Source of the DNA: Anaerolineales bacterium | GTDB lineage: Bacteria > Chloroflexota > Anaerolineae > Anaerolineales > E44-bin32 | Assembly: GCA_041573795.1 (NCBI GenBank) | Contig: JBFFQB010000002.1 | Location: forward strand, 46,749 to 110,748 | Length of the DNA stretch: 64,000 nucleotides | Direction: 5' to 3' | Shown here: positions 1 through 64,000 of the stretch, in pieces | Numbering within the stretch: the stretch's first letter is position 1 | Layout of the letters: each line of letters begins with the position of its first letter | Program-made: the position numbers and the translations under genes | The notes under the pieces: model-generated | Databases searched by the model: none | Told to the model about the DNA's origin: nothing | The model's input: the letters and a program-made list of their open reading frames with translations, nothing else

Positions 1-1
1 G

Positions 2-193
2 GAATACTCTGACAGTGGTTTAGCCTATATGCTGCAAGAATGGTACATCAAACGCAATCGTAAGTTACGTGCCTCACACCCACGCGATATCTGTGACCAG
101 ATTCTAGACATCTCTCGCTATATCAATGTTGAGCCACGCATGACCAAGGATCTGCTTAATCGCGCTGCTGAAGCATATTTTGTTGAATTATAG
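2..193 (+). CDS. 3' end of an upstream gene (last 63 aa only); function not assignable
   Basis: Open frame from the window edge ending at TAG 191-193: ...EYSDSGLAYMLQEWYIKRNRKLRASHPRDICDQILDISRYINVEPRMTKDLLNRAAEAYFVEL*. I cannot name a diagnostic motif. Confidence 0.4.
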   Translation, partial: EYSDSGLAYMLQEWYIKRNRKLRASHPRDICDQILDISRYINVEPRMTKDLLNRAAEAYFVEL

Positions 194-195
194 AT

Positions 196-963
196 ATGCA
201 ACCATATCCCACCTGGAATTCTGGTGCCCCGTTGGTGATAGCTCATCGCGGGGCATCATTGTTTGCCCCTGAGAACACCCTCTCCGCTTTTCGATTGGCG
301 ATTGAGCTGGGAGCTGATGCAATCGAATTCGATGTTAAATTAAGCAAAGATAAAATTCCCGTTGTGCTGCACGACGCAACATTAGAGCGAACAACAACGG
401 GTAGGGGGAGAGTAAAAAAACATACACTGGCAGATCTCAGGCGGCTCGATGCTGGAATCAAATTCAATTCTAGATTTACAGGGGAACCGCTACCAACCCT
501 GCGCGAAGTAGTCACAGTAAGTCAAGATAAGATCATGTTGAATATTGAACTTACGAATTACGATGATCCTTTTGATCATCTGCCAGGGAATTGTTTTTCC
601 GTTATTCAAAATTCAGATATAGTAGGAGCTACCCTTTTTTCATCATTTAACCCATTTGCGCTATTGGCGATAAAGCGAATAAGCAAGGAAGCACGGACGG
701 CTCTACTAATCAATGCAGGTACACCAAAGGTGCTCCAATGGGCCCTGCGTAGGATGACACCCTACGACGATATCCATCCCCATCACTCACTCGTGAATGA
801 AAGCCTCATCAAGGCTGAGCATGCAAAAGGTCACCGAGTGAATGTGTGGACAGTGAATGATTTTGACCAACTGCTAGGTTTGTTCGAATTGGGAGTAAAT
901 GGAGTGATTAGCGATGATGTTGAAAGTGCTTTGAGAGCAAGAGAGCGTGCATATCGCCGATGA
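196..963 (+). CDS. glycerophosphodiester phosphodiesterase (GDPD family)
   Basis: N-terminal GDPD signature IAHRGAS..APENTLSAF..A..LGADAIEFDVKLSKDKIPVVLHDATLERTT; 255 aa, typical size. Confidence 0.9.
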   Translation: MQPYPTWNSGAPLVIAHRGASLFAPENTLSAFRLAIELGADAIEFDVKLSKDKIPVVLHDATLERTTTGRGRVKKHTLADLRRLDAGIKFNSRFTGEPLPTLREVVTVSQDKIMLNIELTNYDDPFDHLPGNCFSVIQNSDIVGATLFSSFNPFALLAIKRISKEARTALLINAGTPKVLQWALRRMTPYDDIHPHHSLVNESLIKAEHAKGHRVNVWTVNDFDQLLGLFELGVNGVISDDVESALRARERAYRR

Positions 964-1778
964 GCACACAGTGGACTGTTGATGAACTGATGTGTGTCTG
1001 CATATCGAGGCAGGTTGAGGATGGCGATGTTCTGACACAGGGTTTAGCCACACCGCTGGTTGCGGCTGGCTATTTGCTGGCATGGTATACACATGCCCCC
1101 AACGCGACATTTGCTTCGGCCATAGGCCAAACCCTGTGCCAAGAGGGTGCGCCTCTGGGCTTGATGAATGTTGAATCACTGTGGCTTGATAAGGCGATTG
1201 CCTCCTTTGGCTTTGTCTCTGGAGCTGCAGATATGCTCCCAACCGTAAAGCCCAAGGAATTTTTCCGGCCAGGGCAGGTTGATGTACACGGCAATTTCAA
1301 CAATATAGCAATAGGCCGAGATTATCTAAAACCTCGTCTGCGGCTACCAGGTGCGGGAGGGATTCCTGATGTAAGCACCTATTTTCATGGAACCTACCTA
1401 TATGTTACGAAGCACTCAAAAGTTACCTTTGTTGACGAGGTTGATTTTCGTTCAGGACTAGGACATGCACCTGAGCGGCAGCGCGGCGCAGGTCCTGCAT
1501 ATCTGGTGAGCGACCTTGGCGAGTTTGATTTTACCGGCGGGATGATGCGATTAATATCGCTGCATCCAAATGTAGAACTGGAACGGGTAAAAAAGAGAAC
1601 AGGATTTCGTTTCGATGTGGCAGCAAGTATGCAGCCAACGATACTTCCTTCCCATGACGAGCTAGACTTGCTCAGGAACGTAATTGATCCACTGGGTGTG
1701 AGGAAGTTAGAATTTCTATCTGGCCACAAACGAAATGAAGCCATCAGGAAAATCCTTGCACAAGAATCGAGATCTTAG
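960..1778 (+). CDS. CoA-transferase subunit B family protein (glutaconate/3-oxoacid CoA-transferase beta-like)
   Basis: Family-like motifs GQVDVHGNFNN and LPGAGGIPD; ATGA start/stop overlap with the GDPD gene; no subunit A in the window. Confidence 0.7.
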   Translation: MSTQWTVDELMCVCISRQVEDGDVLTQGLATPLVAAGYLLAWYTHAPNATFASAIGQTLCQEGAPLGLMNVESLWLDKAIASFGFVSGAADMLPTVKPKEFFRPGQVDVHGNFNNIAIGRDYLKPRLRLPGAGGIPDVSTYFHGTYLYVTKHSKVTFVDEVDFRSGLGHAPERQRGAGPAYLVSDLGEFDFTGGMMRLISLHPNVELERVKKRTGFRFDVAASMQPTILPSHDELDLLRNVIDPLGVRKLEFLSGHKRNEAIRKILAQESRS

Positions 1779-1837
1779 CTAGTCAATCAACCTTGTTCTT
1801 GTTTGCCTATTGGCAGGCAGGTATACTCCAACTAAGC

Positions 1838-4627
1838 ATGAATTATCGATTTCAACGAATTTGCTTCCTATTCTTGTCCTTCTGGATGAGTTTTAATGTT
1901 CAGTTTAGCGCGACCGCTCAAAGCGATCCAGCAGTTGAAATTCTCGAATCAATGAGCACTGCGGAAAAAATCGGTCAGCTGTTCCTTGTTACTTTTAATG
2001 GAAATGCTATTCGTGCAGAAGATCCAATTTACAGCCTTGTTTCAGAGCATTACATCTCAGGAGTTTTAATTTCCCCTGAGCAGGATAACTTAGTTTCATC
2101 CCCACAAACCATCGATAGTCTTCAAAATCTGATACTTGATTTACAGAAGTTAAATCTTGATCCTGGTAGCGTGGAAGAAGAGCTTCCTGAGGGAACCAGG
2201 GATCGACGCGAAGGATATCTACCGCTATTTATTGGGTTTACCTATTCTGGCGGTCAGCATGGAACAACTTCAATCCTTGAAGGGCTCTCGCCCATGGCCT
2301 CAAACATGGCCATTGGAGCAACCTGGGATGAGGAAATAGCCCAGGCAGCTGGTGAGATTCTCGGGCGGGAATTGGCAACGATCGGGATCAATCTCCTCCT
2401 TGGCCCAGCGCTTGACGTTCTAGAAAATCCACAAATGACAGATAGTACTGATCTGGGCATACAGACCTTCGGTGGCGATCCTTACTGGGTATCCGTTATG
2501 GGAAAAGCGATAATCTCAGGTATTCGCGCCGGATCTGAAGGTCAGATTGCTGTGATGGCTTCTCACTTTCCTGGATTAGGCGGAAGTGATCGACCGATAG
2601 AAGAGGAAGTTGCGACCGTTCGGAAATCGCTTGAAGAGCTAAGGCAGTTTGATCTGGCTCCCTTCTTTGCAGTAACCCAAGAAGATGAACCTGGATCTGG
2701 GGGATTGGTTCAAGGCCTTTTGACTTCACACATTCGTTACCAGGGGTTCCAGGGAAACATTCGTGCGACGACAAGGCCAATCAGTTTCGATCCTCAGGCG
2801 TTTAACTTGGTGATGTCATTAGAGCCCCTGAGCACTTGGCGAATGAATGGCGGGGTGACCTTGAGCGATTCGCTCGGATCTCGAGCAATTCGTTTATTTC
2901 GCGATCCAACAGGTCAGACCTTTAGCGCACAACTTGTCGCTCGGGATACCTTCTTGGCGGGAAACGACTTGCTTCTACTTGAGAATTTTCGAGATTCAAG
3001 CGATCCTGACGAATTAACAACAATAGTAGGGACCTTGAATTTCTTCAAGAATAAGTACACTGAAGATTCGATATTTGCCCAACGCGTTGACCAGGCCGTT
3101 CTCAGGATCATAAGATTGAAGTTATCCATCTTGGGGGATACGTTTACTACCCGAGGCGATTTTCAATCAGCCATTGATAGTACGAATGTTGGGGGAGAAC
3201 AAGAGCTCGCAAATCGGGTGGCTCAAACTGGGGCCACACTTATCAGCCCTGAGCAAGATGAGATCGAGAGCAGAACCGGGGGGATCCCACGTATTGGGGA
3301 GCGGATTGTTTTCTTAACAGATGTGCGCTATGTACGACAATGCAGCACGTGTCCACATGAAACAATCATGGATGTGAACGCATTGGAGACCGCCGTGCTG
3401 CGATTATTTGGCCCTGGCGCAGCAGGTCAGGTCGGTGGTTGGAATTTAAATTCCTATTCTTTTGCCGATATAGCAAATTATTTAGGGGAGCGAACATCTG
3501 AGGCAATGTTAGTGCCACTTGCGGCTGAAGAAGAAGTCGACCAGGCTATTCGTAATGCCGATTGGTTAGTCTTCAGCATGATGGATTCAAGAGCTGCCAT
3601 TTACGGAGCCGAAGCCTTGCAAAGTTTCCTGGATAAACGACCTGATTTGGCCCGGGATAAAAGAGTTGTGGTATTCAGCTTTGATGTTCCCTACGGTCTT
3701 GACGCGACAGAGATCAGCAAGATTGACCTGTTTTATGCACTTTATGACAGCAGCCAAGCGTTCGTAGATATGGCTGCGAAGTTGCTCTTTCAAGAACAAG
3801 CGGCCTTGGGCGCGTCCCCCGTGGGTATTCCTGGACTTGGATATGAACTTATTGAGGTGACAGCGCCCGATCCGAATCAGATCATCCAGCTAAGATTGGT
3901 TAGCTTTACGGAAGAAGGGGAGGCAACACTTGAGCCAGAAGGTTTCATGATCGGTGACGACGTTACTATTCAGACGGGGGTCATCGTGGACGCCAATGGA
4001 AATCGCGTGCCCGATCGAACACCGGTTGAGTTTCGAGTTGCCTCATCCGTCGAAGGAGAGACACCTCTTCTTTTTGAGACATCAACGGATCGTGGCGTTG
4101 CCACGACTACTGTTCCTATTGAGAAGCCTGGATTACTCACAGTAACAGTGCAATCAGGAAATGCTCGAATTTCCGAGGCGATCCAGCTTGACGCTCAAGA
4201 AGACATTGCGGCGCAGGCAGTTGTTATTTCTCCCACGCTAATTCCCACGAGCACAAGTGCGCCAACCGAAACACCACTTGTCTCAACAGCAACCCCAGCA
4301 GTGATTGACGAGCAAATCGGCGCCATCGAAGGTAGCTTTTCTTCGAGGTTGGGAGCATTGGTATTAGGGCTAATTGCCATTGCATTTGTATCGTTTCTTG
4401 GCTATATCTCAGCACAGCGAATCCAAATTGGCGAGTCAGCCCTTCGCTTTACACTGATTCCCGCCATAACTGGATTGTTGACCTATAACTACCTCGCGCT
4501 TGGCTTGCCCGGGAGCTTGGGAATCACAACGGTCCTTGGGGGGTTAGGAGTCTTTGCGGTTGTTGCTGTGGGAAGTAGCCTAGGTCTCTTGTTAGCGCAT
4601 CTATGGAATCGCACCGCTAACTCATAA
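1838..4627 (+). CDS. glycoside hydrolase family 3 (NagZ/beta-glucosidase-like) N-terminal domain protein with signal peptide and C-terminal membrane anchor
   Basis: The ORF opens at 1793 (TTG), but ATG 1838 gives a signal-like N-terminus MNYRFQRICFLFLSFWMSFNVQFSATA. GH3-like KIGQLFLV and GPALDV...GGDP motifs; the last ~110 aa form 3 hydrophobic helices. Confidence 0.75.
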   Translation: MNYRFQRICFLFLSFWMSFNVQFSATAQSDPAVEILESMSTAEKIGQLFLVTFNGNAIRAEDPIYSLVSEHYISGVLISPEQDNLVSSPQTIDSLQNLILDLQKLNLDPGSVEEELPEGTRDRREGYLPLFIGFTYSGGQHGTTSILEGLSPMASNMAIGATWDEEIAQAAGEILGRELATIGINLLLGPALDVLENPQMTDSTDLGIQTFGGDPYWVSVMGKAIISGIRAGSEGQIAVMASHFPGLGGSDRPIEEEVATVRKSLEELRQFDLAPFFAVTQEDEPGSGGLVQGLLTSHIRYQGFQGNIRATTRPISFDPQAFNLVMSLEPLSTWRMNGGVTLSDSLGSRAIRLFRDPTGQTFSAQLVARDTFLAGNDLLLLENFRDSSDPDELTTIVGTLNFFKNKYTEDSIFAQRVDQAVLRIIRLKLSILGDTFTTRGDFQSAIDSTNVGGEQELANRVAQTGATLISPEQDEIESRTGGIPRIGERIVFLTDVRYVRQCSTCPHETIMDVNALETAVLRLFGPGAAGQVGGWNLNSYSFADIANYLGERTSEAMLVPLAAEEEVDQAIRNADWLVFSMMDSRAAIYGAEALQSFLDKRPDLARDKRVVVFSFDVPYGLDATEISKIDLFYALYDSSQAFVDMAAKLLFQEQAALGASPVGIPGLGYELIEVTAPDPNQIIQLRLVSFTEEGEATLEPEGFMIGDDVTIQTGVIVDANGNRVPDRTPVEFRVASSVEGETPLLFETSTDRGVATTTVPIEKPGLLTVTVQSGNARISEAIQLDAQEDIAAQAVVISPTLIPTSTSAPTETPLVSTATPAVIDEQIGAIEGSFSSRLGALVLGLIAIAFVSFLGYISAQRIQIGESALRFTLIPAITGLLTYNYLALGLPGSLGITTVLGGLGVFAVVAVGSSLGLLLAHLWNRTANS

Positions 4628-5600
4628 ACGTTGTAAGGAACGCCAGGATGAGCAAAAGTGAGGTGGAACCCACCAGAATTCGATCTATTAGCGATAGCGA
4701 CGCTATGATAGGTTGTATTGCAGTGGCCATCTCTGAAGGAGAAGAAATTCTTGCACCACGCAGTGATTGGCTAAATGCATCCACGGAAGATGGTCGGCTA
4801 TCGGGATGAAGTGACATCGCCCAAAGGACTGCTTCTTCAATATCCAAAGGTATGAGTTGATTGATCTCGCGTGGCGGGATTAAGGTGTCCGGCCTTAGAA
4901 ATCTTTGCTTCGCTTCAGCCGGTGCCGTATTCGTCATAAGATGATATAAAGTTGCGCCGAACGAGTAGATATCTGAGCGAACATCCGTGTGCCCAGTGTC
5001 TCCGCCATATTGCTCAAGTGGTGTGTATAAGGCTGTTCCGCGCCCCTGGATAACCGTGATTGTCATTTCATCCGGCAGCATTTGTTTAACTAGACCGAAA
5101 TCGACTAACTTGAGGCGATTTTGAGGGGTAAGTTTTAGATTGCTGGGTTTTATATCGCGATGGATGACGGGAGGATCCTGCGAGTGCAAGTACGATAGCG
5201 CATCGCCGAGTTGGTTTGCCCAGGATAAGATATCCTTCAAAGGTAGAAAGTTACCTTTCCTGCGTTGACGGTCCATCAATTGCTTGAGATCATCCCCTGG
5301 GATGAAATCCATTACAAGGTAATCGGAATCGCCTTCAGAAAAAAAATCAGAGACTTTGGGTAGGGTGGGGTGGTCAAGACGGGCAAGCACGGAAGCTTCC
5401 CTATAGAATTGGTCTCTCCCTTGCTGGCGCAATTGCGCTGTGAGGTTCGGATCCTGACGGACTTGCTTGATGGCGCACTGCCGACCTTCAAGGCGATTGT
5501 CATCGGCGAGGTATATCGAACCCATTCCTCCTCGGCCAATCGTCTTTTTAAGGATATAACGTCCTTTGAGGACCTCAGGTTTTCTTTTAGAGGATGGCAA
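4617..5600 (-). CDS. Ser/Thr protein kinase (Hanks type) with C-terminal transmembrane helix
   Basis: GRGGMGSIY glycine loop, AIK lysine, HRDIKPSNL catalytic loop, DFGL, and a C-terminal hydrophobic segment LVGSTSLLLILAFLTTF. Confidence 0.9.
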   Translation of the reverse strand: MPSSKRKPEVLKGRYILKKTIGRGGMGSIYLADDNRLEGRQCAIKQVRQDPNLTAQLRQQGRDQFYREASVLARLDHPTLPKVSDFFSEGDSDYLVMDFIPGDDLKQLMDRQRRKGNFLPLKDILSWANQLGDALSYLHSQDPPVIHRDIKPSNLKLTPQNRLKLVDFGLVKQMLPDEMTITVIQGRGTALYTPLEQYGGDTGHTDVRSDIYSFGATLYHLMTNTAPAEAKQRFLRPDTLIPPREINQLIPLDIEEAVLWAMSLHPDSRPSSVDAFSQSLRGARISSPSEMATAIQPIIASLSLIDRILVGSTSLLLILAFLTTFMS

Positions 5601-5727
5601 TAGAACCTCAGAAGTGGGGCAGAGTTACCATAATCATATCTCTCGGCGTGAGTAATACCCCAATTACTCAGAGCGATCATGGACTTCTTGCATTATACTC
5701 TGAATAGGATTCGTACTGATTAGGAAG

Positions 5728-6390
5728 ATGGTTTACAAGTCAGAAGAGATCCCAATCCTGGTTGCCCCTGACGGTGAACTGAAAGGTTCGCGCTGGGCCT
5801 TAGACAATGACGACTTTGTCATTGGCAGAGATCCTACATGTAACCTTTGTGTTCAGGATCGGCAGATATCCAGGTACCATGCACGCCTCCGCAGGACGAC
5901 TGCAGGCTATACCATTGAGGATCTAGGAAGCAAGAATGGGACCTATTTAAATGGGACTAAGCTTGAGCGGAGTGAACTCCTGCAGGATGGAGATGAGATT
6001 CAGGTAGCACTGGCAGCAAGACTCATCTTCGTTGGCTCAGAAGCTACCGTACCTCTCACAGTTGAAAACATGAATGAGCATGGCCTTGGAAGATTGCGCA
6101 TGGAAATTGAAGCTCATCGGGTATGGATTCGTGAAAAGGAAGTAGATCCACCCCTATCCCCACCTCAATTTCGGTTGCTTGAGCTCCTGTATGCTAATCC
6201 CGCGCGTGTGGTGGGACGCGATAAAATTGCTTCACATGTTTGGCCTGGTACGGAAGGGATTGGAGTGAGCGATCAAGCCATCGATGCTCTTGTCCGAAGG
6301 TTACGTGATCGCCTGGCAGATGCAGACCCCGACTTTGAATACATACTAACAGTCCGCGGTCACGGATTCCGGCTCCATAATCAAGCATAG
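5728..6390 (+). CDS. FHA domain fused to OmpR/PhoB-type winged-helix DNA-binding domain
   Basis: FHA signature FVIGRD...ISRYHARL...GSKNGTYLNG; C-terminal trans_reg_C-like LSPPQFRLLELL...DALVRRLRDRL...ILTVRGHGFRL. Confidence 0.85.
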   Translation: MVYKSEEIPILVAPDGELKGSRWALDNDDFVIGRDPTCNLCVQDRQISRYHARLRRTTAGYTIEDLGSKNGTYLNGTKLERSELLQDGDEIQVALAARLIFVGSEATVPLTVENMNEHGLGRLRMEIEAHRVWIREKEVDPPLSPPQFRLLELLYANPARVVGRDKIASHVWPGTEGIGVSDQAIDALVRRLRDRLADADPDFEYILTVRGHGFRLHNQA

Positions 6391-6413
6391 TCATCCGGAG
6401 TAGATCTACATAC

Positions 6414-6448
6414 AAACCGGAAGGCGTAGGTGCCTTCCGGTTTGTTTT
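6414..6448. terminator. bidirectional intrinsic terminator between the FHA-wHTH gene and ssrA
   Basis: 11-bp perfect stem AAACCGGAAGG / CCTTCCGGTTT (6414-6424 and 6433-6443), 8-nt loop, followed by GTTTT on + and TTTG on -. Confidence 0.7.
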
Positions 6449-6450
6449 AG

Positions 6451-6842
6451 GTGGAGATGGCGGGATTCGAACCCGCGTCCGAAAGTTTCACTTAACAGAT
6501 ATCTACAAGCGTAGTCAATTTACTGGATTTCACCCGTTGGTCACCAATTGACAGGTGTTCCATTGGGTTAGCCACTCAGATCCGAAAATCTGCTTGATTG
6601 AAGTACGTGGCGGACTTCAGTGCAATCCTCCCATCCTGTCGTCAGTCGGTTTGCGGGGAGGATCACGCAATCCGGTGACGGATCTCCTGAGAGATCGAGC
6701 TCTACCCTAACTGCTAGGCAGCGACGGGCAGGGCCGCAAAGTCAGTGCGATTGGCACTTTTAAGTTGCGCTGATTTGACGAGTTCGGCGCCTCTCGGCTC
6801 GCAATCTGTTACATTCCACCTCCGTCGAAGCCATTCATCCCC
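6451..6842 (-). ncRNA. ssrA: tmRNA (SsrA), ~392 nt; tag reading frame encodes ANRTDFAALPVAA*
   Basis: Minus-strand 5' end GGGGATGAATGGCTTCGACGGAGG; 3' end GGATTCGAACCCGCCATCTCCACC (tRNA-Ala-like acceptor/T-arm). Internal tag ORF GCC AAT CGC ACT GAC TTT GCG GCC CTG CCC GTC GCT GCC TAG at 6714-6755. smpB lies just upstream. Confidence 0.9.
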
Positions 6843-6966
6843 TGATATGCCCAAGTATATCACGCCTCTCAACCAAATTTGCATGCGCATAGCCACAATA
6901 ATATCTATTCCACCATATTCTATTTTTCATTAAGGTAATAAAAGGCTATGCGCATTTATTATCTGC

Positions 6967-7752
6967 TCACCATTTTGCGTTCGGGAAGGTATTTACGCTC
7001 ACTTGCGATCCGATGGCTTTGTACATGACAACATCTGTAAAAGGCTCGCCCAAAATGCAATCATGGATTGCCCAGCTGCGGCCCCGTATCGAAGTTGAAA
7101 ATTCCGGTGAGCGGAATGGGGAGGAGCCATCTAAGCGAGAAATAAGCTCACCCTGATCGGTGAAACCCGAATGAATTTCTTCCATCTTGCGACGACCTTG
7201 TTGATACGCAAAACCGTAGCGCTCGAATACGATAGCGTTATGATAAAAAAGGGGATCAATAAAATACACTTCATGTCCAAGGAAATCCACAAATTCTTCA
7301 AATATACCGACAGAATATTTAAGCATCTTGAGTCCTTGGCGCACCTGGCCAGGAGCTAAACCAGCCTTCATGGCTGCACGCTCAGCCTCCAAGTTCCTAC
7401 GAAATATGCCAAACTCTGTAGGTTTTCCATCTGGCATCATATCGGTATCATATCGTGGAGCATATGGATCATTCATGACGTAGAGCAACACGTGAATTTG
7501 CCCAGTCACCGTATCGGTTAAGTGGGCATAGAGCAGAGGGTCTTGGAATCCAACATCATGCCTTAATTCCAATACCACATCAGTGCTACCTGCTTTGCAC
7601 TTGATCTGCAGTAGCTTTAGCTCAAGTAAATCTTTGATTTCATGGGGAAGTTCAAATCGTTCAAATATCTCTGGAGGAATAAAGCGGGCGTAAATCAAAG
7701 ATTTTTCTTTATCAGGAAGCTGGTTTAATGCAGCAATAGAGCGTGCACCCAT
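6967..7752 (-). CDS. hypothetical protein (261 aa), translationally coupled to smpB and immediately upstream of ssrA
   Basis: Long ORF with no competing frame; its ATG shares one base with the smpB stop (TGATG at 7750-7754); I recognise no motif. Confidence 0.7.
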   Translation of the reverse strand: MGARSIAALNQLPDKEKSLIYARFIPPEIFERFELPHEIKDLLELKLLQIKCKAGSTDVVLELRHDVGFQDPLLYAHLTDTVTGQIHVLLYVMNDPYAPRYDTDMMPDGKPTEFGIFRRNLEAERAAMKAGLAPGQVRQGLKMLKYSVGIFEEFVDFLGHEVYFIDPLFYHNAIVFERYGFAYQQGRRKMEEIHSGFTDQGELISRLDGSSPFRSPEFSTSIRGRSWAIHDCILGEPFTDVVMYKAIGSQVSVNTFPNAKW

Positions 7753-8216
7753 CAGCGACCCCTTCTCGCAATTTCACGCTCAACATCCCGCGCGGCATCT
7801 CGTTTCGAGATCTCCTTCCGCTTGTCATACTTTCGCTTACCTTTAGCTAAAGCAATTTCCAGTTTGGCCTTTCCTTCTTTGAGGTAAAGTCGTAGAGGAA
7901 CGATGGTGTAGCCCTTTTGACGAACTCGGGCAAACAAACGCTGAATTTCTCTTTTGTGCAAGAGTAAGCGCCTGCGACGACGGGGTTCATGGTTGAACTG
8001 CCCGGCTGATTCGTAAGGCGCAATGTGAGCATTAACCAGCCAAGCTTCTGACCCATCTACCTCAATATGAGCTTCCTTCAAGCTAACCTGCCCGGAGCGA
8101 ATGGACTTGATCTCTGTGCCACGCAGGCTCAAACCTGCCTCATATTTATCTTCGAGGAAATATTCATGGCTTGCTTTTCGATTGGTTGCAATCACTTTTA
8201 AGTTATCAGCATTCAT
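7752..8216 (-). CDS. smpB: SsrA-binding protein SmpB
   Basis: KVIATNRKASHEYFLEDKYEAGLSLRGTEIKSIR and basic C-terminal tail; 154 aa. Confidence 0.95.
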   Translation of the reverse strand: MNADNLKVIATNRKASHEYFLEDKYEAGLSLRGTEIKSIRSGQVSLKEAHIEVDGSEAWLVNAHIAPYESAGQFNHEPRRRRRLLLHKREIQRLFARVRQKGYTIVPLRLYLKEGKAKLEIALAKGKRKYDKRKEISKRDAARDVEREIARRGR

Positions 8217-8434
8217 ATACGTAAAATTTTATCTCCACCTAACTCATTCTACTTCACAAATGCTATCGATTTACAGGGTGATTTTGAAATCAATTCACGA
8301 TTGCATACAAGCGACTTCATAAAAACCCACCGGTACATTTAGCCTGCTTGTCAGAGTGCTAATTGACGGGGATAATGAGATACGGGCCCCTGTCTTGAAC
8401 AGAGGGATACGATATTTCTGTGGAGTTTTGAACC

Positions 8435-9481
8435 TTGTCAGCTTCAAGCGATGTGAGAGCGACAATCCTGGTCGTGGAAGATGACCCTGCGATGTTGATC
8501 GCCTTCCAGGAAGTGTTGGAAGGCGCCGGCTATGAAGTCGTGGTTGCCGCAAACGGCCGAGATGCATTGTCCTGGCTACATACTCACACCCCAAATCTCA
8601 TCCTATCCGATATCTCCATGCCGGTAATGGATGGTTATAAATTATTTGAAGCAGTCCGTGAGATCCCCGGTGGGGCCTTGATCCCCTTTATCTTCCTTAC
8701 GGCTCGGGGGACCAGGGAAGATATTTTCGCGGGCAAGTCGCGTGGTGCCGATGACTACATAACAAAACCCGTTACAACACAGGAGCTTCTTTCGGCTGTC
8801 AACGCGAGATTACAGCGGTCAGATGAGCTCATGTTTGCTCAGCTTAAAACAGCCTATAAGGAAAGCCTCTTTGTGCTAGCAAATGCCATCGAAATGCGCG
8901 ATGCCTATACTCATGCTCATATGAAGCGCCTCAGCGACTACGCAAGGGCCTTGGCACATAAACTTGAATGGGATCAGACGCAAATGGAGGCTTTAGAATT
9001 TGGGGCTATCCTTCATGATATCGGCAAAATATATATCCCTGAAGCTGTTCTTTGTAAGGAAGGCAAATTATCTGATGACGAGTGGGACGAGATGCGGAAA
9101 CACCCAGAAGTAGGCGCCAGGATGATCCGCGACATCCCATATCTTTCCTCCGCTGTCCCCATGGTCCTTTACCACCATGAACGTTGGGATGGAACAGGCT
9201 ACCCCGAAGGCTTGCGCGGTGACATGATACCCGCCTCCGCTCGACTCCTATCCGTTGCTGACGCTTTCGATGCAATGACCTCCGACCGGCCTTACCGCGA
9301 GGCATTAAGTGCAGAGGTAGCCTATCAAGAGATCATCGACGGGTCAGGAAAGCAGTTCGATCCAGGTATGGTCAAAGCATTGAAGCAGTGTTGGGAGGTT
9401 GGAGATTTTCAACGTATCCTCAAGGGTAAGAATGGGCGCAGGACCAACGGAAAATCTAAACCACCCACAAACAGACGTTAG
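8435..9481 (+). CDS. response regulator receiver domain fused to HD-GYP phosphodiesterase domain (RpfG-like)
   Basis: REC motif ILVVEDDP...LILSDISMPVMDG; HD-GYP motifs ILHDIGK and HHERWDGTGYPEGL; TTG start in the ORF track. Confidence 0.9.
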   Translation: MSASSDVRATILVVEDDPAMLIAFQEVLEGAGYEVVVAANGRDALSWLHTHTPNLILSDISMPVMDGYKLFEAVREIPGGALIPFIFLTARGTREDIFAGKSRGADDYITKPVTTQELLSAVNARLQRSDELMFAQLKTAYKESLFVLANAIEMRDAYTHAHMKRLSDYARALAHKLEWDQTQMEALEFGAILHDIGKIYIPEAVLCKEGKLSDDEWDEMRKHPEVGARMIRDIPYLSSAVPMVLYHHERWDGTGYPEGLRGDMIPASARLLSVADAFDAMTSDRPYREALSAEVAYQEIIDGSGKQFDPGMVKALKQCWEVGDFQRILKGKNGRRTNGKSKPPTNRR

Positions 9482-9538
9482 CGTTCGCCACTCCCCGAAC
9501 TATTTGCCAAGACAAGATTATCCAATAAGATTCTAAGA

Positions 9539-10501
9539 ATGATGTCGCCCCTGAAAAAAGTTTCGGGCATTGTGCGAGTTCAATTATCGCGAATGCTCGA
9601 AAAACTCATGATCTACTACCGGCGAATTAACCACTCGACAGGAGGTACTTTATCGATCCTGTCGCTATCGGTTAGACGCTTTAGTGAGTCAAGGGCTGCA
9701 GAAAATGCAGCCACGCTGGCGTACTACACGCTATTTGCCATTTTTCCTTTCTTGATCTCTCTTGTTGTTGCCGGAAGTTTCTTCCTTGAGCGCGAGGAGG
9801 TCTTTCAGCGTGTTCAGGATTTCGTTACACAAGCATTCCCTGCATCCCAAAGCCTAATTCAAGATAACCTGAATACGATTCTCACATTACGAGGAACAGT
9901 TGGGATTGTCGGGCTTATTGGTTTAGTTTGGTCGGGCACCGGTCTATTCTCAAACTTGATCTACGCGATCAACCGTGCTTGGCCAAACACCAGGCCAAGA
10001 AATTTTATACGCAAACGATTGGCGGGATTTGGGGTTGCGCTCTCATTGGCGCTTCTGCTTGGACTTTCGATCATCACGACAACTACGGTAAATTTGTTGT
10101 TGAGCCTCGACTTTGCGAAATATGGCTTGAGAGCGCTAGAAATACTTCCACTGAGGTCTATGCTGACTCGCTTTTTATCCTGGCTCATGAAAGGCTTCAT
10201 CTTCTTTGGTGTATATATGTGGGCGCCTAATACGCGCGTGCCCATCAAAGCTGCTGCCTGGGGTGCGGCCGTTGCAGCAACGGGATGGGAGCTGGCAACG
10301 GCTGCGTTCACTTGGTATCTCACAAGTGGGTTCACCAGATTTGAACTGGTCTACGGATCGCTAGGAACTGTGGTCGTCTTGATGCTCTGGATTTACATCG
10401 GCGCACTGGTGGTCCTGTTCGGTGCCCATTTAGGTGCAGCAATCGTCGCCTATAACCAAGATCAGCGAGGCGGAACGCTTCAATCCCGTTTCATCCGCTA
10501 A
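9539..10501 (+). CDS. YihY/BrkB (virulence factor BrkB / RNase BN-like) family membrane protein
   Basis: Six hydrophobic segments with family-like AATLAYYTLFAIFPFL and YGSLGTVVVLMLWIY motifs. Confidence 0.8.
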   Translation: MMSPLKKVSGIVRVQLSRMLEKLMIYYRRINHSTGGTLSILSLSVRRFSESRAAENAATLAYYTLFAIFPFLISLVVAGSFFLEREEVFQRVQDFVTQAFPASQSLIQDNLNTILTLRGTVGIVGLIGLVWSGTGLFSNLIYAINRAWPNTRPRNFIRKRLAGFGVALSLALLLGLSIITTTTVNLLLSLDFAKYGLRALEILPLRSMLTRFLSWLMKGFIFFGVYMWAPNTRVPIKAAAWGAAVAATGWELATAAFTWYLTSGFTRFELVYGSLGTVVVLMLWIYIGALVVLFGAHLGAAIVAYNQDQRGGTLQSRFIR

Positions 10502-10831
10502 ACTCCAATTTCTTACACTCGCCGTCTCTAGAACATCTGTACGAATCTCTCATTTATAACCATCACAACGAGCTCGTCTCGTTCTCTATCGATATCCAGC
10601 ACCCTGGAGCAGGGGAGGCAGCGTTGTGCTTCGGCAGTCCACGAATTCAGAATCCCCTCTGACCGCGAGAGATTTCTCCATACAAATTCGTACCCTTGGC
10701 TGGATAGCGTCTGGTGGTGTGGGGGGCTTGACAGGCCGACAAGAAGAGATAAAATTGGCTTATGGTTATGATAAGTACTATTATAGCAAGCATAAATTGG
10801 CTTTGGTAGAAGTGCCGGGAAGGAGTAGTTC

Positions 10832-11824
10832 GTGCCTGATTTATCCCTGATCGAAAGCATTGGCGCGTATCTGGACAGCGTTTCTCTTGCGCGCAGCCCA
10901 AACACTGCCCGAACGTACACAAATGCCCTAAATGCCTTCCTGATCGTATTAGAGGATCAACTCCAAGTCGATCCTGAGAAGACCCCGACGAAAGCAATCG
11001 AGGTCGACTGGGTCACAGCTTTTTCTGATGCCCTCAAAGTTTATGCCCCTGCCACCGAGCGACTATACCTCACAGCCCTGGCTGGCTGGTATGAATTTAT
11101 CGCTGCCGAGCAGCACGCGGATCTAAATCTTCCCCGTTTACGCCTGCTTATTCGCCGCCGCGGCCGAAAACCGGGCCAACGATTGCCCCAATTCCCCCGC
11201 AAGCAAATCGAAGAAGTTGTTAAGTATGCAATTAATCTTGCAAGCCAGAATCGCACGGACGAGGCAGAGCGGCTTCGAAGTCTTCGTGATCGGGCCTTCC
11301 TGCTTACCTTAGCAGACACAGGTGTGCGCGTCCATGAGGCTTGTAACCTGCGGCGAGGAGATGTGGACTGGAATGAAGGACGAGCACTGCTCGTCGGAAA
11401 AGGTGATCAGCAAGCGATTGTCAGATTCTCATCGCGGGCTTTGTCGGCGTTAAAACAATATCTGAACCTTCGGTCGACGCTCGACGGAGGGTCTGGCCGA
11501 CCGCTGGCTTCCCTCCCCCTTTTCTCCCGTCATGATCGTGGTGCTGGAAAGAAGGTTCTGCCCATCTCAACCACAACCGGGCGTGCCATCGTACACCAAC
11601 GTGTGCGTGAATGTTTGGGTGAGGAAATTAGTGCTGAAATCACGCCACACTCCTTCCGTCATTACTTTGTGACAACAGTATTGCGCGGTTCTGGTGGAAA
11701 TTTAAAACTGGCCCAAGAACTTGCCAGGCATCGAAATATCGCCGTTACGCAGCGCTATGCTCATCTTTCGGACGACGAGCTTGATCGCGGGTACCACGAC
11801 ATCTTCGAGCGCGGCGAGAGCTAG
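10832..11824 (+). CDS. tyrosine site-specific recombinase (XerC/XerD-like)
   Basis: N-terminal SAM-like core-binding region (ARSPNTARTYTNALNAF); catalytic region ADTGVRVHEA...HSFRHYF...LARHRNIAVTQRYAHL. Confidence 0.85.
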   Translation: MPDLSLIESIGAYLDSVSLARSPNTARTYTNALNAFLIVLEDQLQVDPEKTPTKAIEVDWVTAFSDALKVYAPATERLYLTALAGWYEFIAAEQHADLNLPRLRLLIRRRGRKPGQRLPQFPRKQIEEVVKYAINLASQNRTDEAERLRSLRDRAFLLTLADTGVRVHEACNLRRGDVDWNEGRALLVGKGDQQAIVRFSSRALSALKQYLNLRSTLDGGSGRPLASLPLFSRHDRGAGKKVLPISTTTGRAIVHQRVRECLGEEISAEITPHSFRHYFVTTVLRGSGGNLKLAQELARHRNIAVTQRYAHLSDDELDRGYHDIFERGES

Positions 11825-12735
11825 GCAGTTTCGTGCAAGCGTTGGGTTCGAAAGATAGTGACGATCAACCCTAACCAGATTAAATCCGCCAGAAGCAGGT
11901 GAAGAATCTGTAGCCAAACTGGGGCCAGGAGGAGCACATTGATCAGGCCAGCGAGTAACTGGGTCAGGATCAATAGGGTTAGTACCATCTGTAATTGCGG
12001 CGCCCGCATTTCTCCCGGAGGAGGCAAGCGAATCCCAATGAGGATGGATAGTGAAGCCAGGAGCGCGATCACCGGATGCCAGATCCGGAGTCGCAATAAG
12101 AAATGTGCGTTGGCATTGAAGTCCTGACGAATCCCTTCGATTAATGTCGAGCTGGGGAACAGGGTATCTCCCAGCGCCGCAATTGCCCCGCTCATCCCGA
12201 CCAGAATAATGCCCACCATACCCAGCATGAGCAGCAAGCCCCGCGTGGAGTAAAGTTCGAATACGGTGGGTGACTTTACCTCCAAATTCTCTATCACCGC
12301 CATAATGGAACCTAAAAGCACAAAAGTATTAAGGAGATGTAAGGCTCCAATTACGGCACGGGTCGCGGAGCTATTGAATGCCACCAGCTCGAAAAGAACA
12401 AGTCCTGCCCCGATCAGCGCCTCTATGATCATCGATCCCATGGCCAGTCCTGCGAAAATTCGGGCAAGATGTCCAGCGTGGAACGTCCAAAACACCCAGA
12501 TCAGTAATCCCAATACCAGCAAGAAAGCAACGCCACTAGAAATACGATGGGTGAACTCAACGATCGTTTCAACGGCCGGTGCACGGGGGATAACCTCGCC
12601 ATTACAGAGCGGCCAATGCTTGCCGCAGCCAGCCCCCGCTCCCGTGGCACGCACATATGCTCCCCATAGGATCACGAGGATACTTACGATGAGCGTAAAG
12701 AAGCTGTAGCGGCGCAGTGACCGTATGTTCTTCAT
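11821..12735 (-). CDS. ctaA: heme A synthase / COX15-CtaA family membrane protein
   Basis: GAGAGCGKHWPLCNGEVIP motif, 8 predicted TM helices, conserved His residues (FTHR, LHLL). Confidence 0.75.
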   Translation of the reverse strand: MKNIRSLRRYSFFTLIVSILVILWGAYVRATGAGAGCGKHWPLCNGEVIPRAPAVETIVEFTHRISSGVAFLLVLGLLIWVFWTFHAGHLARIFAGLAMGSMIIEALIGAGLVLFELVAFNSSATRAVIGALHLLNTFVLLGSIMAVIENLEVKSPTVFELYSTRGLLLMLGMVGIILVGMSGAIAALGDTLFPSSTLIEGIRQDFNANAHFLLRLRIWHPVIALLASLSILIGIRLPPPGEMRAPQLQMVLTLLILTQLLAGLINVLLLAPVWLQILHLLLADLIWLGLIVTIFRTQRLHETA

Positions 12736-15692
12736 GCTTGGTCTTCCGCTTCAGCCCGTAAGAGTGCAGCCAGATATTGCGCCGGATGCAAGGCTTCTAC
12801 TCCAGATCCATCGCGAATCTGCGTTCGGCAAGAAAATCCTGGGGCGACAACAAGCTGATCAAGTTGTTGTGCCTCCCGAACCGAAGGAAGCAAGACTTGC
12901 TCCGCGATCTGAAGGGAGAGATCGTAATGTTCTTCTTCATACCCAAATGCGCCTGCCATTCCACAGCATCCCGATGGTATCTCCGCAATGTTAAGCCCGA
13001 TCAAATCGAACAGTTGTTTAAATGGGTTCGAGCCAACAAGCGCCTTCGTATAGCAGTGATTGTGAAGGCGCGCTGGGGCAACATCTACCTCCCCGCCCCA
13101 ATTATCTAGCGGTTGGGCTCCGGACGAATCTTCCGCAACAAGAAACTCTTCCAAAAGATGTGACCGTTCTGCAAGGGCGTGTGCGCGCGTATCCTTCGGA
13201 AAGAACTCAAGGTATTCATCTCGAAGGGTTAATAGACAGGAAGGTTCCAGTCCGATGATCGGAACCCCTTCAAGGTCATTTGTGCACAAGGCTTCCAGAT
13301 TCTGCCCTGCAAATTTGCGAGCTTCTTTCAGAAATCCTTTGGATATCATTGGGCGTCCGCAGCAACCTTGATCAGGGACGATTTCGACCGAATAGCCCAG
13401 GTGCTCAAGGATAAAGATTGCGTCTCTTCCTATCTCAGGCTGCATAAATTGTGTGTAGGTGTCGACAAACAAAATAACCCGTTTGTTATCCGGTCTTTTC
13501 GTTTTGAACGTCGAATGCCATGATCGAAAAGTTTCTTTTGCAAAACTCGGTATGGAGCGTTCCTTGGATATTCCGAGGATAGCCTGTTGCAGATTGCGCA
13601 GATTCTGATTCCCTCGCGCCCACGAAATAATGTTCGAAAAGGGTTGGGCGATAGTGGCGGCTTTATGAAGATTGGCAAAAAGCCGGCTACGAAGGGGTAC
13701 GCCATGTTCTTGATTGTATAAATGCAAGAATTCTGCTTTGATCCGAGCCATATCAACCGCAGTTGGACATTCTGCCTTACAACCCTTACATTCGAGGCAT
13801 AAGTCCAGCACTTGTACCATTTGCGTACTGGTGAGGGAATCCGGCGGAAGCAGCCCCGACATGGCCGCGCGCAACGCATTTGCCCGCCCGCGTGTTGTGT
13901 GTATCTCATCACGTGTGGCCTGGTAGGAGGGACACATCAGACCTTCTTCCTGTCGACAAACCCCTACACCCGTGCATGCTTCCACGGCGGGTACCCATCC
14001 ACCCTCGCGACGGTGTGCAAAGATCGAGTCAAGTTCTATGACGCTATATTCAGGACCAAAGCGTAAGTTGCTGGTCAAAGAGCCAGCACCGCCATAACCA
14101 CTGCGTGACGGAATGACCTTGCCTGGATTGAAACGCTCATATGGATCGAATGCTTCTTTTATCTCACGAAAGGCTTGCATCAATTCGGGGCCGAACAATC
14201 TTTCGTTATATTCGGTATGTGACAATCCATCGCCATGTTCACCTGAGATCGAACCACGCAAAGATAAAGCGATGTCAATCACCGCTTCGGCAATCTCACG
14301 CATTTGCGTGACACCCGCATCAGTCTTCAAATTGATCATAGGCCGAAGGTGCAAACACCCAGCAGATGCATGGGCGTACCACTCCCCGAAGGTCTGATGC
14401 TCAGCCAAGACCTTCTCGACACGTCGGACGAAATCACTCAGGTGTTCAACAGGAACCGCGACATCCTCGATGAAGGTAATGGGTTTGGTATCACCGGGAA
14501 CCGACATGAGAAGGCCGAGACCGACCTTGCGCACGGCCCAGAGATCATCCATCGCTTGCGGATCATCAAGTAGGATCGCTCCCGATAACGCACTCGCTTT
14601 TTTCGTCGCTTCCGCTTGATCCTTCCCTGTAAATTCGACGACTAAAACTGCTGCTGGATCACCTTCAAGGAAACCCATCCTTCGTGCATAGGCTGGAATT
14701 GCCCTGGCCCGTTCAAAAATTGAGCGCGGGATCAACTCAACTGCATCTGGAGCATAAGAAAGCAGGTCTGGGGTTGCATCGGCTGCTTCGGCAACGCTTT
14801 TAAAAGGAAGGACGGCTAATGCCCTTGCCTGAGGTTGTTCAACCAGATTCAGTTTGATCTTTCGGAGAATCGCCAGCGTGCCTTCTGAGGAGACCATCAG
14901 GGGGGCTAAGTTTGGGCCTGCCGTGGGGGGATAGGCTTGATCCTCCCGATACCAGACTTGAGGTTGGCTGGGTGTGTAGCCGAGCAGGTAATTCAGGCTG
15001 TATCCCGAAGCCCGTCGCCAGGTTCCAGGCCAGTGTTTCGTAACTGCTTCTGCATATACTTCTCGAACATGGGCTATTCGAGCGTAGATTGATCCTTCCA
15101 ATCCCTCCAGGTTTCCCCGCTGTGCAAAGGCCTTTTCAGACAGCGGTTCAAAGCGGGCAATGCTCCCATCGCTCAGTACCACCTCTGTCGCCAGCACATG
15201 GTCGATCGTAAGGCCATAACGAATAGAATGCGCACCCGTGGCATTGTTCCCAACCATCCCACCGAAAGTAGCCCGCTCGGCCGATGCTGGATCCGGGCCA
15301 AACATGAGACCGTACGGCGCAAGCCTTTTGAGTAGCCCATCCAGGATGACTCCCGGCCCCACAATCGCACTTCGTGATTCAAGATCAACTTCATGGATTG
15401 CATTTAGATATTTCGAACAATCTAAAACCAAGCCTTCTCCCAGCGTTTGGCCGGCCATACTGGATCCAGAACCACGCGGGATGATAGGTACGTCGTATTC
15501 GTTCGCAATTTCAACGACGGCACAAATTTCATCTTCATCGCGTGGAAGCACGATGCCGAGGGGTTCGATTTGAAAGTTCGAGGCATCTGTACTGTAAAGT
15601 ACGCGGGAAATGCGATCGAATAATATTTCCCCCGTGATTCTTTTCTCTAGAGACTGTTTGATGTCAAGGGATTTCTCTTTGGTGCTTTCCAT
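12732..15692 (-). CDS. FAD-binding oxidase fused to 4Fe-4S and CCG (cysteine-rich) domains (GlcD-GlcF-like / D-lactate dehydrogenase-like)
   Basis: N-terminal FAD_binding_4-like PRGSGSSMAGQ; central CxxCxxCxxxCP cluster (CLECKGCKAECP); two C-terminal CCG motifs (QGCCGRP, SGCCGMAG). Confidence 0.9.
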   Translation of the reverse strand: MESTKEKSLDIKQSLEKRITGEILFDRISRVLYSTDASNFQIEPLGIVLPRDEDEICAVVEIANEYDVPIIPRGSGSSMAGQTLGEGLVLDCSKYLNAIHEVDLESRSAIVGPGVILDGLLKRLAPYGLMFGPDPASAERATFGGMVGNNATGAHSIRYGLTIDHVLATEVVLSDGSIARFEPLSEKAFAQRGNLEGLEGSIYARIAHVREVYAEAVTKHWPGTWRRASGYSLNYLLGYTPSQPQVWYREDQAYPPTAGPNLAPLMVSSEGTLAILRKIKLNLVEQPQARALAVLPFKSVAEAADATPDLLSYAPDAVELIPRSIFERARAIPAYARRMGFLEGDPAAVLVVEFTGKDQAEATKKASALSGAILLDDPQAMDDLWAVRKVGLGLLMSVPGDTKPITFIEDVAVPVEHLSDFVRRVEKVLAEHQTFGEWYAHASAGCLHLRPMINLKTDAGVTQMREIAEAVIDIALSLRGSISGEHGDGLSHTEYNERLFGPELMQAFREIKEAFDPYERFNPGKVIPSRSGYGGAGSLTSNLRFGPEYSVIELDSIFAHRREGGWVPAVEACTGVGVCRQEEGLMCPSYQATRDEIHTTRGRANALRAAMSGLLPPDSLTSTQMVQVLDLCLECKGCKAECPTAVDMARIKAEFLHLYNQEHGVPLRSRLFANLHKAATIAQPFSNIISWARGNQNLRNLQQAILGISKERSIPSFAKETFRSWHSTFKTKRPDNKRVILFVDTYTQFMQPEIGRDAIFILEHLGYSVEIVPDQGCCGRPMISKGFLKEARKFAGQNLEALCTNDLEGVPIIGLEPSCLLTLRDEYLEFFPKDTRAHALAERSHLLEEFLVAEDSSGAQPLDNWGGEVDVAPARLHNHCYTKALVGSNPFKQLFDLIGLNIAEIPSGCCGMAGAFGYEEEHYDLSLQIAEQVLLPSVREAQQLDQLVVAPGFSCRTQIRDGSGVEALHPAQYLAALLRAEAEDQA

Positions 15693-15780
15693 TTTTTTTT
15701 TGGTTCCTCAAGACTGCAACAGCGCCAAATATTTACACAGGTGTGGAAAGAAGGCGTAAGTTCGGCCAAACAGTAGCGCC

Positions 15781-17094
15781 TCAGCGCATGTAAGGCTCAA
15801 ATTCGTGCAGTAAATGTCTGGGGATTTGGCCTTTGAGGATAACGCTATCTTCCTCATAATCTGTCTGCTCGATCTGGCCTTGATCATGGAAGATACTGAT
15901 AAGTCGACCAAGTTTATAGGGTAAAGACACAGTGATAGGCTCGAGCTCGCTGTAAACCTCATTCTCAAGAACCGACAGAAGCAAATCTGTACCTGTACCT
16001 TTCAGTGCAGAGATCGGTACAGCCCGATCGTATTGATCCACGATATCTTGCAGATCAACGCCGTCGGGTAATCGATCTATCTTATTCAGGGCCGTCACAA
16101 TAGGGATGTGGTCAGCCTCTATCTCTTCCAGGGTCCGAATGACTGATTCTGCCTGGGCTTGAAAATTTGAATGGGTAATGTCTACAACATGCAGAAGCAC
16201 ATCTGCATCACGAATCTCTTCCAATGTTGCGCGGAATGCTGCCACCAGTGTTGTCGGTAATTTCTGAATGAATCCGACCGTGTCCGTGAGGAGAATCGTT
16301 CTTCCGCCCGGCGATTTCACTCGTCGGGTAGTCGGGTCCAGCGTCGCAAATAACTCGTCGGCCACATAAACGTCAGCCCTGGACAAGGTATTTAAGAGGG
16401 TTGATTTCCCGGCATTAGTGTATCCAACCAAGGCAATTGTCGGAATGGCAGCTTCTTTGCGCCGCGCCCGATAGCGGCCGCGGTGATCTCTCACTTTTTC
16501 AAGTTCTTCTCGTAAGTGGGAGATCCGACGGCGGATATCTCGCCGATCAACCTCAAGTTGTGTTTCTCCGGGCCCTCGAAGGCCCACCCCTCCCACAGAA
16601 CCCGCTCGCCCACCTCCCCCACCGGCCTGACGGGCGAGATGGGTCCAAGCCCGCGTTAGACGCGGTAATCGATACTCATATTGAGCCAACTCAACCTGTA
16701 AGGCTCCTTCGCGTGTGGCTGCATGTTGGGCGAAGATATCCAGGATTAGCGCTGTCCGGTCAACGACCCGTACGGCATCGCCATATACTCGCTCGAGTTC
16801 GCGCTGGTGGCGCGGGTTTAGTTCATCGTCAAATAGTAAGACATCTGCCACAAGTTCTGAGATCAGCTCACGGACTTCCTCAACTTTTCCAGATCCAAGG
16901 TAGGTTTTAGGATTGGGTCGATCGAGGTTCTGGCGGGCTTCACCGACGACGTCCAATCCAGCTGTCTCCGCCAAAAGGGCCAGCTCGTTCAAAGAATCAT
17001 CAAGGGTTAGAAAACCTGGATCCTGTTTAAATGCAACCCCAACCAATAAAGCGCGCTCATTTGGTAATTCTGTCGGAGATGTATTCTTGCTCAT
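15781..17094 (-). CDS. hflX: GTPase HflX
   Basis: HflX N-domain (LDIFAQHA...GALQVELAQ), G1 GYTNAGKST, G3 DTVGF, G4 NKID. Confidence 0.95.
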   Translation of the reverse strand: MSKNTSPTELPNERALLVGVAFKQDPGFLTLDDSLNELALLAETAGLDVVGEARQNLDRPNPKTYLGSGKVEEVRELISELVADVLLFDDELNPRHQRELERVYGDAVRVVDRTALILDIFAQHAATREGALQVELAQYEYRLPRLTRAWTHLARQAGGGGGRAGSVGGVGLRGPGETQLEVDRRDIRRRISHLREELEKVRDHRGRYRARRKEAAIPTIALVGYTNAGKSTLLNTLSRADVYVADELFATLDPTTRRVKSPGGRTILLTDTVGFIQKLPTTLVAAFRATLEEIRDADVLLHVVDITHSNFQAQAESVIRTLEEIEADHIPIVTALNKIDRLPDGVDLQDIVDQYDRAVPISALKGTGTDLLLSVLENEVYSELEPITVSLPYKLGRLISIFHDQGQIEQTDYEEDSVILKGQIPRHLLHEFEPYMR

Positions 17095-17097
17095 GCG

Positions 17098-18321
17098 TTA
17101 GTCTCGTGCCCTAGCAAGAAGACGTTTAGAAAGATCGTCAGGGGGCTGCTCGCGAAAGGGGATCATCAAATGGAAAACGCTGCCTGGACAAGCCTCGGGA
17201 TCATAACCAGGCGAATCAACCCAAACAGCTCCGCCATGAGCCTCAATAATCCCTTTGCACAGGTGTAAGCCTAAACCTGATCCTGCTGTTGCGCTCTCCT
17301 CGTCCTGAGAACCCATCGGATCAACTACTCTTCCAAACTGTTCGAAGATCCGAACCTGGTCTTCAGCTGCGATGCCCACCCCGGTATCTTTCACGGAGAT
17401 CTCGATAAATCCAGGTAATGACCTCCCCTGTACCTGAATCTTACCTTTCTCGGGAGTGAAGGTAATGGCATTGTCAATCACCTCTACCAACGCTTGCTCC
17501 AAGCGCTCACCATCGGCATAAACGGTTTGATCAAACCCATCAAAAGCTTCAACCTGCACATCCAGTTCTTTTACTTCAAATTGCGAATTGAATTCTTGGA
17601 CTACATGGTTAATCAGGTCGATCAAACGTAGCGGTTGATAATAGAGAGAAAGCATTTTGTTATCGATCATGGCGACATCAACAAGATCATCAATTAACTC
17701 CCGCATTCTCTCAGTCCCACTCTCAATTCCTGCGAGCAGAGGCTTGGCTTCCTCATCGGCACCCACTTGTTCCGATAACATTTGCGAGTACCCTTCGACA
17801 AGTGTGAGAGGAGTTTTTAATCCATGGGCAGCAATGGAAACAAAGTTAGCCCTGGACTCATCTAATCTCTCAAGCGCTTCCTGGACCTCCTTCAGTCTTC
17901 GCTGTGCTCGGAGAAGGCTCCCTGTCGCTTCAACATAGGCGATGTATTCAACTGCCCTGCTGAAGAATTTTTCCATGGCACTCTGAGCCTTTGCCAAATC
18001 CTGATCAGTACAATTTTCTTGAATGCTGATGAGGATGATCGCCCTGATAGTATGCAGCTCATGGATGAGGCTATTCTCCTGATATGTTTCAAACGATACG
18101 GGATCAACAGATTCATCCTCTGTGGATTGAAGCCATCCATCCAGAAGATGCATCATACTCTTCGTATCCCCTGTTAAATGACTCTCAAGCATGACTTCGA
18201 GCAGACGTGAAACGTCACTTGTGGAAAGCCGGGCAGCCATCTCGCTTTCAGCCAGATGTTCCGCATAGGCTCGCTCCCAATCTGGCTTCATTCGCAGAAG
18301 GAGTTCAACAAGTTTTGGCAT
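17098..18321 (-). CDS. cytoplasmic sensor histidine kinase (HisKA + HATPase_c)
   Basis: H-box FVSIAAHGLKTPLT, N-box VIDNAITFT, G-boxes KDTGVGI and GSGLGLHLC; no TM segment. Confidence 0.85.
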   Translation of the reverse strand: MPKLVELLLRMKPDWERAYAEHLAESEMAARLSTSDVSRLLEVMLESHLTGDTKSMMHLLDGWLQSTEDESVDPVSFETYQENSLIHELHTIRAIILISIQENCTDQDLAKAQSAMEKFFSRAVEYIAYVEATGSLLRAQRRLKEVQEALERLDESRANFVSIAAHGLKTPLTLVEGYSQMLSEQVGADEEAKPLLAGIESGTERMRELIDDLVDVAMIDNKMLSLYYQPLRLIDLINHVVQEFNSQFEVKELDVQVEAFDGFDQTVYADGERLEQALVEVIDNAITFTPEKGKIQVQGRSLPGFIEISVKDTGVGIAAEDQVRIFEQFGRVVDPMGSQDEESATAGSGLGLHLCKGIIEAHGGAVWVDSPGYDPEACPGSVFHLMIPFREQPPDDLSKRLLARARD

Positions 18322-18379
18322 AGAAAAGAGGATCCCTTATCAACATTGTGCGGCTCTCAAGTTTACACGTGTTCCTACT

Positions 18380-19306
18380 TTACTGCGAAGTACTTCCTTC
18401 CCCTGATTCGTAGCTCAACATCCAGGTCTCCAGCGTTGTGCCAATGGCATTCAAACTCTCTGCTGAGACCTTGTCGATATTATCTTCCAGCGTATGCCAG
18501 TATGGATAGGTGAAGTCGATGATAAGAACTGCTGGGATTTCTGCCTGTATGAATGGAATATGATCATCTACTATGCTGGGCCCAGGTTCGTTTACGAACG
18601 CTTCAAAACCCAATTCTTGCCCCGTAGCCCAAATCGAGGAAACCAGCGCTGGATCAGAATTCCTTTCAACGGGTAGTCGTAAATCCCTATCACCGATCAT
18701 ATCCACAATGATGACAGCTTGTAGATCTTGATCAAGCTGATCAACAAAATAGCGGGAACCGACATCCCAATCCCACCCATCAATCCGCCCTTGATCCTCG
18801 GCATCAAAAAATGCAAAGACCAGATTGATTTGCTTCGAATCGATGAACACTCGGGCCAGCTCCAAAAGCACAGCCACACCGGAGGCACCGTCATTTGCGC
18901 CCGGAACGGCCAACGTGGGATTATTCAAATCGCGATCCGCGAACTTGCGTGTGTCGTAGTGTGCGCCAAGCAAGATCGGGTTCTCCCGGTCAGAGGCTGG
19001 ATGGTAGGCAATGATATTGGTCAGAAATGAACCCTTATACTCAAACGACTGTTGCTCCACGGCCCACCCCATCTCTTCAAGTTCTTCGACCAACCAGTCC
19101 TGTATTTGAATATGGCCAGTCGATCCGGGGAAGCGGGGACCGAAAGCCATTTGGTCGTTTACATATTGCAATGCTCGATCCCCTGAAAAGGTTCGTGCAA
19201 GCTCGGGTGTACTCACAGATTGGCAGGCTGAAAGCAAGGGTAGAAGGAACAAGCCTGTGCGTATAGCCTTGTTGAGATTATTGGAATATAAAAAGCGAGG
19301 GATCAT
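18380..19306 (-). CDS. M28 family metallopeptidase (aminopeptidase / glutaminyl-cyclase-like), secreted
   Basis: Signal-like N-terminus; GAHYDT, GANDGASGVAVLLELAR and FFDAEDQG metal-ligand motifs. Confidence 0.8.
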   Translation of the reverse strand: MIPRFLYSNNLNKAIRTGLFLLPLLSACQSVSTPELARTFSGDRALQYVNDQMAFGPRFPGSTGHIQIQDWLVEELEEMGWAVEQQSFEYKGSFLTNIIAYHPASDRENPILLGAHYDTRKFADRDLNNPTLAVPGANDGASGVAVLLELARVFIDSKQINLVFAFFDAEDQGRIDGWDWDVGSRYFVDQLDQDLQAVIIVDMIGDRDLRLPVERNSDPALVSSIWATGQELGFEAFVNEPGPSIVDDHIPFIQAEIPAVLIIDFTYPYWHTLEDNIDKVSAESLNAIGTTLETWMLSYESGEGSTSQ

Positions 19307-20676
19307 ATCTTATTGTGGCTATGCGCAACAAGGTCATTCTCTAAATACTGATTAAGATCTTCAAGTGCGCGTTTGGCATGAGCCGCAGCACGCTGCCGGC
19401 GATTTCGTCGAACCCCATCGTCCAACACAGGCAATAAACCCAGGTTTGCTTTCATCGGCTGGAAGGTCTCGGGCTCTGCATGGGAGACATAGTGACAGAG
19501 CGCTCCAAGCATCGTCGTTAAAGGCAACACCATTAAGGGCTCGTTATTAAGCATGCGCACAAGATTTTTCCCGGCGAGCAGCCCAGTGGCAATATTGCCG
19601 AGGTAGCCCTCCACCCCGGTTATTTGACCCGCGAAGTAAAGATCACTGCGATTTCGAAATTGCATTGTGGGATGGAGTAGATCGGGTGCCTTAAGGAAAG
19701 TATTACGATGCATTTGACCATAGCGGAAAAACCGGGCATCTTCTAAACCTGGGATCATCCGCAGTACGCGACGCTGTTCCGCATAGGTCAGATTGGTCTG
19801 GAAACCAACCAGGTTGTAAAGCGAGCCGGCAAGATCATCTTGCCGCAGTTGGACAACTGCGTAGGGGCGCTTCCCGGTCCGGGGATCCTTCAATCCTACA
19901 GGCCTCATCGGTCCATAGGCAAGCGAATCTTCACCGCGCTCTGCAATGATTTCTATCGGAAGACATCCTTCGAAGAACGTGTGGGAACCGGCTTTAACAC
20001 CTGCGTGTATAGCCGCTTCAAACTCGCGCAACGGGATTCTCTCTGCCGACTGAACCTCTCTTACAAAGCGGTAATATTCTTCTTTATTCAGCGGGCAATT
20101 GATGTAATCTCCCTTTTCCATTTCACCGCGGCCATAACGCGAGCTTCGAAACGCTATCGTCATATTGATCGTCTCATACTCAACAATTGGAGCAAGCGCA
20201 TCGAAGAAGAAAAGTTGATCTTCACCGCTCATGAGCTTAAGTGCTTCCGCAAGTGCAGGCGAGGTGAGCGGGCCTGAGGCGACGATACAAGGTCCTTCAG
20301 GTACTTCCAGGACCTCTCCGCGCACAATATTAATGCCTGGGTGGGCATCAAGAAAGCTGGTTACCCTTTGTCCGAATTGCTCCCGATCTACTGCCAGTGC
20401 GCCACCAGCCGGTACTGCAGTCTCTTCAGCGATGCGCAGCAACAATGACCCCATCACCCGAAGCTCGCTCATCAAAATACCCGATGCACGATCGGGTAAT
20501 TTTGACCCAAGAGAGTTAGAACAGACCAATTCAGCGAGTTTATCAGTTTGATGCGCGCCAGTGGCTACGGCTGGTCGCATTTCATAAAGGACGACCTCGT
20601 GCCCAGCTTCAGCCACTTGCCATGCCGCTTCGCTCCCGGCCAACCCGCCCCCGATAATTTTGACCTTGCTGCTCAT
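19303..20676 (-). CDS. trmFO: methylenetetrahydrofolate--tRNA-(uracil-5-)-methyltransferase TrmFO
   Basis: The ORF extends to 20733, but ATG 20676 gives the canonical MSSKVKIIGGGLAGSEAAWQ dinucleotide-binding start. The longer start would run over an intergenic promoter motif. Confidence 0.95.
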   Translation of the reverse strand: MSSKVKIIGGGLAGSEAAWQVAEAGHEVVLYEMRPAVATGAHQTDKLAELVCSNSLGSKLPDRASGILMSELRVMGSLLLRIAEETAVPAGGALAVDREQFGQRVTSFLDAHPGINIVRGEVLEVPEGPCIVASGPLTSPALAEALKLMSGEDQLFFFDALAPIVEYETINMTIAFRSSRYGRGEMEKGDYINCPLNKEEYYRFVREVQSAERIPLREFEAAIHAGVKAGSHTFFEGCLPIEIIAERGEDSLAYGPMRPVGLKDPRTGKRPYAVVQLRQDDLAGSLYNLVGFQTNLTYAEQRRVLRMIPGLEDARFFRYGQMHRNTFLKAPDLLHPTMQFRNRSDLYFAGQITGVEGYLGNIATGLLAGKNLVRMLNNEPLMVLPLTTMLGALCHYVSHAEPETFQPMKANLGLLPVLDDGVRRNRRQRAAAHAKRALEDLNQYLENDLVAHSHNKI

Positions 20677-20701
20677 GTGCGAGATTTTATCATGCTGAAT
20701 T

Positions 20702-20717
20702 TGGCACACATCTTGCA
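20702..20717 (+). promoter_or_regulatory. sigma-54 (-24/-12) promoter P0 upstream of rpoN
   Basis: TGGCACacatcTTGCA, exact match to TGGCAC-N5-TTGCW with GG-N10-GC spacing. It lies in the trmFO/rpoN divergent gap, 52 nt before the rpoN ATG. Confidence 0.7.
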
Positions 20718-20769
20718 ACACCTTTGCTTGCATTTTCGGATCATTGTATACTCACCTGCGAGGCGGAAC

Positions 20770-22182
20770 ATGTATCAATATCAAGATCAATCACTCAGAC
20801 CCCTGACAACGGCACACTTAGCCCAGACCATGAGTCTGCTTGTTCTCTCGAATATTGAGCTTCGAGACCGGGTCATCTCGGAATTATCCTCCAATCCTGC
20901 CTTAGAGCTGCTCGATGAACGAGTTTGCCCAAGCTGCCACAAACCCTTGGGAACAGGCGCGATTTGTCCTGCCTGCAGCCGTCACCAAGATGCTGAAGGC
21001 GATCCAATCGTCTTCCTATCCCCGCGCGATTCAATTCGCCCCTCGCGCAAGCGCCAGTTAGACGATCAGCCGCTTGATCGCGAACCAGCAGCTCCAGAAG
21101 ACCTTACCACCTATGTCATACGCCAATTGGCCGCAGAACTCCTTCCAGAAGATCGGCGCCTGGCACTCTATATCTTGGCGAGCCTTGATGATGACGGTTT
21201 TCTCAATGATCCGCCTGCGCTGATTGCTCAGGCAACTCGCTCGAGCCTAACGCAGGTACAACGCGTGATTGCACTCATCAATTCCGCTGACCCAATCGGG
21301 CTGGCTACCTCTGGACCAAAACAAGCCTTGCTGATTCAGCTCGAACAGCTTGCCGCAGATCACCCGATTGCCGAGTTGGCACGCGACATGCTGACGGAGA
21401 CTTTCGCGGCATTAGGTCGTAGAGAGTATGACAAAATCGGCCATGAGCTTGAGGTCAAACCCGCCAAGGTGCGCCAAGCGGCAGAATTCATCCACGACAA
21501 TCTAAACCCCTACCCTGCGCGTGCCAACTGGGGATCAGGCCACCACCCCATGTCAGGCGATTCGAACGTTTACCATACACCCGATATCATGGTTACTCAC
21601 AATCCCAATACCGAGCAGGGTCCCTTGGTGGTCGAAATCTTTTCCCCGCTTTCGGGTTGGCTACGAGTAAACCCGCTATTCAAACAAGCCATGGACAGCG
21701 CTTCAGCTGACCAAGCTGAGGATTGGTCCGAGCAGCTCGAAAAGGCTAACCTCTTTGTGAAATGCATCCAGCAGCGCAACAATACGATGCGCCGACTCAT
21801 GCAGCTGCTTGTGTCTCAGCAGGAAACGTTCATCCTAGAAGGTGCCCGCCACTTGAAACCCATGACCAGGGCACAGATTGCTGATCAGGTCGGTGTGCAC
21901 GAATCGACGATTTCACGCGCGGTTGCGAATAAATCCGTTGCGCTTCCAGATGGGCGCATCATCCCATTGGCCAAGTTCTTCGACCGAAGCTTGTCTGTCC
22001 GTGACCGGATAAAGGAAATTGTTCGTAACGAAACTAACCCTCTTACCGACGATCAAATCGTTGCGCTCCTGAAAAAGGATGGGGTTAAAATTGCTCGCAG
22101 AACCGTGGCGAAATATCGGTCGATTGAGGGAATCTTACCGGCGCGGTTGCGGGGTGAGCATAAGCTATCCCAAGCAGCATAA
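20770..22182 (+). CDS. rpoN: RNA polymerase sigma-54 factor RpoN
   Basis: Region I LTTAHLAQTMSLLVLSNIELRDRV, C-terminal HTH and RpoN box ARRTVAKYR. The ORF-track start 20548 overlaps trmFO on the other strand; ATG 20770 is preferred. Confidence 0.9.
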   Translation: MYQYQDQSLRPLTTAHLAQTMSLLVLSNIELRDRVISELSSNPALELLDERVCPSCHKPLGTGAICPACSRHQDAEGDPIVFLSPRDSIRPSRKRQLDDQPLDREPAAPEDLTTYVIRQLAAELLPEDRRLALYILASLDDDGFLNDPPALIAQATRSSLTQVQRVIALINSADPIGLATSGPKQALLIQLEQLAADHPIAELARDMLTETFAALGRREYDKIGHELEVKPAKVRQAAEFIHDNLNPYPARANWGSGHHPMSGDSNVYHTPDIMVTHNPNTEQGPLVVEIFSPLSGWLRVNPLFKQAMDSASADQAEDWSEQLEKANLFVKCIQQRNNTMRRLMQLLVSQQETFILEGARHLKPMTRAQIADQVGVHESTISRAVANKSVALPDGRIIPLAKFFDRSLSVRDRIKEIVRNETNPLTDDQIVALLKKDGVKIARRTVAKYRSIEGILPARLRGEHKLSQAA

Positions 22183-22196
22183 GTAAAGGTAGATCA

Positions 22197-24158
22197 TTGG
22201 CGAGAGATACAACACCCACAAATCCGATCGCACGCTTTTTTAAATCAGAGCCGCATCGTGAACTGTTCGACACACTTGCGGATACGCTCGACAGCGCCGT
22301 CCTGGTTCTCTCCGGGACGGAGCCGCGTTTAATAACCTGCAATCACCAGTTTCTGCTGATGACTGGTTTCGCCCGCAAGGACGTTGAATCACTCTCTCCT
22401 TCTGATCTCTTTACAGAAGTTGAAGGACAGGCTGCCCTCGATAAAATCCTGCAACCCTGGGATACGCCCGATTGTCAGCTGAATGAAGTTCCCATCCGAA
22501 CCCAATCAGGCGAGTTGCTTTGGATCGACCTTCAGGCTTTCTCGGTCACGCCCTCTCATGAGGTTGTCCTCGTACTTTCAAGACCATCGCAAGAACGGGT
22601 GAGTAGTGAAGCACATCAACGCGCAGAAGCTGAGCGCATGTCTTTACTTATGGAAATATCGGATCTTGCCATCGAGAGCGGCGCCGCCACGTTAACTCTG
22701 CTCCTTGAGCAAATCAAGAAACTCCTTTCAGCAAGCTTTGCAGGCATGTATCAGGTTGATCCGAGTTCGCCAGCCTATACATTGGTCGGTACTCTACCCC
22801 CCGCTTTCCCGGAGCAAGTCGACGACAGCGTAATCGGAACCTTACCCAGGCATTCGCGCTGGTCGATTGGACATCGCCCGGAGCATGAGCTCGCCCGTGC
22901 CGCACGCGCAGCTGAGGTCCGTCATCTTCGCACAACCCGAATTGGTGACGAAAGCTCGTGGGTAGGCCTTCTGGTCGTCTGTTGGGATGAGGAGCTCACC
23001 GAAGGGGAAGATATCGAAACCATCATGCAAGTCGCAACAAATTTATGCCACGCCGCGCTGCATGTCGGCCTTCTGCGTTCCAGCACAACTGAGAGCGAAC
23101 TTGTGCTCAATCAGCTTGAGGATCAGATTGAGCATCTTTACGAAGGAATTTCAGACACACTGCTAATCGTAGATTCAGAATTATCCATCATGCGAGCGAA
23201 CGCAGCTCTCGAACGCCTGCTCGGTTTCTCTGCTGAAGAAGTCATCAATCGTCCAGTCCAGGATATCTTGGTAGGACCTGAAGATGTTACGGTGACACTT
23301 TTAGATGCGCTCGGCCATCAACGCGAATCGGAACGATCGAAGCTTGTGCTGCACCATCGCGAGGGAAATCCTTTGCCAATACACCTGCGCGCAGTGCCCT
23401 TAGAGATGGCAGGTGAGACCCAACTGCTCCTCGTCCTCAAGGATCAATCGGAGCAACAAGCGATCGAAGATCAGACAGAAAGTCTGGCGCAGCGGGCCCT
23501 CCTGGGTGAGGTCACTGCTATATTCGCGCATGAAGTTCGCAATCCTATCAATAATATCTCGACTGGCGTTCAACTCATCGCTTCCCGCCTGGGACAGGAT
23601 CATCCGCAATATGAAGCCCTCGATCGCATTCGTACGGAATGCACTCGCTTAGATCAGCTGATGAGCGATGTCCTCTTCTTCGCCCGTCCGTTAGAATTGA
23701 AAATGGAAGAGATCGACCTATCCGAGATGATGGATCGTATCCTGGCTCGTTGGACACCACGTTTTCAACAATCGAAAGTTCGCTGCCAAACCATCTTCCA
23801 AAAGGAGCTTCCGCCTGCATCTGTTGATCCCCGAACGTTCGAGCGCGTACTCGTCAACTTGATCAGTAATGCCCTTGAAGCTATGGCTGATGGGGGTACA
23901 ATCTCCATTTCAATTGGGTTTGCTGAAGAGGGTCCTAAAGATCAGCTGGAGTTAAAGGTCGCCGATACGGGTCCGGGGATCCCGGCAGATAAGATTCAAC
24001 GGATCTTCGACCCCTTCTTCACAACCAAGAAGGATGGCACAGGACTTGGTCTTGCTATTAGCCGTCGGATCATGACTGCTCATCGTGGCACCATTCAGGT
24101 CGAATCATTTCCTGATGCCGGCACGGTTTTCACGATCCATATTCCTGTAGCAGCGTAA
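22197..24158 (+). CDS. soluble multi-PAS sensor histidine kinase (NtrB-like)
   Basis: No TM segments; PAS-like blocks; H-box FAHEVRNPINNI; N/G boxes NLISNALEAM, DTGPGIP, GTGLGLAISR; 14 nt after rpoN. Confidence 0.85.
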   Translation: MARDTTPTNPIARFFKSEPHRELFDTLADTLDSAVLVLSGTEPRLITCNHQFLLMTGFARKDVESLSPSDLFTEVEGQAALDKILQPWDTPDCQLNEVPIRTQSGELLWIDLQAFSVTPSHEVVLVLSRPSQERVSSEAHQRAEAERMSLLMEISDLAIESGAATLTLLLEQIKKLLSASFAGMYQVDPSSPAYTLVGTLPPAFPEQVDDSVIGTLPRHSRWSIGHRPEHELARAARAAEVRHLRTTRIGDESSWVGLLVVCWDEELTEGEDIETIMQVATNLCHAALHVGLLRSSTTESELVLNQLEDQIEHLYEGISDTLLIVDSELSIMRANAALERLLGFSAEEVINRPVQDILVGPEDVTVTLLDALGHQRESERSKLVLHHREGNPLPIHLRAVPLEMAGETQLLLVLKDQSEQQAIEDQTESLAQRALLGEVTAIFAHEVRNPINNISTGVQLIASRLGQDHPQYEALDRIRTECTRLDQLMSDVLFFARPLELKMEEIDLSEMMDRILARWTPRFQQSKVRCQTIFQKELPPASVDPRTFERVLVNLISNALEAMADGGTISISIGFAEEGPKDQLELKVADTGPGIPADKIQRIFDPFFTTKKDGTGLGLAISRRIMTAHRGTIQVESFPDAGTVFTIHIPVAA

Positions 24159-24172
24159 TTCAGGAGAATTTA

Positions 24173-25441
24173 ATGAGTGCGACAGTATTAATCGTCGATG
24201 ACGAAGCACCGGCCAGAAATTTTATTAGCGAGGCTTTAAGTGACGCTGGCTATGAAGCCATTGAGGCGGGGTCCTTAAAAGAGGCCAATAAAGTTATTGA
24301 CACCGGAGCAGCCGATATCATCCTGCTGGATGTCATGTTACCGGATGGCTCTGGGTTGACCCTGCTTGACCGCATATCCATGGAATCCCCTCGCCCGCCA
24401 GTGATCCTGATCACCGCATTCGGTGAGGTTGATACAGCAGTAGAGGCGATGAAGAAGGGTGCTCAGGATTTTCTCCAGAAGCCACTCGATCTCGAGCGAC
24501 TGCAACAAGCAGTCGAGCGATCGTCAGAGGTCGTCTCCCTGCGAAGGGAACTTGATTTACTGCGCCGCTCTTCCACCGGTGATATCGAAATGGTTGTAGG
24601 CGAAACTTCGACGATGAAACAAATTATGCTTGAGGCAGAGAGAGCCGCCTCGGCTGCTGTCTCCGTTCTCATCACCGGTGAAACAGGGACAGGAAAAGAG
24701 GTATTAGCTCGTACGATCCACAGTATAAGCCCGCGCGCCGATAAACCCTTTATCCCCATTAACTGCGCCGCCCTACCGGACACGATGATTGAATCTGAGC
24801 TCTTTGGTCATGAGGCCGGAGCGTTTACAGGAGCACAAAAGCGCAAGCCGGGATTAATCGAAATCGCCGACGGCGGCATTCTTTTCCTGGACGAGATCTC
24901 TTCTACGAGACCTGAAATGCAAGCAAAGCTCCTGCGTGTTCTCGATGAACATAAGTTCCGTCGGGTGGGTGGTGTCAATGAAATTGATGTCGATGTCCAG
25001 ATCCTGGCGGCCTCCAACCGCGATCTTCCCGCCATGATCGGGGAGGGTACTTTCAGGGAGGATCTCTACTACCGCCTTAAGGTCGTTGACCTGCATCTTG
25101 TACCTTTACGCCAGCGCATTAATGACATACCCGCGCTGGTGGGTAACTTTATCCGTCAAATCAACCTCCGTATAGGCGGGATGGTAGAAGGGATCACACC
25201 CCGGGCGATCGATGCACTTAAAGCCCATTCTTGGCCTGGAAACATCCGCGAACTCCGGCATGTCATTGAACGGGCTATATTATTCTGTGATGAGGATATG
25301 ATTGACTTGCCTCATCTACCCCCAGATATCCAGGCGCTTGGAGAGAAACTTTCTTCGCCCACGCAAACCTCCAAGAAGCAAAGCACCGTAAAAAAGACCA
25401 GTGCAACAAAGAAGAAGACAAAGTCCAAGAAGAAATCCTAA
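24173..25441 (+). CDS. sigma-54-dependent response regulator (REC + AAA+ sigma-54 interaction domain) without recognisable C-terminal HTH
   Basis: REC (VLIVDDE...IILLDVMLPDGSG); Walker A GETGTGKE; GAFTGA loop; Walker B ILFLDEI; ESELFGHE. The C-terminus is a Lys/Ser/Thr-rich tail (KKQSTVKKTSATKKKTKSKKKS) instead of a Fis-type HTH. Confidence 0.9.
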   Translation: MSATVLIVDDEAPARNFISEALSDAGYEAIEAGSLKEANKVIDTGAADIILLDVMLPDGSGLTLLDRISMESPRPPVILITAFGEVDTAVEAMKKGAQDFLQKPLDLERLQQAVERSSEVVSLRRELDLLRRSSTGDIEMVVGETSTMKQIMLEAERAASAAVSVLITGETGTGKEVLARTIHSISPRADKPFIPINCAALPDTMIESELFGHEAGAFTGAQKRKPGLIEIADGGILFLDEISSTRPEMQAKLLRVLDEHKFRRVGGVNEIDVDVQILAASNRDLPAMIGEGTFREDLYYRLKVVDLHLVPLRQRINDIPALVGNFIRQINLRIGGMVEGITPRAIDALKAHSWPGNIRELRHVIERAILFCDEDMIDLPHLPPDIQALGEKLSSPTQTSKKQSTVKKTSATKKKTKSKKKS

Positions 25442-25449
25442 GCGCATAA

Positions 25450-25465
25450 TGGCATAGTCCTTGCA
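25450..25465 (+). promoter_or_regulatory. sigma-54 (-24/-12) promoter P1
   Basis: TGGCATagtccTTGCA with GG-N10-GC spacing; 9 nt after the EBP stop and 38 nt before ATG 25504 (GGAGG RBS in between). Confidence 0.65.
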
Positions 25466-25503
25466 ACATTCGCCTTCAGAAGTAATTCACTCTGGAGGCG
25501 AAC

Positions 25504-25836
25504 ATGATTCCCCTATCCTTTAACGATATTCAACTCATAATTGCGGCCTCAATATTCGTGCTGGGTTTCCTGCTGATCTTGATTGGCGCCCTCGTGATGG
25601 TCAGCAGAAGTTACTCTCGCGAAGTTCGGACATTGGCCGCACATACTGCCCGTCTTGGCCAGAAAGGCATTGCACAAGATATCACCGGCCTGGTAAATAG
25701 TGCGACGGAACTGGTTGCCTCCATCAATGCCTTGGTACGGACTGCCAGTGGGATCGGGCTGTTTTTGATCCTGCTGGGCATCACCATGCTTGCAGCCGCT
25801 TATTGGATCATTCAACAAATTCCTTGGACCATCTAA
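25504..25836 (+). CDS. small membrane protein (110 aa, two TM helices flanking a ~50-aa loop)
   Basis: GGAGG RBS; hydrophobic segments IIAASIFVLGFLLILIGALVMV and GIGLFLILLGITMLAAAYWII; first gene after P1. Confidence 0.6.
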   Translation: MIPLSFNDIQLIIAASIFVLGFLLILIGALVMVSRSYSREVRTLAAHTARLGQKGIAQDITGLVNSATELVASINALVRTASGIGLFLILLGITMLAAAYWIIQQIPWTI

Positions 25837-25855
25837 ACCCAGTAAGGGGTAAGTT

Positions 25856-28800
25856 ATGCTCAATGACGCCGCCATCCTCGCACAATTGAAAGAAGCATTC
25901 CAGCCTTCGGAGCTAAGCGCTACTATCACCCGCCTTCAGCGTGTTCCGGAAGTTTGGCAAGCGCTACATGACGGGGATTTTCTCCGCTTCGTGCTCGAAC
26001 ATCCAGAAGAGATCGAATGGACACCCAGCGCAATCGCCGATAGCTGTCTTCTCTATAAACGAGCCAATCAATCTGGAAGCGAGGATTCTTCGTCAAGCCA
26101 TTCGACACAGGCTGTATCAAATCTATTTGATCTGGCGACCGAGGCTCACAGCTTAGCGAAACAACTTAATCATTCGATCGCAGATACGCTGGAGACTCTA
26201 CAACCATCTAGATCGTGTTTCAGCCAGCTTTGCTGTGCCTGGGCGCATATTGATGAAACCTCCAAGGTGATAGAGCAGATCTTAGCCGCACAAGATCGTC
26301 AGATGACCGCCTTTTTGCTGGAAGTCCTTCGCGCCCAGTATGCAGATGCGCAGATACTTGAGATCGTCGAAACCCATGGCCCTGCGTTTGCTCACTATAT
26401 CCCTGAACTGCTGAAAGATGGAGAGAAGGAGATTGCACTCCTGTTGGCTGATCAAGTAAAGGATGATTTATCCGGGTCCTCAACCGGAGATGAGGCATTG
26501 CTGTATGCCTATGCGCAGGCAGTGGGCGGTGACTATGAGGGAGCTCATATCTCCCTTTCCTCTGCCTGGGATAACGCGACAGAAGCTACGGCATTGGTGG
26601 CCGATCAGTTAGCACAGGTCGCACGTCTTGAAGGCAATCCTTCTGTGGAGCTAGAAGCCCGGCGCCAGGCTGTCGAGAGAAGCTTTTCCCCGATCCGGCG
26701 AGCAGCGCTTGCTCGCTCGCTGGTTGAATCTGACCAGGCATATAACGCCTACCAACTGACTTCTCAGGCAGAGAGCATCGAAGAGCGGATAGCTTTCGGT
26801 ATGGCAGCCTTGAAGCAAGGCTTTCACAGCGAAGCATTGAGTGCCTTATCGCAGGTAAAGAATGAAGCGCTGCAGCTCGAGTACAAAGATACTTCCTGGC
26901 TACGTTGGATGGCTGAAGGCTTGAGCAGAAGCGGGGCGCTTGCAGATACGATAGAAACCACAACGTATATCGCCAGACTTTTGCCCCAGGATGAAAACAT
27001 CGCCCTGGAGCTAGCGGAGCTTCTCGAGCGAGCTGGAGATTTATCGGCGGCCGTAACTCAGGCTGAGTTCGCCCTTGCACTGAACCCACAATCAACAAAT
27101 GCTCGCAGAGTTTTAGCGCATACGCTGCGCCTCGATGGTCAAGCGGCAAAAGCTCTCGGATATTTCGAGCAAGTCGTGCAAGATGATCCATCCGTACACT
27201 TCGAGTACTGTGAATGTGCCCTAGAAGCGCAGGAGGATGATCTCGCCGTGGAAATCGCTACAACCCTGATGGGTGAGCATCCAGATTCTGCCATGGCGCA
27301 TTCCTTTTTCGCCCGAGCCAAACATCACCAAGGGGAACACGAAGTGGCGCGAGCCGCCATCGAGAAGGCCATCACCCTCGATAAGAGCAGTGTAGATCCC
27401 TGGCTGGTTCTCGCCGAAATCCTTGTAGCTACCGGCGAAAACGATGCTGCCGGTGAAACGCTGCTTCAGGCCATCCAGATTGCGCCAGAGAATGCCAAGG
27501 CACATCAAGCGCGCGCAGACTGGCTCGCTGCCCAAGATCGTTTCCATGAAGCGCGCGAGCATAGTGCCAGAGCGGTCGAGTTAGATCCAGGTTGCGCATC
27601 ATGGCTCGTCGCTGATGCCAGACTGCTGGCCAAGACCGGTGATCCTCAAGGTGCCCGTGCACGTTTGCAGCAAGCTTACGCGTTACAGCCAAAGAATTGG
27701 GACCTCATTCTTGAACTGGCCCGCAGTTATGAGTCATCTGGCGAGCTCGAGCAAGCTGTTCAGCTCATCGGAGACGCTCCTGGTGAGTTCGATGATGCCT
27801 TCCGCATTGATACTGGTCGCATTTTGATTAAGGCGGGGGTTGATGGAAACACCGAAGCTTTGCAAAAAGGCTTAGACCATTTCAAGCGGGCTCATCCCGA
27901 TGGGGAAACCCTACCGGATCATCTTTTCTGGTCAGCCCGCGCGAATGAGGTTCTGAAAGAATACAACAAATCACTTGGGCAGTACGAAGAATACCTGGCA
28001 CAGTTCGAAGGGCTTAAGCAGCACCGTACGCTCGAGGCGGTTCTGGGTTACTCCCGTGTTTCTTTAGCCCAGGGTAAGCCGGACCAGGTCATCGCTTTCC
28101 TCCAAGCCAATCGAGACAAGTTCCCGGCATCGATCGATGTGGTCAGCCTGCTCGCAGAAGCACAGCTCGCCAATGGCGAGGGGAAACAAGCCTATGAGAC
28201 TGCTAGAGAAGCGATCGCATTGAATCCTGTTTCAGTGGATGCCCATAGGCTCGTGAGCAAGACAGCTGAAGCGATAGGAGACATCCGTACTGCCATCGAT
28301 GCGGAGCAGGAGATTCTCTCTCAACAGCCGGAAACTGGCGCGAATTGGCGCCGCATGGCCCGATTGCACTTCAGCATTAGGGATACCGCCTCAGCCCGTG
28401 CGCACTTGGCTAAAGCAATCCATCTCGATCGCAGCGATGCGAAGTCTCTGGTCGAGCTTGCAGATTTAAGTGCCGAGTTTGATCTCAGCGGCACGGAGCT
28501 ACGCTTGATGAAACGTGCTGGAAAATTAGCACCCAGGGATCCAGGGCTACAGCTTCAGCTCGCTGAAGTGGCTGAGAGCTCGGGCGATTTTGATACTGCT
28601 TACGCAGCATTGATGTGCTGCCTTCAAGAGAAGAATGATGACGTGCAGTTGGTGAAACGAGCTGCAGAAGTGAGCTCTAAGGCCGGGCAGTCAGGACGAT
28701 CAATCGAGCTTTATGAACGCGTCCTGGAGAAAGATCCCGAAGATGCCGTAAGCCTTGTGGCACTAGCTGATACCTTCGAACAAATGGGAGATCCTCGGGC

Positions 28801-30928
28801 AAGTTTGAAGTATTACCAGCAATTGCTTGATCTCGCTACAGAGGAACCTGCGATCCTGGCCAAGATCGCCAGGGCATATCTTGATTTTGAGGATGCAGGT
28901 AAGGCACGCTCGATTATTGAAAGAGCTGTACATCTTCACCCCGATCATGTTGGTATTCAACTTGTTCAGGTCGAAGCATCCCTTCAGGCTGGCGATGACG
29001 AAAAAGCGCTGGAGATTGTAGAAAAAGTCATCGCGCAGTCCGCTCCTGACGCTCACACCCTGGCCCTGGCGGCCTTATGTGCCGTCATGACCGGTGACAT
29101 TGAGCAGGCCAGGGCTGGACTCGATGAAGCACTCCACGAAACCCACTTATCCTCCCAGGCATCGGCGGTCCTTTTGCGAGTTTGCGCCGCTTTGGGTGAA
29201 TGGCGGCTTTACTCCTCGCTGCTGAATGGCATTAGCGGGCTAGCTAAATCATCAGTAAAAGACGCAAGGTTGGCATTGAGGGCACTCCTGCGTGCACGTG
29301 ATTTAGCTTGGCTCCATACAAATTTATTGAACATTCGGGTGAATACGCCCGATGCAAAGGCAACGCAAGCTCGGATAGACAGCCTGTTTCAAGGTATTCC
29401 CACCGACGCGCGATTCATGAATTCGGCCTTCGAGATATTCGACCGATGGCAAATTCAACTCGAAAGCCCTATGTCTGAATTTGATGCCACCTTCGATCAA
29501 CTTTCCCACACCGAGCAGCAGGAGCTCATCCAGGCTGCGGCGATGGGGTTGATCAAAGCCAATCGCCCTTCCAAAGCACTCAGCTTATTGGATTCTCATC
29601 CACCGCTTGGCACCCAGCGGGGCTATCATGCGCTGTTGACAAGCATAGCGGCTCAGCAAGCAGATCAGCCCGCACGGGCAAAAGACTCTGCTGAACGAGC
29701 AACACGCTTTGCCGAGACGCGCCCAAGTGGTTCCTATCTCCTGGGTTCCCAGGCTCACGCAGAATCCGATATGGAGAGCGCAATTACTGCCATTAACGCC
29801 GCCTTGGCAATATGGTCAAATGAGCCCGCATGGCATGCTGATCTCGCTCGCATCTACATGCTTGGTGAGCGCAAGGAAGCCGCCCTTCCACACTTACAGC
29901 AAGCTGTTGAGCTGGATCCGCATGATTCCGAGTATCTGCTCGCACTTGCCCGAGCATACCGCAATGCCGGTGAATGGTCTCAAGCCGAAACAACGTATGC
30001 GCGCTGTTTGCAGGATTCACCATCAGCAGCACAGGTTTGGAAAGAAGCGGCCCAAGTTGCTTTAGTTAATGGGAATGCTTCCCAGGCCGAAAGCTGGTTT
30101 GAAAGAGCCTGCAGTTTGGCGCCCTCCGATGCTGTCTGCCTGATGGGATCGGCACAAGCTGCCCTACTTATGGATCAACCAAAACTGGCTGCCGATCGCG
30201 CCCAAAGCGCATACAAGCTTGCTCCAAATGAACCACAAGTTCTGGCTGGCTTCGCCGAGGTATTGGCAGTGCAAGGAAAAATGGAGAAGGCTATCCAGGC
30301 CTATGATCGAGCGTTGAAGATCTCCGGGGGAGATCCCCAAGTTCAGCTAGCGCGGAGCAGATTATTGCTGAAGAGTGGCCAGTATACCGATGCCATCAAT
30401 GACATTAATGCTGTCATTGCTACAGATGATTCTGATACCGACGCCTGGGCTCTACTAGCGGAAGCATATGAGCAGGCTTCACAAATGGACGAGGCACTCA
30501 ACGCAATCAATCACGCCATCGCAGATTCACCTCGTTCTGGCCCATACCGCCTGATCCAAGGACGAATGTATCGTAAGGCTGGTCAGCTGGATCAGGCCTT
30601 AAAAGTCTTGCGCGAGCTTGAGAATGACGAGCCCGACAACGGCTCACTACCTGCAGAACTTGGGAACGTCTATGAAGCCCGCAGAGAGACGGATGCGGCG
30701 CTTGAAGCCTACCTACGGGCAGTTGCACTCAATCCTGACGATATTCAATCCCACATGAGCGCTGGGATCATTTTAAAGGGCTTGAAATCCTACGAGCATG
30801 CCGCGCAGATGTTTGAACGCGTGGTCACAGCTCGACCTAACGACCCTAAAGCCTTACACCAACTCGCTGCGGTACGTGCATTGCAACTTGTACATGGTGG
30901 CATCGAGACCCAGGTGGTGACGACATGA
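25856..30928 (+). CDS. giant tetratricopeptide-repeat (TPR) protein, 1690 aa
   Basis: Uninterrupted ORF. From ~aa 300 onward there are dozens of 34-aa TPR-like units (recurring A..Y..AL.L.P....A...LA). The N-terminal ~230 aa are non-repetitive. Confidence 0.85.
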   Translation: MLNDAAILAQLKEAFQPSELSATITRLQRVPEVWQALHDGDFLRFVLEHPEEIEWTPSAIADSCLLYKRANQSGSEDSSSSHSTQAVSNLFDLATEAHSLAKQLNHSIADTLETLQPSRSCFSQLCCAWAHIDETSKVIEQILAAQDRQMTAFLLEVLRAQYADAQILEIVETHGPAFAHYIPELLKDGEKEIALLLADQVKDDLSGSSTGDEALLYAYAQAVGGDYEGAHISLSSAWDNATEATALVADQLAQVARLEGNPSVELEARRQAVERSFSPIRRAALARSLVESDQAYNAYQLTSQAESIEERIAFGMAALKQGFHSEALSALSQVKNEALQLEYKDTSWLRWMAEGLSRSGALADTIETTTYIARLLPQDENIALELAELLERAGDLSAAVTQAEFALALNPQSTNARRVLAHTLRLDGQAAKALGYFEQVVQDDPSVHFEYCECALEAQEDDLAVEIATTLMGEHPDSAMAHSFFARAKHHQGEHEVARAAIEKAITLDKSSVDPWLVLAEILVATGENDAAGETLLQAIQIAPENAKAHQARADWLAAQDRFHEAREHSARAVELDPGCASWLVADARLLAKTGDPQGARARLQQAYALQPKNWDLILELARSYESSGELEQAVQLIGDAPGEFDDAFRIDTGRILIKAGVDGNTEALQKGLDHFKRAHPDGETLPDHLFWSARANEVLKEYNKSLGQYEEYLAQFEGLKQHRTLEAVLGYSRVSLAQGKPDQVIAFLQANRDKFPASIDVVSLLAEAQLANGEGKQAYETAREAIALNPVSVDAHRLVSKTAEAIGDIRTAIDAEQEILSQQPETGANWRRMARLHFSIRDTASARAHLAKAIHLDRSDAKSLVELADLSAEFDLSGTELRLMKRAGKLAPRDPGLQLQLAEVAESSGDFDTAYAALMCCLQEKNDDVQLVKRAAEVSSKAGQSGRSIELYERVLEKDPEDAVSLVALADTFEQMGDPRASLKYYQQLLDLATEEPAILAKIARAYLDFEDAGKARSIIERAVHLHPDHVGIQLVQVEASLQAGDDEKALEIVEKVIAQSAPDAHTLALAALCAVMTGDIEQARAGLDEALHETHLSSQASAVLLRVCAALGEWRLYSSLLNGISGLAKSSVKDARLALRALLRARDLAWLHTNLLNIRVNTPDAKATQARIDSLFQGIPTDARFMNSAFEIFDRWQIQLESPMSEFDATFDQLSHTEQQELIQAAAMGLIKANRPSKALSLLDSHPPLGTQRGYHALLTSIAAQQADQPARAKDSAERATRFAETRPSGSYLLGSQAHAESDMESAITAINAALAIWSNEPAWHADLARIYMLGERKEAALPHLQQAVELDPHDSEYLLALARAYRNAGEWSQAETTYARCLQDSPSAAQVWKEAAQVALVNGNASQAESWFERACSLAPSDAVCLMGSAQAALLMDQPKLAADRAQSAYKLAPNEPQVLAGFAEVLAVQGKMEKAIQAYDRALKISGGDPQVQLARSRLLLKSGQYTDAINDINAVIATDDSDTDAWALLAEAYEQASQMDEALNAINHAIADSPRSGPYRLIQGRMYRKAGQLDQALKVLRELENDEPDNGSLPAELGNVYEARRETDAALEAYLRAVALNPDDIQSHMSAGIILKGLKSYEHAAQMFERVVTARPNDPKALHQLAAVRALQLVHGGIETQVVTT

Positions 30929-33588
30929 TTGACCGCAGTACTTTCATCAAAATCCTTCACACATCCCTGAGCGCAGGTAGATCAGATTTCGCACGGTTCA
31001 CCGCAATGGACTGGCTTGAAGCCTGGCCTGGGGATGCGAGCATACAGACCTACCTGGCCCGGGCCGAGATGGAATTGGGCTTGATTGACAATGCGATTGC
31101 GCGAGTTGATCAAGTCATCATGGTCGATCCAGAACAAATCGATGCCTATGAGATCAAGGCGAGCGCCTTACGATCGAAGGGCGCGATCGAGCAATCCAGG
31201 ATCTATCATGCTTGTGCACAGATCTTAAAAATGAATCCGCTCGAACCAGGTCAAGCACCTACATGGGCGGTCCATTTGCAGGAAGCCATGGGGCATGTTC
31301 GAGCAGCTGACTATGACGCGGCGGTAGCAAAAGCCTCGATCTCCCTTACCGCCGATCCTCAGTTAATCCTGCCGACCTATTCCTTGATGTCAATTCAGCG
31401 CACAGCTGGGAAAGATGCTGATGCCCTTGCGGTGGCGCAAAATGGCTATGACCGTTGGCCTGAATGTGTCGCTTTCTTGCTGATTCTTGGTCAATCGTTA
31501 GTCGACCAGGGTGAGTCGCAAGCGGGGATCGAACTCCTGCATCATGCAGCAAAGAACGATCCCAGTGGTCAAATTACGAAGCGCTTCTGGGGGGAACATC
31601 ATGCCTATGCTGATTTATGGCCATTGAACTTGCAAGCTGAGTTGAGTAGGCCCATCCCTGCCGATGTTGCTACAAGGCTCGGTGATAATCAGCTGGCTGG
31701 ATCGATTCGGGAGAAAAGCCCCCAGCCCGAGCCCAAACCCACAGCGTGTGACTGTGACACTCATACGATCGTAAAGAAAGATGATCAAGTAGCACCCGAG
31801 CGTAAGCAGCAGGCCAAAATAAACCTGGAAGCTCTACCTTCACCGAAACCCTGGGAAGCTTTTAAAGGACCGAATGCAAGTGAAGCTGGCATTAATCTCA
31901 ACCCAACCCAGGTGCCTGAGACTTTGGTAGAGATCGAGAATGAGTTCAGGCAACTTGCTCAAAGATTAAACGCAAGGAAAAGGGGCAGGGATGAAGATGG
32001 TCGCTCCCCAGCTTATATCGTTCTGTCGAGCCGCTCACATATGCTACAGCGCTTCGAAGAAGCTGGCTTCCAATCCATTGATGAACGTATATTGAGCCTG
32101 GTTGAAAGTGTTCGTCGGCGCTATGGTTGGACAGCATACCGGATCTATATTGATGATCCCAGGACACTCGAACCCTTCGGGCTGTCTCCTGTCGATCCAG
32201 GCAACGCCTGGCAAATCAAGCTGCGTCTGGCCGACCTCGATCGGGCCCTAAGCGCACGGGGCGAGATGATCGGAGCACTATTGATCGTCGGTGGAAACGG
32301 CATCATCCCATTTCACCTGTTACCCAACCCAACCGATGATGACGATGAAGTCATCCCCTCGGATAATCCTTATGCCACTACGGATGAAAATTACTTCATC
32401 CCGGAATGGCCTGTGGGGCGTCTCCCCGGTGAGGAAGAATCGGAGTTTATTCTCCAGCAGTTGGACTATGCTCTCAAAAGCCACAATATCCAGGCTGCAC
32501 CCAGACCAACGATTGGACGCTTGTTCCGACTCCTGGGGTTTGGATTTCTCCGCATGCTCGCACCAAGCGTGAAGACGCTTGGCTATTCCGCCAGTATTTG
32601 GCGCAAATCTTCCTTCGCCGTATTCAAGACGATTGGGGATCCCAAGAACCTGATCACCTCTCCACCGATTGAAGCAACAAAGCTGCCTTCCGAGGCGATG
32701 CGACCGGTGCGACTATCCTATTTCAATTTGCATGGACTGGAGGACGCGCCTGAATGGTATGGGCAACGTGATCCTGCAAAAGACCACGAAGCCATAACGG
32801 AATTTCCCATCGCGCTCCGCCCAATCGATGTTGTTAACAGCGGTCGAGCGCCCAAGGTCGTGTTTACGGAGGCCTGTTACGGAGCGAATAGTATCGGTAA
32901 AACGAGTGAAACCGCATTAAGCTTAAAATTTCTAACCTCCGGGAGCCGGGCTGTTATTGGTTCAACCAAGATCTCCTATGGATCAATCCGACCTCCCCTT
33001 ATCGCGGCTGATCTTCTGGGTCAGCTCTTCTGGCAATTTCTCAATCAGCGCCTGCCTGTGGGTGAGGCACTTCGCCGAGCCAAGATCAAACTGGCAACCG
33101 AAATGCACCAACGACAGGGGTATCTCGACGGGGAAGATCAGAAGACTTTGATTTCGTTTGTTCTATATGGAGATCCTCTCTTCCAACCCAACCCATCAAA
33201 CCCGCATCCAGGGGAAAAGTCGGTCATTCGTCGGGTCAAGCGACCCTCCAATATGAAAACGGCTTGCGCCCTTGGTGGTAAGTCCATCTCTGAAGATGAG
33301 ATTTCCCCGGTGACAATGAAACGGATTGAACACCTCGTTGCCCAATACCTGCCGGGAATGCAGGAAGCTGTGTGCAGCATTCACAATCAGCACATAGAAT
33401 GCCGCGGCGGCGATCATGTTTGCCTTTCCCAGCAGTTCGATCAGAAGTCGATTCAACAGTCACCGGTTGGTTCCATGGTTATTACCCTTTCGAAGCATAT
33501 TGCTGATGGCCAACGACGGCATCCGCATTTTGCCCGTCTTACCCTGGATTCCCAGGGTAAGGTCATGAAGCTGGCTGTTTCGCGCTAA
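30925..33588 (+). CDS. TPR domain + peptidase C25-like (gingipain-like, clan CD) cysteine protease domain + C-terminal PepSY-like module
   Basis: ATGA overlap with the upstream TPR gene. C25-like block LLIVGGNGIIPF...SDNPYATTDENYFIPEWPVGRLPGEE. Candidate catalytic His in FNLHGLEDAPEWYG (CAT 32731-32733) and Cys in VVFTEACYGAN (TGT 32875-32877). Confidence 0.65.
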   Translation: MIDRSTFIKILHTSLSAGRSDFARFTAMDWLEAWPGDASIQTYLARAEMELGLIDNAIARVDQVIMVDPEQIDAYEIKASALRSKGAIEQSRIYHACAQILKMNPLEPGQAPTWAVHLQEAMGHVRAADYDAAVAKASISLTADPQLILPTYSLMSIQRTAGKDADALAVAQNGYDRWPECVAFLLILGQSLVDQGESQAGIELLHHAAKNDPSGQITKRFWGEHHAYADLWPLNLQAELSRPIPADVATRLGDNQLAGSIREKSPQPEPKPTACDCDTHTIVKKDDQVAPERKQQAKINLEALPSPKPWEAFKGPNASEAGINLNPTQVPETLVEIENEFRQLAQRLNARKRGRDEDGRSPAYIVLSSRSHMLQRFEEAGFQSIDERILSLVESVRRRYGWTAYRIYIDDPRTLEPFGLSPVDPGNAWQIKLRLADLDRALSARGEMIGALLIVGGNGIIPFHLLPNPTDDDDEVIPSDNPYATTDENYFIPEWPVGRLPGEEESEFILQQLDYALKSHNIQAAPRPTIGRLFRLLGFGFLRMLAPSVKTLGYSASIWRKSSFAVFKTIGDPKNLITSPPIEATKLPSEAMRPVRLSYFNLHGLEDAPEWYGQRDPAKDHEAITEFPIALRPIDVVNSGRAPKVVFTEACYGANSIGKTSETALSLKFLTSGSRAVIGSTKISYGSIRPPLIAADLLGQLFWQFLNQRLPVGEALRRAKIKLATEMHQRQGYLDGEDQKTLISFVLYGDPLFQPNPSNPHPGEKSVIRRVKRPSNMKTACALGGKSISEDEISPVTMKRIEHLVAQYLPGMQEAVCSIHNQHIECRGGDHVCLSQQFDQKSIQQSPVGSMVITLSKHIADGQRRHPHFARLTLDSQGKVMKLAVSR

Positions 33589-33603
33589 GCCACGAGAGGG
33601 GCA

Positions 33604-33619
33604 TGGCACGCAACTTGCA
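33604..33619 (+). promoter_or_regulatory. sigma-54 (-24/-12) promoter P2 upstream of orf426-ftsZ
   Basis: TGGCACgcaacTTGCA, exact consensus with GG-N10-GC spacing. It lies in the 57-nt gap after the protease gene, 26 nt before ATG 33646 (GAAGGA RBS). Confidence 0.75.
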
Positions 33620-33645
33620 CCATAGTTGCGAGAAGGAAAATTGCC

Positions 33646-34926
33646 ATGTCCCTCAGCCAGCAACAACTCGGTTTTCACTATTATCCCGATACAGATCACT
33701 ATAGTGATTCAGATTTAAACACCTGGCTCCCGATACTCGAGAGTGCCGGCGCTAGCTGGTTGACGCTGCAGGCAAAGGGGAGCAAGAACATCCCTGAGCA
33801 CTTCCTTGCTGCGCTCAAGGCAAGTGGCATTCAGCCGATCATTCATATTTGCGAACCGATTGGATCATTGCGTATGGCGCAGGTCTACACAGCCTTAAAG
33901 ACCTACGCCGATGCCGGTGTCAATTACGTGCTCTTTTACGATCGACCGAATATGCGGGCATCATGGCCCGCATCCACCTGGAGCCATGAATCTTTGATAA
34001 GTCGCTACGTGGATGGCCTGCTTCCGATACTGGAGGCACAGCTCGAGATGGGCATGCTGCCAACCTTACCCCCGCTCGAGCCTGGAGGCGATTACTGGGA
34101 TACTGCCTTTCTGGAGTCCCTCCTCGCTCTGATGCAAAAAAGTGTCGATGCAGCGATTATGGACAAGCTCACGCTCTCGATCTACATGTGGACGTATGGC
34201 AGACCAGTCGATTGGGGACAAGGTGGACAGGTAGCCTGGCCTGATGCCCGGCCGTATCGTTCCCCTATGGGCTCCCAGGATCAGCGTGGCTTCCAGATTA
34301 ATGAGTGGTACCAAGAAATCGCACGGAAAATTCTCGGACGCACCTTACCGGTACTGGTTGTGGGGGGAGGCGCGGGTCCATCGGAAGCTTACGCCACCAC
34401 AGAAGCGCGACAGCTTGGCAACAACGAGGTCGCCCGTCATCTGGCGCAAGAAGGGCTTCCAGAGGAGATCCTCAATTTCAACTTTTACCCCCTTGCCACA
34501 GCCGAAAATCACCAGGATTATCCTGCTGCTTGGTATATCGCCCCCGTCGAAAAAGTCGTGCCCGACCCGTCCGATGAGCACGCGGTAGTCGCTCCCTTAG
34601 AAGCGCAGGCTCAAAAGAAGGGCATTGAGCACTATGTGCTTTTAGGATTTAGCAACCGGATGAACGGCCTTGATGTTTGGAATGCCATTGCCCCTCCGAT
34701 TATGAGTACTCGGGCGACTGTCGGTTTTTCGCTTGAAGAAGCCAAGCAAGCTGTTCGTGTGAGCATCGTTGGCGATTACGATACATTCCCGGCAATGATC
34801 GAAGATCAACTGAGAGCAAACGGCACAGAAACTGAACGCTTTGAAAAGTGGGACACGGATGAATTCCTACTTGCTGCCTCTACCTGGGCAACAAAGTCCA
34901 CGGCAACAGGAGTCGAAGATGAGTGA
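33646..34926 (+). CDS. hypothetical protein (426 aa), possibly a TIM-barrel glycosidase-like fold; translationally coupled to ftsZ
   Basis: Clean ORF behind P2. Alternating beta/alpha-like pattern (GFHYYP, WLTLQA, QPIIHI, NYVLFYDRPN, LPVLVVGGG). Its stop overlaps the ftsZ start by 8 nt (ATGAGTGA). Confidence 0.65.
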   Translation: MSLSQQQLGFHYYPDTDHYSDSDLNTWLPILESAGASWLTLQAKGSKNIPEHFLAALKASGIQPIIHICEPIGSLRMAQVYTALKTYADAGVNYVLFYDRPNMRASWPASTWSHESLISRYVDGLLPILEAQLEMGMLPTLPPLEPGGDYWDTAFLESLLALMQKSVDAAIMDKLTLSIYMWTYGRPVDWGQGGQVAWPDARPYRSPMGSQDQRGFQINEWYQEIARKILGRTLPVLVVGGGAGPSEAYATTEARQLGNNEVARHLAQEGLPEEILNFNFYPLATAENHQDYPAAWYIAPVEKVVPDPSDEHAVVAPLEAQAQKKGIEHYVLLGFSNRMNGLDVWNAIAPPIMSTRATVGFSLEEAKQAVRVSIVGDYDTFPAMIEDQLRANGTETERFEKWDTDEFLLAASTWATKSTATGVEDE

Positions 34927-36052
34927 AATGGGTACCTACGAACCTCTAGATTTTGCCTACCCTCCCAAGGAGCCCGCACGCGCCCTGGGCGAGGCCAAGA
35001 TTAAAGTTCTCGGACTCGGCGGTGGAGGCTCAAATGCGATCAATCGCATGATCGAGCTTGGTGTCGCTGGTGTCGATTTCATCGCCGCCAACACCGATCG
35101 ACAGGCGCTCGCATCCAGTCTGGCACCGGTCCGCCTCCAACTCGGGCCGCGCATCACCAGAGGATTGGGCGCTGGCGGTAATCCAAAGACCGGGGCTGCC
35201 GCAGCAATGGAGAGCAGCCGTGAAATCGCCAGCGCGCTTGCCGGTGCTGACATGGTATTCATCACGGCCGGCATGGGCGGCGGAACCGGTACAGGATCAG
35301 CGGCTATCGCTGCGGAGATCGCCCGTGAAATCGGGGCGGTTGTCGTAGCTGTGGTCACGATGCCATTCAGTTTTGAGATGAGCAAACGAGCTAAAAACGC
35401 TTTTGAGGGGGTCAAGCAGCTTCAACCCCATACGCATACGTTAATTACCGTGCCGAATGATAAGCTACTCCAGATTGTTCCACGCGACTTAAGCCTCGAA
35501 ATCGCCTTCCGACTGGCGGATGACGTCCTTCGCCAGGGGGTACAGGGTATCGCTGAATTGATCACCCGCCCCGGCATGATTAACGTCGACTTTGCCCATG
35601 TGCGTGAGCTCATGCTGCGAGGCGGCGGCGCCTATATGGCCATTGGTCTCGGGAAAGGTGAGGACAAAGCCAATGCTGCCGTTCATCAAGCCCTACACCA
35701 CCCCCTCCTCGAAATGGACAGCATCGACACCGCCAGCGGCGTCCTGGTGCATTTCACAGGCGGTGAGGATCTTACCCTTTATGAAGTCGGTGATGCCGTG
35801 ACGAATTTACGGCAATCGCTTTCCCCGGATGCGGACGTGATCCTGGGCGCTACCACGCAAAAATCGATGAATGGGCGGGCTCAAGCAATCTTGATCTTCA
35901 CCGGTGTTGGTGGCCGTCCGATGACATCAGCGGTGGCGGCTGAGGCTCAAGTCGAGCTCGAGGCGGTGGCAGCCCCCGTGATGCAAGCGTCGCAAGATCT
36001 GGATCTACCGACTTTCCTAAGACGTAGGGTCTCGACCGGGTCAGGGGGTTAA
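34919..36052 (+). CDS. ftsZ: cell division GTPase FtsZ
   Basis: IKVLGLGGGGSNAINRM, tubulin signature GGGTGTGSAAIAAEIA, T7 loop NVDFAHV, C-terminal peptide DLDLPTFLRRR. The ORF opens at 34841, but ATG 34919 has an AGGAG RBS and the canonical N-terminus. Confidence 0.95.
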   Translation: MSEMGTYEPLDFAYPPKEPARALGEAKIKVLGLGGGGSNAINRMIELGVAGVDFIAANTDRQALASSLAPVRLQLGPRITRGLGAGGNPKTGAAAAMESSREIASALAGADMVFITAGMGGGTGTGSAAIAAEIAREIGAVVVAVVTMPFSFEMSKRAKNAFEGVKQLQPHTHTLITVPNDKLLQIVPRDLSLEIAFRLADDVLRQGVQGIAELITRPGMINVDFAHVRELMLRGGGAYMAIGLGKGEDKANAAVHQALHHPLLEMDSIDTASGVLVHFTGGEDLTLYEVGDAVTNLRQSLSPDADVILGATTQKSMNGRAQAILIFTGVGGRPMTSAVAAEAQVELEAVAAPVMQASQDLDLPTFLRRRVSTGSGG

Positions 36053-36056
36053 GCAC

Positions 36057-36290
36057 GTGAAAACTGCTGCGCTTACGAAAGTTAAGCAAGAAGTCTCGAA
36101 GAAATTCCCTGAAATGGATGGCGTCAGGCCGACCATTCGGAGTCAGGGAGCGAAGGAACGTGGAGAGGAGCAATTTCTGCTCACGTTCAAAGGGAAGGCC
36201 GATCTGCCCGGGGGCCGAAAGATCAGCCGAGTTGTACGTGTCGTCGCAGACGAGCGGGGACGCATACTTAAGTTAAGCACATCAAAATGA
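36057..36290 (+). CDS. small basic protein (77 aa) with PepSY-like pattern
   Basis: GTG start 4 nt after the ftsZ stop, with a GGGGG RBS. The sequence KVKQEVSKKFPEMDGVRPTI...FLLTFKG...RVVRVVADERGRILKLS fits the PepSY pattern and resembles the C-terminus of the protease gene. Confidence 0.5.
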   Translation: MKTAALTKVKQEVSKKFPEMDGVRPTIRSQGAKERGEEQFLLTFKGKADLPGGRKISRVVRVVADERGRILKLSTSK

Positions 36291-36496
36291 TCATGGATAA
36301 ACAAATCGATAATCTCAATATGATGCTACGTATCTTTTTCTGGCGACTGGCAGCCAATCTGACCGGCGCCGCTGTCCAAAATCAGCACATGCTGCGCCGT
36401 GCGGTCTGGATCGCGCCGATTGTGCTGGCTGGCTTAACCGCCTATTTCCTGGGCCGCATGTTTGGTACCTTGCTGCTCTGGACGCTAGCACTGTAA
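36287..36496 (+). CDS. small membrane protein (69 aa)
   Basis: ATGA overlap with the preceding ORF; hydrophobic segments IFFWRLAANLTGAAV and VWIAPIVLAGLTAYFLGRMFGTLLLWTLAL. Confidence 0.45.
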   Translation: MIMDKQIDNLNMMLRIFFWRLAANLTGAAVQNQHMLRRAVWIAPIVLAGLTAYFLGRMFGTLLLWTLAL

Positions 36497-36517
36497 GCCA
36501 ACCTCCTTTCCCTCGGT

Positions 36518-37375
36518 ATGGCTTCGTTGCCGCCGGCAGACGCCCGGAGTAAAATCCGGGCGTCTGCACGTATTATTAACATGCGAAACAATATGCGATC
36601 AAAGACACCGGCTACATACATCCTCTTCCTCATTTTTGTCTGCTTCAGCGCTGGTGTCCTCAGCGTGGTCCTTCGGCCGGGTCAATTGCTTACCAGCCTC
36701 AAGCCTCCGGATTCCCCTACCCCTTCCCCCACACCGGGCGATAACACCGCTGAACTTCCATTATTTGTGGATGATGGCACGATCACGATCCTGATCCTAG
36801 GCGTTGATCGCATTGCCGATCCGGAGGGTAAGCTTCTGGCGGTTTGGCTCCTGACCTTCCATCCGCCAAATAAGGAATTGACGGTCTTGGGTTTACCCCT
36901 GGACTTGCCTATCGCTACAGACCAACCATCGATTGCAGAATCTTTCGACCTCTGGAATCCGCCCGACTATGGCGCTGGCTTTATCAATCAACTCAACGCC
37001 TTTGCACCCTCCCCCCTCTATGGGTTTGTCGCGCTGGACGAGCATGGCTTCGCTGCATTGCTAGATTACTTTGGCGGCGTGGACCTTGATGATCAACTCC
37101 TGGAGGGATCTTCAGTCATCGGGAGTTTGAGACTGACCTACGAGAATCCACAGGCTTCTTTACGGCTTCAATCCCGCATCTTAGAAAGCTTGAGGACTCG
37201 GGTAAATCAGATTGGATCGACACCTGAATTGACCCAGCTTACGTCCTTATCTCCAATCCATGCCTATACCTCACCCTCCCCACCCGAATTGGCCACGCTC
37301 GCAATCCCGCTTCTGCCACTTCACCCGGAGAACATTACAATCACGACTTACCCATCTGACTCGAATGAACCATGA
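36518..37375 (+). CDS. LCP (LytR-CpsA-Psr)-like protein with N-terminal TM anchor; catalytic arginines apparently not conserved
   Basis: TM YILFLIFVCFSAGVLSVVL. LCP-like blocks ILILGVD, LAVWLLTFHPPNKELTVLGLPLDL, YGFVALDEHGFAALLDYFGGVDLD. The true start may be ATG 36581. Confidence 0.5.
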   Translation: MASLPPADARSKIRASARIINMRNNMRSKTPATYILFLIFVCFSAGVLSVVLRPGQLLTSLKPPDSPTPSPTPGDNTAELPLFVDDGTITILILGVDRIADPEGKLLAVWLLTFHPPNKELTVLGLPLDLPIATDQPSIAESFDLWNPPDYGAGFINQLNAFAPSPLYGFVALDEHGFAALLDYFGGVDLDDQLLEGSSVIGSLRLTYENPQASLRLQSRILESLRTRVNQIGSTPELTQLTSLSPIHAYTSPSPPELATLAIPLLPLHPENITITTYPSDSNEP

Positions 37376-37388
37376 TTTGCAGGGCTAA

Positions 37389-37417
37389 TTGACTAATTCA
37401 AAGGGAAATTTCATAAT
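37389..37417 (+). promoter_or_regulatory. sigma-70-type promoter for the amino-acid ABC transporter operon
   Basis: TTGACT - 17 nt - CATAAT; leaves a ~200-nt leader before ATG 37628. Confidence 0.5.
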
Positions 37418-37627
37418 TTGGTGATTAGCTCGATGCCTACTCTTGCAATCAACACGAAGTACCGTTATGCTAGGAGATCGGAATGAGTTACGGCGGACAT
37501 CGGTTAACATAATAACTTCAAGACTTCACGAGGTGGAGTATCAAGGAGGTGGAAAGAATAACGTAGGATCTTTTCTAATCTGGTCGATTCAATCTTTTGA
37601 TTTTCTTTCCTAAGGAGGAAGAAGACA

Positions 37628-38413
37628 ATGAAGAAAGTTATCCTTTTAACACTCGTCATCATTGCCGTGCTTGCTCTTGGAGCATGTGCCCCAGCAGCTG
37701 AAGAATTCGTCGTCAGGATTGCGGTAGAGAATGCTTACCTTCCCTTCAACTACCTCGATCCAGAGACCGGCGAGCCAACAGGTTGGGACTACGAGGTCTG
37801 GGATGAGATCTGTCGACGACTTGGCTGTACGCCAGAGTACATAGAGACATCCTGGGATGGCATGATCCAGGCCGTTGCAGACGGTCAATTTGACGCCGCT
37901 GCGGATGGCATCACGATCACTGAGGAACGCGACGAGATCGTCGATTTCTCTGTCGGATATATCGCTCTAGAACAGAAGCTCCTCGTTCGAGTGGATGAAG
38001 ATCGCATCTCCAGCATCGAAGACATCGTCAATGACGAGAGTCTCAAGCTTGGTACGCAGACTGGAACGACCAACTACGAGGTCGCTACAAAGTTCCTCCC
38101 TGAAGAGCGTATTCAGGGTTTCGAGACCTTCCCGTTCGCCATTCAGGCAGTCGAATCTGGTGATCTGGATGCTGTCATCATCGATGATGTTGCTGGACAG
38201 GGTTATGTTGGCGAGAATGCCGAAAGTTTCAAACTTGTTGGTGATTCACTTTCCAGTGACTTCCTGGGCTTCATCTATCCAAACGGATCCGAGCTCAAGG
38301 CACAGGTCGACACGGTTCTGCTCGAAATGATCGAGGAAGGCTGGTTTGAAGATGTCAATCAGAAGTACTTCGGACCGGAATTCACGATTACCTACGAGGA
38401 CCTCGGCTTTTAA
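37628..38413 (+). CDS. amino-acid ABC transporter substrate-binding lipoprotein (family 3 SBP)
   Basis: Lipobox LALGAC; SBP_bac_3-like IAVENAYLPFNY, WDGMIQAVADGQFDAAADGITIT; AGGAGG RBS. Confidence 0.9.
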   Translation: MKKVILLTLVIIAVLALGACAPAAEEFVVRIAVENAYLPFNYLDPETGEPTGWDYEVWDEICRRLGCTPEYIETSWDGMIQAVADGQFDAAADGITITEERDEIVDFSVGYIALEQKLLVRVDEDRISSIEDIVNDESLKLGTQTGTTNYEVATKFLPEERIQGFETFPFAIQAVESGDLDAVIIDDVAGQGYVGENAESFKLVGDSLSSDFLGFIYPNGSELKAQVDTVLLEMIEEGWFEDVNQKYFGPEFTITYEDLGF

Positions 38414-38452
38414 TTCAAGCTTGAGACTCTTGAAAGTTACGTAGGATAGAAG

Positions 38453-39421
38453 ATGAGATTAACCGGTGTGCAGGGAGTTCCCTGCACACCGGACTCACTT
38501 CACGCAGAGGAGATATACGTGCCCGAAAGACAAACAGAGCCTCTGATTGATACTCAAGACATAGCATTTCAACCGCCGGCTGTAATTCAATTCGGATCAG
38601 AAGGCGAAACACGGAGCTGGCGCGACTTTCCCTGGTGGTTTGTTGCACTTATCCTCATCGCAGCTGTGGCAGCATACACGATCCTTTCACGCGAGAACTA
38701 CATTGACGCCTTTAACTTTATTAAGGCTGGACTGAGTATTACAGGGATCACGGCTGTTCTTTCCTACCTGATTGCCTTGATCTTAGGGCTCCTGACGGGA
38801 TTGAGTCGGATTTCCAGAAATATCTTCCTGAATAATCTTGGGCGTCTCTATGTTGAACTGATTCGCGGGATTCCCATGCTCGTTCTCATTTTTTTCATTG
38901 CTCTTGTGGGCGTACCCACTGTCGTAGACGGACTTAATAGCCTGGGCGTCTGGTTTGGAGAACAGGGTATCAGGGCTCCCTACCTGGTTTTAACATCATT
39001 TAGCAATCAATCCATTCCCATGCATGCGCGTGCCATCGTCGCCTTGTCAGTGACGTACGGCGCCTTTCTTGCGGAAATTTTCCGTGCAGGCATCCAATCG
39101 ATCGGGCGTGGCCAGATGGAGGCTGCTCGCTCGGTTGGAATGAGCTCTGGACAGGCTATGCGCTACGTCATCCTTCCCCAGGCCATCCGCAATGTCTTGC
39201 CCGCCTTGGGAAATGATTTCGTGGCGATGGTGAAAGATTCTTCCCTGGTTTCTGTCCTGGCCGTTCGCGACATTACGCAAGTCGCGCGGTTATATGCCGG
39301 GAGCACTTTTCGCTTCCGCGAATCATACATGACACTTGCGGTGATGTATCTAACGCTAACCGTCGCACTCTCACTCCTCGTGCAAGCAGTTGAAAGGCGG
39401 TTGCGGGCACATGAAAGCTAA
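38453..39421 (+). CDS. amino-acid ABC transporter permease (His/Glu/Gln/Arg/opine family)
   Basis: EAA-loop-like [35 protein letters not shown]; multiple TM segments; the N-terminal ~60 aa are uncertain. Confidence 0.85.
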
Positions 39422-40157
39422 TCAACCCATGATCCGGGTCAAGGATCTTCATAAGCACTTCGGCGCAGTTCAAGCTCTGAATGGGGTCAGCTTGACAGTG
39501 GAGCGCGGTCGAGTCGTGGTCATCATCGGCCCCAGCGGATCAGGGAAATCAACCTTGTTGCGCTGTGTCAACCATCTTGAGACACCCACGAGTGGGGAAG
39601 TTTGGATCGATGGGGAGCAACTCACAACAAATCAGGCACACCTGAATGAGGTGAGAGCTGAGATCGGTATGGTTTTCCAATTGTTTAACCTGTTCCCCCA
39701 CCTCTCCGCTCTTGAAAATGTGACACTGGCACAAGAGGTCGTCCGAAAACGATCTAAGGAAAAAGCGATCGAAAACGCCATGAAACAACTGGAACGGGTG
39801 GGTATCCCTGAAAAAGCCGATTCCTACCCCGGCCAATTGTCCGGTGGACAGCAGCAACGCGTGGCCATAGCCCGGGCCCTGGCGATGGACCCGAAGATCA
39901 TGCTCTTTGATGAACCCACCAGTGCGCTCGATCCCGAGATGATTAAAGAGGTTCTGGATGTGATGCTGGATCTCGCCAAAGAGGGGATGACCATGCTCGT
40001 TGTTTCGCATGAGATGGGCTTCACGCGCGCGGCAGCAGATGAGATCATCTTCATGGATGAGGGCTTGATCGTTGAGGATACGACACCCCACGATCTGTTT
40101 AACAATCCCAGGGAAGAACGAACAAAACTCTTTCTTTCCCAGATCCTGCAACATTAG
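39411..40157 (+). CDS. amino-acid ABC transporter ATP-binding protein (GlnQ-like)
   Basis: Walker [10 protein letters not shown], signature [15 protein letters not shown], Walker [13 protein letters not shown]. The start is chosen at the ATG overlapping the permease stop; ATG 39429 is an alternative. Confidence 0.9.
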
Positions 40158-40197
40158 CGGTCACGGCGTGCCGCCTGTTGGAATCGAACAATCTCGG

Positions 40198-40231
40198 TTA
40201 AAAAGATTGGGTCGCATGTAATGTGCGACCC
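40198..40231 (-). terminator. intrinsic terminator downstream of tRNA-Leu (may also stop the convergent ABC operon)
   Basis: Stem GGGTCGCA / TGCGACCC (40209-40216 and 40224-40231) with a 7-nt loop, followed on the minus strand by AATCTTTTT. Confidence 0.6.
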
Positions 40232-40238
40232 ACTTCTG

Positions 40239-40321
40239 TGCGCTGGGCGGGAGTTGAACCCGCACGCCCATAGGGCACATGGCCCTCAACCATGCCTGTC
40301 TGCCAGTTCCAGCACCAGCGC
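40239..40321 (-). tRNA. tRNA-Leu (anticodon GAG), class II with long variable arm; CCA not encoded
   Basis: Minus-strand sequence GCGCTGG-TG-CTG..CAG-G-CATGG-TTGAGGG-CCATG-TGCCCTATGGGCGT-GCGGG-TTCAACT-CCCGC-CCAGCGC-A folds as a cloverleaf; the anticodon loop is TT-GAG-GG. Confidence 0.9.
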
Positions 40322-40340
40322 AGAACTGTAAAGCCGCGGT

Positions 40341-40368
40341 ATTATAGCCCAGACATAACAGTTGTCAA
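40341..40368 (-). promoter_or_regulatory. consensus sigma-70 promoter for tRNA-Leu
   Basis: Minus strand reads TTGACA - 16 nt - TATAAT, ending ~19 nt upstream of the mature tRNA 5' end. Confidence 0.6.
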
Positions 40369-40476
40369 CCAAATGTGGCGTAGACCAAAGGTTTTCTGAT
40401 TTCATGATGGATTTGACAGCATTCACAAGAATGAGTTTGAGACGCTAAATAGATCAGCGGTTAACGAGGGATTCAT

Positions 40477-41478
40477 ATGCGCATTGTCTTAGATGCCATG
40501 GGGAGTGATGATCATCCGCTGCCTGAAGTTCAGGCTGCCATTCAAGCATTCCAGCAATGGGGCGAGCCAGTCATTCTGACTGGGCCTGAAGAAGAATTGT
40601 CCCAAAAGGTGCAAGAGTATGGGGGGGCACTGAATCAAGTTGAGATTGCCCACGCGCCAGAAGTGCTTGAAATGACGGACAAACCCGCCGAAGCCGCCCG
40701 GGGAAAAGCAGAGAACTCGATGGCTGTCGGGATGGATTTGATCAAAGAAGGCAAAGCAGATGCCTTCGTGACCGCCGGTAATACGGGCGGGGCAATGGCT
40801 ACGGCCCTCTTTCGCCTGGGTCGAATTCGTGGGGTGAAACGACCAGCGTTGGCTATTGGCGTGCCTGTAGAAAACGGACACGCAATTATCCTTGATATTG
40901 GCGCCAATACTGAATGTCGCTCCGAGTTTCTGGTTCAATTCGCCATCCTCGGTTCAACGTACGCAGAACTTGTCTTCGATATACACAACCCGCGCGTAGG
41001 ATTGCTTTCAAATGGAGAAGAGCCGGGGAAAGGGAATGCCCTCGTCAAAGAAACCTACCCCAAACTCATGGAGAGCGGACTGAATTTCATCGGGAATGTT
41101 GAACCCAAGGAAGTGTTTTCTGGGGGTACCGATGTTGTCGTGACGGATGGTTTTAGTGGGAATATTTTCATCAAGACAAGTGAGGCAATTCCCAGATTCC
41201 TATTTGACATTATCCGTTCTGAGATACGTTCCACACCAATCACATCTATGGGAGCCTTGTTGGCTAAACCTGCCTTCCAAAGGGTGCGTGAACTGCTCGA
41301 TCCTTCCGAGTACGGCGCCGGGCCATTGCTCGGTGTCAATGGGCTGGTCTTTATTGGGCATGGTCGTTCCAATGCCAAGGCATTGGTTAGCGCGATCCGC
41401 GTCGCACGCCAAGCCGTTAAGGGGAATGTGTTGAGCGCCACTCGAACTGCGCTAAAAGAAAAATTGAATCCGGAGTAA
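40477..41478 (+). CDS. plsX: phosphate acyltransferase PlsX
   Basis: MRIVLDAMGSD...AFVTAGNTGGAMA...GHGRSNAKA motifs; 333 aa. Confidence 0.95.
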   Translation: MRIVLDAMGSDDHPLPEVQAAIQAFQQWGEPVILTGPEEELSQKVQEYGGALNQVEIAHAPEVLEMTDKPAEAARGKAENSMAVGMDLIKEGKADAFVTAGNTGGAMATALFRLGRIRGVKRPALAIGVPVENGHAIILDIGANTECRSEFLVQFAILGSTYAELVFDIHNPRVGLLSNGEEPGKGNALVKETYPKLMESGLNFIGNVEPKEVFSGGTDVVVTDGFSGNIFIKTSEAIPRFLFDIIRSEIRSTPITSMGALLAKPAFQRVRELLDPSEYGAGPLLGVNGLVFIGHGRSNAKALVSAIRVARQAVKGNVLSATRTALKEKLNPE

Positions 41479-41483
41479 AGATT

Positions 41484-42743
41484 TTGGATAAAAGCACTAA
41501 CCAGCGCAAGCGTGTCGTCATCACCGGTTTGGGTGTCATAACCTGTCTGGGGCAGACTATCGATAGTTTTTGGCAGGATCTCCTTGCCGGAAAATCGGGT
41601 ATCAGGAGGATCACGTCATTCGATCCGGATGGTTTCCCCTGCAAGATTGCTGGTGAGATTCCTGAATTTGATCCAACAACCTATATGCCTGCAAAAGAAG
41701 CGAGGCGAATGGCACGTAATTCACAAATGGCGTTAGCGACCGCATTGCAGGCTGTAGAGGATGCGGATGTTGCGCCCTCCTTAAACGATCCTGAGCGAGT
41801 TGGCGTTTATTTCGGCACAGCAATTGGCGGCATGGAACGAGGCGTGGAGGGCATCAAAGTGCTCAACTCTAAGGGTCTCGGCAAGGTAAATCCATTTACC
41901 CTCCCCTCGACCCTGCCCAATATGGCCGCCTTCCATATCACGCACCATTTCAAAGCCCTGGGCCCCAACTGCACAATTACCACAGCCTGTGCAACCGGAA
42001 CCCAAACAATTGGTGAGGCTGCTCAGGCAATTCGTAATGGATGGGCCGATGTGATCATTTCCGGTGGCACAGAAGCCATTATTCAAGATTTCGTCATGGC
42101 GGGATTCTCTGCGATGCGCGCACTTCCCGTCAACTACAATGACGCGCCTGAGCAAGCTTCACGTCCCTTCGATGCTCTGCGGGAGGGATTTGTATTCTCG
42201 GAAGGCGCAGCTTGTTTGATCCTGGAAAGTCTTGAACATGCGCAAGCAAGGGGGGCGCGCGTGTATGCTGAAGTTGCAGGGTTTGGTTCTTCGGGGGATG
42301 CGTTCCACATGGCTGCTCCAGACCCGGAAGGGAATGGCGCTAGACGCACGATGCAGCGAGCCCTGAACGATTCGGGCATCGAACCTGCGCAGGTCAGTTA
42401 CATTAATGCGCACGGAACCTCCACCCCGGCGAACGATGCGACAGAAACAAAGGCAATTAAAGATTTGTTTGGTGGCTATGCGAAAAGCATTCCGATCTCC
42501 TCGACGAAATCGATGTTGGGACATGCCATGGGTGCCTCAGGGGCCATCGAAGCGATCGCATGTGCGTTGAGCCTCACGCACCAGAAGATCCACCCCACGA
42601 TCAATTATCAGAATCCAGACCCTGAACTGGACTTAGACTACGTCCCCAATCATGCTCGTGAAAGCGAGATTAATGTAGCTCTATCAAACTCCTTTGGATT
42701 GGGAGGACAGAACGCCTGCTTGGTCCTGAGGCGTTTGGAGTAA
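41484..42743 (+). CDS. fabF: 3-oxoacyl-ACP synthase II (FabF)
   Basis: RVVITGLGVIT, active-site TTACATG, INAHGTSTPANDATE, SSTKSMLGHAMGASG, NSFGLGGQNACLV. Confidence 0.95.
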   Translation: MDKSTNQRKRVVITGLGVITCLGQTIDSFWQDLLAGKSGIRRITSFDPDGFPCKIAGEIPEFDPTTYMPAKEARRMARNSQMALATALQAVEDADVAPSLNDPERVGVYFGTAIGGMERGVEGIKVLNSKGLGKVNPFTLPSTLPNMAAFHITHHFKALGPNCTITTACATGTQTIGEAAQAIRNGWADVIISGGTEAIIQDFVMAGFSAMRALPVNYNDAPEQASRPFDALREGFVFSEGAACLILESLEHAQARGARVYAEVAGFGSSGDAFHMAAPDPEGNGARRTMQRALNDSGIEPAQVSYINAHGTSTPANDATETKAIKDLFGGYAKSIPISSTKSMLGHAMGASGAIEAIACALSLTHQKIHPTINYQNPDPELDLDYVPNHARESEINVALSNSFGLGGQNACLVLRRLE

Positions 42744-42745
42744 TA

Positions 42746-43438
42746 ATGCAGCAATACACAAACAACCCATTGGTCCGCCGAAACCGACTTTTCAGCCGCT
42801 GGATGATGTTTGGTGGCTTGGGATTATCGATCGCTGCGGTGATCATCACGTTTACGCAACCAGCACTGATTATCATCGCCTTCGCCCTGATCCTGATTGG
42901 AGGCGTCGTATCCCAACTCGGTACCGCGATCCATAACCGCTTCGGCCGCTCCCCACGCGTCGATGAAGTAATCGATTTCTCGCTGAAGGGCTTGGATGAT
43001 CAACACGCGATTTTTCATTACTTATTAGGCACTAACCATGCCCTTTTTACACCGCAAGGAGCTTATGCTATCGTCCCAAGGATGGAGAAAGGGACGATCT
43101 CGTATGAAGATCAGAATTGGCAACACCAACCGGCCCGGGGTCGACTCTCATTGGGCGAGCCTCGCAAGCGGAACCTTCGCAATCTGGAGAAGGAAACCCA
43201 ACGCGAGGCCGGGAAGATGCAGCGCTACCTGCGCAAGAACATCTCTCAACTCGCAGAGATCGAAGTTCGTCCTTTAGCCCTTTTTCTGGCTAATGATACT
43301 TTTGTGCGCGCTGAGAAATCTACCCTGCTCGCAGTTCACCGAAAAAAGCTTAAAGACGAACTCCGAAAAGCATCAGGATCGAAACCGCTTACCGTTGAAG
43401 ATATCAAGCAGTTGGCGGAATATTTGAATCTGATTTAA
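42746..43438 (+). CDS. membrane protein with two N-terminal TM helices and a possible NERD-like domain
   Basis: TM MMFGGLGLSIAAVIITF / ALIIIAFALILIGGVV. The segment DQHAIFHYLLGTNHALFTPQGAYAIVPRMEKGTISYE loosely resembles the NERD core. Weak call. Confidence 0.45.
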   Translation: MQQYTNNPLVRRNRLFSRWMMFGGLGLSIAAVIITFTQPALIIIAFALILIGGVVSQLGTAIHNRFGRSPRVDEVIDFSLKGLDDQHAIFHYLLGTNHALFTPQGAYAIVPRMEKGTISYEDQNWQHQPARGRLSLGEPRKRNLRNLEKETQREAGKMQRYLRKNISQLAEIEVRPLALFLANDTFVRAEKSTLLAVHRKKLKDELRKASGSKPLTVEDIKQLAEYLNLI

Positions 43439-43454
43439 GCAGGATCTGGAATCG

Positions 43455-43490
43455 AAAAGGGCCTGATCTTCCGATGAGGCCCTTTTCATT
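43455..43490. terminator. bidirectional intrinsic terminator between convergent genes
   Basis: 10-bp perfect stem AAAAGGGCCT / AGGCCCTTTT (43455-43464 and 43477-43486), 12-nt loop, T-runs on both strands. Confidence 0.7.
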
Positions 43491-43510
43491 TATCGTGATC
43501 CGTCGTTGCA

Positions 43511-44542
43511 TTAGCCGCTTAGGAATTCATCCAATGCTTCTCTGGAAATCCTATACGCTTTTCCAATCTTTTTTGCCTTGATCTGCCCACCTTCGATCGC
43601 CGCAACGACATCTTCTTCGGCAACCTTCAGGTAGGATGCCGCTTCCGAGGGCGTCATGACATCAGGGACATCTACGGCATCGCCGCCTCCTGCAGATGCG
43701 CCGCGCTTTCTGATGGAGTCCGCGATGGCATCACCGATGCCCATTCCCGCTCCGATACCAGCGGTGAGCCCAGCCCCACCTGATGGGTTCTGGGCGGCAT
43801 CACGCATGGCATCTGCTGCCTGCAACTGGGTGTATGTATCCATATCGAGCATACCCATCGCACGCAGTTCTTCTGCTGATTTATCGGAAGGTTTAAGGCT
43901 TTCAATATAGAACGTCTTTAAGGTCATACCGATTGCTTTGAAGTCATCCAAAGCCTTTGCTCGCACCCCGGCGCCCAGTTCTTCAACCAACCCGATCAGT
44001 TCAGGAACACTTGTAACGCTGGTTGTTTCACCAAGTAAATCCTGAAGTTTGGAAAGCAGCATGGACCGTAAGCGTGCTTCGATATCTTTGGTGGTATAAG
44101 CACCCGTCACACCGACGATCTGCGTTACGAACTGCTGCGGATCCGAGATTTGGAAACTATAGGTTCCAAAGCCCTGCAACAACGCTACACCCAGTCCCAT
44201 ACCTGGGTTGCGTACCAGGATTGGTTGAGGGGTTCCCCATTTTTGGTCAACGAACTCACGCATTGAGACGAAAAAAACCTCTGCGGTAAATGGCGAACGA
44301 TCGCTGAACGCCTTTCCGATTAAATCAATCAGCAAGGGGATATTTGCCGTTGTGATCGTATGTCGCCCAGCGCTAAAATTATCAAGCGCCTTCCCGTCTC
44401 TGAAGAAGACGGCATTTTGTGCTTCGCGAACAATAACTTGGCTGCCGATGCGGAAATCGCCCGCCCCTTCCTCTGGGAATCGATGGACGATTTCATCCTT
44501 CATCTCATCTGGATATTCAATAACATCAAAAACTCTTGCCAT
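43511..44542 (-). CDS. SPFH (band-7, YdjI/COG4260-like) domain protein with C-terminal excisionase-type helix-turn-helix
   Basis: N-terminus VIEYPDEMKDEIVHRFPEEG...IGSQVIVREAQNAVFFRDGKALD is typical of the YdjI-type SPFH family. Gly/Ala-rich linker. C-terminus MTPSEAASYLKVAEEDVVAAIEGGQIKAKKIGKAYRISREALDEFL is HTH_17-like. Confidence 0.75.
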   Translation of the reverse strand: MARVFDVIEYPDEMKDEIVHRFPEEGAGDFRIGSQVIVREAQNAVFFRDGKALDNFSAGRHTITTANIPLLIDLIGKAFSDRSPFTAEVFFVSMREFVDQKWGTPQPILVRNPGMGLGVALLQGFGTYSFQISDPQQFVTQIVGVTGAYTTKDIEARLRSMLLSKLQDLLGETTSVTSVPELIGLVEELGAGVRAKALDDFKAIGMTLKTFYIESLKPSDKSAEELRAMGMLDMDTYTQLQAADAMRDAAQNPSGGAGLTAGIGAGMGIGDAIADSIRKRGASAGGGDAVDVPDVMTPSEAASYLKVAEEDVVAAIEGGQIKAKKIGKAYRISREALDEFLSG

Positions 44543-44565
44543 GGCCTCTGCTCCTCTACTTCATC

Positions 44566-45090
44566 CTACGAGTTTATCTCGAGGATAACTTCCTCCCTAC
44601 GGTTGTAGCTATCTACCACCTCTTGACTTACAGAAATCAGATGGCGAATGGCTGCGGGAAGTCCTTCGGTTTCAATAGATGCCTCAACATTATCTATGGC
44701 ACGCGCCACATTTTCAACCCCTTCAAGCAAGGCTGAATCAAATACATATAGGCGTTCCAGTTCTTCGCTATGGATTCTCACCGCATCGAAGAACGGGGCA
44801 TATCCATAAGCGGCACCTTTCACCCTGTCGATGAACGCCCGCAGCTTGAGGGCAGCACTTTCGAGCTCATCTACATTTTCGAGCTTGCCAGCCTGGATAA
44901 ATTGTTTCTGGGTCTCTGAGATGCGCGCCCACTGCTCATCATAGCGTTTCACGATCGTCTCGCGCAACAACTTATCGCCTTCGCGACGATTCTCGCGATC
45001 AAAGTACCCTACATATTCCGCCAGGAAGTTTCGAATCTTTCCCAGGATGTCTTTCCCTTCGGTGATCTTCCCTAGTGGATCATCGCTCAT
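44566..45090 (-). CDS. hypothetical all-helical protein (174 aa), first gene of a two-gene operon with the SPFH-HTH gene
   Basis: Clean ORF 23 nt upstream of the SPFH gene on the same strand; charged, coiled-coil-like composition; no motif recognised. Confidence 0.6.
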   Translation of the reverse strand: MSDDPLGKITEGKDILGKIRNFLAEYVGYFDRENRREGDKLLRETIVKRYDEQWARISETQKQFIQAGKLENVDELESAALKLRAFIDRVKGAAYGYAPFFDAVRIHSEELERLYVFDSALLEGVENVARAIDNVEASIETEGLPAAIRHLISVSQEVVDSYNRREEVILEINS

Positions 45091-45265
45091 GTTCGTCTCC
45101 CTATCGATTGGCTATCCGAGATTTGTTTGCTTCATTATATGAACCTAGAGTGCCCAAGGCAACCGTTCTTCTGACCCCATGCTGACAAATGTCCCTAGGA
45201 CCAGATTATGAAACTAGTATAATCGTGGAGATCGTCAAGGTTAATACTGAAGGGAGCCTTACTTA

Positions 45266-46690
45266 ATGGCTATTATCGATGAACTCCTTGCCATTGCGAA
45301 ACCGCTTGAGGATGCTGTCCGACTTAAGGAAGGGCCTACGGTCACTGTTCGTGACCCTGAAACTGTGCGAGCCAATATCGAGCCGATAGTACGCACGGCA
45401 GTATTCGGGGAACAACGCGAAAAATCAGTTGCGCAGTGGTTTATTAGAGCCTTAGCAATCGAGCTCGGCGCAATTCCAAGCTCGATACACGAATTCTACC
45501 TGGCACGCGGGGGAGGAAAGACACCTGACGACTTCACTGTACCAGCGATGAACCTCCGGGCACTACCCTTTCATGCTGCCAGAGCGGTATTCCGGGTTGC
45601 GGTGAAAGAAGATGTATGCGCCTTGATCTTCGAGATCGCCCGATCCGAGATGGGCTACACCGACCAGCGTCCGGCTGAGTACGCCAGCGCTATCCTTGGC
45701 GCCGCGATCGCAGAGAATTACAAAGGCCCCGTATTCATCCAGGGAGATCATTTTCAAGTTAGCGCCAGCCGCTATTCAAAGGATCCAGAGAGTGAAATTA
45801 ATACGATCAAAGAGCTTATCGAAGAATCCGTTGCGGCGGGTTTTTTCAACATCGACATTGATACCTCCACACTCGTTGATCTGAGCCAGGAAACACTCCC
45901 AGATCAACAAAAAACCAACTATACATTATCTGCGGAACTTTCTGCCTTCATCCGAGCCATGGAGCCCGAGGGGATAACAATCTCCCTGGGTGGAGAGATT
46001 GGTGAAGTGGGAGGTCAAAACAGCACCGAGCCTGAACTACGTGCCTATATGGAAGGTTTTCAGACGATACTCTCTTCGATCAACCCACAATCTGCCGGAC
46101 TTTCAAAAATTAGCATTCAAACCGGAACGTCTCATGGTGGTGTGGTTCTGCCAGACGGATCAATCGCGGAAGCCAAAGTTGATTTTGATACACTCGCAAG
46201 ACTTTCAAAAGTCGCCAAAGAGTTTGGCATGGGCGGTGCTGTACAGCATGGCGCCTCTACCCTACCGGAAGCAGCGTTCCCAAAATTTGCAGAGTCGAAT
46301 GCACTCGAAGTCCATTTGGCTACTGGCTTCCAAAATATTCTCTTTGATCATCTGCCAGATGATCTAAAAGGTGAGATCTATGCCTATCTTGATCAAAACC
46401 ATAGCGATGAAAGGAAGGAAGGCCAGACCGAAGAGCAGTTCTATTACAAGACACGCAAACGGGCCCTGGGTCCCTTCAAGCCTGCTCTATGGGGGTTATC
46501 CGAGCCAGTGATTCGCTCGATAGAACAGGCCTGGGAAAATCAGTTTGGCGACTTGTTCGAGCGCTTGAACATCTTAAACACATGCAACCTCGTAAAAGCC
46601 ACCATGGAGCCAGTGGGACTTCTTCCCGATATCCATCGATACCTGTCAGAATCGGCTGTTGAAGAAGACGTTAGCGATCTTGCCGACTGA
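45266..46690 (+). CDS. class II (metal-dependent) ketose-bisphosphate aldolase family protein, long form
   Basis: Class II FBA-like motifs PVFIQGDHFQ, LGGEIGEVGG, QTGTSHGG, VQHGASTLP; 474 aa is longer than classical FbaA. Confidence 0.6.
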   Translation: MAIIDELLAIAKPLEDAVRLKEGPTVTVRDPETVRANIEPIVRTAVFGEQREKSVAQWFIRALAIELGAIPSSIHEFYLARGGGKTPDDFTVPAMNLRALPFHAARAVFRVAVKEDVCALIFEIARSEMGYTDQRPAEYASAILGAAIAENYKGPVFIQGDHFQVSASRYSKDPESEINTIKELIEESVAAGFFNIDIDTSTLVDLSQETLPDQQKTNYTLSAELSAFIRAMEPEGITISLGGEIGEVGGQNSTEPELRAYMEGFQTILSSINPQSAGLSKISIQTGTSHGGVVLPDGSIAEAKVDFDTLARLSKVAKEFGMGGAVQHGASTLPEAAFPKFAESNALEVHLATGFQNILFDHLPDDLKGEIYAYLDQNHSDERKEGQTEEQFYYKTRKRALGPFKPALWGLSEPVIRSIEQAWENQFGDLFERLNILNTCNLVKATMEPVGLLPDIHRYLSESAVEEDVSDLAD

Positions 46691-46707
46691 GCACAACCGA
46701 TAAGCCT

Positions 46708-47211
46708 ATGACACTTCCTGGGCAGCGGGTTCAAACGCACCGCTATCAGGTCATTCCACGTACACTCAGCTTTCTGCTAGATGGCGATGAGCTCCTGCTC
46801 ATTCGTATCGGCGCCGATCGCGGTGCCTGGGCCGGGTTACTTAATGGTGTCGGAGGCCATATTGAGGCTGGGGAGAATCCCCATGCAGCCGCAATCCGGG
46901 AGATCCAGGAAGAAACGGGAATATCACCCCGCGATCTGCGTTTTTGTGGAATCATCATCGTTGATACCGGATCTTCGCCGGGAATCGGGATGCACGTTTT
47001 CGTTGGCACAGCAGATGCCCGCGGGGTTACTATTAGCGATGAGGGCGAACTGCAATGGATCCCCCTTGAAAATATCGCTGAATTCCCACTTGTTACAGAT
47101 TTACCCATCCTAATCCCACGGGCGCTTGAGGCCTACCATGATGGAAAGCTTTTCTGTGGTTTGACCACCTTTGATGCAGAAGGACATCCCTCACTGCATT
47201 TCTTGCCATGA
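46708..47211 (+). CDS. NUDIX hydrolase
   Basis: Nudix box GGHIEAGENPHAAAIREIQEETGI. Confidence 0.9.
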   Translation: MTLPGQRVQTHRYQVIPRTLSFLLDGDELLLIRIGADRGAWAGLLNGVGGHIEAGENPHAAAIREIQEETGISPRDLRFCGIIIVDTGSSPGIGMHVFVGTADARGVTISDEGELQWIPLENIAEFPLVTDLPILIPRALEAYHDGKLFCGLTTFDAEGHPSLHFLP

Positions 47212-48104
47212 AACACATGATCGCTCAAAAGAATCCCACAAGCATCCCGGGTTATACCTGGATGGGCCTGCTCCTCATGCTCGCCGCGCAGCTTGGGCTT
47301 GTCTTTGAGGTGGACTGGATAGCCATATGGTTAACGCCGATTATGTGGAGTGGATACATCCTTTTTGTGGATGGCTTGCTCTATAAAAAATGGGGGATGT
47401 CCTGGCTTACCAATCGCAAGCTTGAATTTCCTCTGCTTATTTTGCTATCGATTGGGATCTGGCTGGTTTTCGAGGTCTACAATTTTCATTTGCAAAACTG
47501 GCTCTACCGTGGCGTCCCAGAGAATCCCTGGGTTCGGAATCTAGCCTATGCCTGGTCGTTTGCCACCATCCTCCCCGGTGTCTTTGTGACATCCGAATTT
47601 ATCCTGAGCTTTTTGCCAACGGTGATATCGCCGACTCTTTTCAAGCGTTTTGCCCACCTGCCTGACTGGACCTGGATCATCGTAGGTGTCGCGCTGGTGC
47701 TCATTCCTCTGAGCCTACCAGTCCCAATTGCCCGCTTTCTGTTTGGAGCAGTTTGGATTGGTTTTATCTTCCTCGTCGACCCTGTCAATCGGAAACTGGG
47801 TGTTGTTTCGCTTAAAGACCATTGGAGACGCGGGAAATTTGATCTAACCTTGGCGCTGCTGTGCGGTGGATTTGTCTGTGGATTGTTATGGGAAGCGTGG
47901 AATTACCAGGCGTATCGCCTCGCAGGGGGCCATTGGATCTATACTGTTCCGGGACCACTCCGGATCTTCGACCTGCACTATGGACAAATGCCGATCTTGG
48001 GGATGATAGGCTTCCTCCCCTTCGCGCTTGAGCTATACGTCATGTACAGATTTTTCCGCTCGGTCCTAGAAATAGAACGTTTTCTTGGCCCCTCGCAGTG
48101 GTAA
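47208..48104 (+). CDS. polytopic membrane protein of unknown function with internal two-fold repeat
   Basis: ATGA overlap with the NUDIX gene; ~8 hydrophobic segments; the two halves share W.G.I.LVD...L(W/V)FE(A/V)(W/Y)N...W.Y..P. Confidence 0.65.
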   Translation: MKHMIAQKNPTSIPGYTWMGLLLMLAAQLGLVFEVDWIAIWLTPIMWSGYILFVDGLLYKKWGMSWLTNRKLEFPLLILLSIGIWLVFEVYNFHLQNWLYRGVPENPWVRNLAYAWSFATILPGVFVTSEFILSFLPTVISPTLFKRFAHLPDWTWIIVGVALVLIPLSLPVPIARFLFGAVWIGFIFLVDPVNRKLGVVSLKDHWRRGKFDLTLALLCGGFVCGLLWEAWNYQAYRLAGGHWIYTVPGPLRIFDLHYGQMPILGMIGFLPFALELYVMYRFFRSVLEIERFLGPSQW

Positions 48105-48180
48105 TTAGTGTGTTCGCATAAGCGATAAAAAAAGGGGGAGAAATATCGCAGCCGCCTGCCTGATTGACCGGCAACTGCAT

Positions 48181-48744
48181 TCACTCACCTGGTTTCTCGT
48201 AAAAAAGTAATTTGGTGTTGCCGTATTTTCGTTCGTCGTATAGCGAGAGGTTATCCATCTCTACGATCAGGTACTCACTTGGGTCTAGTTGCACAATCAC
48301 GATACCATCAGGATTTAACCAATCACTATGTTTGTCAAGCTGTTGTATTGCCTCTTTCCAAAGACCCTTGTACTGCGGTGGGGCAATAAACACAATATCA
48401 AAAGGTTTTTGGACTGGGCTTTCCAGATACACCAATGCATCCCGTTGGAGCACATTGGCTGATTCTGAAAACCCACAAGTCAATACATTCTCTCGGATGA
48501 TCTGACAGGATTTATGATCGATATCGATAAAGACACTGTACTCAGCTCCACGGCTGAGCGCTTCGATACCTACGCTTCCTGTACCGGCAAACATGTCGAG
48601 AAATCTTGCACCCGCGAGATCCGGTCCAAGAATATTGAACAACGCTTCCTTTACGCGGTCACCGATCGGACGCGTGTTTGCCCCCGGCACCATTTTCAAT
48701 TTTCGCCCCTTCGCCGTACCCGCGATGACTCGAATCCCTGCCAT
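48181..48744 (-). CDS. rsmD: 16S rRNA (guanine966-N2)-methyltransferase RsmD family
   Basis: IAGTAKGRKL, SAM motif DMFAGTGSVGIEALSRGA, and FIAPPQY in place of DPPY. Confidence 0.85.
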   Translation of the reverse strand: MAGIRVIAGTAKGRKLKMVPGANTRPIGDRVKEALFNILGPDLAGARFLDMFAGTGSVGIEALSRGAEYSVFIDIDHKSCQIIRENVLTCGFSESANVLQRDALVYLESPVQKPFDIVFIAPPQYKGLWKEAIQQLDKHSDWLNPDGIVIVQLDPSEYLIVEMDNLSLYDERKYGNTKLLFYEKPGE

Positions 48745-48793
48745 TTCTATCCTATCCCGGTAATATGCAGGCTCTAATTCAACATATCTATGT

Positions 48794-49774
48794 CTATGCG
48801 AAATCTACGGCATCACGTACAACCCGCAGATTCCCCTCTGGCGCAATGATGTGTACAACACATCCCGTGCTCAAGATCATCCCCCGGGCTCCAGTGGAAG
48901 TCAGCGCCTCTTCACACTCCTCACGTATCGTCGCTGGCATGCCATAGGTTATGGTCTGGCGGCGTACACCCCCACAAACCGTACCCCCGAACTGCTTAGC
49001 CCCTTCCGTTAGATTGGGGGCGGTCTCCAAGTCGTGCCAATTTACGACGCCGACCGGATAACGCTGCGTGATCTCAAACATGATTGCACTCCCATGCAGG
49101 TGCAGCACATTGAGCCACCACTGTTGCGCGGCAGCCAGCAAGGGCAAATCAAAGGACTCTCCAAAGCGCAGATAACCTGCTGGATCGAAGTATTGATACG
49201 AAGCATGCTGAACTGCGAAAAAGATGCCATCGATCTCGATGGATTGAAGCGCGCCCAGAAAGGCGAGCGTAGATTCAAGAATTGTTTTCAATCCAAGCTC
49301 AACTTGCTTGGGATGGCTGTGGAGGTGCTCGAACAGGCGCTGTTCTCCAGCAAGGTTCTTGGCCTGGGATAAGGGATTGAAGATGGTTTGGATCATGGGG
49401 ACATCAGGACCAAGACGTTCACGCAGATAGCGAAGGCACTGCAGTTGGCCCGCCAGGTATCCCGCTTGAGGGTCTAACACCGGGAGCTGCTCCCAGCCAT
49501 CAGGGTCTTCGATCACTCGCCGCGTATACCCTCGGGTGCCCTCGCTTGAGCCCTGCCATTCATCCGCAACGCCCCAATCTTTGATGCAATAGGAGGAGGC
49601 TGGCGTAACCTTGACAAAATCGAAGTCAAATCGCTCCTGGTAGCTGGCGATTGCATCTGCCAGGCTTGCTGGATCTTGATCATCAACGGGGAAATGCCGC
49701 CACAGAGCAACTGGCGCACGATCGATCAGATCACCCTGAATAGCTGCTGCAAGCCGATCTCGTTTAGTGGTCAA
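48794..49774 (-). CDS. uroporphyrinogen decarboxylase (URO-D) family protein (MtaA/CmuA-like methyltransferase or decarboxylase)
   Basis: Size and N-terminal pattern DRAPVALWRHFPVDD, TIM-barrel-like periodicity. Family-level call only. Confidence 0.55.
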   Translation of the reverse strand: MTTKRDRLAAAIQGDLIDRAPVALWRHFPVDDQDPASLADAIASYQERFDFDFVKVTPASSYCIKDWGVADEWQGSSEGTRGYTRRVIEDPDGWEQLPVLDPQAGYLAGQLQCLRYLRERLGPDVPMIQTIFNPLSQAKNLAGEQRLFEHLHSHPKQVELGLKTILESTLAFLGALQSIEIDGIFFAVQHASYQYFDPAGYLRFGESFDLPLLAAAQQWWLNVLHLHGSAIMFEITQRYPVGVVNWHDLETAPNLTEGAKQFGGTVCGGVRRQTITYGMPATIREECEEALTSTGARGMILSTGCVVHIIAPEGNLRVVRDAVDFA

Positions 49775-49913
49775 TCTTTTTCACTCTTGTGTTGACTTCA
49801 CTGCTGCGGATGCCGATGTGCGAACGAGCTTAACTTTATCGTCGGCGAAAAAGCGTTTATCCCTGTGCAAGTTTCGTCGACACCATAAAAATAGAGGCCG
49901 AACGATTATGCAC

Positions 49914-50777
49914 TTATGCCAAGATCTCTGGGAGCAATTCAGGCCGGTCAGCCGTGGCGACCCCCGCCTTCTCCAATGCTTTGATCTTCTCTTCCGCAGT
50001 TCCTTCTCCGCCCTCCACGATCGCACCGGCATGACCCATACGCTTCCCCGGGGGCGCCGTTCGTCCCGCGATGAAAGCGGCAACGCGTTTCGTCATGTGC
50101 TCGCTAATGTAAGCCGCCGCGTGTTCTTCATCTGAGCCACCGATCTCTCCTATGAGAATGATCTTTTCGGTATACGGGTCGTCTTCAAAGAGAGCGAGGC
50201 TATCGACGAAGGAGGTACCATTGATCGGATCTCCACCGATTCCAATACAGGTTGATACCCCCATATCATTCATTTTTAAGGCGTTCAGGACCTCATAGGT
50301 TAGTGTCCCAGAGCGAGAGACAACACCGACACTACCGGGAATGGCAATATGCCCAGGAATAATTCCAACCTTGGATTGACCTGGACTGAGGAGCCCGGGG
50401 CAATTTGGTCCAACCAATCGAGCGTCATGTTGATCAAGGAAACGTCGAACTTGCATCATATCTTGGACAGGGATCCCCTCCGTGATGCATACAATCAAGC
50501 CGATACCAGCGTCGGCAGCTTCGAGGATCGCATCCGCTGCAAATCGGGCCGGGACAAAGCTAACACTGGTGTTCGCACCAGTGGCCTCGACCGCTATTTG
50601 AACCGTATCAAATACTGGAACTTTTCCACCTAAGACCCATTCACCCCCCTTTTCGGGCGTAACCCCAGCGACGACTTGCGTTCCGAACTCTATCATGCGA
50701 GCAGTGTGAAATAGTCCTTCACGGCCTGTTATTCCTTGAACTAGAAGACGGGTGTCTTTATCGATCAAGATACTCAT
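49914..50777 (-). CDS. sucD: succinyl-CoA synthetase alpha subunit
   Basis: [18 protein letters not shown], phosphohistidine loop MGHAGAI. Confidence 0.95.
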
Positions 50778-51920
50778 CTACGATTGCCTCCCCTTTGCTG
50801 CTTGAATCGCTTTTTGGGCTGCGTCGGCAAGCGAGACTGCGGTTTCCATGTCCGCATCAGCCAATAAGCTCCGACCCTCTTCCGCGTTGGTTCCAACAAG
50901 CCGGACGACCATCGGGATATCTGTTGATGCCTGCTCTAAAGCGCTTAATATCCCTCGCGCAACTTCATCTCCTCGGGTGATGCCGCCGAAAATATTAAAT
51001 AGGATGGCTTCAACATTGGGGTCTTTGAGGATAATCTGGATTGCAGCCGCAACTTTCTCTGAACTTGCACCTCCGCCAATATCAAGAAAATTAGCAGGTT
51101 GACCACCATACAGTTGGATGACATCCATGGTGGCCATCGCCAGGCCCGCACCGTTGACCATACATCCAATATTGCCGTCCAATTTCACATAGGAGAGCCC
51201 ATACTTACGCGCTTCACGCTCCTCAACAGCTTCTTCGTCTAAATCGCGCATCTCGGCTAATTCAGGATGTCGAAAGAGCCCATTATCATCCAAGACCATC
51301 TTCCCATCGAGGGCGATCATTTGATTCTCGGCTGTGATCACAAGGGGGTTGATTTCTGCAAGTGTAGCGTCCGTAGCGGCGTATGCCTGGTAGAGACCTT
51401 TGGCGATCTTCATAAAAGTACGCCAATGTTCCCTGGGGATTTCTGCCGCCGCTGCAAGATAGCGTCCCTGGTAATCCTTTAATCCCAAGAGAGGATCAAC
51501 CCAAATCCGCTGTATCTTCTCAGGGTGCGTTTTCGCAACTTCTTCGATCTCTACGCCACCCTCGCCCGATGCGATCATGACCGGGCATTTTTCAGTTCTA
51601 TCATTGGTGACTCCGAGGTAGATTTCGGTGGCGATATCAACCGCTTCGTCCACCAGAACCCGGCGAACAGGTAAGCCTTTGATCTCCATCCCCAACAATT
51701 GCGCTGCGACCTCCTCGGCCTCCTCGGGTGTATAGACCAATCGAATCCCACCGGCTTTTCCCCGTCCACCAACAAGCACCTGGGATTTAATCACCACGCG
51801 GCCACCTAATTCTTCTGCGATCGTCCTTGCCTCCGTGGCTGTCATCGCAACCCGGCCACGCAAGATCGGAATGCCGTAGTTTGCGAAAACTTGTTTTGAT
51901 TGGTACTCATGTAACTTCAT
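50778..51920 (-). CDS. sucC: succinyl-CoA synthetase beta subunit
   Basis: [21 protein letters not shown]-grasp motifs, [18 protein letters not shown]. Confidence 0.95.
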
Positions 51921-51968
51921 GTACGCTCCTTGTTCTTTCCAGAACCGTTGAAGTCCGCTCTTAGTAAA

Positions 51969-54900
51969 TTAATTTTCTAGAGTCAAACCAGGATTAAACC
52001 GCATGACACGATGATTCCCACTGTCCACAATCCAAACCTCGCCTGTGTCAGCAATGTCTATCCCACTCAAGATGTTGAACTGATTATTTTCGATGCCAAA
52101 AGCCCCACCCCATCCGATGAGAAATTCGCCGGTAGGACCGAAGCATAAGATGCGGAATCCTTCGGGGTCGGTAGTGCATATCACGCCCTCTTCATTCAAG
52201 CCAAGATAGGGTTTATTTTCGAGTGATTGGCCATACCAGGCATTCATACTCCACGCAAGTACCGGTTCGAACTGATCCGGGATGAGATCATCAAATACTT
52301 GGATTCGCTGGTTCCACGTATCAGCGACAAAAACCCTGTCGAAGTTATCAACCGCCAGACCTACAGGTTCATCCAGAAAACCTGGTAGATAGCCAGCACT
52401 TCCGAATTGGCTCAGGAAATTCCCCCCTTGATCAAAGACTTTGACCCGTTTGTTTCCAGTGTCAGAAACATAAAACCTTCCGCTGCTATCCACAACGACA
52501 TCCCGTGGCCCCCAGAATGATTCAGGCTCTTCGCCCAAGCCCTCCCTCCCGAGCATTCCCAGGTACTCCCCCTCAGGTGAAAACCATTGGATGCGGTGGT
52601 TCCATGTATCAGCAACGTAGACCGTGCCATCATTCGAGACGGCTATCCCCCAGGGTTCGTTGAATGTTCCACCAGGAGCATTTCCCTCCGCTACGGATGC
52701 GTAGGAACCCCATACATCCAGAACTTCACCAGAAGCGGATAGATGCTGTACGCGGTGGTTTGCAGTATCAACTACATAGATCGAACCGTCGGGCGCGATC
52801 GCTAGATCACGCGGACGGAAAAATTCTCCAGGAGAGAGCCCTTCACCCCCAATGACCAGATCTGCAGAGAGGTCTTCGATCAGACCCTCGTAGGGATCCT
52901 CAATTACAGGAGGATTGATCGAGGCTGAAGTAACACCATAATCCCAGACCATCGCAGCAATATCTTTACGTATGTACAAGCGCATGCGGTCCGAGGGTGA
53001 CCAACGCGGCAAACTCATATCCCTCCCGCTCCACTCCGCATAACGCGTGAAATCCCGGTCGATCCAGATATCCCAAATGGCTACACGCAGCATCTTGTCG
53101 GTGAAGAATGGCTTGATATGCCCCCAGGCTCGGGAAATATATTCACCGAAGCCCATCGGATCTGGTTCTATCCCTGTCGGGGGCGCTTCAAAATTCCGTT
53201 CTGCTTCGATCGCCGAGCGTTTCAAATTCCAGTAATCTTGATTCGGCCACCACATACGAATGTATTCATAGCTGTTGAAGTTGTCGGCCAGCAGGGGCTC
53301 AACGGCTGTCCAGTTGTTATCTCCAACCAGGATCACAGGATAATCGAGTAGATCACGTGTCGGGTTTGCACCAAAGAAGTATTGCTGTGTGTAATCCCGC
53401 AAATACCAATTCAAAGGCCAGGACACGTCATCATCATAGGCTACGCGCAGGGCTTTTCCGTCTGTCGTGCGAATGGATAAATCTTCAATCTGTTTCATTG
53501 CCGTCTTGACACCCGGGCCGGCATGTGCATAAACCAGGTATTCTGTCGCCAGATCGTAATGAACCAGTGCCGCCCTCACACCAGCTCTAAAGGTTAGGAT
53601 CAGGGCGAGGCTAAGCATGATGGCACCGCTCAATCGTAAGAAGCGCCCCCAACGCCAGCTTTCCTGAAGACGGAAGAGACCATATCCACTGGCGGCGATA
53701 AAAACAAGCAAGGTAAAGAAAAGCGTGGTCGCTCGTAATTGCGGAAGCTCATTGCCTTGAAAAGGTGGAGCAGCGCCAAGAATCATGCCCAGGGCGCGCA
53801 CCACCGAGAGTAGAAAAGTGAGCGTTAGCGCTACCTTGACCCATCCCTTTGCGTCTCGATACTGTCCCCATTCAACCCTTTTGAAATATTCGCCGATTCC
53901 CCAACCCCCCAAAAGAATGAGCGGCAAGGCAATGTGAACCGTGAGCCAGGGCATTTTCTCCCCTGCGAATGAATATGCAGCGAAGGAAGTGAAAGACCAG
54001 TAGGCCAGGAATCCAATGACCGGGAAGCGTTGTCCGGGATCAGCTTCTGAACCAGGTAGCGCAGATTCAACTGTCGAACCTCGAAACCAATAGATGACTG
54101 CCATGATCGATCCGATTGCAGGTAAGTACTCGTAAATCGGAACTTGGACAAACAGGTAATAATAGAGCGGCTGCCCTCCACGTTGAACCCCGTGCTGCTC
54201 GATCCAATAACCAAGCGATCCAACCAGCCCAGAAACGAGACCATTTTCATTCGTAAAAAGTGTCGTGAAGAAAATGAAAAAGATCGAAAAGAATACAGCA
54301 GCCGAAATGAGCCATTTTCGCCAGTTCCATACGATCCCCACAGCCGCACTGATCATGAGCAGTGCCACGACTATCAGGGTCGTCCGACTTAGCGGAAATA
54401 ACGTCCGGTATTCCAGGGTCGGCCACCCAAACGTATCAGATAGCAGTGACGCAAGCTGTGGAAGCGTAAAGGTAGCCGTAACGACGAGTAGATCGAGATC
54501 AGGAAATTCCTCGCGCAGTCTAGGACCGTATGCTGCGAGTAGGCCAAAGCCCATCAGCAAGAAGCCACCGATGGCCAATATAGCGCCAAAGGAAACCAAT
54601 GGGGAGACACTCAACCCTGCGGCCAAGGCTTCCGTCGATTCAATTGCAGATTGACTGGTTTCCAATGCTCCCGATGCTGCCCAGCCTTGAAATAACGCGC
54701 CTAATGCGAGAAAAACCCCCAGGGCAGAAGCCGCGAATCCGAAAAGGAAGGCGTACTTGTGTTGATTGCTTTGCCAGGGTTGCCTGAGCAATCTCAAACC
54801 AAAGAAAGCCCCAAGAAAGATCAATAATTGCGCGGTATAGATAAAGGATGTCTCTTTAGCTGTCGCATGTAAGGCCAGCGACGCCACCAGAGCATAGAGC

Positions 54901-55406
54901 CATTGTGGCTTTCGAGTTTCGTAATACTGAAATACCGCATAGAACATGAGCAAAGCAAGGGGCACCACGAGAGCTTCATTGCGCACATAGCGACCGTAGT
55001 ACAGCATATAGGGAGATATCGTCATCAGCGCTGTTGCCGCTAAGCCACCCCACTTGCCAAGCCACTTTCGAAAGAGGTAGACCATCGCAACGGCTAACAC
55101 ACTCGCAAATGCCACTGGATAGCGAGCAGAAGCATCTGAATCGCCAAACAGAAAATAAGAAAACGCCACCAGGTGCATCTGGAGGGGCCCGTGCATTAAG
55201 GGGTCATGGGAAAACCCTCGGCCCTCGGATAAATACCAGGAAAATTGAGTGTGCAGGCTCTCGTCATGGCTCATGACACGCGATTCCAAATCTACAAAGC
55301 GTGTAAGGAGGGCGATAACGAGCAAGCCAATATAGACGACAACTTCGGGGTTGATGGCTATATTTCTATTCAGCCAAGTTTGCTTTGCCTGGTCCTGTAA
55401 TTCCAT
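51969..55406 (-). CDS. GT-C fold glycosyltransferase (PMT/ArnT, family 39-like) membrane domain fused to C-terminal NHL-repeat beta-propeller
   Basis: The N-terminal ~600 aa have >12 TM helices and a first-loop acidic motif VMSHDESLH. The C-terminal ~310 aa carry six repeats of the type P.G(I/L)AV...G.(I/V)YV(A/S)DT.N.R(I/V)Q.F. Confidence 0.75.
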   Translation of the reverse strand: MELQDQAKQTWLNRNIAINPEVVVYIGLLVIALLTRFVDLESRVMSHDESLHTQFSWYLSEGRGFSHDPLMHGPLQMHLVAFSYFLFGDSDASARYPVAFASVLAVAMVYLFRKWLGKWGGLAATALMTISPYMLYYGRYVRNEALVVPLALLMFYAVFQYYETRKPQWLYALVASLALHATAKETSFIYTAQLLIFLGAFFGLRLLRQPWQSNQHKYAFLFGFAASALGVFLALGALFQGWAASGALETSQSAIESTEALAAGLSVSPLVSFGAILAIGGFLLMGFGLLAAYGPRLREEFPDLDLLVVTATFTLPQLASLLSDTFGWPTLEYRTLFPLSRTTLIVVALLMISAAVGIVWNWRKWLISAAVFFSIFFIFFTTLFTNENGLVSGLVGSLGYWIEQHGVQRGGQPLYYYLFVQVPIYEYLPAIGSIMAVIYWFRGSTVESALPGSEADPGQRFPVIGFLAYWSFTSFAAYSFAGEKMPWLTVHIALPLILLGGWGIGEYFKRVEWGQYRDAKGWVKVALTLTFLLSVVRALGMILGAAPPFQGNELPQLRATTLFFTLLVFIAASGYGLFRLQESWRWGRFLRLSGAIMLSLALILTFRAGVRAALVHYDLATEYLVYAHAGPGVKTAMKQIEDLSIRTTDGKALRVAYDDDVSWPLNWYLRDYTQQYFFGANPTRDLLDYPVILVGDNNWTAVEPLLADNFNSYEYIRMWWPNQDYWNLKRSAIEAERNFEAPPTGIEPDPMGFGEYISRAWGHIKPFFTDKMLRVAIWDIWIDRDFTRYAEWSGRDMSLPRWSPSDRMRLYIRKDIAAMVWDYGVTSASINPPVIEDPYEGLIEDLSADLVIGGEGLSPGEFFRPRDLAIAPDGSIYVVDTANHRVQHLSASGEVLDVWGSYASVAEGNAPGGTFNEPWGIAVSNDGTVYVADTWNHRIQWFSPEGEYLGMLGREGLGEEPESFWGPRDVVVDSSGRFYVSDTGNKRVKVFDQGGNFLSQFGSAGYLPGFLDEPVGLAVDNFDRVFVADTWNQRIQVFDDLIPDQFEPVLAWSMNAWYGQSLENKPYLGLNEEGVICTTDPEGFRILCFGPTGEFLIGWGGAFGIENNQFNILSGIDIADTGEVWIVDSGNHRVMRFNPGLTLEN

Positions 55407-55500
55407 TATCGATCCTTCTTTTCATATTTTAATCCTGCATTGTGACACTGATGCATGATTGCTACCAGAACAGAACGTCGTGGATAAATATATTCGCTGC

Positions 55501-56223
55501 TTAATTCACCTCAAGGAGAGCCAGTAACGCATCGCGTTCAGCGATGGAACAATCCTGCCAGTTCCCGGGGGCCAAAGACCCCAATGCAAGCGTAGCGATG
55601 CGAATACGGATCAACCGCAGCACTGTTAATCCTAGCACAGACGCCATGGTCCTAATTTGACGCTTACGCCCTTCGCGAAGAATGACATTACACCAGGTTT
55701 GACCCTGCTCCTGCGATTGCACTGAAATGTGAGATCGTTTTGTCAAATAACCGTCTGGGAGCAGGACCCCACCCTGCCAGTGAGACAATTGTGTGTGCGA
55801 TGGTGATTCTTCGAAAAGCACCCGATACTCTTTTTCATGTTGATAGCTTGGATGTGTGAGGCGCTGAGTAAGCTCGCCATTATTTGTGAGTAAGATCAGT
55901 CCCTCAGATTCAAGATCGAGGCGACCTACTGGGTGAATCCGCTCTGGGATTGGCACCAGATTGAAGATCGTTGGATGACCGCCTTGCGATTGCGTGGAAC
56001 AAAGGTACCCCGGAGGCTTGTTTAATTTGATATAGCGATGTGGCTCAGGGGGATAGAGAAGCTCGCCATCAATTCTAATATCGACGGCATGGGGATCGAC
56101 CTTATCACCGAGCATGGCTACCATGCCATTCACGGTGACCCGACCTGCGTGAATAAGATCCTCGCAATGCCTTCGAGACCCCAATCCCCTCCTGGCAAGC
56201 ACTTTCTGTAAGCGTTCAGTCAT
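55501..56223 (-). CDS. pseudouridine synthase, RsuA/RluB family (S4 domain + catalytic domain)
   Basis: S4 region LQKVLARRGLGSRRHCEDLI..GRVTVNG; catalytic HPVGRLDLESEGLILLTN. Confidence 0.9.
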   Translation of the reverse strand: MTERLQKVLARRGLGSRRHCEDLIHAGRVTVNGMVAMLGDKVDPHAVDIRIDGELLYPPEPHRYIKLNKPPGYLCSTQSQGGHPTIFNLVPIPERIHPVGRLDLESEGLILLTNNGELTQRLTHPSYQHEKEYRVLFEESPSHTQLSHWQGGVLLPDGYLTKRSHISVQSQEQGQTWCNVILREGRKRQIRTMASVLGLTVLRLIRIRIATLALGSLAPGNWQDCSIAERDALLALLEVN

Positions 56224-56779
56224 TCACAGAGGGAGGATCCACATGATCTTCCGATGGTGTTTCTGACGAGGTGTGTTCTTCTGCCTCGACTTGCAGCGGC
56301 GGGAGCTCCTGTAGTGACGCGAGTCCAAAATAGCTCAAGAAATCAGTCGTTGTTGAGTAAAGAAACGGACGCCCGGGTCCTTCACTACGTCCTACTTCTT
56401 CAGTCAAGCCATGCCGAATTAGTGTGCGCAAAACGCTATCCGAATTTACACCCCGCACCGCGTCAATCTGCGGCCTGGTAATGGGCTGTTGGTAAGCGAT
56501 GATTGCCAAAACCTCAAGTGCGGCCCTGCTTAAACGAGCGATCTCCTCCAGCCCTAAAAACTTTTCAATATCTGCGGCGAATTGGGGAGAAGATACCAGT
56601 TGATAACCTTCTTTTGACTTTTGTAGGCGGAAACCTCTTCCTTCATAAAGATCTGCAAGTTCATGCAATGCAAGGTCTGCTTCCCGGGTGGTAATATCCA
56701 AGCTGGTGGCGATTTGACCAGTCGATACCGGCCTGGCAGAAATAAACAACAGTGCTTCAATCCGGGCAATTAGATCCAT
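56216..56779 (-). CDS. scpB: segregation and condensation protein B
   Basis: IEALLFISARPVS..., ALEVLAIIAYQQPITRPQIDAVRGVNSDSVLRTLIRHGL winged-helix repeats; 8-nt overlap with the downstream pseudouridine synthase gene. Confidence 0.9.
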   Translation of the reverse strand: MDLIARIEALLFISARPVSTGQIATSLDITTREADLALHELADLYEGRGFRLQKSKEGYQLVSSPQFAADIEKFLGLEEIARLSRAALEVLAIIAYQQPITRPQIDAVRGVNSDSVLRTLIRHGLTEEVGRSEGPGRPFLYSTTTDFLSYFGLASLQELPPLQVEAEEHTSSETPSEDHVDPPSVND

Positions 56780-56837
56780 ATCTTAATCCCAATCCAAGAC
56801 GACTCGCCGTGCTATAATGCCCGGCGATCTTTGATGA

Positions 56838-57437
56838 GTGAGGTCATCGCGTTTGAATTCATTAGCAGGAAGATCAGGGATTCTTGGATTATTAATCTCG
56901 ATCATTAGCTTGATGTTCGCATCACTTGCCTGTCAGATCGATCTCGGAGGTCCTGCGAGACCGGGAATTTTGATCAAAGCTGATGAGAAAGAAGCTACCG
57001 AAGTTGCACAAATCTGGTCCGATGCCATCTCTCATGCAGTCTCAAGCGGGCAGGTCATTGTATTGTTTAATGAGGTACAAATCACAGGTTTCGTTGAACA
57101 ACGTATTCGCTCTGATTCAACTCCAATTTTAAATGACCCCCAAATATACTTGCGGCAGGGGCAAATACAAGTTTATGGAACTCTTGCGCGCGGCTTTCTT
57201 CTATCTACCGCTCTGATCCGCATTGAACCCAGCGTTGACGCTGACGGCCAGCTGGAGTTTAGGCTCGTTGAAGCAAGTGTTGGCCCTATTCCTGCACCGG
57301 ATCTCTTAATGGAAAGTATCTCGACGATATTAACAGAAGCGCTAACGGGTTCGATCGGCTCACTCGCCACCGGCATTCGGATATCTTCCATCGCGATCGC
57401 CGACGGTGAGATGTCAATCGTTGGTGAGATCCGTTAA
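56838..57437 (+). CDS. hypothetical membrane-anchored/secreted protein (199 aa)
   Basis: N-terminal hydrophobic anchor ILGLLISIISLMFASLAC; non-ATG start per the ORF track; no recognised domain. Confidence 0.5.
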   Translation: MRSSRLNSLAGRSGILGLLISIISLMFASLACQIDLGGPARPGILIKADEKEATEVAQIWSDAISHAVSSGQVIVLFNEVQITGFVEQRIRSDSTPILNDPQIYLRQGQIQVYGTLARGFLLSTALIRIEPSVDADGQLEFRLVEASVGPIPAPDLLMESISTILTEALTGSIGSLATGIRISSIAIADGEMSIVGEIR

Positions 57438-57477
57438 AGAACCGGGCGGATTATACCAATCTGAAATTAGAGCAGCA

Positions 57478-59070
57478 ATGCAGAAAAAAGTTTCAAAACT
57501 CAACATTGTACTTGTCATACTCTTTATTCTTTCACTGGCTGGATGCTCGAACCCCCAGGCGACGGCTGGGCTGATTCAAATTAAGATTGCCGTTGATGGG
57601 CTTGAACAGGCAGTCGATGTCCCTTCGGGATCAACTGTGCAACAATCCATGGAGATCGCTGGTATCGAATTGGGCGCGCTAGATCGCATAAACCCGCCTG
57701 CCTACACTGTCATAGATGATGGTTCTCGCATTGAAATCACCCGCGTCGATGAGATTTTCGAAATTGAGCAAATCATCATCCCTTTTGAACGGCAAATGGT
57801 ACGGAACGAGGCTTTAACAGAAGGGGAGAATCGCCTGCTTCAACCGGGTAAAAACGGTATTCAGGAGATAACCTACCGAATCCTAATTGAAGCTGGAGAA
57901 GAAACATCAAGAGCACCGGTCAAGAATATCATTCTCGAGGAACCTACACCCGAAATCGTGATGATCGGCACTCAATCGGCTCATACCCCCATTACAATTG
58001 ATGGAATTCTTGCCTATGTAAGCGGTGGCAACGCATGGGTCGTTGAAGGAAATAGCGGTAACCGCCAACCGATCGTGCTCACCGGCGATCTCGACGGACG
58101 TATCCTTGAAATCAGTCCAGATGAGCAATGGCTGCTGTATTCTCGATCGATTGAAGACGAAGAGGGCAGCATCAACTCACTTTGGGTTAGTGCAATCGAT
58201 GACCCCGATTTCGGCCCCGTTGATCTCGGGATCAGCAATGTGGTTCATTTCGCTGATTGGATCCCAGAATCGCCTTCATTTACGATCGTATTTTCCACGG
58301 TAGAACCTAGTCCAGCCGCCCCTGGATGGCAGGCAAATAATGACTTGCAAAGGGTAACTTTTACTGCAGGTGGACGACCACTCCGACCCAGTGAGGTCAT
58401 TGAATCAAACGCTGGAGGGCAGTACGGTTGGTGGGGAACTGATTTTGCATGGGGATCAGATGCGGATACCCTGGCTTACATGCGGGCAGACAGTATCGGG
58501 ATTGTTGATTTAGAAAATGAGAGCCTTGAAGAACTCACGGAGATTACACCGTATCAAACCCTCTCGGATTGGGCTTGGGTACCGGGCCTCGCCTGGGGTC
58601 AAGATGATCAAACACTATATTACGTTGGCCATGGTGACCCGGTTGCCATTGAAAGCCCACAAGCTTCCCCTGTGTTTAACCTTGTAGCTCAATCCTATCG
58701 GGGTGGACCTACGCTTGAGCTCGTTGAGCGTGCCGGGATCTTTGCCTATCCATCTGTCTCACCTATCCGGGAAGTCAACACGATTGAGATCAGCTACAAT
58801 GTGGCCTTTCTCCAAGCGATCACCCCGCTGGAGAGCACGGAGAGTAATTATCGGCTTGCGCTTATGGATCGCGATGGAAGCAACCTCAGGCAACTCTTCC
58901 CACCCACCGGTGAGCCAGGTCTTGAACCGCTTAAACCCGCATGGTCTCCCGCAGGAAATCGCATTGCGGTCATGTATCGAGGTGATATCTGGATTGTCGA
59001 TGTTGCCAGTGGACTGGGGCAACCCCTCACGGCGGATGGGCAATCTGTTAATTTTGATTGGTCAGGCTGA
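57478..59070 (+). CDS. lipoprotein with DUF348-like + G5 domains followed by a beta-propeller (PD40/TolB-like) region
   Basis: ATG 57478 gives the lipobox LSLAGCS. G5-like block [48 protein letters not shown]...IVMIGT. C-terminal WSP.G..IA and D...L.Y repeats. Confidence 0.65.
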
Positions 59071-59111
59071 ACGCAACGCGCGACAATCTAGTCTTAGGCG
59101 AGGAGGAAATC

Positions 59112-60062
59112 TTGCGTATTTTATTGACGGGTGGGGCAGGTTTTATCGGCTCTCATCTTAGTGACCGACTGCTGAAGGAAGGGCACGAAGTTGTCGTCGT
59201 AGACAACCTGGTGACGGGCAACATCGAGAATATCAGCCACCTTGCAGGACGTGATGATTTTGAATTCATCAAGTACGATGTCTCCAATTTCATCTTCATA
59301 CCAGGCAAGGTGGATGCCGTGTTGCACTTCGCTTCCCCAGCCAGCCCAAACCCCTCCTCTCCCTACGGGTACCCTCAACTTCCAATTCAAACGCTTAAAG
59401 TAGGCGCACTCGGTACTCACAACGCACTCGGCGTGGCAAGAGTTCACCAAGCCCGCTTCTTATTAGCCTCTACTTCCGAAGTTTATGGTGACCCCCAGGA
59501 ACATCCCCAGAATGAAGATTACCTGGGTCATGTCGATCCGGTTGGGCCTCGTTCCGTCTACGACGAGGCAAAGCGTTTCGCCGAATCTATCACCATGGCC
59601 TACCACCGCTATCATGATCTCGATACCCATATTGCCAGGATTTTTAACACCTATGGACCGCGCATGCGGCTCGATGACGGTCGTGTGGTACCAAACTTTA
59701 TTGTCCAGGCGTTGCAGGGTGAGCCCTTGACTGTATATGGGGAGGGTAAGCAAACCCGATCCTTCTGCTACATTGACGATCTGATCGAAGGTTTGTACCG
59801 TCTATTGCTTTCCGACGAGAATTACCCGGTTAATCTTGGAAACCCGATCGAAATCCCGATCTCGACATTGGCGGAAGAGGTCAATCGCCTCACCGGCAAC
59901 AAAGCCGGAATCAGGAAGATACCGGATGGAAGAGCTCCCGCGGATCCCCAGCGGCGCCAACCGGATATATCGAGAGCCAAACAGATCCTGGATTGGGAGC
60001 CTCGTGTCGAGCTTGAGACTGGCTTAGCGAAGACGATTGAGGACTTTAAAGCGCGCTTATGA
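59112..60062 (+). CDS. UDP-glucuronate decarboxylase (UDP-xylose synthase), extended SDR
   Basis: TTG 59112 behind an AGGAGGA RBS gives (M)[31 protein letters not shown] catalytic motif, [10 protein letters not shown]. Confidence 0.9.
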
Positions 60063-60538
60063 AATTAAGCCTTTCTAGTAAAAGCAAGCGCGAGCTCACA
60101 CGATTCCTTAAATTTTCAGTTGTCGGAACGATCGGCGCCGTTATAGATTTTGGTCTTCTTTACCTGCTGCATTCAGTTCTTGGATTCAATATTGTTTTTT
60201 CTAATACCTGCTCCTTCACTGCCGCTGTATTGAGCAACTTCATATGGAATCGCTATTGGACCTACCCTGATTCAAGATCAAAAGCTATACGAACTCAACT
60301 ACGTCAATTCTTTATCGTAAATATAGCGGGTTGGGGTATAAATACAGGAATTCTATTGCTATTGCGATTCCCTTTTGCCACATTGATTAGCAACCTCAGC
60401 GTTTATCTACCCTCACTTGGGAATGCAGATGTAAGTTACAAGTTTGGCTACAATTTAGCCAAAATATTCGCGACAATCCTTGTAATGTTCTGGAACTTCG
60501 GTATCAACCGAATATGGACTTACTCTGATGCAGAGTGA
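60059..60538 (+). CDS. GtrA family membrane protein
   Basis: [23 protein letters not shown] and C-terminal [11 protein letters not shown] motifs; ATGA overlap with the decarboxylase gene. Confidence 0.85.
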
Positions 60539-60623
60539 TAACTCCTTGTAAGTATGGAACTCCCTGCTCCAATGCAGGTGTTATGTATAATTTAGGAGCA
60601 TACCCACTCTAGGGGAGAAACAC

Positions 60624-61007
60624 ATGGCCGCAGGAAACAAGCAAAAACCGATCCCGATTTATACGACCCGAGGTGATTGGGCCGCTCTGCTGGTTTTCCC
60701 CTATTTGTTCAGTACCGTCGGAGAGTGGATCGGCTTTGTTACCAAGGTGCGTGAGGTGTATGACACAGACGGTGTTTATGTTGGTTGGATCACGAATGAG
60801 CCACGCATTTTACGTAAGCGTATTCTTGAGGATGAACTTAAACGTACGGAACTGCCCCCCTTCCCTTCGAAGATACGTCCACCGGCCACTGTCCCTCTTC
60901 CCCCAATGATGGCCGAGCTTCCATTTGAGATCATCGATGTCTTCGAAGAAGAGCCTGATCGATTACATACGACGGATACCGGTGAATTTAAGGAAGACAT
61001 GGATTAA
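60624..61007 (+). CDS. hypothetical protein (127 aa)
   Basis: GGGGAG RBS, clean ORF; N-terminal beta-hairpin-like repeats (G.W..LL, GEWIGFV, DGVYVGWI); acidic C-terminus; no named domain. Confidence 0.5.
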   Translation: MAAGNKQKPIPIYTTRGDWAALLVFPYLFSTVGEWIGFVTKVREVYDTDGVYVGWITNEPRILRKRILEDELKRTELPPFPSKIRPPATVPLPPMMAELPFEIIDVFEEEPDRLHTTDTGEFKEDMD

Positions 61008-61021
61008 GCGGGGTTAGATCC

Positions 61022-61510
61022 ATGCACGAAGCCAAATCAGTCAAGAGCTCTCGAATTACGCTAAGTCAATTAATGCATCCTGAGCATGCCAACCTGCGTG
61101 GAGACGTACACGGCGGATGGATCATGAAGCTCGTTGACGAAGCGGGCGCATTGGCGGCGATGCGGCACGCACAGTGTCGAGTTGTCACAGTGGCGATCGA
61201 CCAGATGACCTTCCATGAGCCAATCCGTATTGGCGACCTGGTGATCTTGAACGCTGAACTGACATATGTTGGTCGGACTTCAATGGAGGCGCGGGTCGAG
61301 GTCATTGCTGAAGACCCGGTGAGCGGCACCCAAGCACGCACAAACACTGCCTACGCCGTTTATGTCGCACTGGACGATGAACGTAAGCCCCGCCCAGTTC
61401 CTCCCTTGCTGGCAGAAACCAAAACAGAGATCCACCGCATGGAAGCGGGTAAGAAACGCCAAGCCTACCGATTAGCGAATCGGCGCGCGGATCAGGCGAC
61501 AGTGGACTGA
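61022..61510 (+). CDS. acyl-CoA thioesterase (hotdog fold, YciA/Acot-like)
   Basis: LMHPEHANLRGDVHGGWIMKLVDEAGA...VTVAIDQMTFHEPIRIGD. Confidence 0.85.
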   Translation: MHEAKSVKSSRITLSQLMHPEHANLRGDVHGGWIMKLVDEAGALAAMRHAQCRVVTVAIDQMTFHEPIRIGDLVILNAELTYVGRTSMEARVEVIAEDPVSGTQARTNTAYAVYVALDDERKPRPVPPLLAETKTEIHRMEAGKKRQAYRLANRRADQATVD

Positions 61511-62664
61511 TGCCTGAAAAAGTGCAATCCCTTACTGAATTACTCGCACGCGCTGGCGCTCAACGCTTCCTCGAAGCCCCGGCACCTGAAGATATGGGAT
61601 TGGCAGAACACCTGCCCTTTCCCTTTCTTGGCATTGTGGGCCAGCTCGAGATGAAATTAGCCCTGATCCTATCCCTGATCAATCCAAATATTGGAGGGGT
61701 CCTGCTCATCGGTCCGCGTGGAACCGGGAAAACAACTGCAGTAAGGAGCCTAAGCGGTCTTCTCCCTGGCGTTGAGCGCAGTCGATGCCCCTATGGATGC
61801 CTTCCCGAAGATATCGAATCTGGCGGGATGGAGGCTGTGTGTCCCGATTGTGCCAAGCGATTTGCCCAGGGTGATCCATTGACCTATACAGATCATGTAA
61901 AACTGATTGAGCTTCCATTGAATGCAAAACTTGAAGATGTTGTCGGGGGGCTTGATGAGAGGGCAAGCATGCACCAGCGTATGCGCATTGAACGCGGGAT
62001 CCTGGCACGCGCAGATCAGAACATCCTCCACATCGATGAGGTCAATCTCTTAGAGGATGAGATCGTCGATGCCATCCTCGATGCCGCTACCCAGGGCATC
62101 TATACAGTCCATCGGGGACCTCTCGCAGCAACCTATCGTGCTCGCTTCATTCTCATTGGCTCGATGAATCCCGAAGAAGGCCGTTTGCGGCCACAAATCT
62201 TGGACCGTTTTGGTTTAAGAGTGGCTGTACAGGGACTGGACAAGAAACAGGACCGATTTGATGCCTACAAACGGTCCATGGCTCACCGCTATAATCCCCG
62301 TCAGATGATCGCTGAGGTCGCTGATGCGACCGAACAAATCCGCTTGGAGCTTGAAAGCGCGCGAGCCAACATTGAAGCGGTCGAGATCAGCTCCAGAGCA
62401 CAGCAATTTGCGCTTGGCATGATCAAGGAACTAGGGATCCATTCCCTGAGAGCTGAACTGACCCTCTTCGAAGCTGCGAGGTCACACGCTATTGCTGATG
62501 GACGGATGAAAGCGATGGTTGATGATATTCAACGTGTGGCGCCAATGACTCTGAGATTGCGGCGCTCGAGCTACATCGAAGAATATCTTTCAATACAGGA
62601 AACCGAAGACAAGGAAATCCAAGCGATTTCACGCAGATTACGATCGACCAAGAAGAAGAAATAA
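61510..62664 (+). CDS. ChlI/BchI-like AAA+ ATPase (Mg-chelatase subunit I family) with a Cys-rich insertion
   Basis: FPFLGIVGQLEMKLAL, Walker A GPRGTGKTT, Walker B ILHIDEVNLL, sensor GSMNPEEGRLRPQILDRF; insert CPYGC...CPDC. Confidence 0.8.
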   Translation: MPEKVQSLTELLARAGAQRFLEAPAPEDMGLAEHLPFPFLGIVGQLEMKLALILSLINPNIGGVLLIGPRGTGKTTAVRSLSGLLPGVERSRCPYGCLPEDIESGGMEAVCPDCAKRFAQGDPLTYTDHVKLIELPLNAKLEDVVGGLDERASMHQRMRIERGILARADQNILHIDEVNLLEDEIVDAILDAATQGIYTVHRGPLAATYRARFILIGSMNPEEGRLRPQILDRFGLRVAVQGLDKKQDRFDAYKRSMAHRYNPRQMIAEVADATEQIRLELESARANIEAVEISSRAQQFALGMIKELGIHSLRAELTLFEAARSHAIADGRMKAMVDDIQRVAPMTLRLRRSSYIEEYLSIQETEDKEIQAISRRLRSTKKKK

Positions 62665-62761
62665 TTGCCCTCTTACTTTCCTATCGCGCTTTTCCCTTAA
62701 GACGCTTTAAAGCAAACGGACCGGTGTCAACCGGCCCATCGCGTTAAGTCATATGTTGTAA

Positions 62762-62998
62762 TTATTTTAGATGTTCATCGATGTAGGCAATTGCTTCACC
62801 TACGGTCGTGATTTTCTGCGCATCCTCATCCGAGATCTCGCCACCAAATTTTTCCTCAAATGCCATGATCAATTCGACCAGGTCAAGCGAGTCCGCTTCC
62901 AAATCCTCGCGGAACTTGGCTTCACTCGTTACCTTCTCAGCATCTACACCAAGAAGTTCGACTATGATGCCTTTCACGTCCTCAAAGGTTTCTGCCAT
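62762..62998 (-). CDS. acpP: acyl carrier protein
   Basis: 78 aa from ATG 62998: ...[22 protein letters not shown] (phosphopantetheine Ser in DSLD). The longer ORF to 63079 is an upstream extension. Confidence 0.95.
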
Positions 62999-63120
62999 GA
63001 GTCGCCTCCTATATTTTGCTTCGGCGCTCAGGATTGTAACCGAAGCGCACTCCGATAAGCAAGTTGACACACCGTGCAAGCGCCAGTAAGATGGCGCTCT
63101 CTCACTAGGAACACCTCCCT

Positions 63121-64000
63121 ATGGGCAAAGTTACGCAGGCATCAAGAAGAAAATCCGAACACTTGGAGATCAATCTAGAGCGCGATGTAGGCTCCGGATT
63201 GACAACCGGATTCGAACGCTACCGTTTTATCCACGAGGCGCTTCCAGATCTCAATCTTGCCGACGTCCAAACCCAGGTTCAGTTATTCGATCACCAACTG
63301 GACGCACCCTTGCTGATATCCTCCATGACAGGAGGGACATCTGAGGCGGGTCGAATCAATGCTGTGCTGGCTGAAGCGGCGCAAGCGACGAACATCGCCA
63401 TGGGCGTTGGCTCACAGCGCGTGGCAATTGAAAACCCGGAACGGAGTCAATCCTTCCAAGTGCGTAAGTATGCCCCGGATATCTTGCTCTTTGCGAACCT
63501 GGGTGCCATCCAGTTGAATTATGACTATGACCTCAGCACTTGTCAGCAAGCTGTTGAGATGATCGAAGCGGATGCCCTCATCCTCCATCTAAATGCCTTA
63601 CAGGAAGCACTCCAGCCCGAAGGGGAAACACAATTTAAAGGTCTTTTATCAAAGATTGAGAAAGTATGCGCAGGGCTCGCGGTCCCTGTGATTGCGAAGG
63701 AAGTGGGCTGGGGCTTCTCCGTCAAAACGGCAACGCGGCTGATAGAGGCGGGGGTCGCAGCAATCGATCTCGCCGGTGCCGGGGGCACGTCCTGGTCTCA
63801 GGTCGAAATGTATCGTGCGGCAACAGAGGCGCAAGCGGCACTTGCGGCTGCATTTATTGATTGGGGCATCCCTACTGCCGACGCCCTCACCCAACTCCAT
63901 GCCGCCTTCCCAGCAGTACCACTCCTTGCTTCGGGTGGTTTACGCTCAGGTATGGATATCGCCAAATCTCTGGCCCTTGGCGCAACGCTTGGTGGGATGG
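63121..64000 (+). CDS. fni: isopentenyl-diphosphate delta-isomerase type 2 (FMN-dependent), 3'-truncated by the window edge
   Basis: My own translation from ATG 63121: [23 protein letters not shown]...[17 protein letters not shown]...AMGVGSQR...; open to the window end. Confidence 0.9.

Follow-up and report, generated by a model that had tools for sequence, protein, structure and literature searches.

Trans-translation is the main ribosome-rescue pathway of bacteria; its core is taken to be tmRNA and SmpB alone, and we know of no dedicated enzyme that is encoded in a smpB operon. In E. coli, the binding of RNase R to tmRNA-SmpB is governed by acetylation: PatZ (Pka) acetylates RNase R at K544, and tmRNA-SmpB binds the acetylated enzyme, which is subsequently degraded (PMC12320835). 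The PatZ system is thereby a documented case of GNAT-dependent lysine acetylation feeding into the tmRNA-SmpB machinery; however, PatZ is a large global acetyltransferase without linkage to smpB, and its target is RNase R rather than SmpB. In S. aureus, SmpB and RNase R are acetylated at several sites, and the esterase FphH has been hypothesized to strip acyl groups from the two proteins (PMC10644348). The FphH cluster of Staphylococcus resembles the locus described here in that smpB and ssrA travel, as a conserved cluster, with an enzyme gene of unclear role. There, the additional genes, which code for the alpha/beta-hydrolase esterase and RNase R, lie upstream of smpB, whereas our gene, orf261, lies downstream of it, is often translationally coupled to it, codes for a GNAT-like protein (a putative writer, not an eraser) and comes from a different phylum.

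Another described system that bears on this locus is the AcuABC/AcsA system of Bacillus, in which AcuA acetylates AcsA; the reverse reaction is carried out by AcuC, which acts on an elongation factor as well and is itself inhibited by AcuB (PMC13039410, PMC13121692). Relatives of orf261 are either fused to AcuA or adjoin the genes for AcuC, AcuB or acetyl-/acyl-CoA synthetases, and they share with the Bacillus system the principle that a writer, eraser or regulator is encoded beside its substrate. The orf261 product is neither AcuA, AcuB nor AcuC, but apparently a fourth component that is not described in the literature searched; searches for a smpB-operon-associated protein or for any description of its family found nothing.

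The smpB locus of the window

The window, by which we mean the whole 64-kb stretch of DNA analyzed here, carries smpB, orf261 and ssrA on its minus strand, with the following features:

7752-8216, minus strand: smpB (SsrA-binding protein), 154 aa, pI 10.3; Pfam PF01668 at 4.3e-60, NCBIfam equivalog NF003843 at 7.5e-63
7750-7754, minus strand: TGATG stop/start overlap of smpB and orf261, read from the sequence (smpB TGA at 7754-7752, orf261 ATG at 7752-7750)
6967-7752, minus strand: orf261, 261 aa, a member of an uncharacterized family termed here family X
6944-6954, minus strand: first arm of an inverted repeat, TGCGCATAGCC, in the orf261-ssrA spacer; conserved
6884-6894, minus strand: second arm of the inverted repeat, GGCTATGCGCA, in the same spacer; conserved
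6854-6862, minus strand: putative ssrA promoter, an extended -10 element TGATATACT that ends 11 nt before the mature tmRNA 5′ end
6449-6842, minus strand: ssrA (one-piece tmRNA); Rfam RF00023, 145.8 bits, model positions 1-374 of 374
6714-6755, minus strand: tmRNA tag reading frame, with resume codon GCC at 6755-6753, tag ANRTDFAALPVAA and stop TAG at 6716-6714
6414-6443, minus strand: GC-rich hairpin CCGGAAGGC-ACCTAC-GCCTTCCGG, then TTTG, seen in the sequence just 3′ of the tmRNA

The smpB product exceeds the curated cut-offs of PF01668 and TIGR00086 (202 bits in Pfam and 210.8 bits for the NCBIfam equivalog) and is a bona fide SmpB, and the tmRNA is a full-length RF00023 match whose score stands against a gathering score of 47. 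The smpB stop and the orf261 start share one base (context GGTCGC TGATG GGT), and an AAGGGG Shine-Dalgarno-like stretch precedes the orf261 start. The initial annotation had already placed smpB and orf261 at these coordinates and on this strand, in agreement with the ORF list and profile matches, and had correctly read both their overlap and the 124 nt (6843-6966) that separate the orf261 stop from the tmRNA 5′ end. Its ssrA (6451-6842) was right in location and strand, but Rfam sets the 3′ end at 6449, two bases further. This end reads ACCT, so that the CCA is only partly encoded. The tag frame was placed by the Rfam alignment to the consensus resume region together with the sequence itself; ARAGORN missed the tmRNA of the window, even under relaxed thresholds.

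The arms of the inverted repeat in the orf261-ssrA spacer, which enclose a 49-nt AT-rich stretch, are kept with at most one mismatch in 27 of 27 related loci that have ssrA downstream, and the repeat was not found 3′ of orf261 homologues at loci without ssrA. The FHA + OmpR-type regulator encoded alongside would be a candidate for a protein that binds the repeat. When the spacer was folded as RNA in a terminator/structure test, its stability was unremarkable (z = -1.4). When the spacers of 22 related loci and the window are aligned, a TGnTATAAT-like block proves to be conserved, from which we infer that the extended -10 element is a putative promoter of ssrA; we keep it at this status because a promoter/terminator scan of the spacer called no minus-strand promoter there, nor any terminator. 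The hairpin 3′ of the tmRNA likely marks the end of the transcription unit, judging from its sequence; the terminator scan left it uncalled owing to its short T run. We take ssrA to be a transcription unit of its own, found 3′ of orf261 homologues in one subclade only.

Family X and its linkage to smpB

orf261 is a real and strongly conserved gene: a homology search uncovered a large family with 4662 matches, every one of which is annotated as hypothetical. In keeping with the earlier failure to recognize a domain in orf261, neither Pfam nor NCBIfam gave anything meaningful for orf261 itself or for sets of 35 and 44 family members, and PDB sequence searches with two family profiles (A1 and A2) returned only noise (designed knot proteins and IpgC). 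Among cultivated organisms, family X is found in Deferribacter desulfuricans and in a genome annotated as Anaerolinea thermophila.

At all species-level Anaerolineae genome loci (80 of 80), which come from one class and are not independent events, the orf261 homologue comes directly downstream of smpB and in the same orientation. The same order is seen at five more distant loci, giving 85 smpB-linked loci altogether; the distant homologues include L086/L087 (45% identity), L090 (51%) and L165, and the linkage crosses the deepest split of the X tree (40-50% identity). A 4-nt NTGA overlap joins the two genes at 22 of 78 junctions, and a gap of 16 nt or less is seen at about 42 of the 78. In contrast, the genes flanking the pair turn over, with no family common to more than 28 of the 80 loci; among them are genes for S41 (Tsp-like) peptidases, which precede smpB in 15 loci and in L086/L087. 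No SmpB-X fusion was recovered among the longer homologues, whose extensions are AcuA, weak HEAT repeats or unassigned. A 155-aa gene that follows X in L088, initially suspected to be smpB, proved to code for a universal stress protein.

The smpB-X arrangement is thus far from chance. As the most conserved feature of a locus whose flanks change, it argues for a functional tie to SmpB, and the fixed position of X right behind smpB in the Anaerolineae, often with translational coupling, indicates that X is made together with SmpB. The same does not hold for ssrA, which is found downstream of X in only 27 of the 80 loci; at 17 loci without an nhmmer match, Rfam detected no divergent tmRNA within about 4 kb. 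The synteny of smpB, orf261 and ssrA, whose recurrence the initial annotation had proposed as a check, therefore reduces to the smpB-X pair, with ssrA being an occasional neighbor that has its own putative promoter. Likewise, the functional link to trans-translation that it had suggested gains from the conservation of the gene and from the smpB linkage, but has to be reconciled with homologues lying away from smpB and ssrA. A general location away from these genes had been named as a finding that would speak against the link, and this is borne out in part: about half of the sampled family is found elsewhere, in neighborhoods with AcuA, AcuB, AcuC and acyl-CoA synthetases. The linkage to smpB is confined to Anaerolineae-type lineages, and the members linked to Acu modules lack it.

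Predicted fold and Acu-type contexts of family X

Structure prediction, also proposed at the outset, gave a confident AlphaFold2 model of the orf261 product (pLDDT 94.6, pTM 0.90). In two Foldseek searches against the PDB with two models, about 47 of the top 50 matches were GNAT or acyl-CoA-binding domains, albeit as weak matches (best E-values 0.018-0.037, TM-scores up to 0.48, probabilities up to 0.84-0.89). These include NatD, the AAC(6′) enzymes, PseH, AtaT/TacT, the protein acetyltransferase HP0935 and the acetyl-CoA-binding domain of M. tuberculosis ICL2. The model and alignments display β-strands, a conserved loop GLAPGQVRxGL, a helix, a strand, a helix with YHNAIxFERYGF and a further strand, an order that fits beta4-alpha3-beta5-alpha4-beta6 of the GNAT fold. 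Accordingly, the modeled fold of X resembles those of GNAT proteins, and its best structural matches (NatD, AAC(6′)-Ii, PseH, HP0935 and the ICL2 sensor domain) have a compatible element order around the presumed CoA site. However, X shows no detectable sequence homology to these proteins, with no match to a GNAT-clan profile by any sequence method used (Pfam, NCBIfam, PDB profiles and hhalign against AcuA). Its motif A is also non-canonical: in place of Q/R-x-x-G-x-G/A, the loop reads A-G-L-A-P-G-Q-V-R-x-G-L, with a spacing that, as judged by eye, does not fit. Beyond the GNAT-like core, X is extended by a helical region at its N-terminus and carries two insertions, a long conserved one (residues 95-143) and a helical one (187-230). 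The conserved polar residues of the family are D71, R100, R119, N120, E124, Q136, R138, Y170, E177, Y183, R214, R223, R225 and D231.

Outside the Anaerolineae, family X is linked to Acu modules in several ways. In 59 of 80 metagenome loci, X is directly preceded, on its own strand, by a gene for a class-I HDAC/AcuC-like deacetylase (of the AcuC/HDLP type). Fusions of 461-489 aa combine X with an N-terminal AcuA domain (PDB 2q04 at 2.7e-36; 9g7f at 2.4e-32) that carries R-R-R-G-L-A, and in NC10 bacteria such a fusion is followed by AcuB (PDB 9s4w at 1.8e-44); a further set of loci (L167-L172) shows a divergent acuA, then X, then acuB. AMP-forming acetyl-/acyl-CoA synthetases, a classic acetylation substrate, are likewise represented: X directly follows an acetyl-CoA synthetase gene in one locus (L089), and the X of Deferribacter desulfuricans (BAI81522.1) directly follows the gene of an AMP-binding acyl-CoA synthetase. 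The Anaerolineae members differ in having smpB as the partner gene, with no Acu genes in the window or in the flanks of the 80 smpB-linked loci. A test for an internal duplication in the fusions, by hhalign of X against the AcuA domain, was negative (probability 0.3); the X profile did not retrieve AcuA from the PDB either.

A proposed role in protein acylation and its alternatives

Taking all genomic contexts together, the most economical reading is that X acts as a writer, or as an acyl-CoA-dependent partner, that would be encoded beside its own eraser (AcuC), regulator (AcuB) or substrate (Acs). We accordingly favor, if tentatively and at somewhat less than even confidence, the view that X is a divergent GNAT-like component of protein-lysine acylation circuitry and was co-opted into the smpB operon. 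Under this proposal, X would bind acyl-CoA and may possess acyltransferase activity. By analogy with the Acu contexts, the Anaerolineae version would acylate SmpB, or bind it in an acyl-CoA-dependent manner; alternatively, it could act on a factor that cooperates with SmpB-tmRNA (EF-Tu or RNase R, for instance), and we consider SmpB or one of its partners the probable target. Such an acylation might adjust ribosome rescue to how much acetyl-CoA or energy the cell has available. The conserved operon by itself is insufficient to identify the substrate. A bolder version of this proposal, which we regard as possible but doubtful, is that X is a dedicated smpB-operon acyltransferase for SmpB (e.g., for the lysines of its basic C-terminal tail) or for Ala-tmRNA, which would constitute an acetyl-CoA-dependent switch of trans-translation across the class, with X being elsewhere the fourth Acu component.

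Given that AcuA is already a writer, its fusion to X is as compatible with regulation or docking by X as with catalysis. X might thus be a non-catalytic, GNAT-like ligand-sensing adaptor that binds acetyl-CoA or another anionic metabolite and modulates AcuA where fused to it, AcuC where adjacent and SmpB in the Anaerolineae, much as AcuB acts on AcuC, or in the manner of the C-terminal domain of M. tuberculosis ICL2, which binds acetyl-CoA. The missing canonical motif A, the high rank of the ICL2/Rv1916 domain among the Foldseek matches, the catalysis already supplied by the complete AcuA of the fusions and the mildly acidic nature of X (pI 5.8 for the orf261 product) against the very basic SmpB are all in line with such a role, for which AcuB sets a precedent as a protein adaptor in the Acu system (PMC13039410, PMC13121692). 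Nevertheless, we think it rather unlikely, since the many conserved polar residues form a pattern more typical of an active site and X also occurs beside presumed substrates (Acs) with no other writer nearby. We hold it to be equally unlikely that X has a housekeeping function unrelated to trans-translation, such as the acylation of small molecules or polyamines, with its adjacency to smpB reflecting inheritance and co-expression. That X lies away from smpB in other phyla, that the 80 loci of a single class are not independent counts, that spermidine acetyltransferases are among the Foldseek matches and that the HDAC family includes acetylpolyamine amidohydrolases would all be compatible with this. 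On the other hand, the smpB-X pair persists while its flanks turn over, crosses the deepest split of the X tree and frequently shows stop/start overlaps, and the class-I AcuC/HDLP-type partner, along with the AcuA, AcuB and Acs contexts, points to protein over polyamine acetylation.

Two further alternatives concern the RNA partner and the fate of tagged proteins. Toxins such as TacT, AtaT and ItaT N-acetylate aminoacyl-tRNAs, and the Fem and L/F-transferases use aminoacyl-tRNA as a donor; X could similarly N-acetylate the alanine of Ala-tmRNA or take Ala-tmRNA as its donor. AtaT, TacT and KacT are indeed among the Foldseek matches, one of which is a complex of AtaT with acetyl-Met-tRNA; a phosphate backbone could be bound by six conserved arginines, and orf261 adjoins ssrA in the window. 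We nonetheless deem such an activity improbable: these GNATs that act on aminoacyl-tRNA are weak matches (E 0.1-0.4), no better than other GNATs, ssrA adjoins X in only a minority of the 80 loci, X is acidic to neutral and the Acu and Acs contexts are unrelated to tRNA. An aminoacyl-tRNA transferase of the Fem, L/F-transferase or MprF type was rejected, as no such structure is present in the Foldseek top 50, and so was a tRNA-acetylating toxin-antitoxin system (TacAT, AtaRT), as the neighbors are smpB and ssrA, with no antitoxin-like ORF at the locus; TacT, AtaT and KacT belong to mobile toxin-antitoxin modules, whereas X is a conserved core gene. Still less probable is what the initial annotation had envisaged, namely a tag-specific adaptor (for proteolysis, as with SspB) or a factor that processes tmRNA. 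The location of orf261 in the window, with smpB on one side and ssrA on the other, and the proteolytic flavor of the S41 peptidase genes upstream of smpB would speak for either, but ssrA is usually found elsewhere and has its own putative promoter, the relatives of X work in acetylation modules, and the GNAT-like, mildly acidic protein resembles neither the known adaptors (SspB, ClpS) nor any RNase in sequence or fold.

The favored reading, that of a GNAT-like component of protein acylation, suggests through the Acu-module setting of its relatives a connection between ribosome rescue and protein acetylation in the Anaerolineae. Of the known cases of acetylation control of trans-translation, that through RNase R in E. 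coli is indirect and that through FphH in Staphylococcus hypothetical; family X, welded to smpB in one class and to AcuA, AcuC, AcuB and acyl-CoA synthetases elsewhere, is a testable candidate for a direct acylation control of ribosome rescue. More generally, this unnamed family, with thousands of members and no Pfam model, is apparently a missing part of bacterial lysine-acetylation modules.

The smpB-orf261 operon and the X family

In the window, smpB, orf261 and ssrA lie in this order on the minus strand, a layout confirmed by the ORF list and the sequence, and the three-gene unit is bordered by genes on the plus strand.

Features of the smpB-orf261-ssrA region (coordinates, strand, description)
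8435-9481, plus: response-regulator/HD-GYP gene; divergent, one border of the unit
7752-8216, minus: smpB, 154 aa (Pfam SmpB 4.3e-60; NCBIfam equivalog 7.5e-63)
TGA 7754-7752 and ATG 7752-7750, minus: smpB/orf261 junction TGATG (sequence)
6967-7752, minus: orf261, 261 codons (ORF list)
6449-6842, minus: ssrA (tmRNA), full-length by Rfam (145.8 bits against a gathering score of 47)
5728-6390, plus: gene for an FHA + OmpR-type winged-helix regulator; convergent, the other border, just past ssrA
4617-5600, minus: Ser/Thr protein kinase gene, just past ssrA

An AAGGGG purine stretch is found upstream of the TGATG junction. Given the Rfam placement of the tmRNA, the spacer between orf261 and ssrA is 124 nt, in agreement with the initial annotation. 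Homologs of both the kinase and the FHA/OmpR-type regulator recur in 20-25 ssrA-adjacent loci.

orf261 is a real gene, with 4662 homologs in a collection of 5.8 billion proteins; those among the matches listed are nearly all 258-266 aa long and 59-99% identical to it, derive from Anaerolineales or Chloroflexota and bear the sole name 'hypothetical protein'. A 35-sequence alignment of this family, here termed X, displays a mean column identity of 72% and 66 invariant positions. Many polar residues of X are conserved, among them six arginines (three of them invariant family-wide), E124, E177, Y170 and Y183. The family is compact: when 1.84 billion cluster representatives were searched exhaustively, only 226 X clusters were recovered. 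X is mildly acidic (pI 5.8), whereas SmpB is very basic (pI 10.3). No domain had been recognized in orf261 by eye, and profile searches of orf261/X against Pfam, NCBIfam and the PDB were likewise all empty; literature searches found no description of the X family or of an smpB-X operon.

Linkage to smpB and the region upstream of ssrA

Scanning a single genome for each GTDB species uncovered at least 573 loci with an X relative, the best 80 of which, every one from an Anaerolineae-type assembly, were fetched. In all 80, smpB lies immediately 5′ of X on the same strand, with a 4-nt NTGA overlap in 22 junctions and a gap of at most 16 nt in about 42 of the 78 that could be resolved (the others range up to 232 nt). 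The linkage extends to remoter X members, such as those of loci L086/L087 (45% identity), L090 (51%) and L165. Flanking gene families each reach at most 28 of the 80 loci; it is the smpB-X pair that is conserved and not its neighborhood. The commonest same-strand upstream neighbors encode an MFS transporter (20 loci) and a PDZ-S41 C-terminal processing peptidase (Tsp/Ctp-like), which is directly 5′ of smpB-X in 15/80 loci (e.g., L004:2312-3535) and present as two tandem copies in L086/L087 (L086:2063-4537). Since Tsp of E. coli degrades SsrA-tagged periplasmic proteins, this peptidase may be functionally tied to the operon as well.

The recurrence of the smpB-orf261-ssrA order, raised by the initial annotation, holds for its first two members, but ssrA follows X on the same strand in only 27/80 genome loci (on the opposite strand once), and Rfam detects no tmRNA within ~4 kb in 17 of the remainder. 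Thus, a position directly after smpB is the rule for X, and one between smpB and ssrA characterizes a single subclade.

An extended -10 element (TGnTATAAT-like) is retained just 5′ of the tmRNA in the orf261-ssrA spacers of loci with ssrA, and accordingly ssrA is predicted to be transcribed from its own promoter. This, together with the 27/80 against 80/80 counts, makes the position of ssrA secondary to that of smpB. ARAGORN gave no call for the tmRNA at 6449-6842, even with relaxed (80%) thresholds; the Rfam alignment places the resume codon GCC at 6755-6753 and yields the tag ANRTDFAALPVAA. The 3′ end is ACCT, and therefore CCA is not fully encoded (the terminal A is absent).

The gap between orf261 and the ssrA promoter contains an inverted repeat (6884-6954: TGCGCATAGCC, ~49 AT-rich nt, GGCTATGCGCA), whose arms are kept with at most one mismatch in 27/27 loci with ssrA downstream (e.g., L004:4786-4856) and which is absent from loci lacking ssrA. 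No covariation is seen between the arms, and the RNA is not predicted to fold with unusual stability; the element looks like a site for sequence-specific protein binding, not a structural hairpin, and the FHA + OmpR-type regulator is a candidate binder of it. Allowing up to one mismatch, the arm is matched 8 times in the window, where 1.46 matches would be expected. The repeat recurs at 19258-19327 (TGCGTATAGCC ... GGCTATGCGCA, 59-nt pitch), overlapping a TrmFO/GidA-family gene (19303-20733, minus) at its 3′ end and an M28 peptidase gene (18380-19306, minus) at its start.

Acu contexts of distant relatives and predicted fold of orf261

Several X cluster representatives are 461-489 aa long, the additional 200 N-terminal residues being AcuA (PDB 2q04, 2.7e-36; 9g7f, 2.4e-32), an acetyltransferase that inactivates acetyl-CoA synthetase. 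One such fusion cluster comes from NC10 bacteria, where a CBS-ACT gene identified as AcuB (PDB 9s4w, 1.8e-44) comes after the fusion. A metagenome scan seeded with distant X members provided 80 loci, 59 of which carry a class-I HDAC/AcuC-like gene directly 5′ of X on the same strand (best PDB match HDLP 1c3r, 9e-60), overlapping X by 4 nt in L093. In 31 loci of the AcuC clade (L094-L166), a TPR-repeat protein of ~320 aa follows X (e.g., L109:4874-5839); AcuC, X and the TPR protein form a recurrent triad there. Elsewhere, acuA is divergent upstream and acuB downstream of X (L167-L172), or X is directly 3′ of acetyl-CoA synthetase (L089). In Deferribacter desulfuricans SSM1, whose genome is complete, X (BAI81522.1) is directly 3′ of an AMP-binding acyl-CoA synthetase, in an enoyl-CoA hydratase/B12-binding mutase/MeaB cluster (L174:3269-5834, AP011529.1). 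A few X members have neighbors without informative context. Among longer homologs, the X domain is fused to an N-terminal region with weak HEAT-repeat matches (P0153/P0319, 511 aa) or to ~370 N-terminal residues without a Pfam match (P0169, 563 aa), which include a 'DGNHR' stretch that looks ParB-like by eye.

The AlphaFold2 model of orf261 was mediocre with a shallow alignment (pLDDT 78) and confident with a 44-sequence alignment that takes in 34-52%-identical X members (pLDDT 94.6, pTM 0.90). Foldseek found no strong PDB match to the two models (best E 0.018 and 0.037, TM at most 0.48). GNAT or acyl-CoA-binding domains make up ~47 of the top 50 matches per model (probabilities up to 0.84-0.89), these weak matches including NatD, AAC(6′)-Ii, PseH, the protein acetyltransferase HP0935, spermidine acetyltransferases, AtaT/TacT/KacT, decanoyl-CoA acyltransferase and the acetyl-CoA-binding C-terminal domain of M. 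tuberculosis ICL2. In the model, strands at 48-94, a conserved loop A-G-L-A-P-G-Q-V-R-x-G-L, helix 144-157, strand 162-165, helix 170-178 (YHNAIVFERYGF) and strands 182-185 and 242-246 are compatible with the GNAT order beta4-alpha3-beta5-alpha4-beta6-beta7, plus inserts. We consider the fold GNAT-like with moderate confidence, and do not class X as a GNAT family member, because the canonical motif A was not found and a profile-profile comparison with AcuA was negative.

A predicted role in lysine acylation

In the Acu system, AcuA is the writer, AcuC the eraser and AcuB the regulator, acting on AcsA; AcuC also acts on a translation elongation factor (PMC13039410, PMC13121692). X adjoins or is fused to each of AcuA, AcuB and AcuC, and adjoins their substrate class. 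Based on these associations, the GNAT-like fold and the conserved polar residues, we tentatively posit that X takes part in lysine acylation in an acyl-CoA-dependent manner, in the simplest case as another kind of writer whose gene sits beside that of its eraser, regulator or substrate; this is the one hypothesis that accommodates every context. Carrying this contextual logic over to Anaerolineae, the target or partner would likely be SmpB or a protein working with SmpB-tmRNA; we infer acyl-CoA binding, catalysis and target alike. Such a link is biologically plausible, as PatZ acetylation of RNase R governs its capture by tmRNA-SmpB in E. coli (PMC12320835).

A non-catalytic adaptor that senses acyl-CoA would share the fold and the Acu neighborhoods, and the canonical motif A is missing from X, but we regard this alternative as rather unlikely in view of the conserved polar residues. 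We give a similarly low likelihood to X being an unrelated enzyme that only shares an old operon with smpB. No Acu or Acs gene is present in the 64-kb window or the flanks of any of the 80 Anaerolineae loci; in a neighbor-joining tree of 172 proteins without bootstrap support, 82 smpB-linked sequences fall on one side and all Acu-linked clades on the other, with three smpB-linked sequences at the base of the latter. As smpB-linked members thus occur on both sides, the linkage spans the deepest sampled divergence of X. The functional link to trans-translation proposed in the initial annotation is partly supported, X being directly after smpB in all 80 Anaerolineae loci and ssrA after X in 27 of them; an enzyme acting on Ala-tmRNA is improbable, and the specific proposals of a tag-specific adaptor or processing factor found no support and are, taken jointly, the least probable of all.

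Accessory enzymes within smpB operons and GNAT-like proteins belonging to acetylation modules are each of a known kind; what is new is the combination of an smpB operon with a GNAT-like, Acu-associated family, itself hitherto unnamed. Deferribacter desulfuricans, being cultivated and completely sequenced, offers a convenient system in which to study the family.

Follow-up and report, generated by a model that had tools for sequence, protein, structure and literature searches.

A candidate sigma-54 promoter directly before rpoN, sharing DNA with a putative housekeeping-type promoter, in Anaerolineales

The DNA considered here is a stretch of 64,000 nucleotides (the 64-kb window) from an Anaerolineales bacterium, a member of the Chloroflexota. 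It contains a rpoN gene followed, on the same strand, by the genes of a sensor kinase and of a sigma-54 activator, and flanked on its 5' side by a divergent trmFO gene (Table 1). Further downstream come a small gene, o110, two genes for large TPR proteins and p426, then ftsZ. The gaps between rpoN and the kinase gene and between the kinase and activator genes are 14 nt each, terminator-like sites were found in none of the gaps of the locus, and the three genes appear to form a tight operon. Neither a second rpoN nor a second activator was found within the 934 kb examined, and an Rfam search of the window returned tmRNA only. Relatives were collected by a scan keeping one genome per species, which gave 80 loci with RpoN proteins 49–84% identical to that of the window; the closest RpoN proteins all come from metagenome-assembled genomes of Anaerolineales and other Anaerolineae. 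According to tBLASTn in these 80 loci, the order trmFO (divergent), rpoN, kinase, activator, o110, 1690-aa TPR protein is kept almost everywhere.

Table 1. Features of the rpoN locus and of the genes downstream (positions in the window; promoter elements and transcription start are predictions).
Feature	Position	Strand	Remarks
trmFO (GIDA family), divergent neighbour	19303–20676	−	Pfam GIDA
trmFO extended −10, TGATAAAAT	20684–20692	−	7 nt from trmFO ATG
Sigma-54 (−24/−12) promoter element, TGGCACacatcTTGCA	20702–20717	+	Upstream of rpoN; exact match to consensus
−35-like hexamer TTGCTT, sigma-A type	20724–20729	+	6 nt past −12 element; TTGC(G/C/T)N 16–18 nt 5' of TATACT in 'long' class
Predicted sigma-54 transcription start	20727–20728	+	11–12 nt past C of −12 GC; standard sigma-54 geometry
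TG + TATACT, −10-like	20745–20752	+	TATACT at 20747–20752; 17 nt before ATG
Shine-Dalgarno GAGG of rpoN	20760–20763	+	GAGGC kept in aligned upstream regions
rpoN, sigma-54	20770–22182	+	470 aa; ATG at 20770; Pfam AID, CBD and DBD domains
Sensor kinase, PAS-PAS-HisKA-HATPase	22197–24158	+	14 nt after rpoN; Pfam; syntenic in relatives
Sigma-54 activator, receiver + AAA+ (GAFTGA) + lid	24173–25441	+	Pfam
Second sigma-54 promoter, TGGCATagtccTTGCA	25450–25465	+	9 nt past activator stop, 54 nt before o110
Inverted repeat, CGCCTTCAG...CTGGAGGCG	25471–25500	+	o110 leader
o110, small two-transmembrane protein	25504–25836	+	110-aa ORF; Anaerolineales relatives only
Two large TPR proteins	25856–33588	+	1690 aa and 887 aa (peptidase C25-like region); downstream of o110; syntenic
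Third sigma-54 promoter, TGGCACgcaacTTGCA	33604–33619	+	Exact; 42 nt before p426
p426	33646–34926	+	426 aa; then ftsZ
ftsZ ORF	34841–36052	+	p426–ftsZ region 33646–36052

Residues 13–461 of RpoN can be aligned with the solved sigma-54 of E. coli and Klebsiella. Among 23 diverse relatives, no variation is seen in region I, in the RpoN box ARRTVAKYR or in the −12-recognition helix HESTISRAV. Region I is followed by a CPxC...CPxC insert, the four cysteines of which are invariant. By these features the RpoN of the window can be regarded as a canonical sigma-54. The kinase is cytoplasmic and soluble, since it carries no hydrophobic segment. In the activator, the receiver aspartates, the Walker motifs and the GAFTGA motif are present, and Pfam places Response_reg at residues 5–115, Sigma54_activat at 142–307 and AAA_lid_14 at 313–392. 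A helix-turn-helix was looked for in this protein: Pfam gives no HTH_8 match, and the alignments with AtoC/NtrC models end at about position 400 of about 460. The 66 activator orthologues measure 388–421 aa (median 391) and end directly past the AAA lid; a Lys-rich tail of 30 aa is found in the window copy and in one relative (L001). A DNA-binding domain is therefore missing from the activator in the whole clade, and the protein has the group V design known from FlgR and CtcC. An activator of this kind would need no enhancer, so that a promoter located in a 93-nt gap could be activated, and any bound closed complex would be a substrate for it.

The gap between trmFO and rpoN (20677–20769, 93 nt) contains four conserved blocks, namely the trmFO extended −10, the sigma-54 element, the −35-like hexamer, and TG-TATACT followed by GAGGC. 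Automatic gene callers propose a 476-aa trmFO that covers the promoter. The 457-aa form, with its start codon (CAT on the plus strand) at 20674–20676, is preferred here on three grounds: its GIDA domain already sets in at residue 4, homologues are aligned from residue 1, and relatives differ in the length of the sequence that separates the start codon from the sigma-54 site. The same observations bear out 20676 as the true trmFO start, as originally proposed. The trmFO −10 of relatives reads TGATAGAAT or TGATACAAT and is located 6–8 nt from the start codon; because of this short distance, the trmFO mRNA is probably leaderless. The −12 hexamer TTGCAA, which is palindromic, was considered as a −35 element for trmFO and discarded, as the spacing would be 23 nt.

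The sigma-54 element matches all 11 specified positions of the consensus, with TGGCAC at 20702–20707, a spacer acatc at 20708–20712 and TTGCA at 20713–20717. The GG of the −24 element thereby occupies 20703–20704 and the GC of the −12 element 20715–20716. The first base of the motif is 68 nt from the rpoN ATG, on the plus strand and pointing toward rpoN. The original prediction, which had placed the motif at these positions in the 93-nt divergent gap and in this orientation, agrees with the sequence at every coordinate. A transcript initiated at the predicted sigma-54 start (near 20727) would begin upstream of the GAGG at 20760 and would have a 5'UTR of about 42 nt. The leader does not appear structured: the segments 20727–20790 and 20754–20790 fold no better than shuffles (z = 0.22 and 0.24).

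Two exact matches to TGGCACN5TTGCW are present in the window, versus 0.06 expected, and two or more were obtained in none of 100 shuffles. A weight matrix of 26 columns was trained on o110 and p426 sites only (119 distinct), the rpoN sites being left out against circularity. With this matrix, the three best scores of the window are those of the p426 site at 33604 (28.3 bits), the o110 site at 25450 (27.0 bits) and the rpoN site at 20702 (25.2 bits); the next best reaches 10.9 bits. One-mismatch sites at 3502, 21377, 24035 and 26377 all remain below 10 bits by the trained matrix and were set aside as chance matches or coding sequence. The two downstream promoters are themselves conserved. The o110 site is kept in 60 of the 61 loci with o110, and a site with at most one mismatch occurs within 150 nt upstream of p426 in 66 of the 74 metagenomic loci with enough upstream sequence; ftsZ lies downstream of p426 in 69 of these 74. 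Neither p426 nor o110 gives a Pfam or NCBIfam match, and the search of solved structures returned no relative for p426. The homologues of o110 are labelled 'uncharacterized membrane protein' or 'hypothetical protein'; the label of a Trk-type K+ transporter on a single o110 cluster was taken as a misannotation.

Conservation of the rpoN site was studied in the 80 loci in two ways. A simple search, allowing at most two mismatches and requiring GG and GC, finds a site upstream of rpoN in 79 loci, 48–77 nt 5' of the ATG and always on the rpoN strand; the lone exception (L027) has just 64 nt of upstream sequence. Using the matrix, trained without rpoN sites, on the 135 nt before rpoN, 79 of the 80 loci have a best site of 18.9 bits or more, with a median of 24.1. 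The original prediction suggested aligning the gap in related genomes and held that disappearance of the motif from relatives keeping the gene order would speak against it. Such disappearance is not seen; the motif and the order rpoN, kinase, activator are both kept, and the other parts of the prediction open to an in silico check held as well. When no more than one mismatch is allowed, the 870 kb of these loci contain 78 sites before rpoN, 60 before o110 and 34 elsewhere, many of the last being intragenic at orthologous positions. The sites before rpoN comprise 34 exact and 44 one-mismatch sequences versus 45 and 15 before o110, which suggests that they are about as strong as those of this presumed target. 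The position of the site relative to TATACT has shifted repeatedly (29, 18, 8 or 6 nt, or no TATACT), and its orientation and its placement 5' of the Shine-Dalgarno sequence are constant. Altogether, the rpoN-upstream site is under selection. It should be noted that the uniform orientation counts as one inherited state and not as 80 independent events, because all 80 sites are orthologous.

Positions left free by the search are informative on the nature of the site. All 76 distinct sites have C at position 11, a purine is invariably found at position 7 and mostly AC at positions 17–18, and the flank upstream and the remaining spacer positions are variable; this pattern of conserved and variable positions is that of sigma-54 consensus sites. 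The evidence for a sigma-54 site all comes from sequence, and in one clade (the L002 group) the region is partly palindromic (TGGCA-N17-TGCCA), as would suit an operator bound by a different DNA-binding protein; a chance match retained through descent could likewise merely resemble a sigma-54 promoter. Such an explanation is scarcely credible in view of the positional pattern and of the agreement at all 11 specified positions. Moreover, the same motif, within different flanks, precedes two other conserved gene sets of the locus, a canonical sigma-54 is encoded right beside the site, and none of 4,476 background segments of 135 nt attains 18.9 bits (99.9th percentile, 11.2 bits).

One may also ask whether the site mainly serves to tune the divergent, leaderless trmFO, through a sigma-54 closed complex lying over the upstream half of its promoter, the linkage to rpoN being incidental. 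The −24 element is just 10 nt away from the trmFO extended −10, where a bound sigma-A polymerase would overlap the sigma-54 site, and trmFO is the upstream neighbour in most loci. However, the distance between the site and the trmFO start varies, and the site keeps its distance from rpoN in loci where trmFO is missing as the upstream neighbour (L035, L077 and L079) or is 1.7 kb away (L075). A role centred on trmFO is thus very unlikely.

Immediately downstream of the sigma-54 element, the original prediction pointed to a weak sigma-70-like pair, TTGCTT and TATACT separated by 17 nt. The pair is present, and its −10 is conserved, TATACT or TATAAT being kept 15–20 nt from the ATG in about 70 of the 80 loci. 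It does not stand out in the window: TTGCTT matches the −35 hexamer consensus at three positions of six, a sigma-70 consensus scan of 20300–21000 returns no promoter-like site, the pair falling below its threshold, and TGTATACT occurs once in the window versus 0.5 expected, so that the window by itself lends it no support. The support for the pair is for these reasons entirely phylogenetic. TATACT is absent from the sigma-54 promoters of o110 and p426. It is therefore not a component of sigma-54 promoters in general, and a sigma-A −10 is its best reading.

TATACT is found at a few discrete distances, counted from the last base of the −12 element: 28–29 nt in 54 loci, 18 nt in 4–5 loci, 8 nt in 12 loci and 6 nt in 2 loci. 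In each register a similar pentamer is found 16–18 nt 5' of the −10, at the place of a −35. This pentamer is TTGCG in the long form, the −12 TTGCA itself in the 18-nt form, and the −24 TGGCA in the compact forms. Expressed in helical turns, the offset between the two promoters is thus close to zero, one or two, and they always share DNA. With TATACT 6–29 nt downstream of the −12 element, the two footprints must overlap and, judging from ordinary polymerase footprints, sigma-54 and sigma-A polymerases could not occupy the shared DNA together. Five loci (L010, L014, L016, L018 and L019) have no downstream −10. They keep the sigma-54 site and have a small hairpin in the leader, and their upstream element, ATTGTATCAT, with TG-TATCAT, can be read as a −10 in both directions. 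Overall, it seems probable that 20702–20717 is a genuine site for the sigma-54 holoenzyme and the promoter of the rpoN-kinase-activator operon, fused to a promoter of the sigma-A type.

From these elements, the following mechanism can be proposed. The sigma-A promoter (TTGCTT, 17 nt, TATACT) would supply basal amounts of sigma-54, kinase and activator, and the sigma-54 holoenzyme would then settle on TGGCAC-N5-TTGCA as a closed complex. Phosphorylation of the activator by the soluble PAS kinase would allow this complex to be remodelled directly from solution. Transcription from near 20727–20728 would in turn yield more sigma-54, kinase and activator, that is, a positive feedback, and the same activated protein would fire the promoter of o110 and the TPR genes and that of p426-ftsZ. 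As long as it is not activated, the closed complex should compete with the sigma-A polymerase, because the promoters share DNA, and basal expression should thereby be capped. The balance of the evidence inclines us toward such a dual promoter, in which housekeeping transcription would give the basal level, the activator would drive positive feedback and the two polymerases would probably compete. The transcript start, the dependence on sigma-54 and on the activator, the sign of the feedback and a switch-like behaviour are what we infer from the sequence.

Negative autoregulation by occlusion is likewise compatible with the overlap of the two promoters. In a purely negative scheme, a closed complex that is never activated would exclude the sigma-A polymerase from TTGCTT/TATACT and hold the level of sigma-54 constant. 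The sigma-54 site and the −35/−10 elements share or abut DNA in every register (29, 18, 8 and 6 nt), sigma-N reportedly blocks overlapping sigma-70 promoters (PMC6755734), and both R. etli rpoN1 and R. leguminosarum rpoN are known to be autoregulated negatively (PMC3538637, PMC3916325). The reading as positive feedback also has against it the roughly constant level of the rpoN transcript in Chlamydia (PMC7482065) and the constitutive expression reported for RpoN of Geobacter (PMC2725144). A roadblock, however, would tolerate changes of orientation and position, yet the site always points toward rpoN and always lies 5' of the Shine-Dalgarno sequence, and the five loci without a downstream TATACT keep the site with no such −10 to occlude. 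Moreover, since the activator has no DNA-binding domain, nothing obvious would prevent activation at rpoN while the equally strong o110 and p426 promoters are activated. Pure repression is thus unlikely. Productive initiation is favored over it on three grounds: through the shifts of the sigma-A elements the site has kept its orientation and its placement 5' of the ribosome-binding site, the sites before rpoN equal in strength those before the presumed targets, and nothing obvious shields the closed complex from an activator that acts from solution.

A gene for sigma-54 is usually regarded as constitutively expressed, regulation being left to the activators. The original prediction took this as a premise for the well-studied bacteria, which is too strong as a general statement: R. 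etli rpoN1 and R. leguminosarum rpoN are negatively autoregulated, and the rhizobial prxS-rpoN2 operon has a NifA/sigma-54 promoter (PMC3538637, PMC3916325). This operon, found in Rhizobium etli and Mesorhizobium loti and driven by a NifA-dependent −24/−12 promoter, is the closest known system as regards wiring (PMC3538637). As proposed here, a rpoN gene is expressed from a −24/−12 promoter, so that sigma-54 has a part in its own synthesis, and a weak second promoter or basal expression has been invoked to start the loop (PMC3538637). The differences are nevertheless marked. The gene rpoN2 is a second, symbiosis-specific copy that can be primed by the housekeeping rpoN1, its promoter precedes prxS, NifA bound at an upstream activator sequence is required, and the operon contains neither kinase nor activator. 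In Anaerolineales, the promoter lies directly before what is apparently the sole rpoN of the locus (none other in 934 kb), the cognate kinase and activator are predicted to be co-transcribed with it, and the activator would be enhancer-independent.

Autoregulation of single-copy rpoN genes, where known, is negative (PMC3538637, PMC3916325). R. etli rpoN1 and R. leguminosarum rpoN resemble the present case in that sigma-54 feeds back on its own gene, and the overlap with a sigma-70-type promoter could act likewise here; in these two, unlike what is proposed for Anaerolineales, only repression has been reported. A correctly oriented promoter of consensus strength together with an enhancer-independent activator makes activation likely in Anaerolineales.

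The closest systems by type of activator are FlgR of Helicobacter/Campylobacter and CtcC of Chlamydia, in which a receiver and an AAA+ domain are likewise found with no DNA-binding domain. FlgR and CtcC are phosphorylated by their cognate kinases, FlgS and CtcB, and act on the sigma-54 holoenzyme in an enhancer-free manner (PMC7175178, PMC7482065). In Chlamydia, which uses this same type of activator, the rpoN transcript level is roughly constant (PMC7482065), whereas the three genes considered here would form one operon behind a sigma-54 promoter. By gene order, the nearest system is the rpoN2-vemR-fleQ operon of Xanthomonas, where a rpoN gene is co-transcribed with genes for a response regulator and a sigma-54 activator; in that case, rpoN2 is a second copy dedicated to flagella and FleQ possesses a DNA-binding domain (PMC12271599). 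The corresponding paper reports no sigma-54 promoter and states that the expression pattern of the operon is undetermined (PMC12271599).

Sigma-54 of Chloroflexota has been noted only as present in some members (PMC3162934), and rpoN autoregulation is not discussed by Francke et al. in their comparative study. Our search of the literature found nothing relevant on sigma-54 biology in Anaerolineae or Chloroflexi, and no description of a rpoN-kinase-activator arrangement with its own promoter of the Anaerolineales type. To our knowledge, almost nothing is known of sigma-54 in Chloroflexota. What appears new is the combination of a sigma-54 promoter directly before the apparently sole rpoN of the locus with a kinase and an enhancer-independent activator. 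The apparent fusion of this promoter to a housekeeping promoter, in registers that preserve the phase, and the conservation of the arrangement across an order of Chloroflexota also seem to be new.

Should the rpoN promoter fire, the amount of sigma-54 would become a regulated and self-reinforcing variable, and the design would join sigma-factor competition at one promoter with positive feedback. The locus would also define a small conserved candidate sigma-54 regulon in Chloroflexota, with three promoters within 13 kb, one of them adjoining ftsZ. The promoter fragments are compact and suited to tests in vitro or in E. coli. It is tempting, as a more speculative and rather doubtful extension, to view sigma-54 of Anaerolineales not as a broad factor that is present constitutively but as a self-contained, self-amplifying signalling cassette. 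This cassette would be made of sigma-54, one soluble PAS kinase and one activator devoid of a DNA-binding domain, all placed behind a hybrid sigma-A/sigma-54 promoter, and it would flip a small local programme consisting of the two-transmembrane protein, the two giant TPR proteins and the protein co-located with ftsZ. ECF-type sigma factors, which belong to the sigma-70 family, offer a precedent: their genes lie behind a promoter recognized by their own product and are co-transcribed with a signalling partner, which results in signal-dependent self-amplification. Sigma-54 belongs to another family and is controlled by an ATP-dependent activator, in place of release from an anti-sigma factor. 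If the cassette reading were true, sigma-54 would work as an ECF-type switch and, in these bacteria, which are filamentous, would be tied to cell division or to the architecture of the filament.

A last observation concerns the leader of o110. The 5' (anti-Shine-Dalgarno) arm of its inverted repeat straddles the predicted sigma-54 start, and the 3' arm corresponds to the o110 Shine-Dalgarno sequence. CGCCTTC (25471–25477) pairs with GGAGGCG, and the pairing is conserved in the loci with a few compensatory changes. Such a repeat corresponds to the anti-Shine-Dalgarno 'insulators' that Levy et al. (bioRxiv 10.1101/086108) described within sigma-54 promoters of E. coli. As in these insulators, a CT-rich motif is located at most 25 nt 5' of the Shine-Dalgarno sequence and is able to pair with it; this is found for o110, not for rpoN. 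When folded, the RNA reading through from the rpoN operon reaches −23.7 kcal/mol with its Shine-Dalgarno sequence fully paired, versus −6.9 kcal/mol for the RNA starting at 25475. By this folding model, the repeat would restrict o110 translation to RNA made from its own promoter.

In loci L001-L080, related loci carrying rpoN, the distance between the -12 element of the rpoN-directed sigma-54 site and TATACT, the -10-like element of a housekeeping-type promoter, is 29, 18, 8 or 6 nt, with a step size of about 10-11 bp. The rpoN promoter region is made up of the pentamers TGGCA, TTGCA and TTGCG placed at 11-nt intervals, and slippage between these repeats could be at the origin of the spacing registers. 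In one clade (L002-L008, L012, L017, L053, L074 and L080), a second near-consensus site, TGGCAATAATGTTGCA, is found in reverse orientation, toward the divergent gene trmFO. Within this clade, the two sites share their -12 TTGCAA and together form the palindrome TGGCA-N17-TGCCA. The reverse-oriented site scores below 15 bits with the matrix trained on the o110 and p426 sites. On the trmFO side, an extended -10 element (TGATAAAAT, TGATAGAAT or TGATACAAT) is conserved 6-8 nt from the start codon in L001-L080, and the trmFO mRNA appears to be leaderless. Gene callers propose a 476-aa form of trmFO that crosses the rpoN promoter.

Features of the window and of one related locus (L003)
Feature	Position	Strand	Remarks
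tmRNA gene	6449-6842	minus	Rfam RF00023, 145.8 bits
trmFO extended -10 and start	20676-20692	minus	
rpoN promoter, sigma-54 site to TATACT	20702-20752		compared in L001-L080
CPxC...(9)...CPxC in RpoN	20926-20976		residues 53-69 (C53, C56, C66, C69)
Lys-rich C-terminal tail of activator, 30 residues	25352-25441		residues 394-422; window and L001
Second sigma-54 promoter and o110 leader	25450-25503		promoter 9 nt past activator stop codon
Two very large TPR-repeat proteins	25856-33588		1690 aa; 887 aa with peptidase C25-like region
Third sigma-54 promoter, 426-aa gene (p426), ftsZ	33604-36052		exact motif match
Reverse-oriented site TGGCAATAATGTTGCA, example	L003 5936-5951	minus	

The sigma-54 promoter upstream of o110, which encodes a small two-transmembrane protein, is conserved in L001-L080. 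Within the o110 leader lies an inverted repeat, CGCCTTCAG...CTGGAGGCG, whose anti-Shine-Dalgarno arm spans the predicted start of transcription. In read-through RNA, the ribosome-binding site of o110 would be sequestered in a predicted stem of about 12 bp; in RNA initiated at the o110 promoter, it is predicted that the site would lie outside such a stem. This arrangement is similar to the insulators described by Levy et al. (bioRxiv 10.1101/086108).

Both TPR-repeat genes are flanked by the promoters of o110 and p426, a synteny kept throughout the clade. Among related loci, identity of the 1690-aa protein is weak (about 28%), as compared with 37-93% (mostly 55-93%) for o110. Farther on, the sigma-54 motif stands 42 nt upstream of the start of p426, whose product matches no family or solved structure, and ftsZ directly follows. 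In metagenomic loci taken from L085-L164, the site before p426 is retained in 66 of 74 and the order p426-ftsZ in 69 of 74. A putative sigma-54 promoter is found adjoining ftsZ in filamentous bacteria.

As for the proteins of the operon, the CPxC pair of RpoN is located after region I and before the core-binding domain, and none of its four cysteines varies among 23 relatives. The segment looks like a zinc ribbon inserted at the place of the acidic region II of E. coli sigma-54. The activator of the window ends with KKQSTVKKTSATKKKTKSKKKS. The majority of orthologues terminate near residue 391, and short KKK tails are present in several. The Lys-rich tail might provide non-specific DNA affinity, substituting for a DNA-binding domain.

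Follow-up and report, generated by a model that had tools for sequence, protein, structure and literature searches.

How does a sigma-54 activator that appears to have no DNA-binding domain act on its promoters, and does the lysine-rich tail at its C-terminus stand in for what is missing? Both questions are raised by a gene at 24173..25441 (+ strand) of the 64,000-nucleotide stretch of Anaerolineales DNA analyzed here (the window). The gene starts with ATG and encodes 422 aa, laid out as a receiver, an AAA+ domain, a lid and a basic tail. To our knowledge, work on sigma-54 activators that have no DNA-binding domain has covered few bacteria, mainly Helicobacter and Chlamydia, and among the results listed by our literature search no paper joined Anaerolinea to sigma-54 or RpoN. 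The clade described below appears to be an independent, free-living example of such an activator in the Chloroflexota.

Domain content of the activator

Pfam placed three domains on the protein: Response_reg (PF00072, aa 5-115, 24185..24517, E = 1.2e-28), Sigma54_activat (PF00158, aa 142-307, 24596..25093, E = 3.1e-68) and AAA_lid_14 (aa 313-392, 25109..25348, E = 3e-24), the last of which is also the last folded element. The receiver is complete, as the initial annotation of this DNA had proposed: the acidic pocket (D9/D10), the phospho-acceptor D53 and the conserved T81 and K103 are all present. The same annotation had called the AAA+ sigma-54 interaction domain complete, and this too holds. 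The PF00158 match covers profile positions 2-167 of 168, and all three quoted motifs were found: GETGTGKE, the Walker A motif, at 169-176, ESELFGHE at 207-214 and GAFTGA at 216-221. They are followed by FLDEI, the Walker B motif, at 238-242. The GAFTGA loop, which contacts sigma-54, is invariant across a 21-sequence alignment of the activator. With a full-length PF00158 match and intact Walker A, Walker B and GAFTGA motifs, the central domain is, as judged by these matches, a sigma-54 AAA+ domain.

The closest solved structure is the receiver and AAA+ portion of Aquifex NtrC1 (PDB 1NY5, E = 2e-100), aligned with activator residues 4-381. An AlphaFold model built on the 21-sequence alignment, whose members are 80-92% identical, was poor overall (mean pLDDT 46). 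It was confident in the lid (block means mostly 81-87) and placed a helix at residues 107-133, in the linker between receiver and AAA+ domain, at pLDDT <50. Residues 395-422 were modeled at pLDDT ~28-33 and without secondary structure, which agrees with the view that no folded domain follows the lid but, coming from a model this poor, lends it weak support and cannot alone establish disorder.

A DNA-binding domain was also sought with profiles. As had been anticipated, Response_reg and Sigma54_activat matched and HTH_8 did not; neither HTH_8 nor any other HTH family in Pfam gave a match in the activator even at E<=10. The same kind of scan returned HTH_8 at 3.5e-12 in a related 472-aa protein (P0143) that served as positive control. 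We also built our own HMM on 14 outgroup activators, using the HTH region at the C-terminus of each. It scored three held-out controls at 1e-30 to 1e-33 and found nothing in the activator or in any reading frame, out of six, of 25100-26000 (scores negative, E>0.7). Together, these searches bear out the original reading that no helix-turn-helix follows the lid, and confirm at the sequence level that the activator, unlike the usual NtrC-family response regulators, is truly without a Fis-type HTH.

Absence of the DNA-binding domain across the lineage

All 42 intact species-level orthologues, from Anaerolineales/Anaerolineae metagenome-assembled genomes, stop just past the lid, and the same is true of relatives farther off, at 45-49% identity. 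In the nearest 50%-identity clusters, too, the proteins consist of receiver, AAA+ domain and lid alone; activators from other phyla (37-46% identity, 444-467 aa) retain the Fis-type HTH. Two activator orthologues (L042 and L046) are frameshifted. Because the 42 intact orthologues and the distant relatives share an end point past the lid, the absence of the DNA-binding domain is, on this comparative evidence, a stable trait of the lineage and not a truncation. The alternative, that truncation (a pseudogene) or faulty assembly has cost the gene its HTH, has nothing for it except the short length of the protein and is vanishingly improbable. The same end point also recurs in >120 protein clusters at 80-92% identity, the stop codon and the next gene are just 62 nt apart, and an HTH remnant is present in no frame; the orthologue end points and the HTH-negative six-frame scan refute truncation.

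Comparison with characterized activators

Activators without a DNA-binding domain form type Ic of Francke et al. and account for ~4% of activators (PMC3162934), in line with the initial statement that they are known but rare. With the activator domain present and the DNA-binding domain stably absent, the protein is, by its predicted domains, a member of this type, together with FlgR and CtcC. Enhancer-independent activation by Helicobacter FlgR was shown experimentally (Brahmachary 2004, as cited in PMC3372290). Like H. pylori FlgR, whose kinase is FlgS, the activator combines a receiver and an AAA+ domain with a dedicated kinase and has no DNA-binding domain; the sigma-54 promoters of FlgR are described as having no upstream activator sites in what PMC3372290 says of FlgR (see also PMC3162934), and we propose the same here. 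Unlike the FlgR system, the locus holds no flagellar genes, its rpoN lies in the same operon and is apparently self-activated, and some members carry a basic tail.

The resemblance does not extend to orthology. Against the FlgR model (NCBIfam NF049963) the activator scored 261.9 bits, where the cut-off is 750, and ranked below its scores with the AtoC and NtrC models, so that FlgR orthology was rejected on the curated cut-off. AtoC (NF008469, 395.8 bits versus 714), NtrC (TIGR01818, 380.9 versus 558.6) and NtrX (NF051870, 356.3 versus 600) were rejected in the same way, and the alignments to these three models end at about profile position 400 of 452-463.

Chlamydia CtcC likewise has no DNA-binding domain (PMC7482065). 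It shares with our activator a receiver plus ATPase, AtoC as the nearest named protein and an adjacent cytoplasmic kinase, CtcB (PMC7482065). CtcC belongs to a different phylum, with an apparently independent loss of the DNA-binding domain, and is likened here by its published description. Aquifex aeolicus NtrC1 (PDB 1NY5, 4L4U) has the same succession of receiver, linker, AAA+ domain and lid, whereas native NtrC1 continues into a C-terminal HTH domain that the activator lacks. Negative control of the NtrC1/DctD type works through an unbroken helical linker that keeps a dimer inactive. The linker of the activator may be helical, which would suggest that the unphosphorylated receiver represses ring assembly; since the structural model of the activator is poor, the argument for such repression is one of sequence similarity.

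A conserved gene cluster

The activator gene shares an operon with rpoN and a kinase gene. In order, the cluster comprises rpoN, the PAS histidine kinase gene, the activator gene, genes for a small membrane protein, a 1690-aa TPR protein, a TPR/C25-like protein and a TIM-barrel protein, and ftsZ. We compared it with related loci, each taken as the activator gene with +/-10 kb. The arrangement from trmFO (minus strand) and rpoN through the TPR/C25 gene is kept in ~44 species, the TIM-barrel gene and ftsZ come next in every related locus whose sequence extends that far, and the core gene order is also kept in relatives at 45-49% identity.

All genes of the cluster lie on the + strand. The rpoN gene (20770..22182) encodes a 470-aa sigma-54 with Sigma54_AID, Sigma54_CBD and Sigma54_DBD matches in Pfam and the RpoN box ARRTVAKYR, and its product aligns over its full length with the E. 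coli and Klebsiella sigma-54 structures (E = 1e-35). The TTG start at 20548 given in the ORF listing is too far upstream, and the ATG at 20770 was taken. In place of the acidic Region II, the protein has a zinc-ribbon-like motif, CPxC-X9-10-CPxC (aa 53-69, 20926..20976), that is conserved in 38/38 orthologues. The kinase gene (22197..24158) invariably sits between rpoN and the activator gene; its product, cytoplasmic in having no hydrophobic segment, has a PAS...PAS-HisKA-HATPase architecture (Pfam) and is the presumed partner of the activator.

Downstream of the activator, the first gene (25504..25836) is conserved in position and encodes a 110-aa protein with two hydrophobic segments and no significant Pfam match. 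The 1690-aa TPR-repeat protein (25856..30928) has neither signal peptide nor membrane segment. It is followed by an 887-aa protein (30925..33588) with N-terminal TPRs and, at the C-terminus, a Peptidase_C25-like region of clan CD (PF01364, 1.2e-11); its place in the gene order is conserved. The 426-aa conserved hypothetical protein (33646..34926) is predicted to form a TIM barrel with a C-terminal alpha/beta domain (AlphaFold pLDDT 82.6). It had no Pfam match, and a fold search returned only weak, generic TIM-barrel or glycosidase-like matches (GH26, heparanase, sugar epimerases, aldolases) with query-normalized TM-scores of 0.3-0.4. The last gene is ftsZ (34920..36052; Pfam Tubulin and FtsZ_C); because its start codon (ATG) and the stop codon of the gene before it overlap (ATGAGTGA), the two are expected to be co-transcribed behind P3, a promoter described below.

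Sigma-54 promoters and the leader hairpin

The window contains three exact matches to the -24/-12 consensus TGGCAY-N5-TTGCW, compared to 0.13 expected; 0/100 shuffles reached three. All are on the + strand. P1 (TGGCACACATCTTGCA, 20702..20717) lies in the divergent trmFO-rpoN region, 53 nt upstream of the rpoN start. P2 (TGGCATAGTCCTTGCA, 25450..25465) is 9 nt past the activator stop and 54 nt before the next gene, and P3 (TGGCACGCAACTTGCA, 33604..33619) is 16 nt past the preceding stop and 42 nt before the next gene, that for the TIM-barrel protein. Across 730 kb of related loci, 84/84 exact matches fall at the P1, P2 or P3 positions and none elsewhere; relaxing the consensus by one base recovers sites in nearly all remaining loci. 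The three promoters are conserved at the same positions in ~40 genomes. P1 occurs exactly or as a one-base variant (YGGCAY-N5-TTGCA) in 35 of the 36 related loci covering the region (L056 has a weaker variant), and is also found in the distant loci L072-L075. P2 stands at -50 to -56 from the start codon in 43/43 related loci, and P3, exact or with one base changed, at -22 to -48 in all 28 that cover it. Three distant relatives (L073-L075) have no consensus site directly after the activator gene; they have sites ahead of rpoN and close to the TPR/C25 gene, and the wiring is therefore not identical across the whole clade.

Each promoter is 9-26 nt from a neighboring gene, and the intergenic DNA is therefore too short to hold upstream activator sites; any within the adjoining coding sequences would escape this analysis. 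We saw no convincing inverted or direct repeats that could act as such sites near P1-P3, apart from a leader hairpin. This abutment on upstream genes fits activation without an enhancer, as far as promoter position can indicate it. A scan of 20-37 kb for sigma-70 promoters and terminators gave counts not above those of shuffled sequence, and none in the three intergenic regions.

The hairpin (25469..25502, + strand, arms of 12 nt) is conserved and folds in almost every one of the 44 loci. Transcription from P2 is predicted to start within its 5' arm, and the next gene has its Shine-Dalgarno sequence in the 3' arm. Of the cells, 80% were paired, versus 37-49% in slid controls, and 23 cells were compensatory, versus 10.3 in shuffles, none of which (0/500) reached 23.

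A variable lysine-rich tail

The initial annotation had counted about 55 residues after the lid and described them as low-complexity and very basic. It is true that 51 residues follow the motif ELRHVIERAILF (aa 360-371), but ~21 of these belong to the lid model, and the tail proper is aa 393-422 (LSSPTQTSKKQSTVKKTSATKKKTKSKKKS; 25349..25438, + strand). The description of its composition was accurate: its 30 aa include 11 K, 7 S, 6 T and no acidic residue, with a net charge of +11 versus -19 for the remainder of the activator. Judged by how often lysine occurs in the protein body, an enrichment of this degree has P = 7e-9.

The idea that this tail matters for function is not supported as it was stated. 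After the lid, 26/42 orthologues have no basic residue, and their locus and promoters are unchanged; the tail is thus dispensable for the activator family. A long tail occurs in 2/42 orthologues (the window and L001), short basic ends (KKK to KKKKKK, 3-6 basic residues) occur in 11 more of the 42, and tails of comparable length beyond the window were found only in L001, P0001 and P0002. Orthologues without a long tail end 2-10 residues past the conserved HLPPDIQ motif. By this distribution the long tail is a lineage-specific, variable and, it seems, recent add-on in a few species.

Two accounts of the tail compete. The tail-coding DNA is an A-rich AAG/AAA tract that looks slippage-prone and contains the near-repeat TCCAAGAAGCAA / TCCAAGAAGAAA, so the tail may be a functionless, neutral by-product of replication slippage. 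Its length is hypervariable among close relatives (0 to ~30 residues), and read-through is seen in two database relatives, P0014 and P0005/L046; the P0014 extension is what the downstream promoter and leader yield when translated in frame, an outcome to be expected of indels in the poly-A run. Long tails are nevertheless always in frame, end in a similar K-K-K-S/T and stop at an unchanged distance before P2, and their composition is maintained across diverged sequences. We regard slippage without function as a serious candidate that falls somewhat short of an even chance. The tail could alternatively do the work of the lost DNA-binding domain: the six tails of a ring (charge ~+66) would tether the activator non-specifically to DNA and raise its local concentration near promoters. 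A charge of +11 on a body of -19 is consistent with this, as is the recurrence of short oligo-lysine ends. Four independent sequences (window, L001, P0001 and P0002) have diverged from one another and still keep the S/T/P/K-rich composition, a pattern suggesting that composition is under selection. There is also precedent in the lysine-repeat tails that confer DNA affinity or processivity on actinobacterial TopA and mycobacterial HupB (PMC7398561, PMC2932737), which are likewise low-complexity, lysine-rich C-terminal tails on folded DNA-transaction proteins. Those tails are conserved in their lineages and their DNA binding has been shown, whereas ours is sporadic and its DNA binding putative. 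A tail that so many orthologues lack, with locus and promoters unchanged, cannot be necessary; our data give no sign that it binds DNA, and we consider the substitute role unlikely. Non-specific DNA affinity, as the initial annotation had suggested, is a plausible accessory role in this sublineage: at most, the tail would lend some of it to an otherwise acidic ring.

A model for activation at the locus

The best explanation of these results, and in our judgment a likely one, is an NtrC-family response regulator that acts on sigma-54 RNA polymerase at promoters of its own locus and has no need to bind an enhancer; it would belong to the FlgR/CtcC type and have arisen independently. We infer that the cytoplasmic PAS kinase encoded next to it transfers phosphate to D53 in the receiver, which would free the AAA+ domain for ring formation, probably through relief of repression as in Aquifex NtrC1. 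The ring, having no DNA-binding domain, would reach the polymerase from solution, as in FlgR and as proposed for CtcC; its GAFTGA loops would contact sigma-54 at -24/-12 promoters, and ATP hydrolysis would open the promoter. P1, P2 and P3 are the likely targets. P1 would drive rpoN, kinase and activator in a positive feedback loop, P2 the small membrane protein, the giant TPR protein and the TPR/C25-like protein, and P3 the TIM-barrel protein and ftsZ.

A different route to promoter DNA would be mixed rings with a second activator that has a DNA-binding domain. Cereibacter sphaeroides FleT, also a sigma-54 activator without such a domain, sets the precedent (PMC11999139, PMC3162934). FleT, however, has no receiver and functions only in rings that it shares with FleQ, whereas the activator has a full receiver and, like FlgR and CtcC, its own adjacent kinase. 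No second sigma-54 AAA+ domain is encoded in the 64-kb window, and none was seen in the gene content of the +/-10-kb flanks of ~44 related loci; mixed rings are very unlikely.

A broader version of enhancer-independent activation is offered tentatively, and with all its parts taken jointly we think it more doubtful than not. The Anaerolineae would possess a self-contained module in which a sigma-54 with a zinc-ribbon insert in Region II, its kinase, the sole activator and all target promoters lie within ~15 kb. The module might switch itself on through P1 and then drive the TPR/caspase-like set and ftsZ, thereby coupling cell division or the formation of filaments to a two-component signal, and the leader hairpin might permit translation of P2-initiated transcripts only, not of read-through from the regulator operon. 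If ftsZ truly depends on P3, cell division in filamentous Anaerolineae would be tied to a two-component signal. With sigma factor, kinase, activator and three promoters in one conserved locus, the cluster is a small natural test system for how enhancer-independent activation acquires specificity and gain. Relatives are mislabeled in databases as 'DNA-binding NtrC family', 'AtoC' or 'Fis family': the names 'AtoC' and 'Fis family' are loose because the activator scores below curated cut-offs, and such labels imply a domain that is absent.

The activator retains its receiver and AAA+ domains and lacks a helix-turn-helix

The ORF at 24173..25441 (+) translates to the 422 aa initially annotated. 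Pfam places a receiver at aa 5-115, a sigma-54 interaction AAA+ domain at 142-307 and an AAA+ lid at 313-392, so both domains claimed in the initial annotation were recovered, together with all of the motifs that it named. Receiver residues D9, D10, D53, T81 and K103 are all present, and among solved structures the receiver and AAA+ structure of Aquifex NtrC1 is the closest (1NY5, E = 2e-100). A Pfam scan detected no helix-turn-helix (HTH) family in the activator even at E<=10; as a positive control for HTH detection, a related 472-aa protein matched HTH_8 at 3.5e-12. A custom profile of outgroup-activator HTH regions, which recognized held-out controls at 1e-30 or better, likewise had no match in the activator, nor in any reading frame of 25100-26000. 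The HMM search thus gave the anticipated receiver and AAA+ matches without HTH_8, and the proposed lack of a Fis-type HTH was borne out by two approaches with working controls. Apart from the missing HTH, the protein is a true sigma-54 activator and a true member of the NtrC family of response regulators.

The DNA-binding domain was lost early in one Chloroflexota lineage, as judged from sequence comparisons

More than 120 protein clusters share 80-92% identity with the activator, and all come from metagenome-assembled genomes of Anaerolineales. With few exceptions they are 391-397 aa long, and none has HTH_8 in its precomputed Pfam list. A scan with one genome per species yielded 44 Anaerolineales/Anaerolineae/Chloroflexota loci, whose intact orthologues end 2-10 residues past a conserved HLPPDIQ motif, with the exception of two tailed proteins (those of the window and of locus L001). 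The nearest clusters in a 50%-identity library (P0121, P0122, P0130, P0137, P0140, P0158 and P0167; 390-411 aa) consist of receiver, AAA+ and lid only. The bulk of the hits at <=48% identity in this library are 445-485 aa long, and the activators of other phyla found in the scan (37-46% identity, 444-467 aa) end in a typical Fis-type HTH. The common end point of orthologues and nearest clusters, together with the HTH of the outgroups, argues that the loss is old and has become fixed in a single Chloroflexota lineage. Because this end point is shared across the lineage, neither a truncated gene nor a misassembly accounts for the missing HTH. Only 62 nt separate the activator stop codon from the next gene.

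Activators without a DNA-binding domain constitute type Ic, about 4% of all activators (PMC3162934), in keeping with their initial description as known but rare, and the features of the protein fit this class. Curated cut-offs ruled out orthology to FlgR, AtoC, NtrC and NtrX, so the loss of the domain looks independent.

One 608-aa relative (P0123, locus L076 8001-9827; 53% identity) has the receiver-AAA+-lid module fused to a C-terminal CHAT (caspase-like) domain. Its neighbors are SNF2, MmeI-type restriction-modification and KAP-NTPase/kinase genes, and neither rpoN nor a sigma-54 promoter was found near it in L076; the module may have been co-opted there into a defence-like island.

Sigma-54 promoters and a proposed mode of action

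Exactly three copies of the sigma-54 consensus TGGCAY-N5-TTGCW are present in the 64 kb of the window, where 0.13 are expected, and 0/100 shuffles reached three. All three sites are on the + strand: P1 (20702) precedes the rpoN ATG by 53 nt, P2 (25450) lies 9 nt past the activator stop and precedes the next gene by 54 nt, and P3 (33604) precedes a gene for a 426-aa protein by 42 nt. The related loci (730 kb) contain 84 exact matches, every one of them at these positions (P2, 43/43; P1, 25/38; P3, 16/28); when C was permitted for the first T of the consensus, nearly all of the other loci also showed the site. This excess over expectation, and conservation at the same three positions only, indicate that P1-P3 are genuine, conserved sigma-54 promoters.

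The location of rpoN, the kinase gene and the activator gene behind a single sigma-54 promoter, P1, implies that their operon would be under positive feedback. No second sigma-54 AAA+ domain was found within the 64-kb window. Each promoter abuts a neighboring gene, leaving no intergenic room for an upstream activator site, which agrees with a lack of DNA binding by the activator. In the mechanism we propose, the kinase would phosphorylate D53, freeing ring assembly, and the GAFTGA loops would reach sigma-54 at P1-P3 from solution. Such action has been demonstrated for Helicobacter pylori FlgR (PMC3372290, PMC3162934) and proposed for Chlamydia CtcC (PMC7482065, PMC3162934); by analogy, the activator would work as they do. 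Among the literature results examined, none dealt with sigma-54 in Anaerolineae, and Francke et al. recorded sigma-54 only in 'some Chloroflexi' (PMC3162934).

A leader hairpin (25469-25502) directly follows P2, and its 3' arm includes the Shine-Dalgarno of the gene behind it (25504..25836, +). It folds in nearly all of the 44 loci; in a 34-sequence alignment 80% of cells are paired (vs 37-49% in slid controls) and 23 are compensatory (vs 10.3 in shuffles, with 0/500 reaching 23). This covariation supports a conserved hairpin that would sequester the Shine-Dalgarno. P2 transcription is predicted to start about 12 nt past the -12 GC, within the 5' arm, so that P2 transcripts would be devoid of the anti-Shine-Dalgarno arm and open to translation. 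Read-through transcripts of the regulator operon would carry the whole hairpin, which may block translation of these transcripts only.

A sporadic basic tail

The initial annotation described about 55 very basic residues after the lid. The basic character holds, and the length is shorter: the folded part extends to about residue 392, leaving a tail proper of 30 residues. It contains 11 Lys, 13 Ser/Thr and no acidic residues (net charge +11; lysine enrichment, P = 7e-9), is attached to an acidic body (net -19), and is encoded by an AAG/AAA-rich tract. In an AlphaFold model that is poor overall (pLDDT 46), the lid is confident and the tail unstructured (pLDDT ~30), a weak indication of disorder.

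Among 42 orthologues, the tail reaches about 30 residues only in the proteins of the window and L001; 11 others have three to six Lys/Arg at their ends, and in 26/42 the lid is followed by no basic residue at all. Long tails also occur in two metagenomic proteins, P0001 and P0002. The four long tails diverge in sequence, while having in common an S/T/P/K composition and the same distance between stop and downstream promoter. Two 412-415-aa relatives, P0014 and P0005 (locus L046 10001-11239), have C-terminal extensions that read past the normal stop: that of P0014 corresponds to the sigma-54 promoter and leader downstream, translated in frame, and the L046 ORF runs across the P2 site up to the next gene. 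Slippage in a poly-A run would give such read-through, and the extensions probably stem from either indels or sequencing errors in the terminal poly-A tract. The sporadic occurrence and variable length of the tail, and these read-through relatives, indicate that it is dispensable for the family and evolutionarily unstable. By analogy with the lysine-repeat tails of TopA and HupB (PMC7398561, PMC2932737), it could plausibly serve as a non-specific DNA tether in the window's sublineage.

Gene cluster and neighborhood

The cluster begins with rpoN, a cytoplasmic PAS-HisKA-HATPase kinase gene and, third, the activator gene. The genes downstream encode, in order, a 110-aa protein in which two segments are hydrophobic, a TPR protein of 1690 aa, a TPR/Peptidase_C25-like protein of 887 aa and the 426-aa conserved protein (predicted TIM barrel, no Pfam match); ftsZ follows, and its ATG overlaps the stop codon before it. 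About 44 species share this synteny, including the divergent trmFO upstream (the 426-aa gene and ftsZ were seen wherever the fetched DNA extends that far), and the core order recurs in more distant relatives, at activator identities of only 45-49%. From ATG 20770, rpoN encodes 470 aa with an RpoN box. The mechanical ORF starts of rpoN (TTG 20548) and trmFO (ATG 20733) over-extend across the divergent promoter region; the true starts are likely ATG 20770 and an ATG near 20676, respectively. The 426-aa gene and ftsZ (33604-36052) are both behind P3, and ftsZ is translationally coupled at a ATGAGTGA overlap (34920-34926).

The sigma-54 protein carries a zinc-ribbon-like motif, CPxC-X9-10-CPxC (20926-20976, aa 53-69), directly after Region I, where Escherichia coli sigma-54 has acidic Region II; it is conserved in 38/38 Anaerolineales orthologues. 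H. pylori RpoN is stabilized by a separate zinc-ribbon protein, FlgZ/HP0958, needed in its enhancer-independent system (PMC3372290), a possible parallel to the motif found here. Variant features of the Anaerolineales system are the sporadic basic tail, the rpoN-linked, putatively self-activating cluster, the zinc-ribbon-like motif and ftsZ behind a sigma-54 promoter.

Two more two-component genes lie near the cluster. A receiver-HD-GYP-type (HD_5) response regulator is encoded at 8435-9481 (+). An orphan HisKA-HATPase kinase gene (17098-18321, -) lies between genes for an hflX-like GTPase and an M28 peptidase, and is missing at this position in L073, a distant relative. A tmRNA gene (6449-6842, -; Rfam RF00023, 145.8 bits) is about 4 kb from a phage-integrase-family gene (10832-11824, +), and this region may be an integration hotspot.

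Follow-up and report, generated by a model that had tools for sequence, protein, structure and literature searches.

Sigma-54 transcription is the bacterial model of enhancer-dependent activation, and the locus described here raises the question of how such a promoter could be activated when it lies directly behind the gene of an activator without a DNA-binding domain, and how its output might be told apart from RNA running in from that gene. The locus was analysed within a window of 64,000 nucleotides (64 kb), the whole stretch of DNA under study, from an Anaerolineales (Chloroflexota) bacterium. The answer favoured here, which we consider likely on the sequence evidence, is that the promoter, P1, is functional and belongs to a self-contained cassette with an enhancer-free activator and a hairpin that would gate read-through RNA.

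The P1 promoter and its gene cluster

Two features define the promoter:

25450–25465, + strand: sigma-54 promoter P1, TGGCATAGTCCTTGCA, with its −24 element GG at 25451–25452 and its −12 element GC at 25463–25464
25475–25480, + strand: predicted transcription start zone, deduced from promoter geometry (+1 is 25476 if the C of GC is −12)

P1 had been described as lying 9 nt past the stop codon of the activator gene and 38 nt ahead of an ATG at 25504 that has a GGAGG ribosome-binding site (RBS). Both distances can be read directly: the stop codon of the activator (EBP) gene is TAA at 25439–25441, the motif starts at stop+9 with 8 nt intervening, and 38 nt separate its end from the ATG, with GGAGG at 25494–25498. 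The gap between GG and GC is 10 nt, the canonical −24/−12 spacing (consensus TGGCAC-N5-TTGCW). This geometry is the basis of the predicted P1 start (PMC7057263), and conserved purines (AGA, 25478–25480) fall within the predicted start zone.

As far as sequence can establish it, P1 is a real, conserved sigma-54 promoter and not a chance match; its start site and its dependence on the adjoining EBP are predicted. Exact matches to TGGCAY-N5-TTGCA number three in the 64 kb against 0.15 expected, and all three are intergenic, on the + strand, and within a single 13-kb sigma-54 gene cluster. A PWM trained solely on orthologous sites from other genomes gives P1 27.5 bits, the promoter of rpoN 25.1 bits, and a third promoter 24.3 bits, with the next-best site in the window reaching 11.3 bits. 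Every one of the 44 orthologous Anaerolineales loci has the P1 motif between its EBP gene and a small gene. Across an alignment of 43 sequences from these loci, the window included (EBPs 57%–93% identical), TGGCA, TTGCA, and GGAGG are invariant, while the 12 nt 5′ of P1 and the region from −220 to −21 are unconserved (mean information 0.2 bit). The distance from TGGC to the ATG is nearly fixed among orthologues at 50–56 nt, and that from the stop codon to P1 ranges from 1 to 242 nt. The original prediction that there is no intergenic room 5′ of P1 therefore stands for this locus and for the usual case (23 nt or less in 34 of 43 sequences), but the arrangement is not obligatory, since spacers reach 242 nt.

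On layout alone, the motif could be a chance match or a relic, with the downstream genes expressed by read-through from the EBP gene: the spacer is short, and neither a terminator nor a sigma-70 promoter was found at the junction of EBP gene and P1 (no terminator-like site in 25441–25504), which makes co-transcription plausible. This explanation is nonetheless improbable in the extreme. The boxes are invariant in 43 sequences and their flanks are not, the number of matches far exceeds expectation, the gap in PWM score is wide, P1 stays beside the small gene even where the spacer reaches 95–242 nt, and the RBS of read-through RNA is predicted to be sequestered.

The surrounding genes and promoters are as follows:

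20702–20717, + strand: sigma-54 promoter TGGCACACATCTTGCA 5′ of rpoN (exact motif)
20724–20752, + strand: housekeeping-type promoter-like element TTGCTT-N17-TATACT, 3′ of the sigma-54 promoter and 5′ of the rpoN start codon
20770–22182, + strand: rpoN (sigma-54), 470 aa (Pfam Sigma54_AID/CBD/DBD; NCBIfam TIGR02395; translation)
22197–24158, + strand: PAS histidine kinase, the presumed EBP partner (Pfam PAS, HisKA, HATPase_c; start codon uncertain)
24173–25441, + strand: sigma-54 activator (EBP), receiver (D53), AAA+ (GAFTGA), and lid, no HTH (Pfam, NCBIfam, PDB, translation)
25504–25836, + strand: first P1 gene, a 110-aa protein with two hydrophobic segments (translation)
25856–30928, + strand: 1690-aa TPR-repeat protein with its own SD, AAGGGG (Pfam, junction sequence)
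30925–33588, + strand: 887-aa TPR and peptidase-C25-like (clan CD) protein (Pfam PF01364 partial match, translation)
33604–33619, + strand: third sigma-54 promoter, TGGCACGCAACTTGCA (exact motif), ahead of ATG 33646
33646–34926, + strand: 426-aa protein, the third-promoter gene, overlapping ftsZ (ATG 34919, end 36052)

The cassette order is rpoN, PAS histidine kinase, receiver–AAA+ activator, P1, small membrane protein, giant TPR protein, TPR/C25-like peptidase, third promoter, a protein of unknown family, and ftsZ (identified by TIGR00065), and all three promoters have the sigma-factor, kinase, and activator genes close by. The rpoN gene lies 3.3 kb 5′ of P1, and its product contains region I, the core-binding domain, the HTH, and an RpoN box (ARRTVAKYR). 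The kinase is syntenic in 41 loci. In every orthologous locus that extends far enough, the rpoN promoter lies at about −3470 relative to the EBP start, some sites being CGGCAC or TGGTAT variants, and a sigma-54 promoter in this place points to positive autoregulation of the rpoN–kinase–EBP operon. Between it and the start codon, TTGCnn followed by TGTATACT is kept in nearly all aligned loci; the element at 20724–20752 is a putative sigma-A promoter. The 110-aa small protein matches no Pfam or NCBIfam family and is conserved at 33%–93% identity in 43 loci. The 887-aa protein carries a candidate HG/ACYG dyad, read by eye, and the 426-aa protein has no Pfam, NCBIfam, or PDB match. A 2011 survey recorded sigma-54 in only some members of the Chloroflexota (PMC3162934), and no description of a Chloroflexi sigma-54 regulon was found in the literature.

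An activator without a DNA-binding domain

The EBP comprises a receiver (REC, 5–115), an AAA+ domain (Sigma54_activat, 142–307; PF00158, E = 3e-68), and a lid (AAA_lid_14, 313–392); GETGTGKE and LFLDEI (Walker A/B) and GAFTGA can be read in its translation, and the receiver Asp is present. That it lacks an HTH, as first proposed, is confirmed and extended: Pfam finds no HTH_8 in it, the EBP and all 44 syntenic orthologues terminate directly past the AAA+ lid (389–397 aa), and PF02954 (HTH_8) occurs in none of the 120 closest database homologues. Receiver, AAA+, and lid are matched best by Aquifex aeolicus NtrC1 and by E. coli AtoC and ZraR (PDB 1ny5 and 4l4u, E = 1e-100; NCBIfam). Those proteins carry a C-terminal Fis-type HTH that recognises sites upstream, whereas the EBP here stops at about residue 398 of the 447 in NtrC1, and its NCBIfam and PDB alignments end some 50–60 residues before full-length NtrC-type models do. 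The protein is thus an EBP by its ATPase domain and not an enhancer binder. Its C-terminal tail is Lys/Ser/Thr-rich and not conserved. A conserved cryptic DNA-binding element in this tail was considered and rejected, since the 30-aa tail is confined to the window and one orthologous locus (L001), the other orthologues ending with 0–6 lysines.

An enhancer embedded in the EBP gene likewise gained no support: three separate analyses came back empty. At four-fold-degenerate sites, entropy over the last ~130 EBP codons is 1.63–1.79 bits against a gene mean of 1.62 (40 orthologues), and synonymous sites are unconstrained throughout the gene. A promoter-anchored information profile contains no conserved column at a fixed distance 5′ of P1 between −220 and −21. 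In 25150–25520, the leader hairpin described below is the only inverted repeat; the original prediction had proposed a search of the 3′ end of the EBP gene for such repeats, and 25150–25468 contains none. Stop-to-P1 spacing that varies from 1 to 242 nt, set against a steady distance to the ATG, also makes a positioned upstream site implausible.

Conventional activation could still be at work if another DNA-binding EBP were bound in the EBP gene or 3′ of P1, or if the EBP joined a hetero-oligomer with a partner bearing a DNA-binding domain (DBD). FleT works with FleQ in just such a hetero-oligomer. FleT is a DBD-less EBP grouped in class Ic (PMC3162934). Activator sites canonically lie 100–150 bp upstream (PMC7057263), which at P1 is EBP coding sequence and physically possible, and a second DNA-binding EBP or a partner could be encoded elsewhere in the genome, of which the window covers 64 kb. 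Against this stand the unconstrained synonymous sites, the absence of a fixed-distance conserved column, and of any dyad in 25150–25468, the variable spacing to the coding sequence, the presence of a single EBP within the window, and a cassette that has its own sigma factor, kinase, and activator by all three promoters. We regard conventional activation as quite unlikely. The missing DBD, the lack of any sign of an embedded enhancer, and the variable spacing together favour activation without DNA binding, the option to which the original prediction had also leaned over an enhancer within the EBP coding sequence.

Activation of this kind, as for FlgR and CtcC, is supported by what the sequences reveal. 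Class Ic of the EBPs unites the DBD-less CtcC, FlgR, and FleT (PMC3162934; PMC7482065), and the present system combines a receiver and AAA+ domain without a DBD with target promoters that have no conserved upstream activator sequence. The FlgS/FlgR–sigma-54 system of Helicobacter pylori likewise employs a kinase-controlled receiver–AAA+ EBP without a C-terminal DBD. Its sigma-54 promoters need no upstream activator sequence, a property that for P1 we infer rather than demonstrate; a study by Brahmachary et al. (2004) is cited in PMC3162934. The locus described here differs from FlgR in belonging to the Chloroflexota and having no flagellar genes, its targets being a small membrane protein, TPR proteins, a C25-like peptidase, and an ftsZ-linked gene, and in having activator, kinase, and sigma factor in one operon directly by the target promoters. 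Chlamydia CtcC consists of receiver and ATPase without a DBD and is closest to AtoC (PMC7482065); AtoC is also the best NCBIfam match of the EBP described here. CtcB/CtcC further resembles the present pair in the pairing of kinase and regulator and in a regulon rich in envelope and membrane proteins; the target genes themselves are unrelated, and here rpoN sits in the same operon with its own sigma-54 promoter.

The proposed sequence of events is as follows. Sigma-54 holoenzyme would bind P1 as a closed complex, and the histidine kinase would phosphorylate the receiver domain of the EBP. The EBP, without a DBD or an upstream activator sequence, would then assemble and remodel the closed complex from solution—a mode of activation described for Helicobacter FlgR, proposed for Chlamydia CtcC, and invoked here. 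The sigma-54 promoter before rpoN would provide positive feedback, such that sigma-54, kinase, and activator may rise together. As a weaker possibility, specificity could derive from genomic proximity, the activator being made beside its only targets.

A leader hairpin over the predicted P1 start

Between P1 and the small gene lie two complementary arms:

25469–25480, + strand: left arm of the leader hairpin, TTCGCCTTCAGA (inverted-repeat search, covariation, positional statistics)
25491–25502, + strand: right arm, TCTGGAGGCGAA, containing the SD GGAGG at 25494–25498 (inverted-repeat search, covariation)

The left arm carries an anti-SD, CCUUC at 25473–25477, which sits astride the predicted start at about −3 to +2. 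The arms form a 12-bp helix in which 78.6% of cells in the 43-sequence alignment are paired, compared with 38%–48% in slid controls, and the 27 double-change cells were matched by none of 500 shuffles. These sequences are phylogenetically related, so that the shuffle and Mann–Whitney statistics used here overstate independence. An RNAalifold consensus gave only part of the helix, because indels in the loop weaken the consensus, and an explicit pair count was used instead. At least four of the five SD bases pair with upstream bases in 41 of 43 sequences. Counted from TGGCA, the anti-SD occupies index 23–27 in 36–37 of the 43 and is never further downstream; its position is held while the loop takes up all indels, with arm spacing varying by up to 8 nt. 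The hairpin has a GC-rich stem and a median stability of −17 kcal/mol. The original prediction had pointed to read-through transcription from the EBP gene as something that might explain downstream expression in full; a conserved anti-SD hairpin over the predicted P1 start was absent from it and bears on that point.

Since a 12-nt inverted repeat overlaps the predicted start, 25469–25502 might be taken for a palindromic DNA operator to which a dimeric repressor binds. The arms covary instead of holding one sequence, and one of them is the SD; many of the pairs are U·G and thus valid only in + strand RNA. An operator, for which we see very little likelihood, was rejected on these strand-specific pairs together with the variable arm spacing. 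Rfam offers no known RNA family (thermometer, riboswitch, or leader) for 25300–25700, its matches being at chance level (E above 3).

Folding calculations bear on what the hairpin may do. The median energy for opening the P1 RBS is 16.6 kcal/mol in read-through RNA, 8.9 in RNA from the predicted start, and 11.2 with shuffled upstream sequence, and in 27 of 43 sequences the read-through value lies above 95% of shuffles. Read-through and P1-start RNAs thus differ by about 8 kcal/mol, the P1 start being itself a prediction, and even RNA beginning at 25476 retains pairing that costs ~9 kcal/mol to open at the RBS. Only read-through RNA would carry the full hairpin, which suggests that translation is gated by promoter choice: the hairpin probably lets only P1-initiated transcripts be translated. 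With no terminator and a spacer of only 8 nt, RNA reading through from the EBP gene would contain the whole hairpin, its anti-SD would pair with the GGAGG of the small gene, and it would be poorly translated, while RNA started at P1 would be without the anti-SD and translatable. Such a gate would require a start at ~25476–25480; a start 3–4 nt further upstream would place the anti-SD inside the P1 transcript.

The hairpin could, instead of acting as a gate, form the 3′ end of the rpoN–kinase–EBP transcript, where it would terminate without a U-tract, cause pausing, or stabilise the 3′ end, or it could serve as a general damper of small-gene translation in every transcript. A stable GC-rich stem does lie right past the EBP gene with no other terminator between, and the hairpin is kept, in weaker form, in loci where a separate terminator-like hairpin seems to be present between the EBP gene and P1. 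In long-spacer loci, several of which have GC-rich hairpins, the anti-SD hairpin is weaker, at −13.4 kcal/mol compared with −17.1 (p about 0.01, with no correction for phylogeny). Other observations weigh against these roles. No U-tract marks an intrinsic terminator, the stem being followed by GAACATGATTCC (N3–5 and then ATGATTCC); the partner is always the SD, with the anti-SD held at −3 to +2; lineages differ at the third promoter in the unrelated sequences by which they would occlude the RBS; and the effect is missing at the rpoN promoter, which receives no read-through. We judge this alternative unlikely.

Translational coupling was also considered as the purpose of the hairpin and rejected. 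In the window the left arm begins 28 nt past the stop codon, and in the tightest orthologues about 20 nt past it; both distances are estimated to be beyond the reach of a terminating ribosome.

The gated reading of P1 has a parallel in IS10/Tn10, where, as Davis, Simons and Kleckner reportedly found (1985, Cell 43:379; a paper cited in PMC13181058), external transcripts start with additional sequence that base-pairs with the RBS and only RNA from the element's own promoter is translated. The geometry of the P1 hairpin fits this form of protection, with the anti-SD upstream of or astride the predicted start and the SD downstream. Here, by contrast, the device would operate at sigma-54 promoters in a chromosomal gene cluster and not in a mobile element, and the anti-SD overlaps −3 to +2 of the promoter itself, the prediction being drawn from sequence, covariation, and folding. 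A literature search turned up no account of anti-SD elements at promoters that are sigma-54-dependent or internal, nor any report of promoter-embedded anti-SD elements in Chlamydia.

Predicted occlusion at the other promoters and its implications

The third promoter starts 15 nt past the stop codon at 33586–33588, and a GG-N10-GC motif lies 5′ of homologues of its gene in 69 of 78 metagenome loci; in 53 of 57 its distance to the preceding stop codon is 19 nt or less. One further feature was predicted here by folding:

33596–33654, + strand: helix of read-through RNA only, pairing GAGGGGCAUGGCA (33596–33608) with UGCCAUGUCCCUC (33642–33654)

This helix covers the start codon at 33646, and folding energy is −34.8 kcal/mol for read-through RNA compared with −2.8 for RNA from the predicted start. 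The median RBS opening energy is 11.0 against 4.8 kcal/mol, with the effect in 23 of 43 sequences, in an analysis that included a shuffle control. Lineage by lineage, unrelated sequences 5′ of the predicted start form pairs with the SD or with the start codon, and these differing solutions suggest that RBS occlusion is the selected property. Translational coupling is possible at this promoter, its helix starting 8 nt past the stop codon. The rpoN promoter has a divergent neighbour and hence no co-directional upstream gene; occlusion is absent there (8.8 against 9.5 kcal/mol shuffled; 1 of 18 sequences).

A broader proposal, to which we give an even chance, is that sigma-54 promoters in this Chloroflexota lineage double as translational switches. 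Packed behind a co-directional gene without terminator or enhancer, they would contain a complement of the RBS in the promoter or just 5′ of it (about −3 to +2 for P1); read-through RNA would be silent, and only RNA made with sigma-54 and the DNA-binding-free activator would yield protein. If true, a promoter inside an operon would have a genuine OFF state with no need of a terminator, and the arrangement would explain how genes are controlled one by one in a compact, self-contained cassette that comprises sigma factor, kinase, activator, and targets close to ftsZ. A promoter-embedded anti-SD suggests a simple means of shielding an internal promoter from read-through with no terminator, which is of interest for compact operons and for the design of synthetic-biology parts.

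Natural enhancer-free systems are, to our knowledge, few (FlgR, CtcC, and FleT), and the studied cases all come from Proteobacteria, Campylobacterota, or Chlamydiota. To these the locus would add a large, conserved enhancer-less family from uncultured Anaerolineales (Chloroflexota). Its architecture is unusually clean: sigma factor, kinase, and DNA-binding-free activator appear to share one auto-activated operon, and at least two target promoters butt against the preceding genes. The TPR proteins, the C25-like peptidase, and the ftsZ-adjacent gene hint that in filamentous Anaerolineae the cassette might govern a programme related to the envelope or to division. In public records, homologues of the EBP carry the labels 'DNA-binding' or 'Fis family', which for HTH-less proteins amounts to systematic mis-annotation.

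A conserved promoter in the rpoN gene cluster

The sigma-54 promoter P1 (TGGCATAGTCCTTGCA, 25450–25465), whose GG and GC doublets lie 10 nt apart at the canonical −24/−12 spacing, separates the activator (EBP) gene from a small gene. The sequence is as first described: the EBP ORF stops at TAA 25439–25441, and GGAGG at 25494–25498 precedes ATG 25504. Exact TGGCAY-N5-TTGCA matches number three in the window's 64 kb, where 0.15 are expected, and those at 20702, 25450, and 33604 are all on the + strand, all intergenic, and all within one gene cluster. With a weight matrix made solely from orthologous sites of other genomes, their respective scores are 25.1, 27.5, and 24.3 bits; the window's next best site reaches 11.3.

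Features of the cluster (families from Pfam/NCBIfam)
20702–20717, +: sigma-54 motif ahead of rpoN, kept across orthologous loci
20724–20752, +: promoter-like element TTGCTT-N17-TATACT, before ATG 20770, kept across orthologous loci as TTGCnn-N17-TATACT
ATG 20770 (real start), +: rpoN (sigma-54), RpoN box ARRTVAKYR present
22197–24158, +: PAS histidine kinase
24173–25441, +: EBP; receiver 5–115, Sigma54_activat 142–307, AAA lid 313–392, no HTH_8
ATG 25504, +: 110-aa protein (110-codon ORF), two hydrophobic segments
after the 110-aa gene, +: 1690-aa TPR protein
30925–33588, +: 887-aa TPR/peptidase-C25-like protein
before ftsZ, +: 426-aa protein, no Pfam/NCBIfam family
ATG 34919, +: ftsZ, starting inside the end of the 426-aa gene

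The 887-aa protein carries N-terminal TPR repeats and a partial peptidase-C25 domain (gingipain-like, clan CD) with candidate catalytic motifs ..NLHGLED.. and ..TEACYGA..; its conserved C-terminus, ..KLAVSR, ends just 5′ of the third promoter (33604).

An EBP scan of species-representative genomes yielded 44 syntenic loci (EBP identity 57%–93%), all from Anaerolineales/Anaerolineae (Chloroflexota) MAGs. Gene order (rpoN, kinase, EBP, small gene, TPR gene) is unchanged wherever the contig reaches, and the motif lies between the EBP and small genes in 44/44. Across 43 aligned P1 sequences, the window's included, TGGCA, TTGCA, and GGAGG are invariant and the 12 nt before the promoter are unconserved; a promoter-anchored profile gives 1.8 bits per position in both boxes and a mean of 0.2 bit (maximum 0.7) from −220 to −21. 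By sequence comparison the motif is no chance match, and this conservation effectively excludes the reading of P1 as chance or relic. The distance from TGGC to ATG is constant (50–56 nt) and that from the EBP stop to P1 variable (1–242 nt); hence, P1 belongs to the small gene. Its abutting of the EBP stop, part of the original observation, is common (≤23 nt in 34 of the 43) but not obligatory.

Activation without DNA binding

In the EBP, GAFTGA, the receiver aspartate, and both Walker motifs (A, GETGTGKE; B, LFLDEI) are present. Its matches to AtoC/NtrC-type profiles and to Aquifex NtrC1 structures run no further than the AAA+ lid (4l4u residue 398 of 447), and its orthologues (389–397 aa) share this end point. 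The missing HTH was borne out, with HTH_8 (PF02954), the Fis-type DNA-binding domain of full-length relatives, absent from the EBP and from all of its best 120 database homologues (P0001–P0120). Several of these 120 are annotated "DNA-binding NtrC family response regulator" or "sigma-54-dependent Fis family transcriptional regulator"; such names, carried over from full-length relatives, mislead when applied to this HTH-less family. A 30-aa Lys/Ser/Thr-rich tail (25350–25438) is limited to the window and its closest relative, other orthologues ending in 0–6 lysines, and is therefore not a conserved DNA-binding element. An A-rich tract just upstream of P1 lies in the DNA coding for this tail.

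Two options had been proposed for P1: an enhancer inside the EBP gene, or activation without DNA binding. The first found no support, since the leader hairpin is the sole inverted repeat in 25150–25520 and four-fold-degenerate sites in 40 EBP orthologues show no dip in variability (1.63–1.79 bits over the last 130 codons versus a gene mean of 1.62). Neither a terminator-like nor a sigma-70-like site occurs at the EBP/small-gene junction, and no second EBP is encoded within the window. With no sign of a hidden enhancer in any of these places, the second option is favoured, and activation of P1 by the EBP without DNA binding is supported at the sequence level. A separate DNA-binding EBP or a hetero-oligomer partner encoded beyond the 64 kb in view could act at P1; this is disfavoured, as a conserved upstream element is absent.

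Canonical activators bind sites 100–150 bp upstream and require DNA looping (PMC7057263). EBPs without a DNA-binding domain, like that of the window, include Chlamydia CtcC, Helicobacter FlgR, and Rhodobacter FleT, which form the "type Ic" class, overall ~4% of EBPs (PMC3162934); CtcC consists of receiver and ATPase (PMC7482065). Sigma-54 has been noted in some Chloroflexi only (PMC3162934). Judged by sequence, P1 and its EBP are an enhancer-independent sigma-54 system, a known class, from a new phylum.

The P1 leader hairpin and read-through RNA

Arms of the P1 leader hairpin (inverted-repeat search)
25469–25480, +: left arm, TTCGCCTTCAGA
25491–25502, +: right arm, TCTGGAGGCGAA

In this hairpin CCUUC (25473–25477) is an anti-SD, pairing with the SD. 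Among the 43 sequences, paired cells make up 78.6% of the 12-bp helix, versus 38%–48% with the partner slid 1–3 columns; compensatory double changes occupy 27 cells, a number that none of 500 shuffles attained, and the outer pairs alternate between UA, AU, GC, and CG. Many pairs are U·G, valid only as + strand RNA, which argues against a DNA operator; these strand-specific wobbles and the variable arm spacing, with length variation taken up wholly by the loop, exclude that reading. For a role as terminator or 3′ stabiliser, the hairpin lacks a U-tract, and such a role would explain neither its constant partner, the RBS, nor the unrelated anti-RBS solutions at the third promoter. Translational coupling is unlikely at P1, given the geometry, and possible at the third promoter.

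Counting from the C of GC as −12 puts the predicted +1 at 25476, near conserved purines (AGA, 25478–25480). The GGAGG-pairing bases lie at index 23–27 from the T of TGGCA (−3 to +2) in 36–37 of 43 sequences, one position upstream in four, farther upstream in two, and downstream in none. RNA started at P1 should thus be missing most of the anti-SD, if not all of it; read-through RNA from the EBP gene carries the hairpin in full.

Predicted energy to expose −15 to +5 around the start codon (medians, kcal/mol)
Promoter; from predicted TSS; read-through; upstream shuffled; loci above 95% of shuffles
P1; 8.9; 16.6; 11.2; 27/43
rpoN promoter; 6.8; 8.8; 9.5; 1/18
Third promoter; 4.8; 11.0; 8.1; 23/43

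The rpoN promoter, which has no co-directional read-through because its upstream neighbour is divergent, is an internal control, and the predicted RBS-burying effect is absent there. The effect recurs in folding at the third promoter, by lineage-specific solutions. Among 78 metagenomic loci with homologues of the 426-aa protein (36%–45% identity), GG-N10-GC is kept in 69, and the motif lies ≤19 nt past the upstream stop codon in 53 of 57 scorable loci. In the window, GAGGGGCAUGGCA (33596–33608, spacer and −24 box) forms a 13-bp helix with UGCCAUGUCCCUC (33642–33654), an arm that includes the start codon of the 426-aa gene; folding gives −34.8 kcal/mol for read-through RNA versus −2.8 from the predicted TSS. 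Read-through RNA is thus predicted to bury this start codon using the −24 box itself. Other lineages place the anti-SD just upstream of the −24 box, and still others between the −12 box and the predicted start.

At long EBP–P1 spacers, the anti-SD hairpin is weaker (median −13.4 versus −17.1 kcal/mol; p ~0.01, kinship ignored), and several such spacers hold GC-rich terminator-like hairpins. These are strong in L007, L008, L020, L022, and L025, relatives with 120–240-nt spacers (in L007, CCTGGCG...CGCCAGGTTTTTTT); as some are followed by T-runs, they are likely terminators, and the downstream anti-SD hairpin is weaker in these five.

Davis, Simons and Kleckner (1985, a paper cited in PMC13181058) reportedly found that IS10 transposase is shielded from external promoters through RBS sequestration. 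This is the nearest known principle, the P1 case being predicted from sequence, covariation, and folding. No description of an anti-SD astride a promoter start site was found in the literature searched, and that at P1 looks like a new variation on an insulation principle already known.

A proposed circuit and the rpoN upstream region

We infer from the domains present, the conservation of the promoters, and precedent that the PAS kinase would sense a signal, leading to phosphorylation of the EBP receiver; the EBP would then assemble and, from solution, act at three promoters on closed complexes of the sigma-54 holoenzyme. P1 would switch on the small-protein, TPR, and peptidase genes, and the third promoter the 426-aa and ftsZ genes. 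As the 426-aa gene overlaps ftsZ, the latter may be partly under sigma-54 control. Covariation, position, and folding suggest that promoter-embedded anti-RBS sequences would hold read-through RNA from upstream genes translationally quiet. Comparative sequence analysis and folding underlie the whole account.

The rpoN promoter would provide positive feedback, and TTGCnn-N17-TATACT could supply the basal sigma-54 to start the loop; the tandem elements suggest basal housekeeping-sigma expression plus sigma-54 auto-activation. Residues 53–68 of sigma-54 (20926–20973) hold a four-cysteine, zinc-ribbon-like insertion (CPSC...CPAC) in poorly conserved region II. The divergent GIDA-family (TrmFO/Gid-like) gene on the − strand most likely starts at 20676 (MSSKVKIIGGGLAG), not at 20733 as in the ORF list. 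On that strand, a conserved block, GATTYTAWCAYGC (20674–20695 region), becomes TGATAAAAT; this resembles an extended −10 element and sits just ~7 nt from the start codon, so the GIDA-family mRNA may be leaderless.
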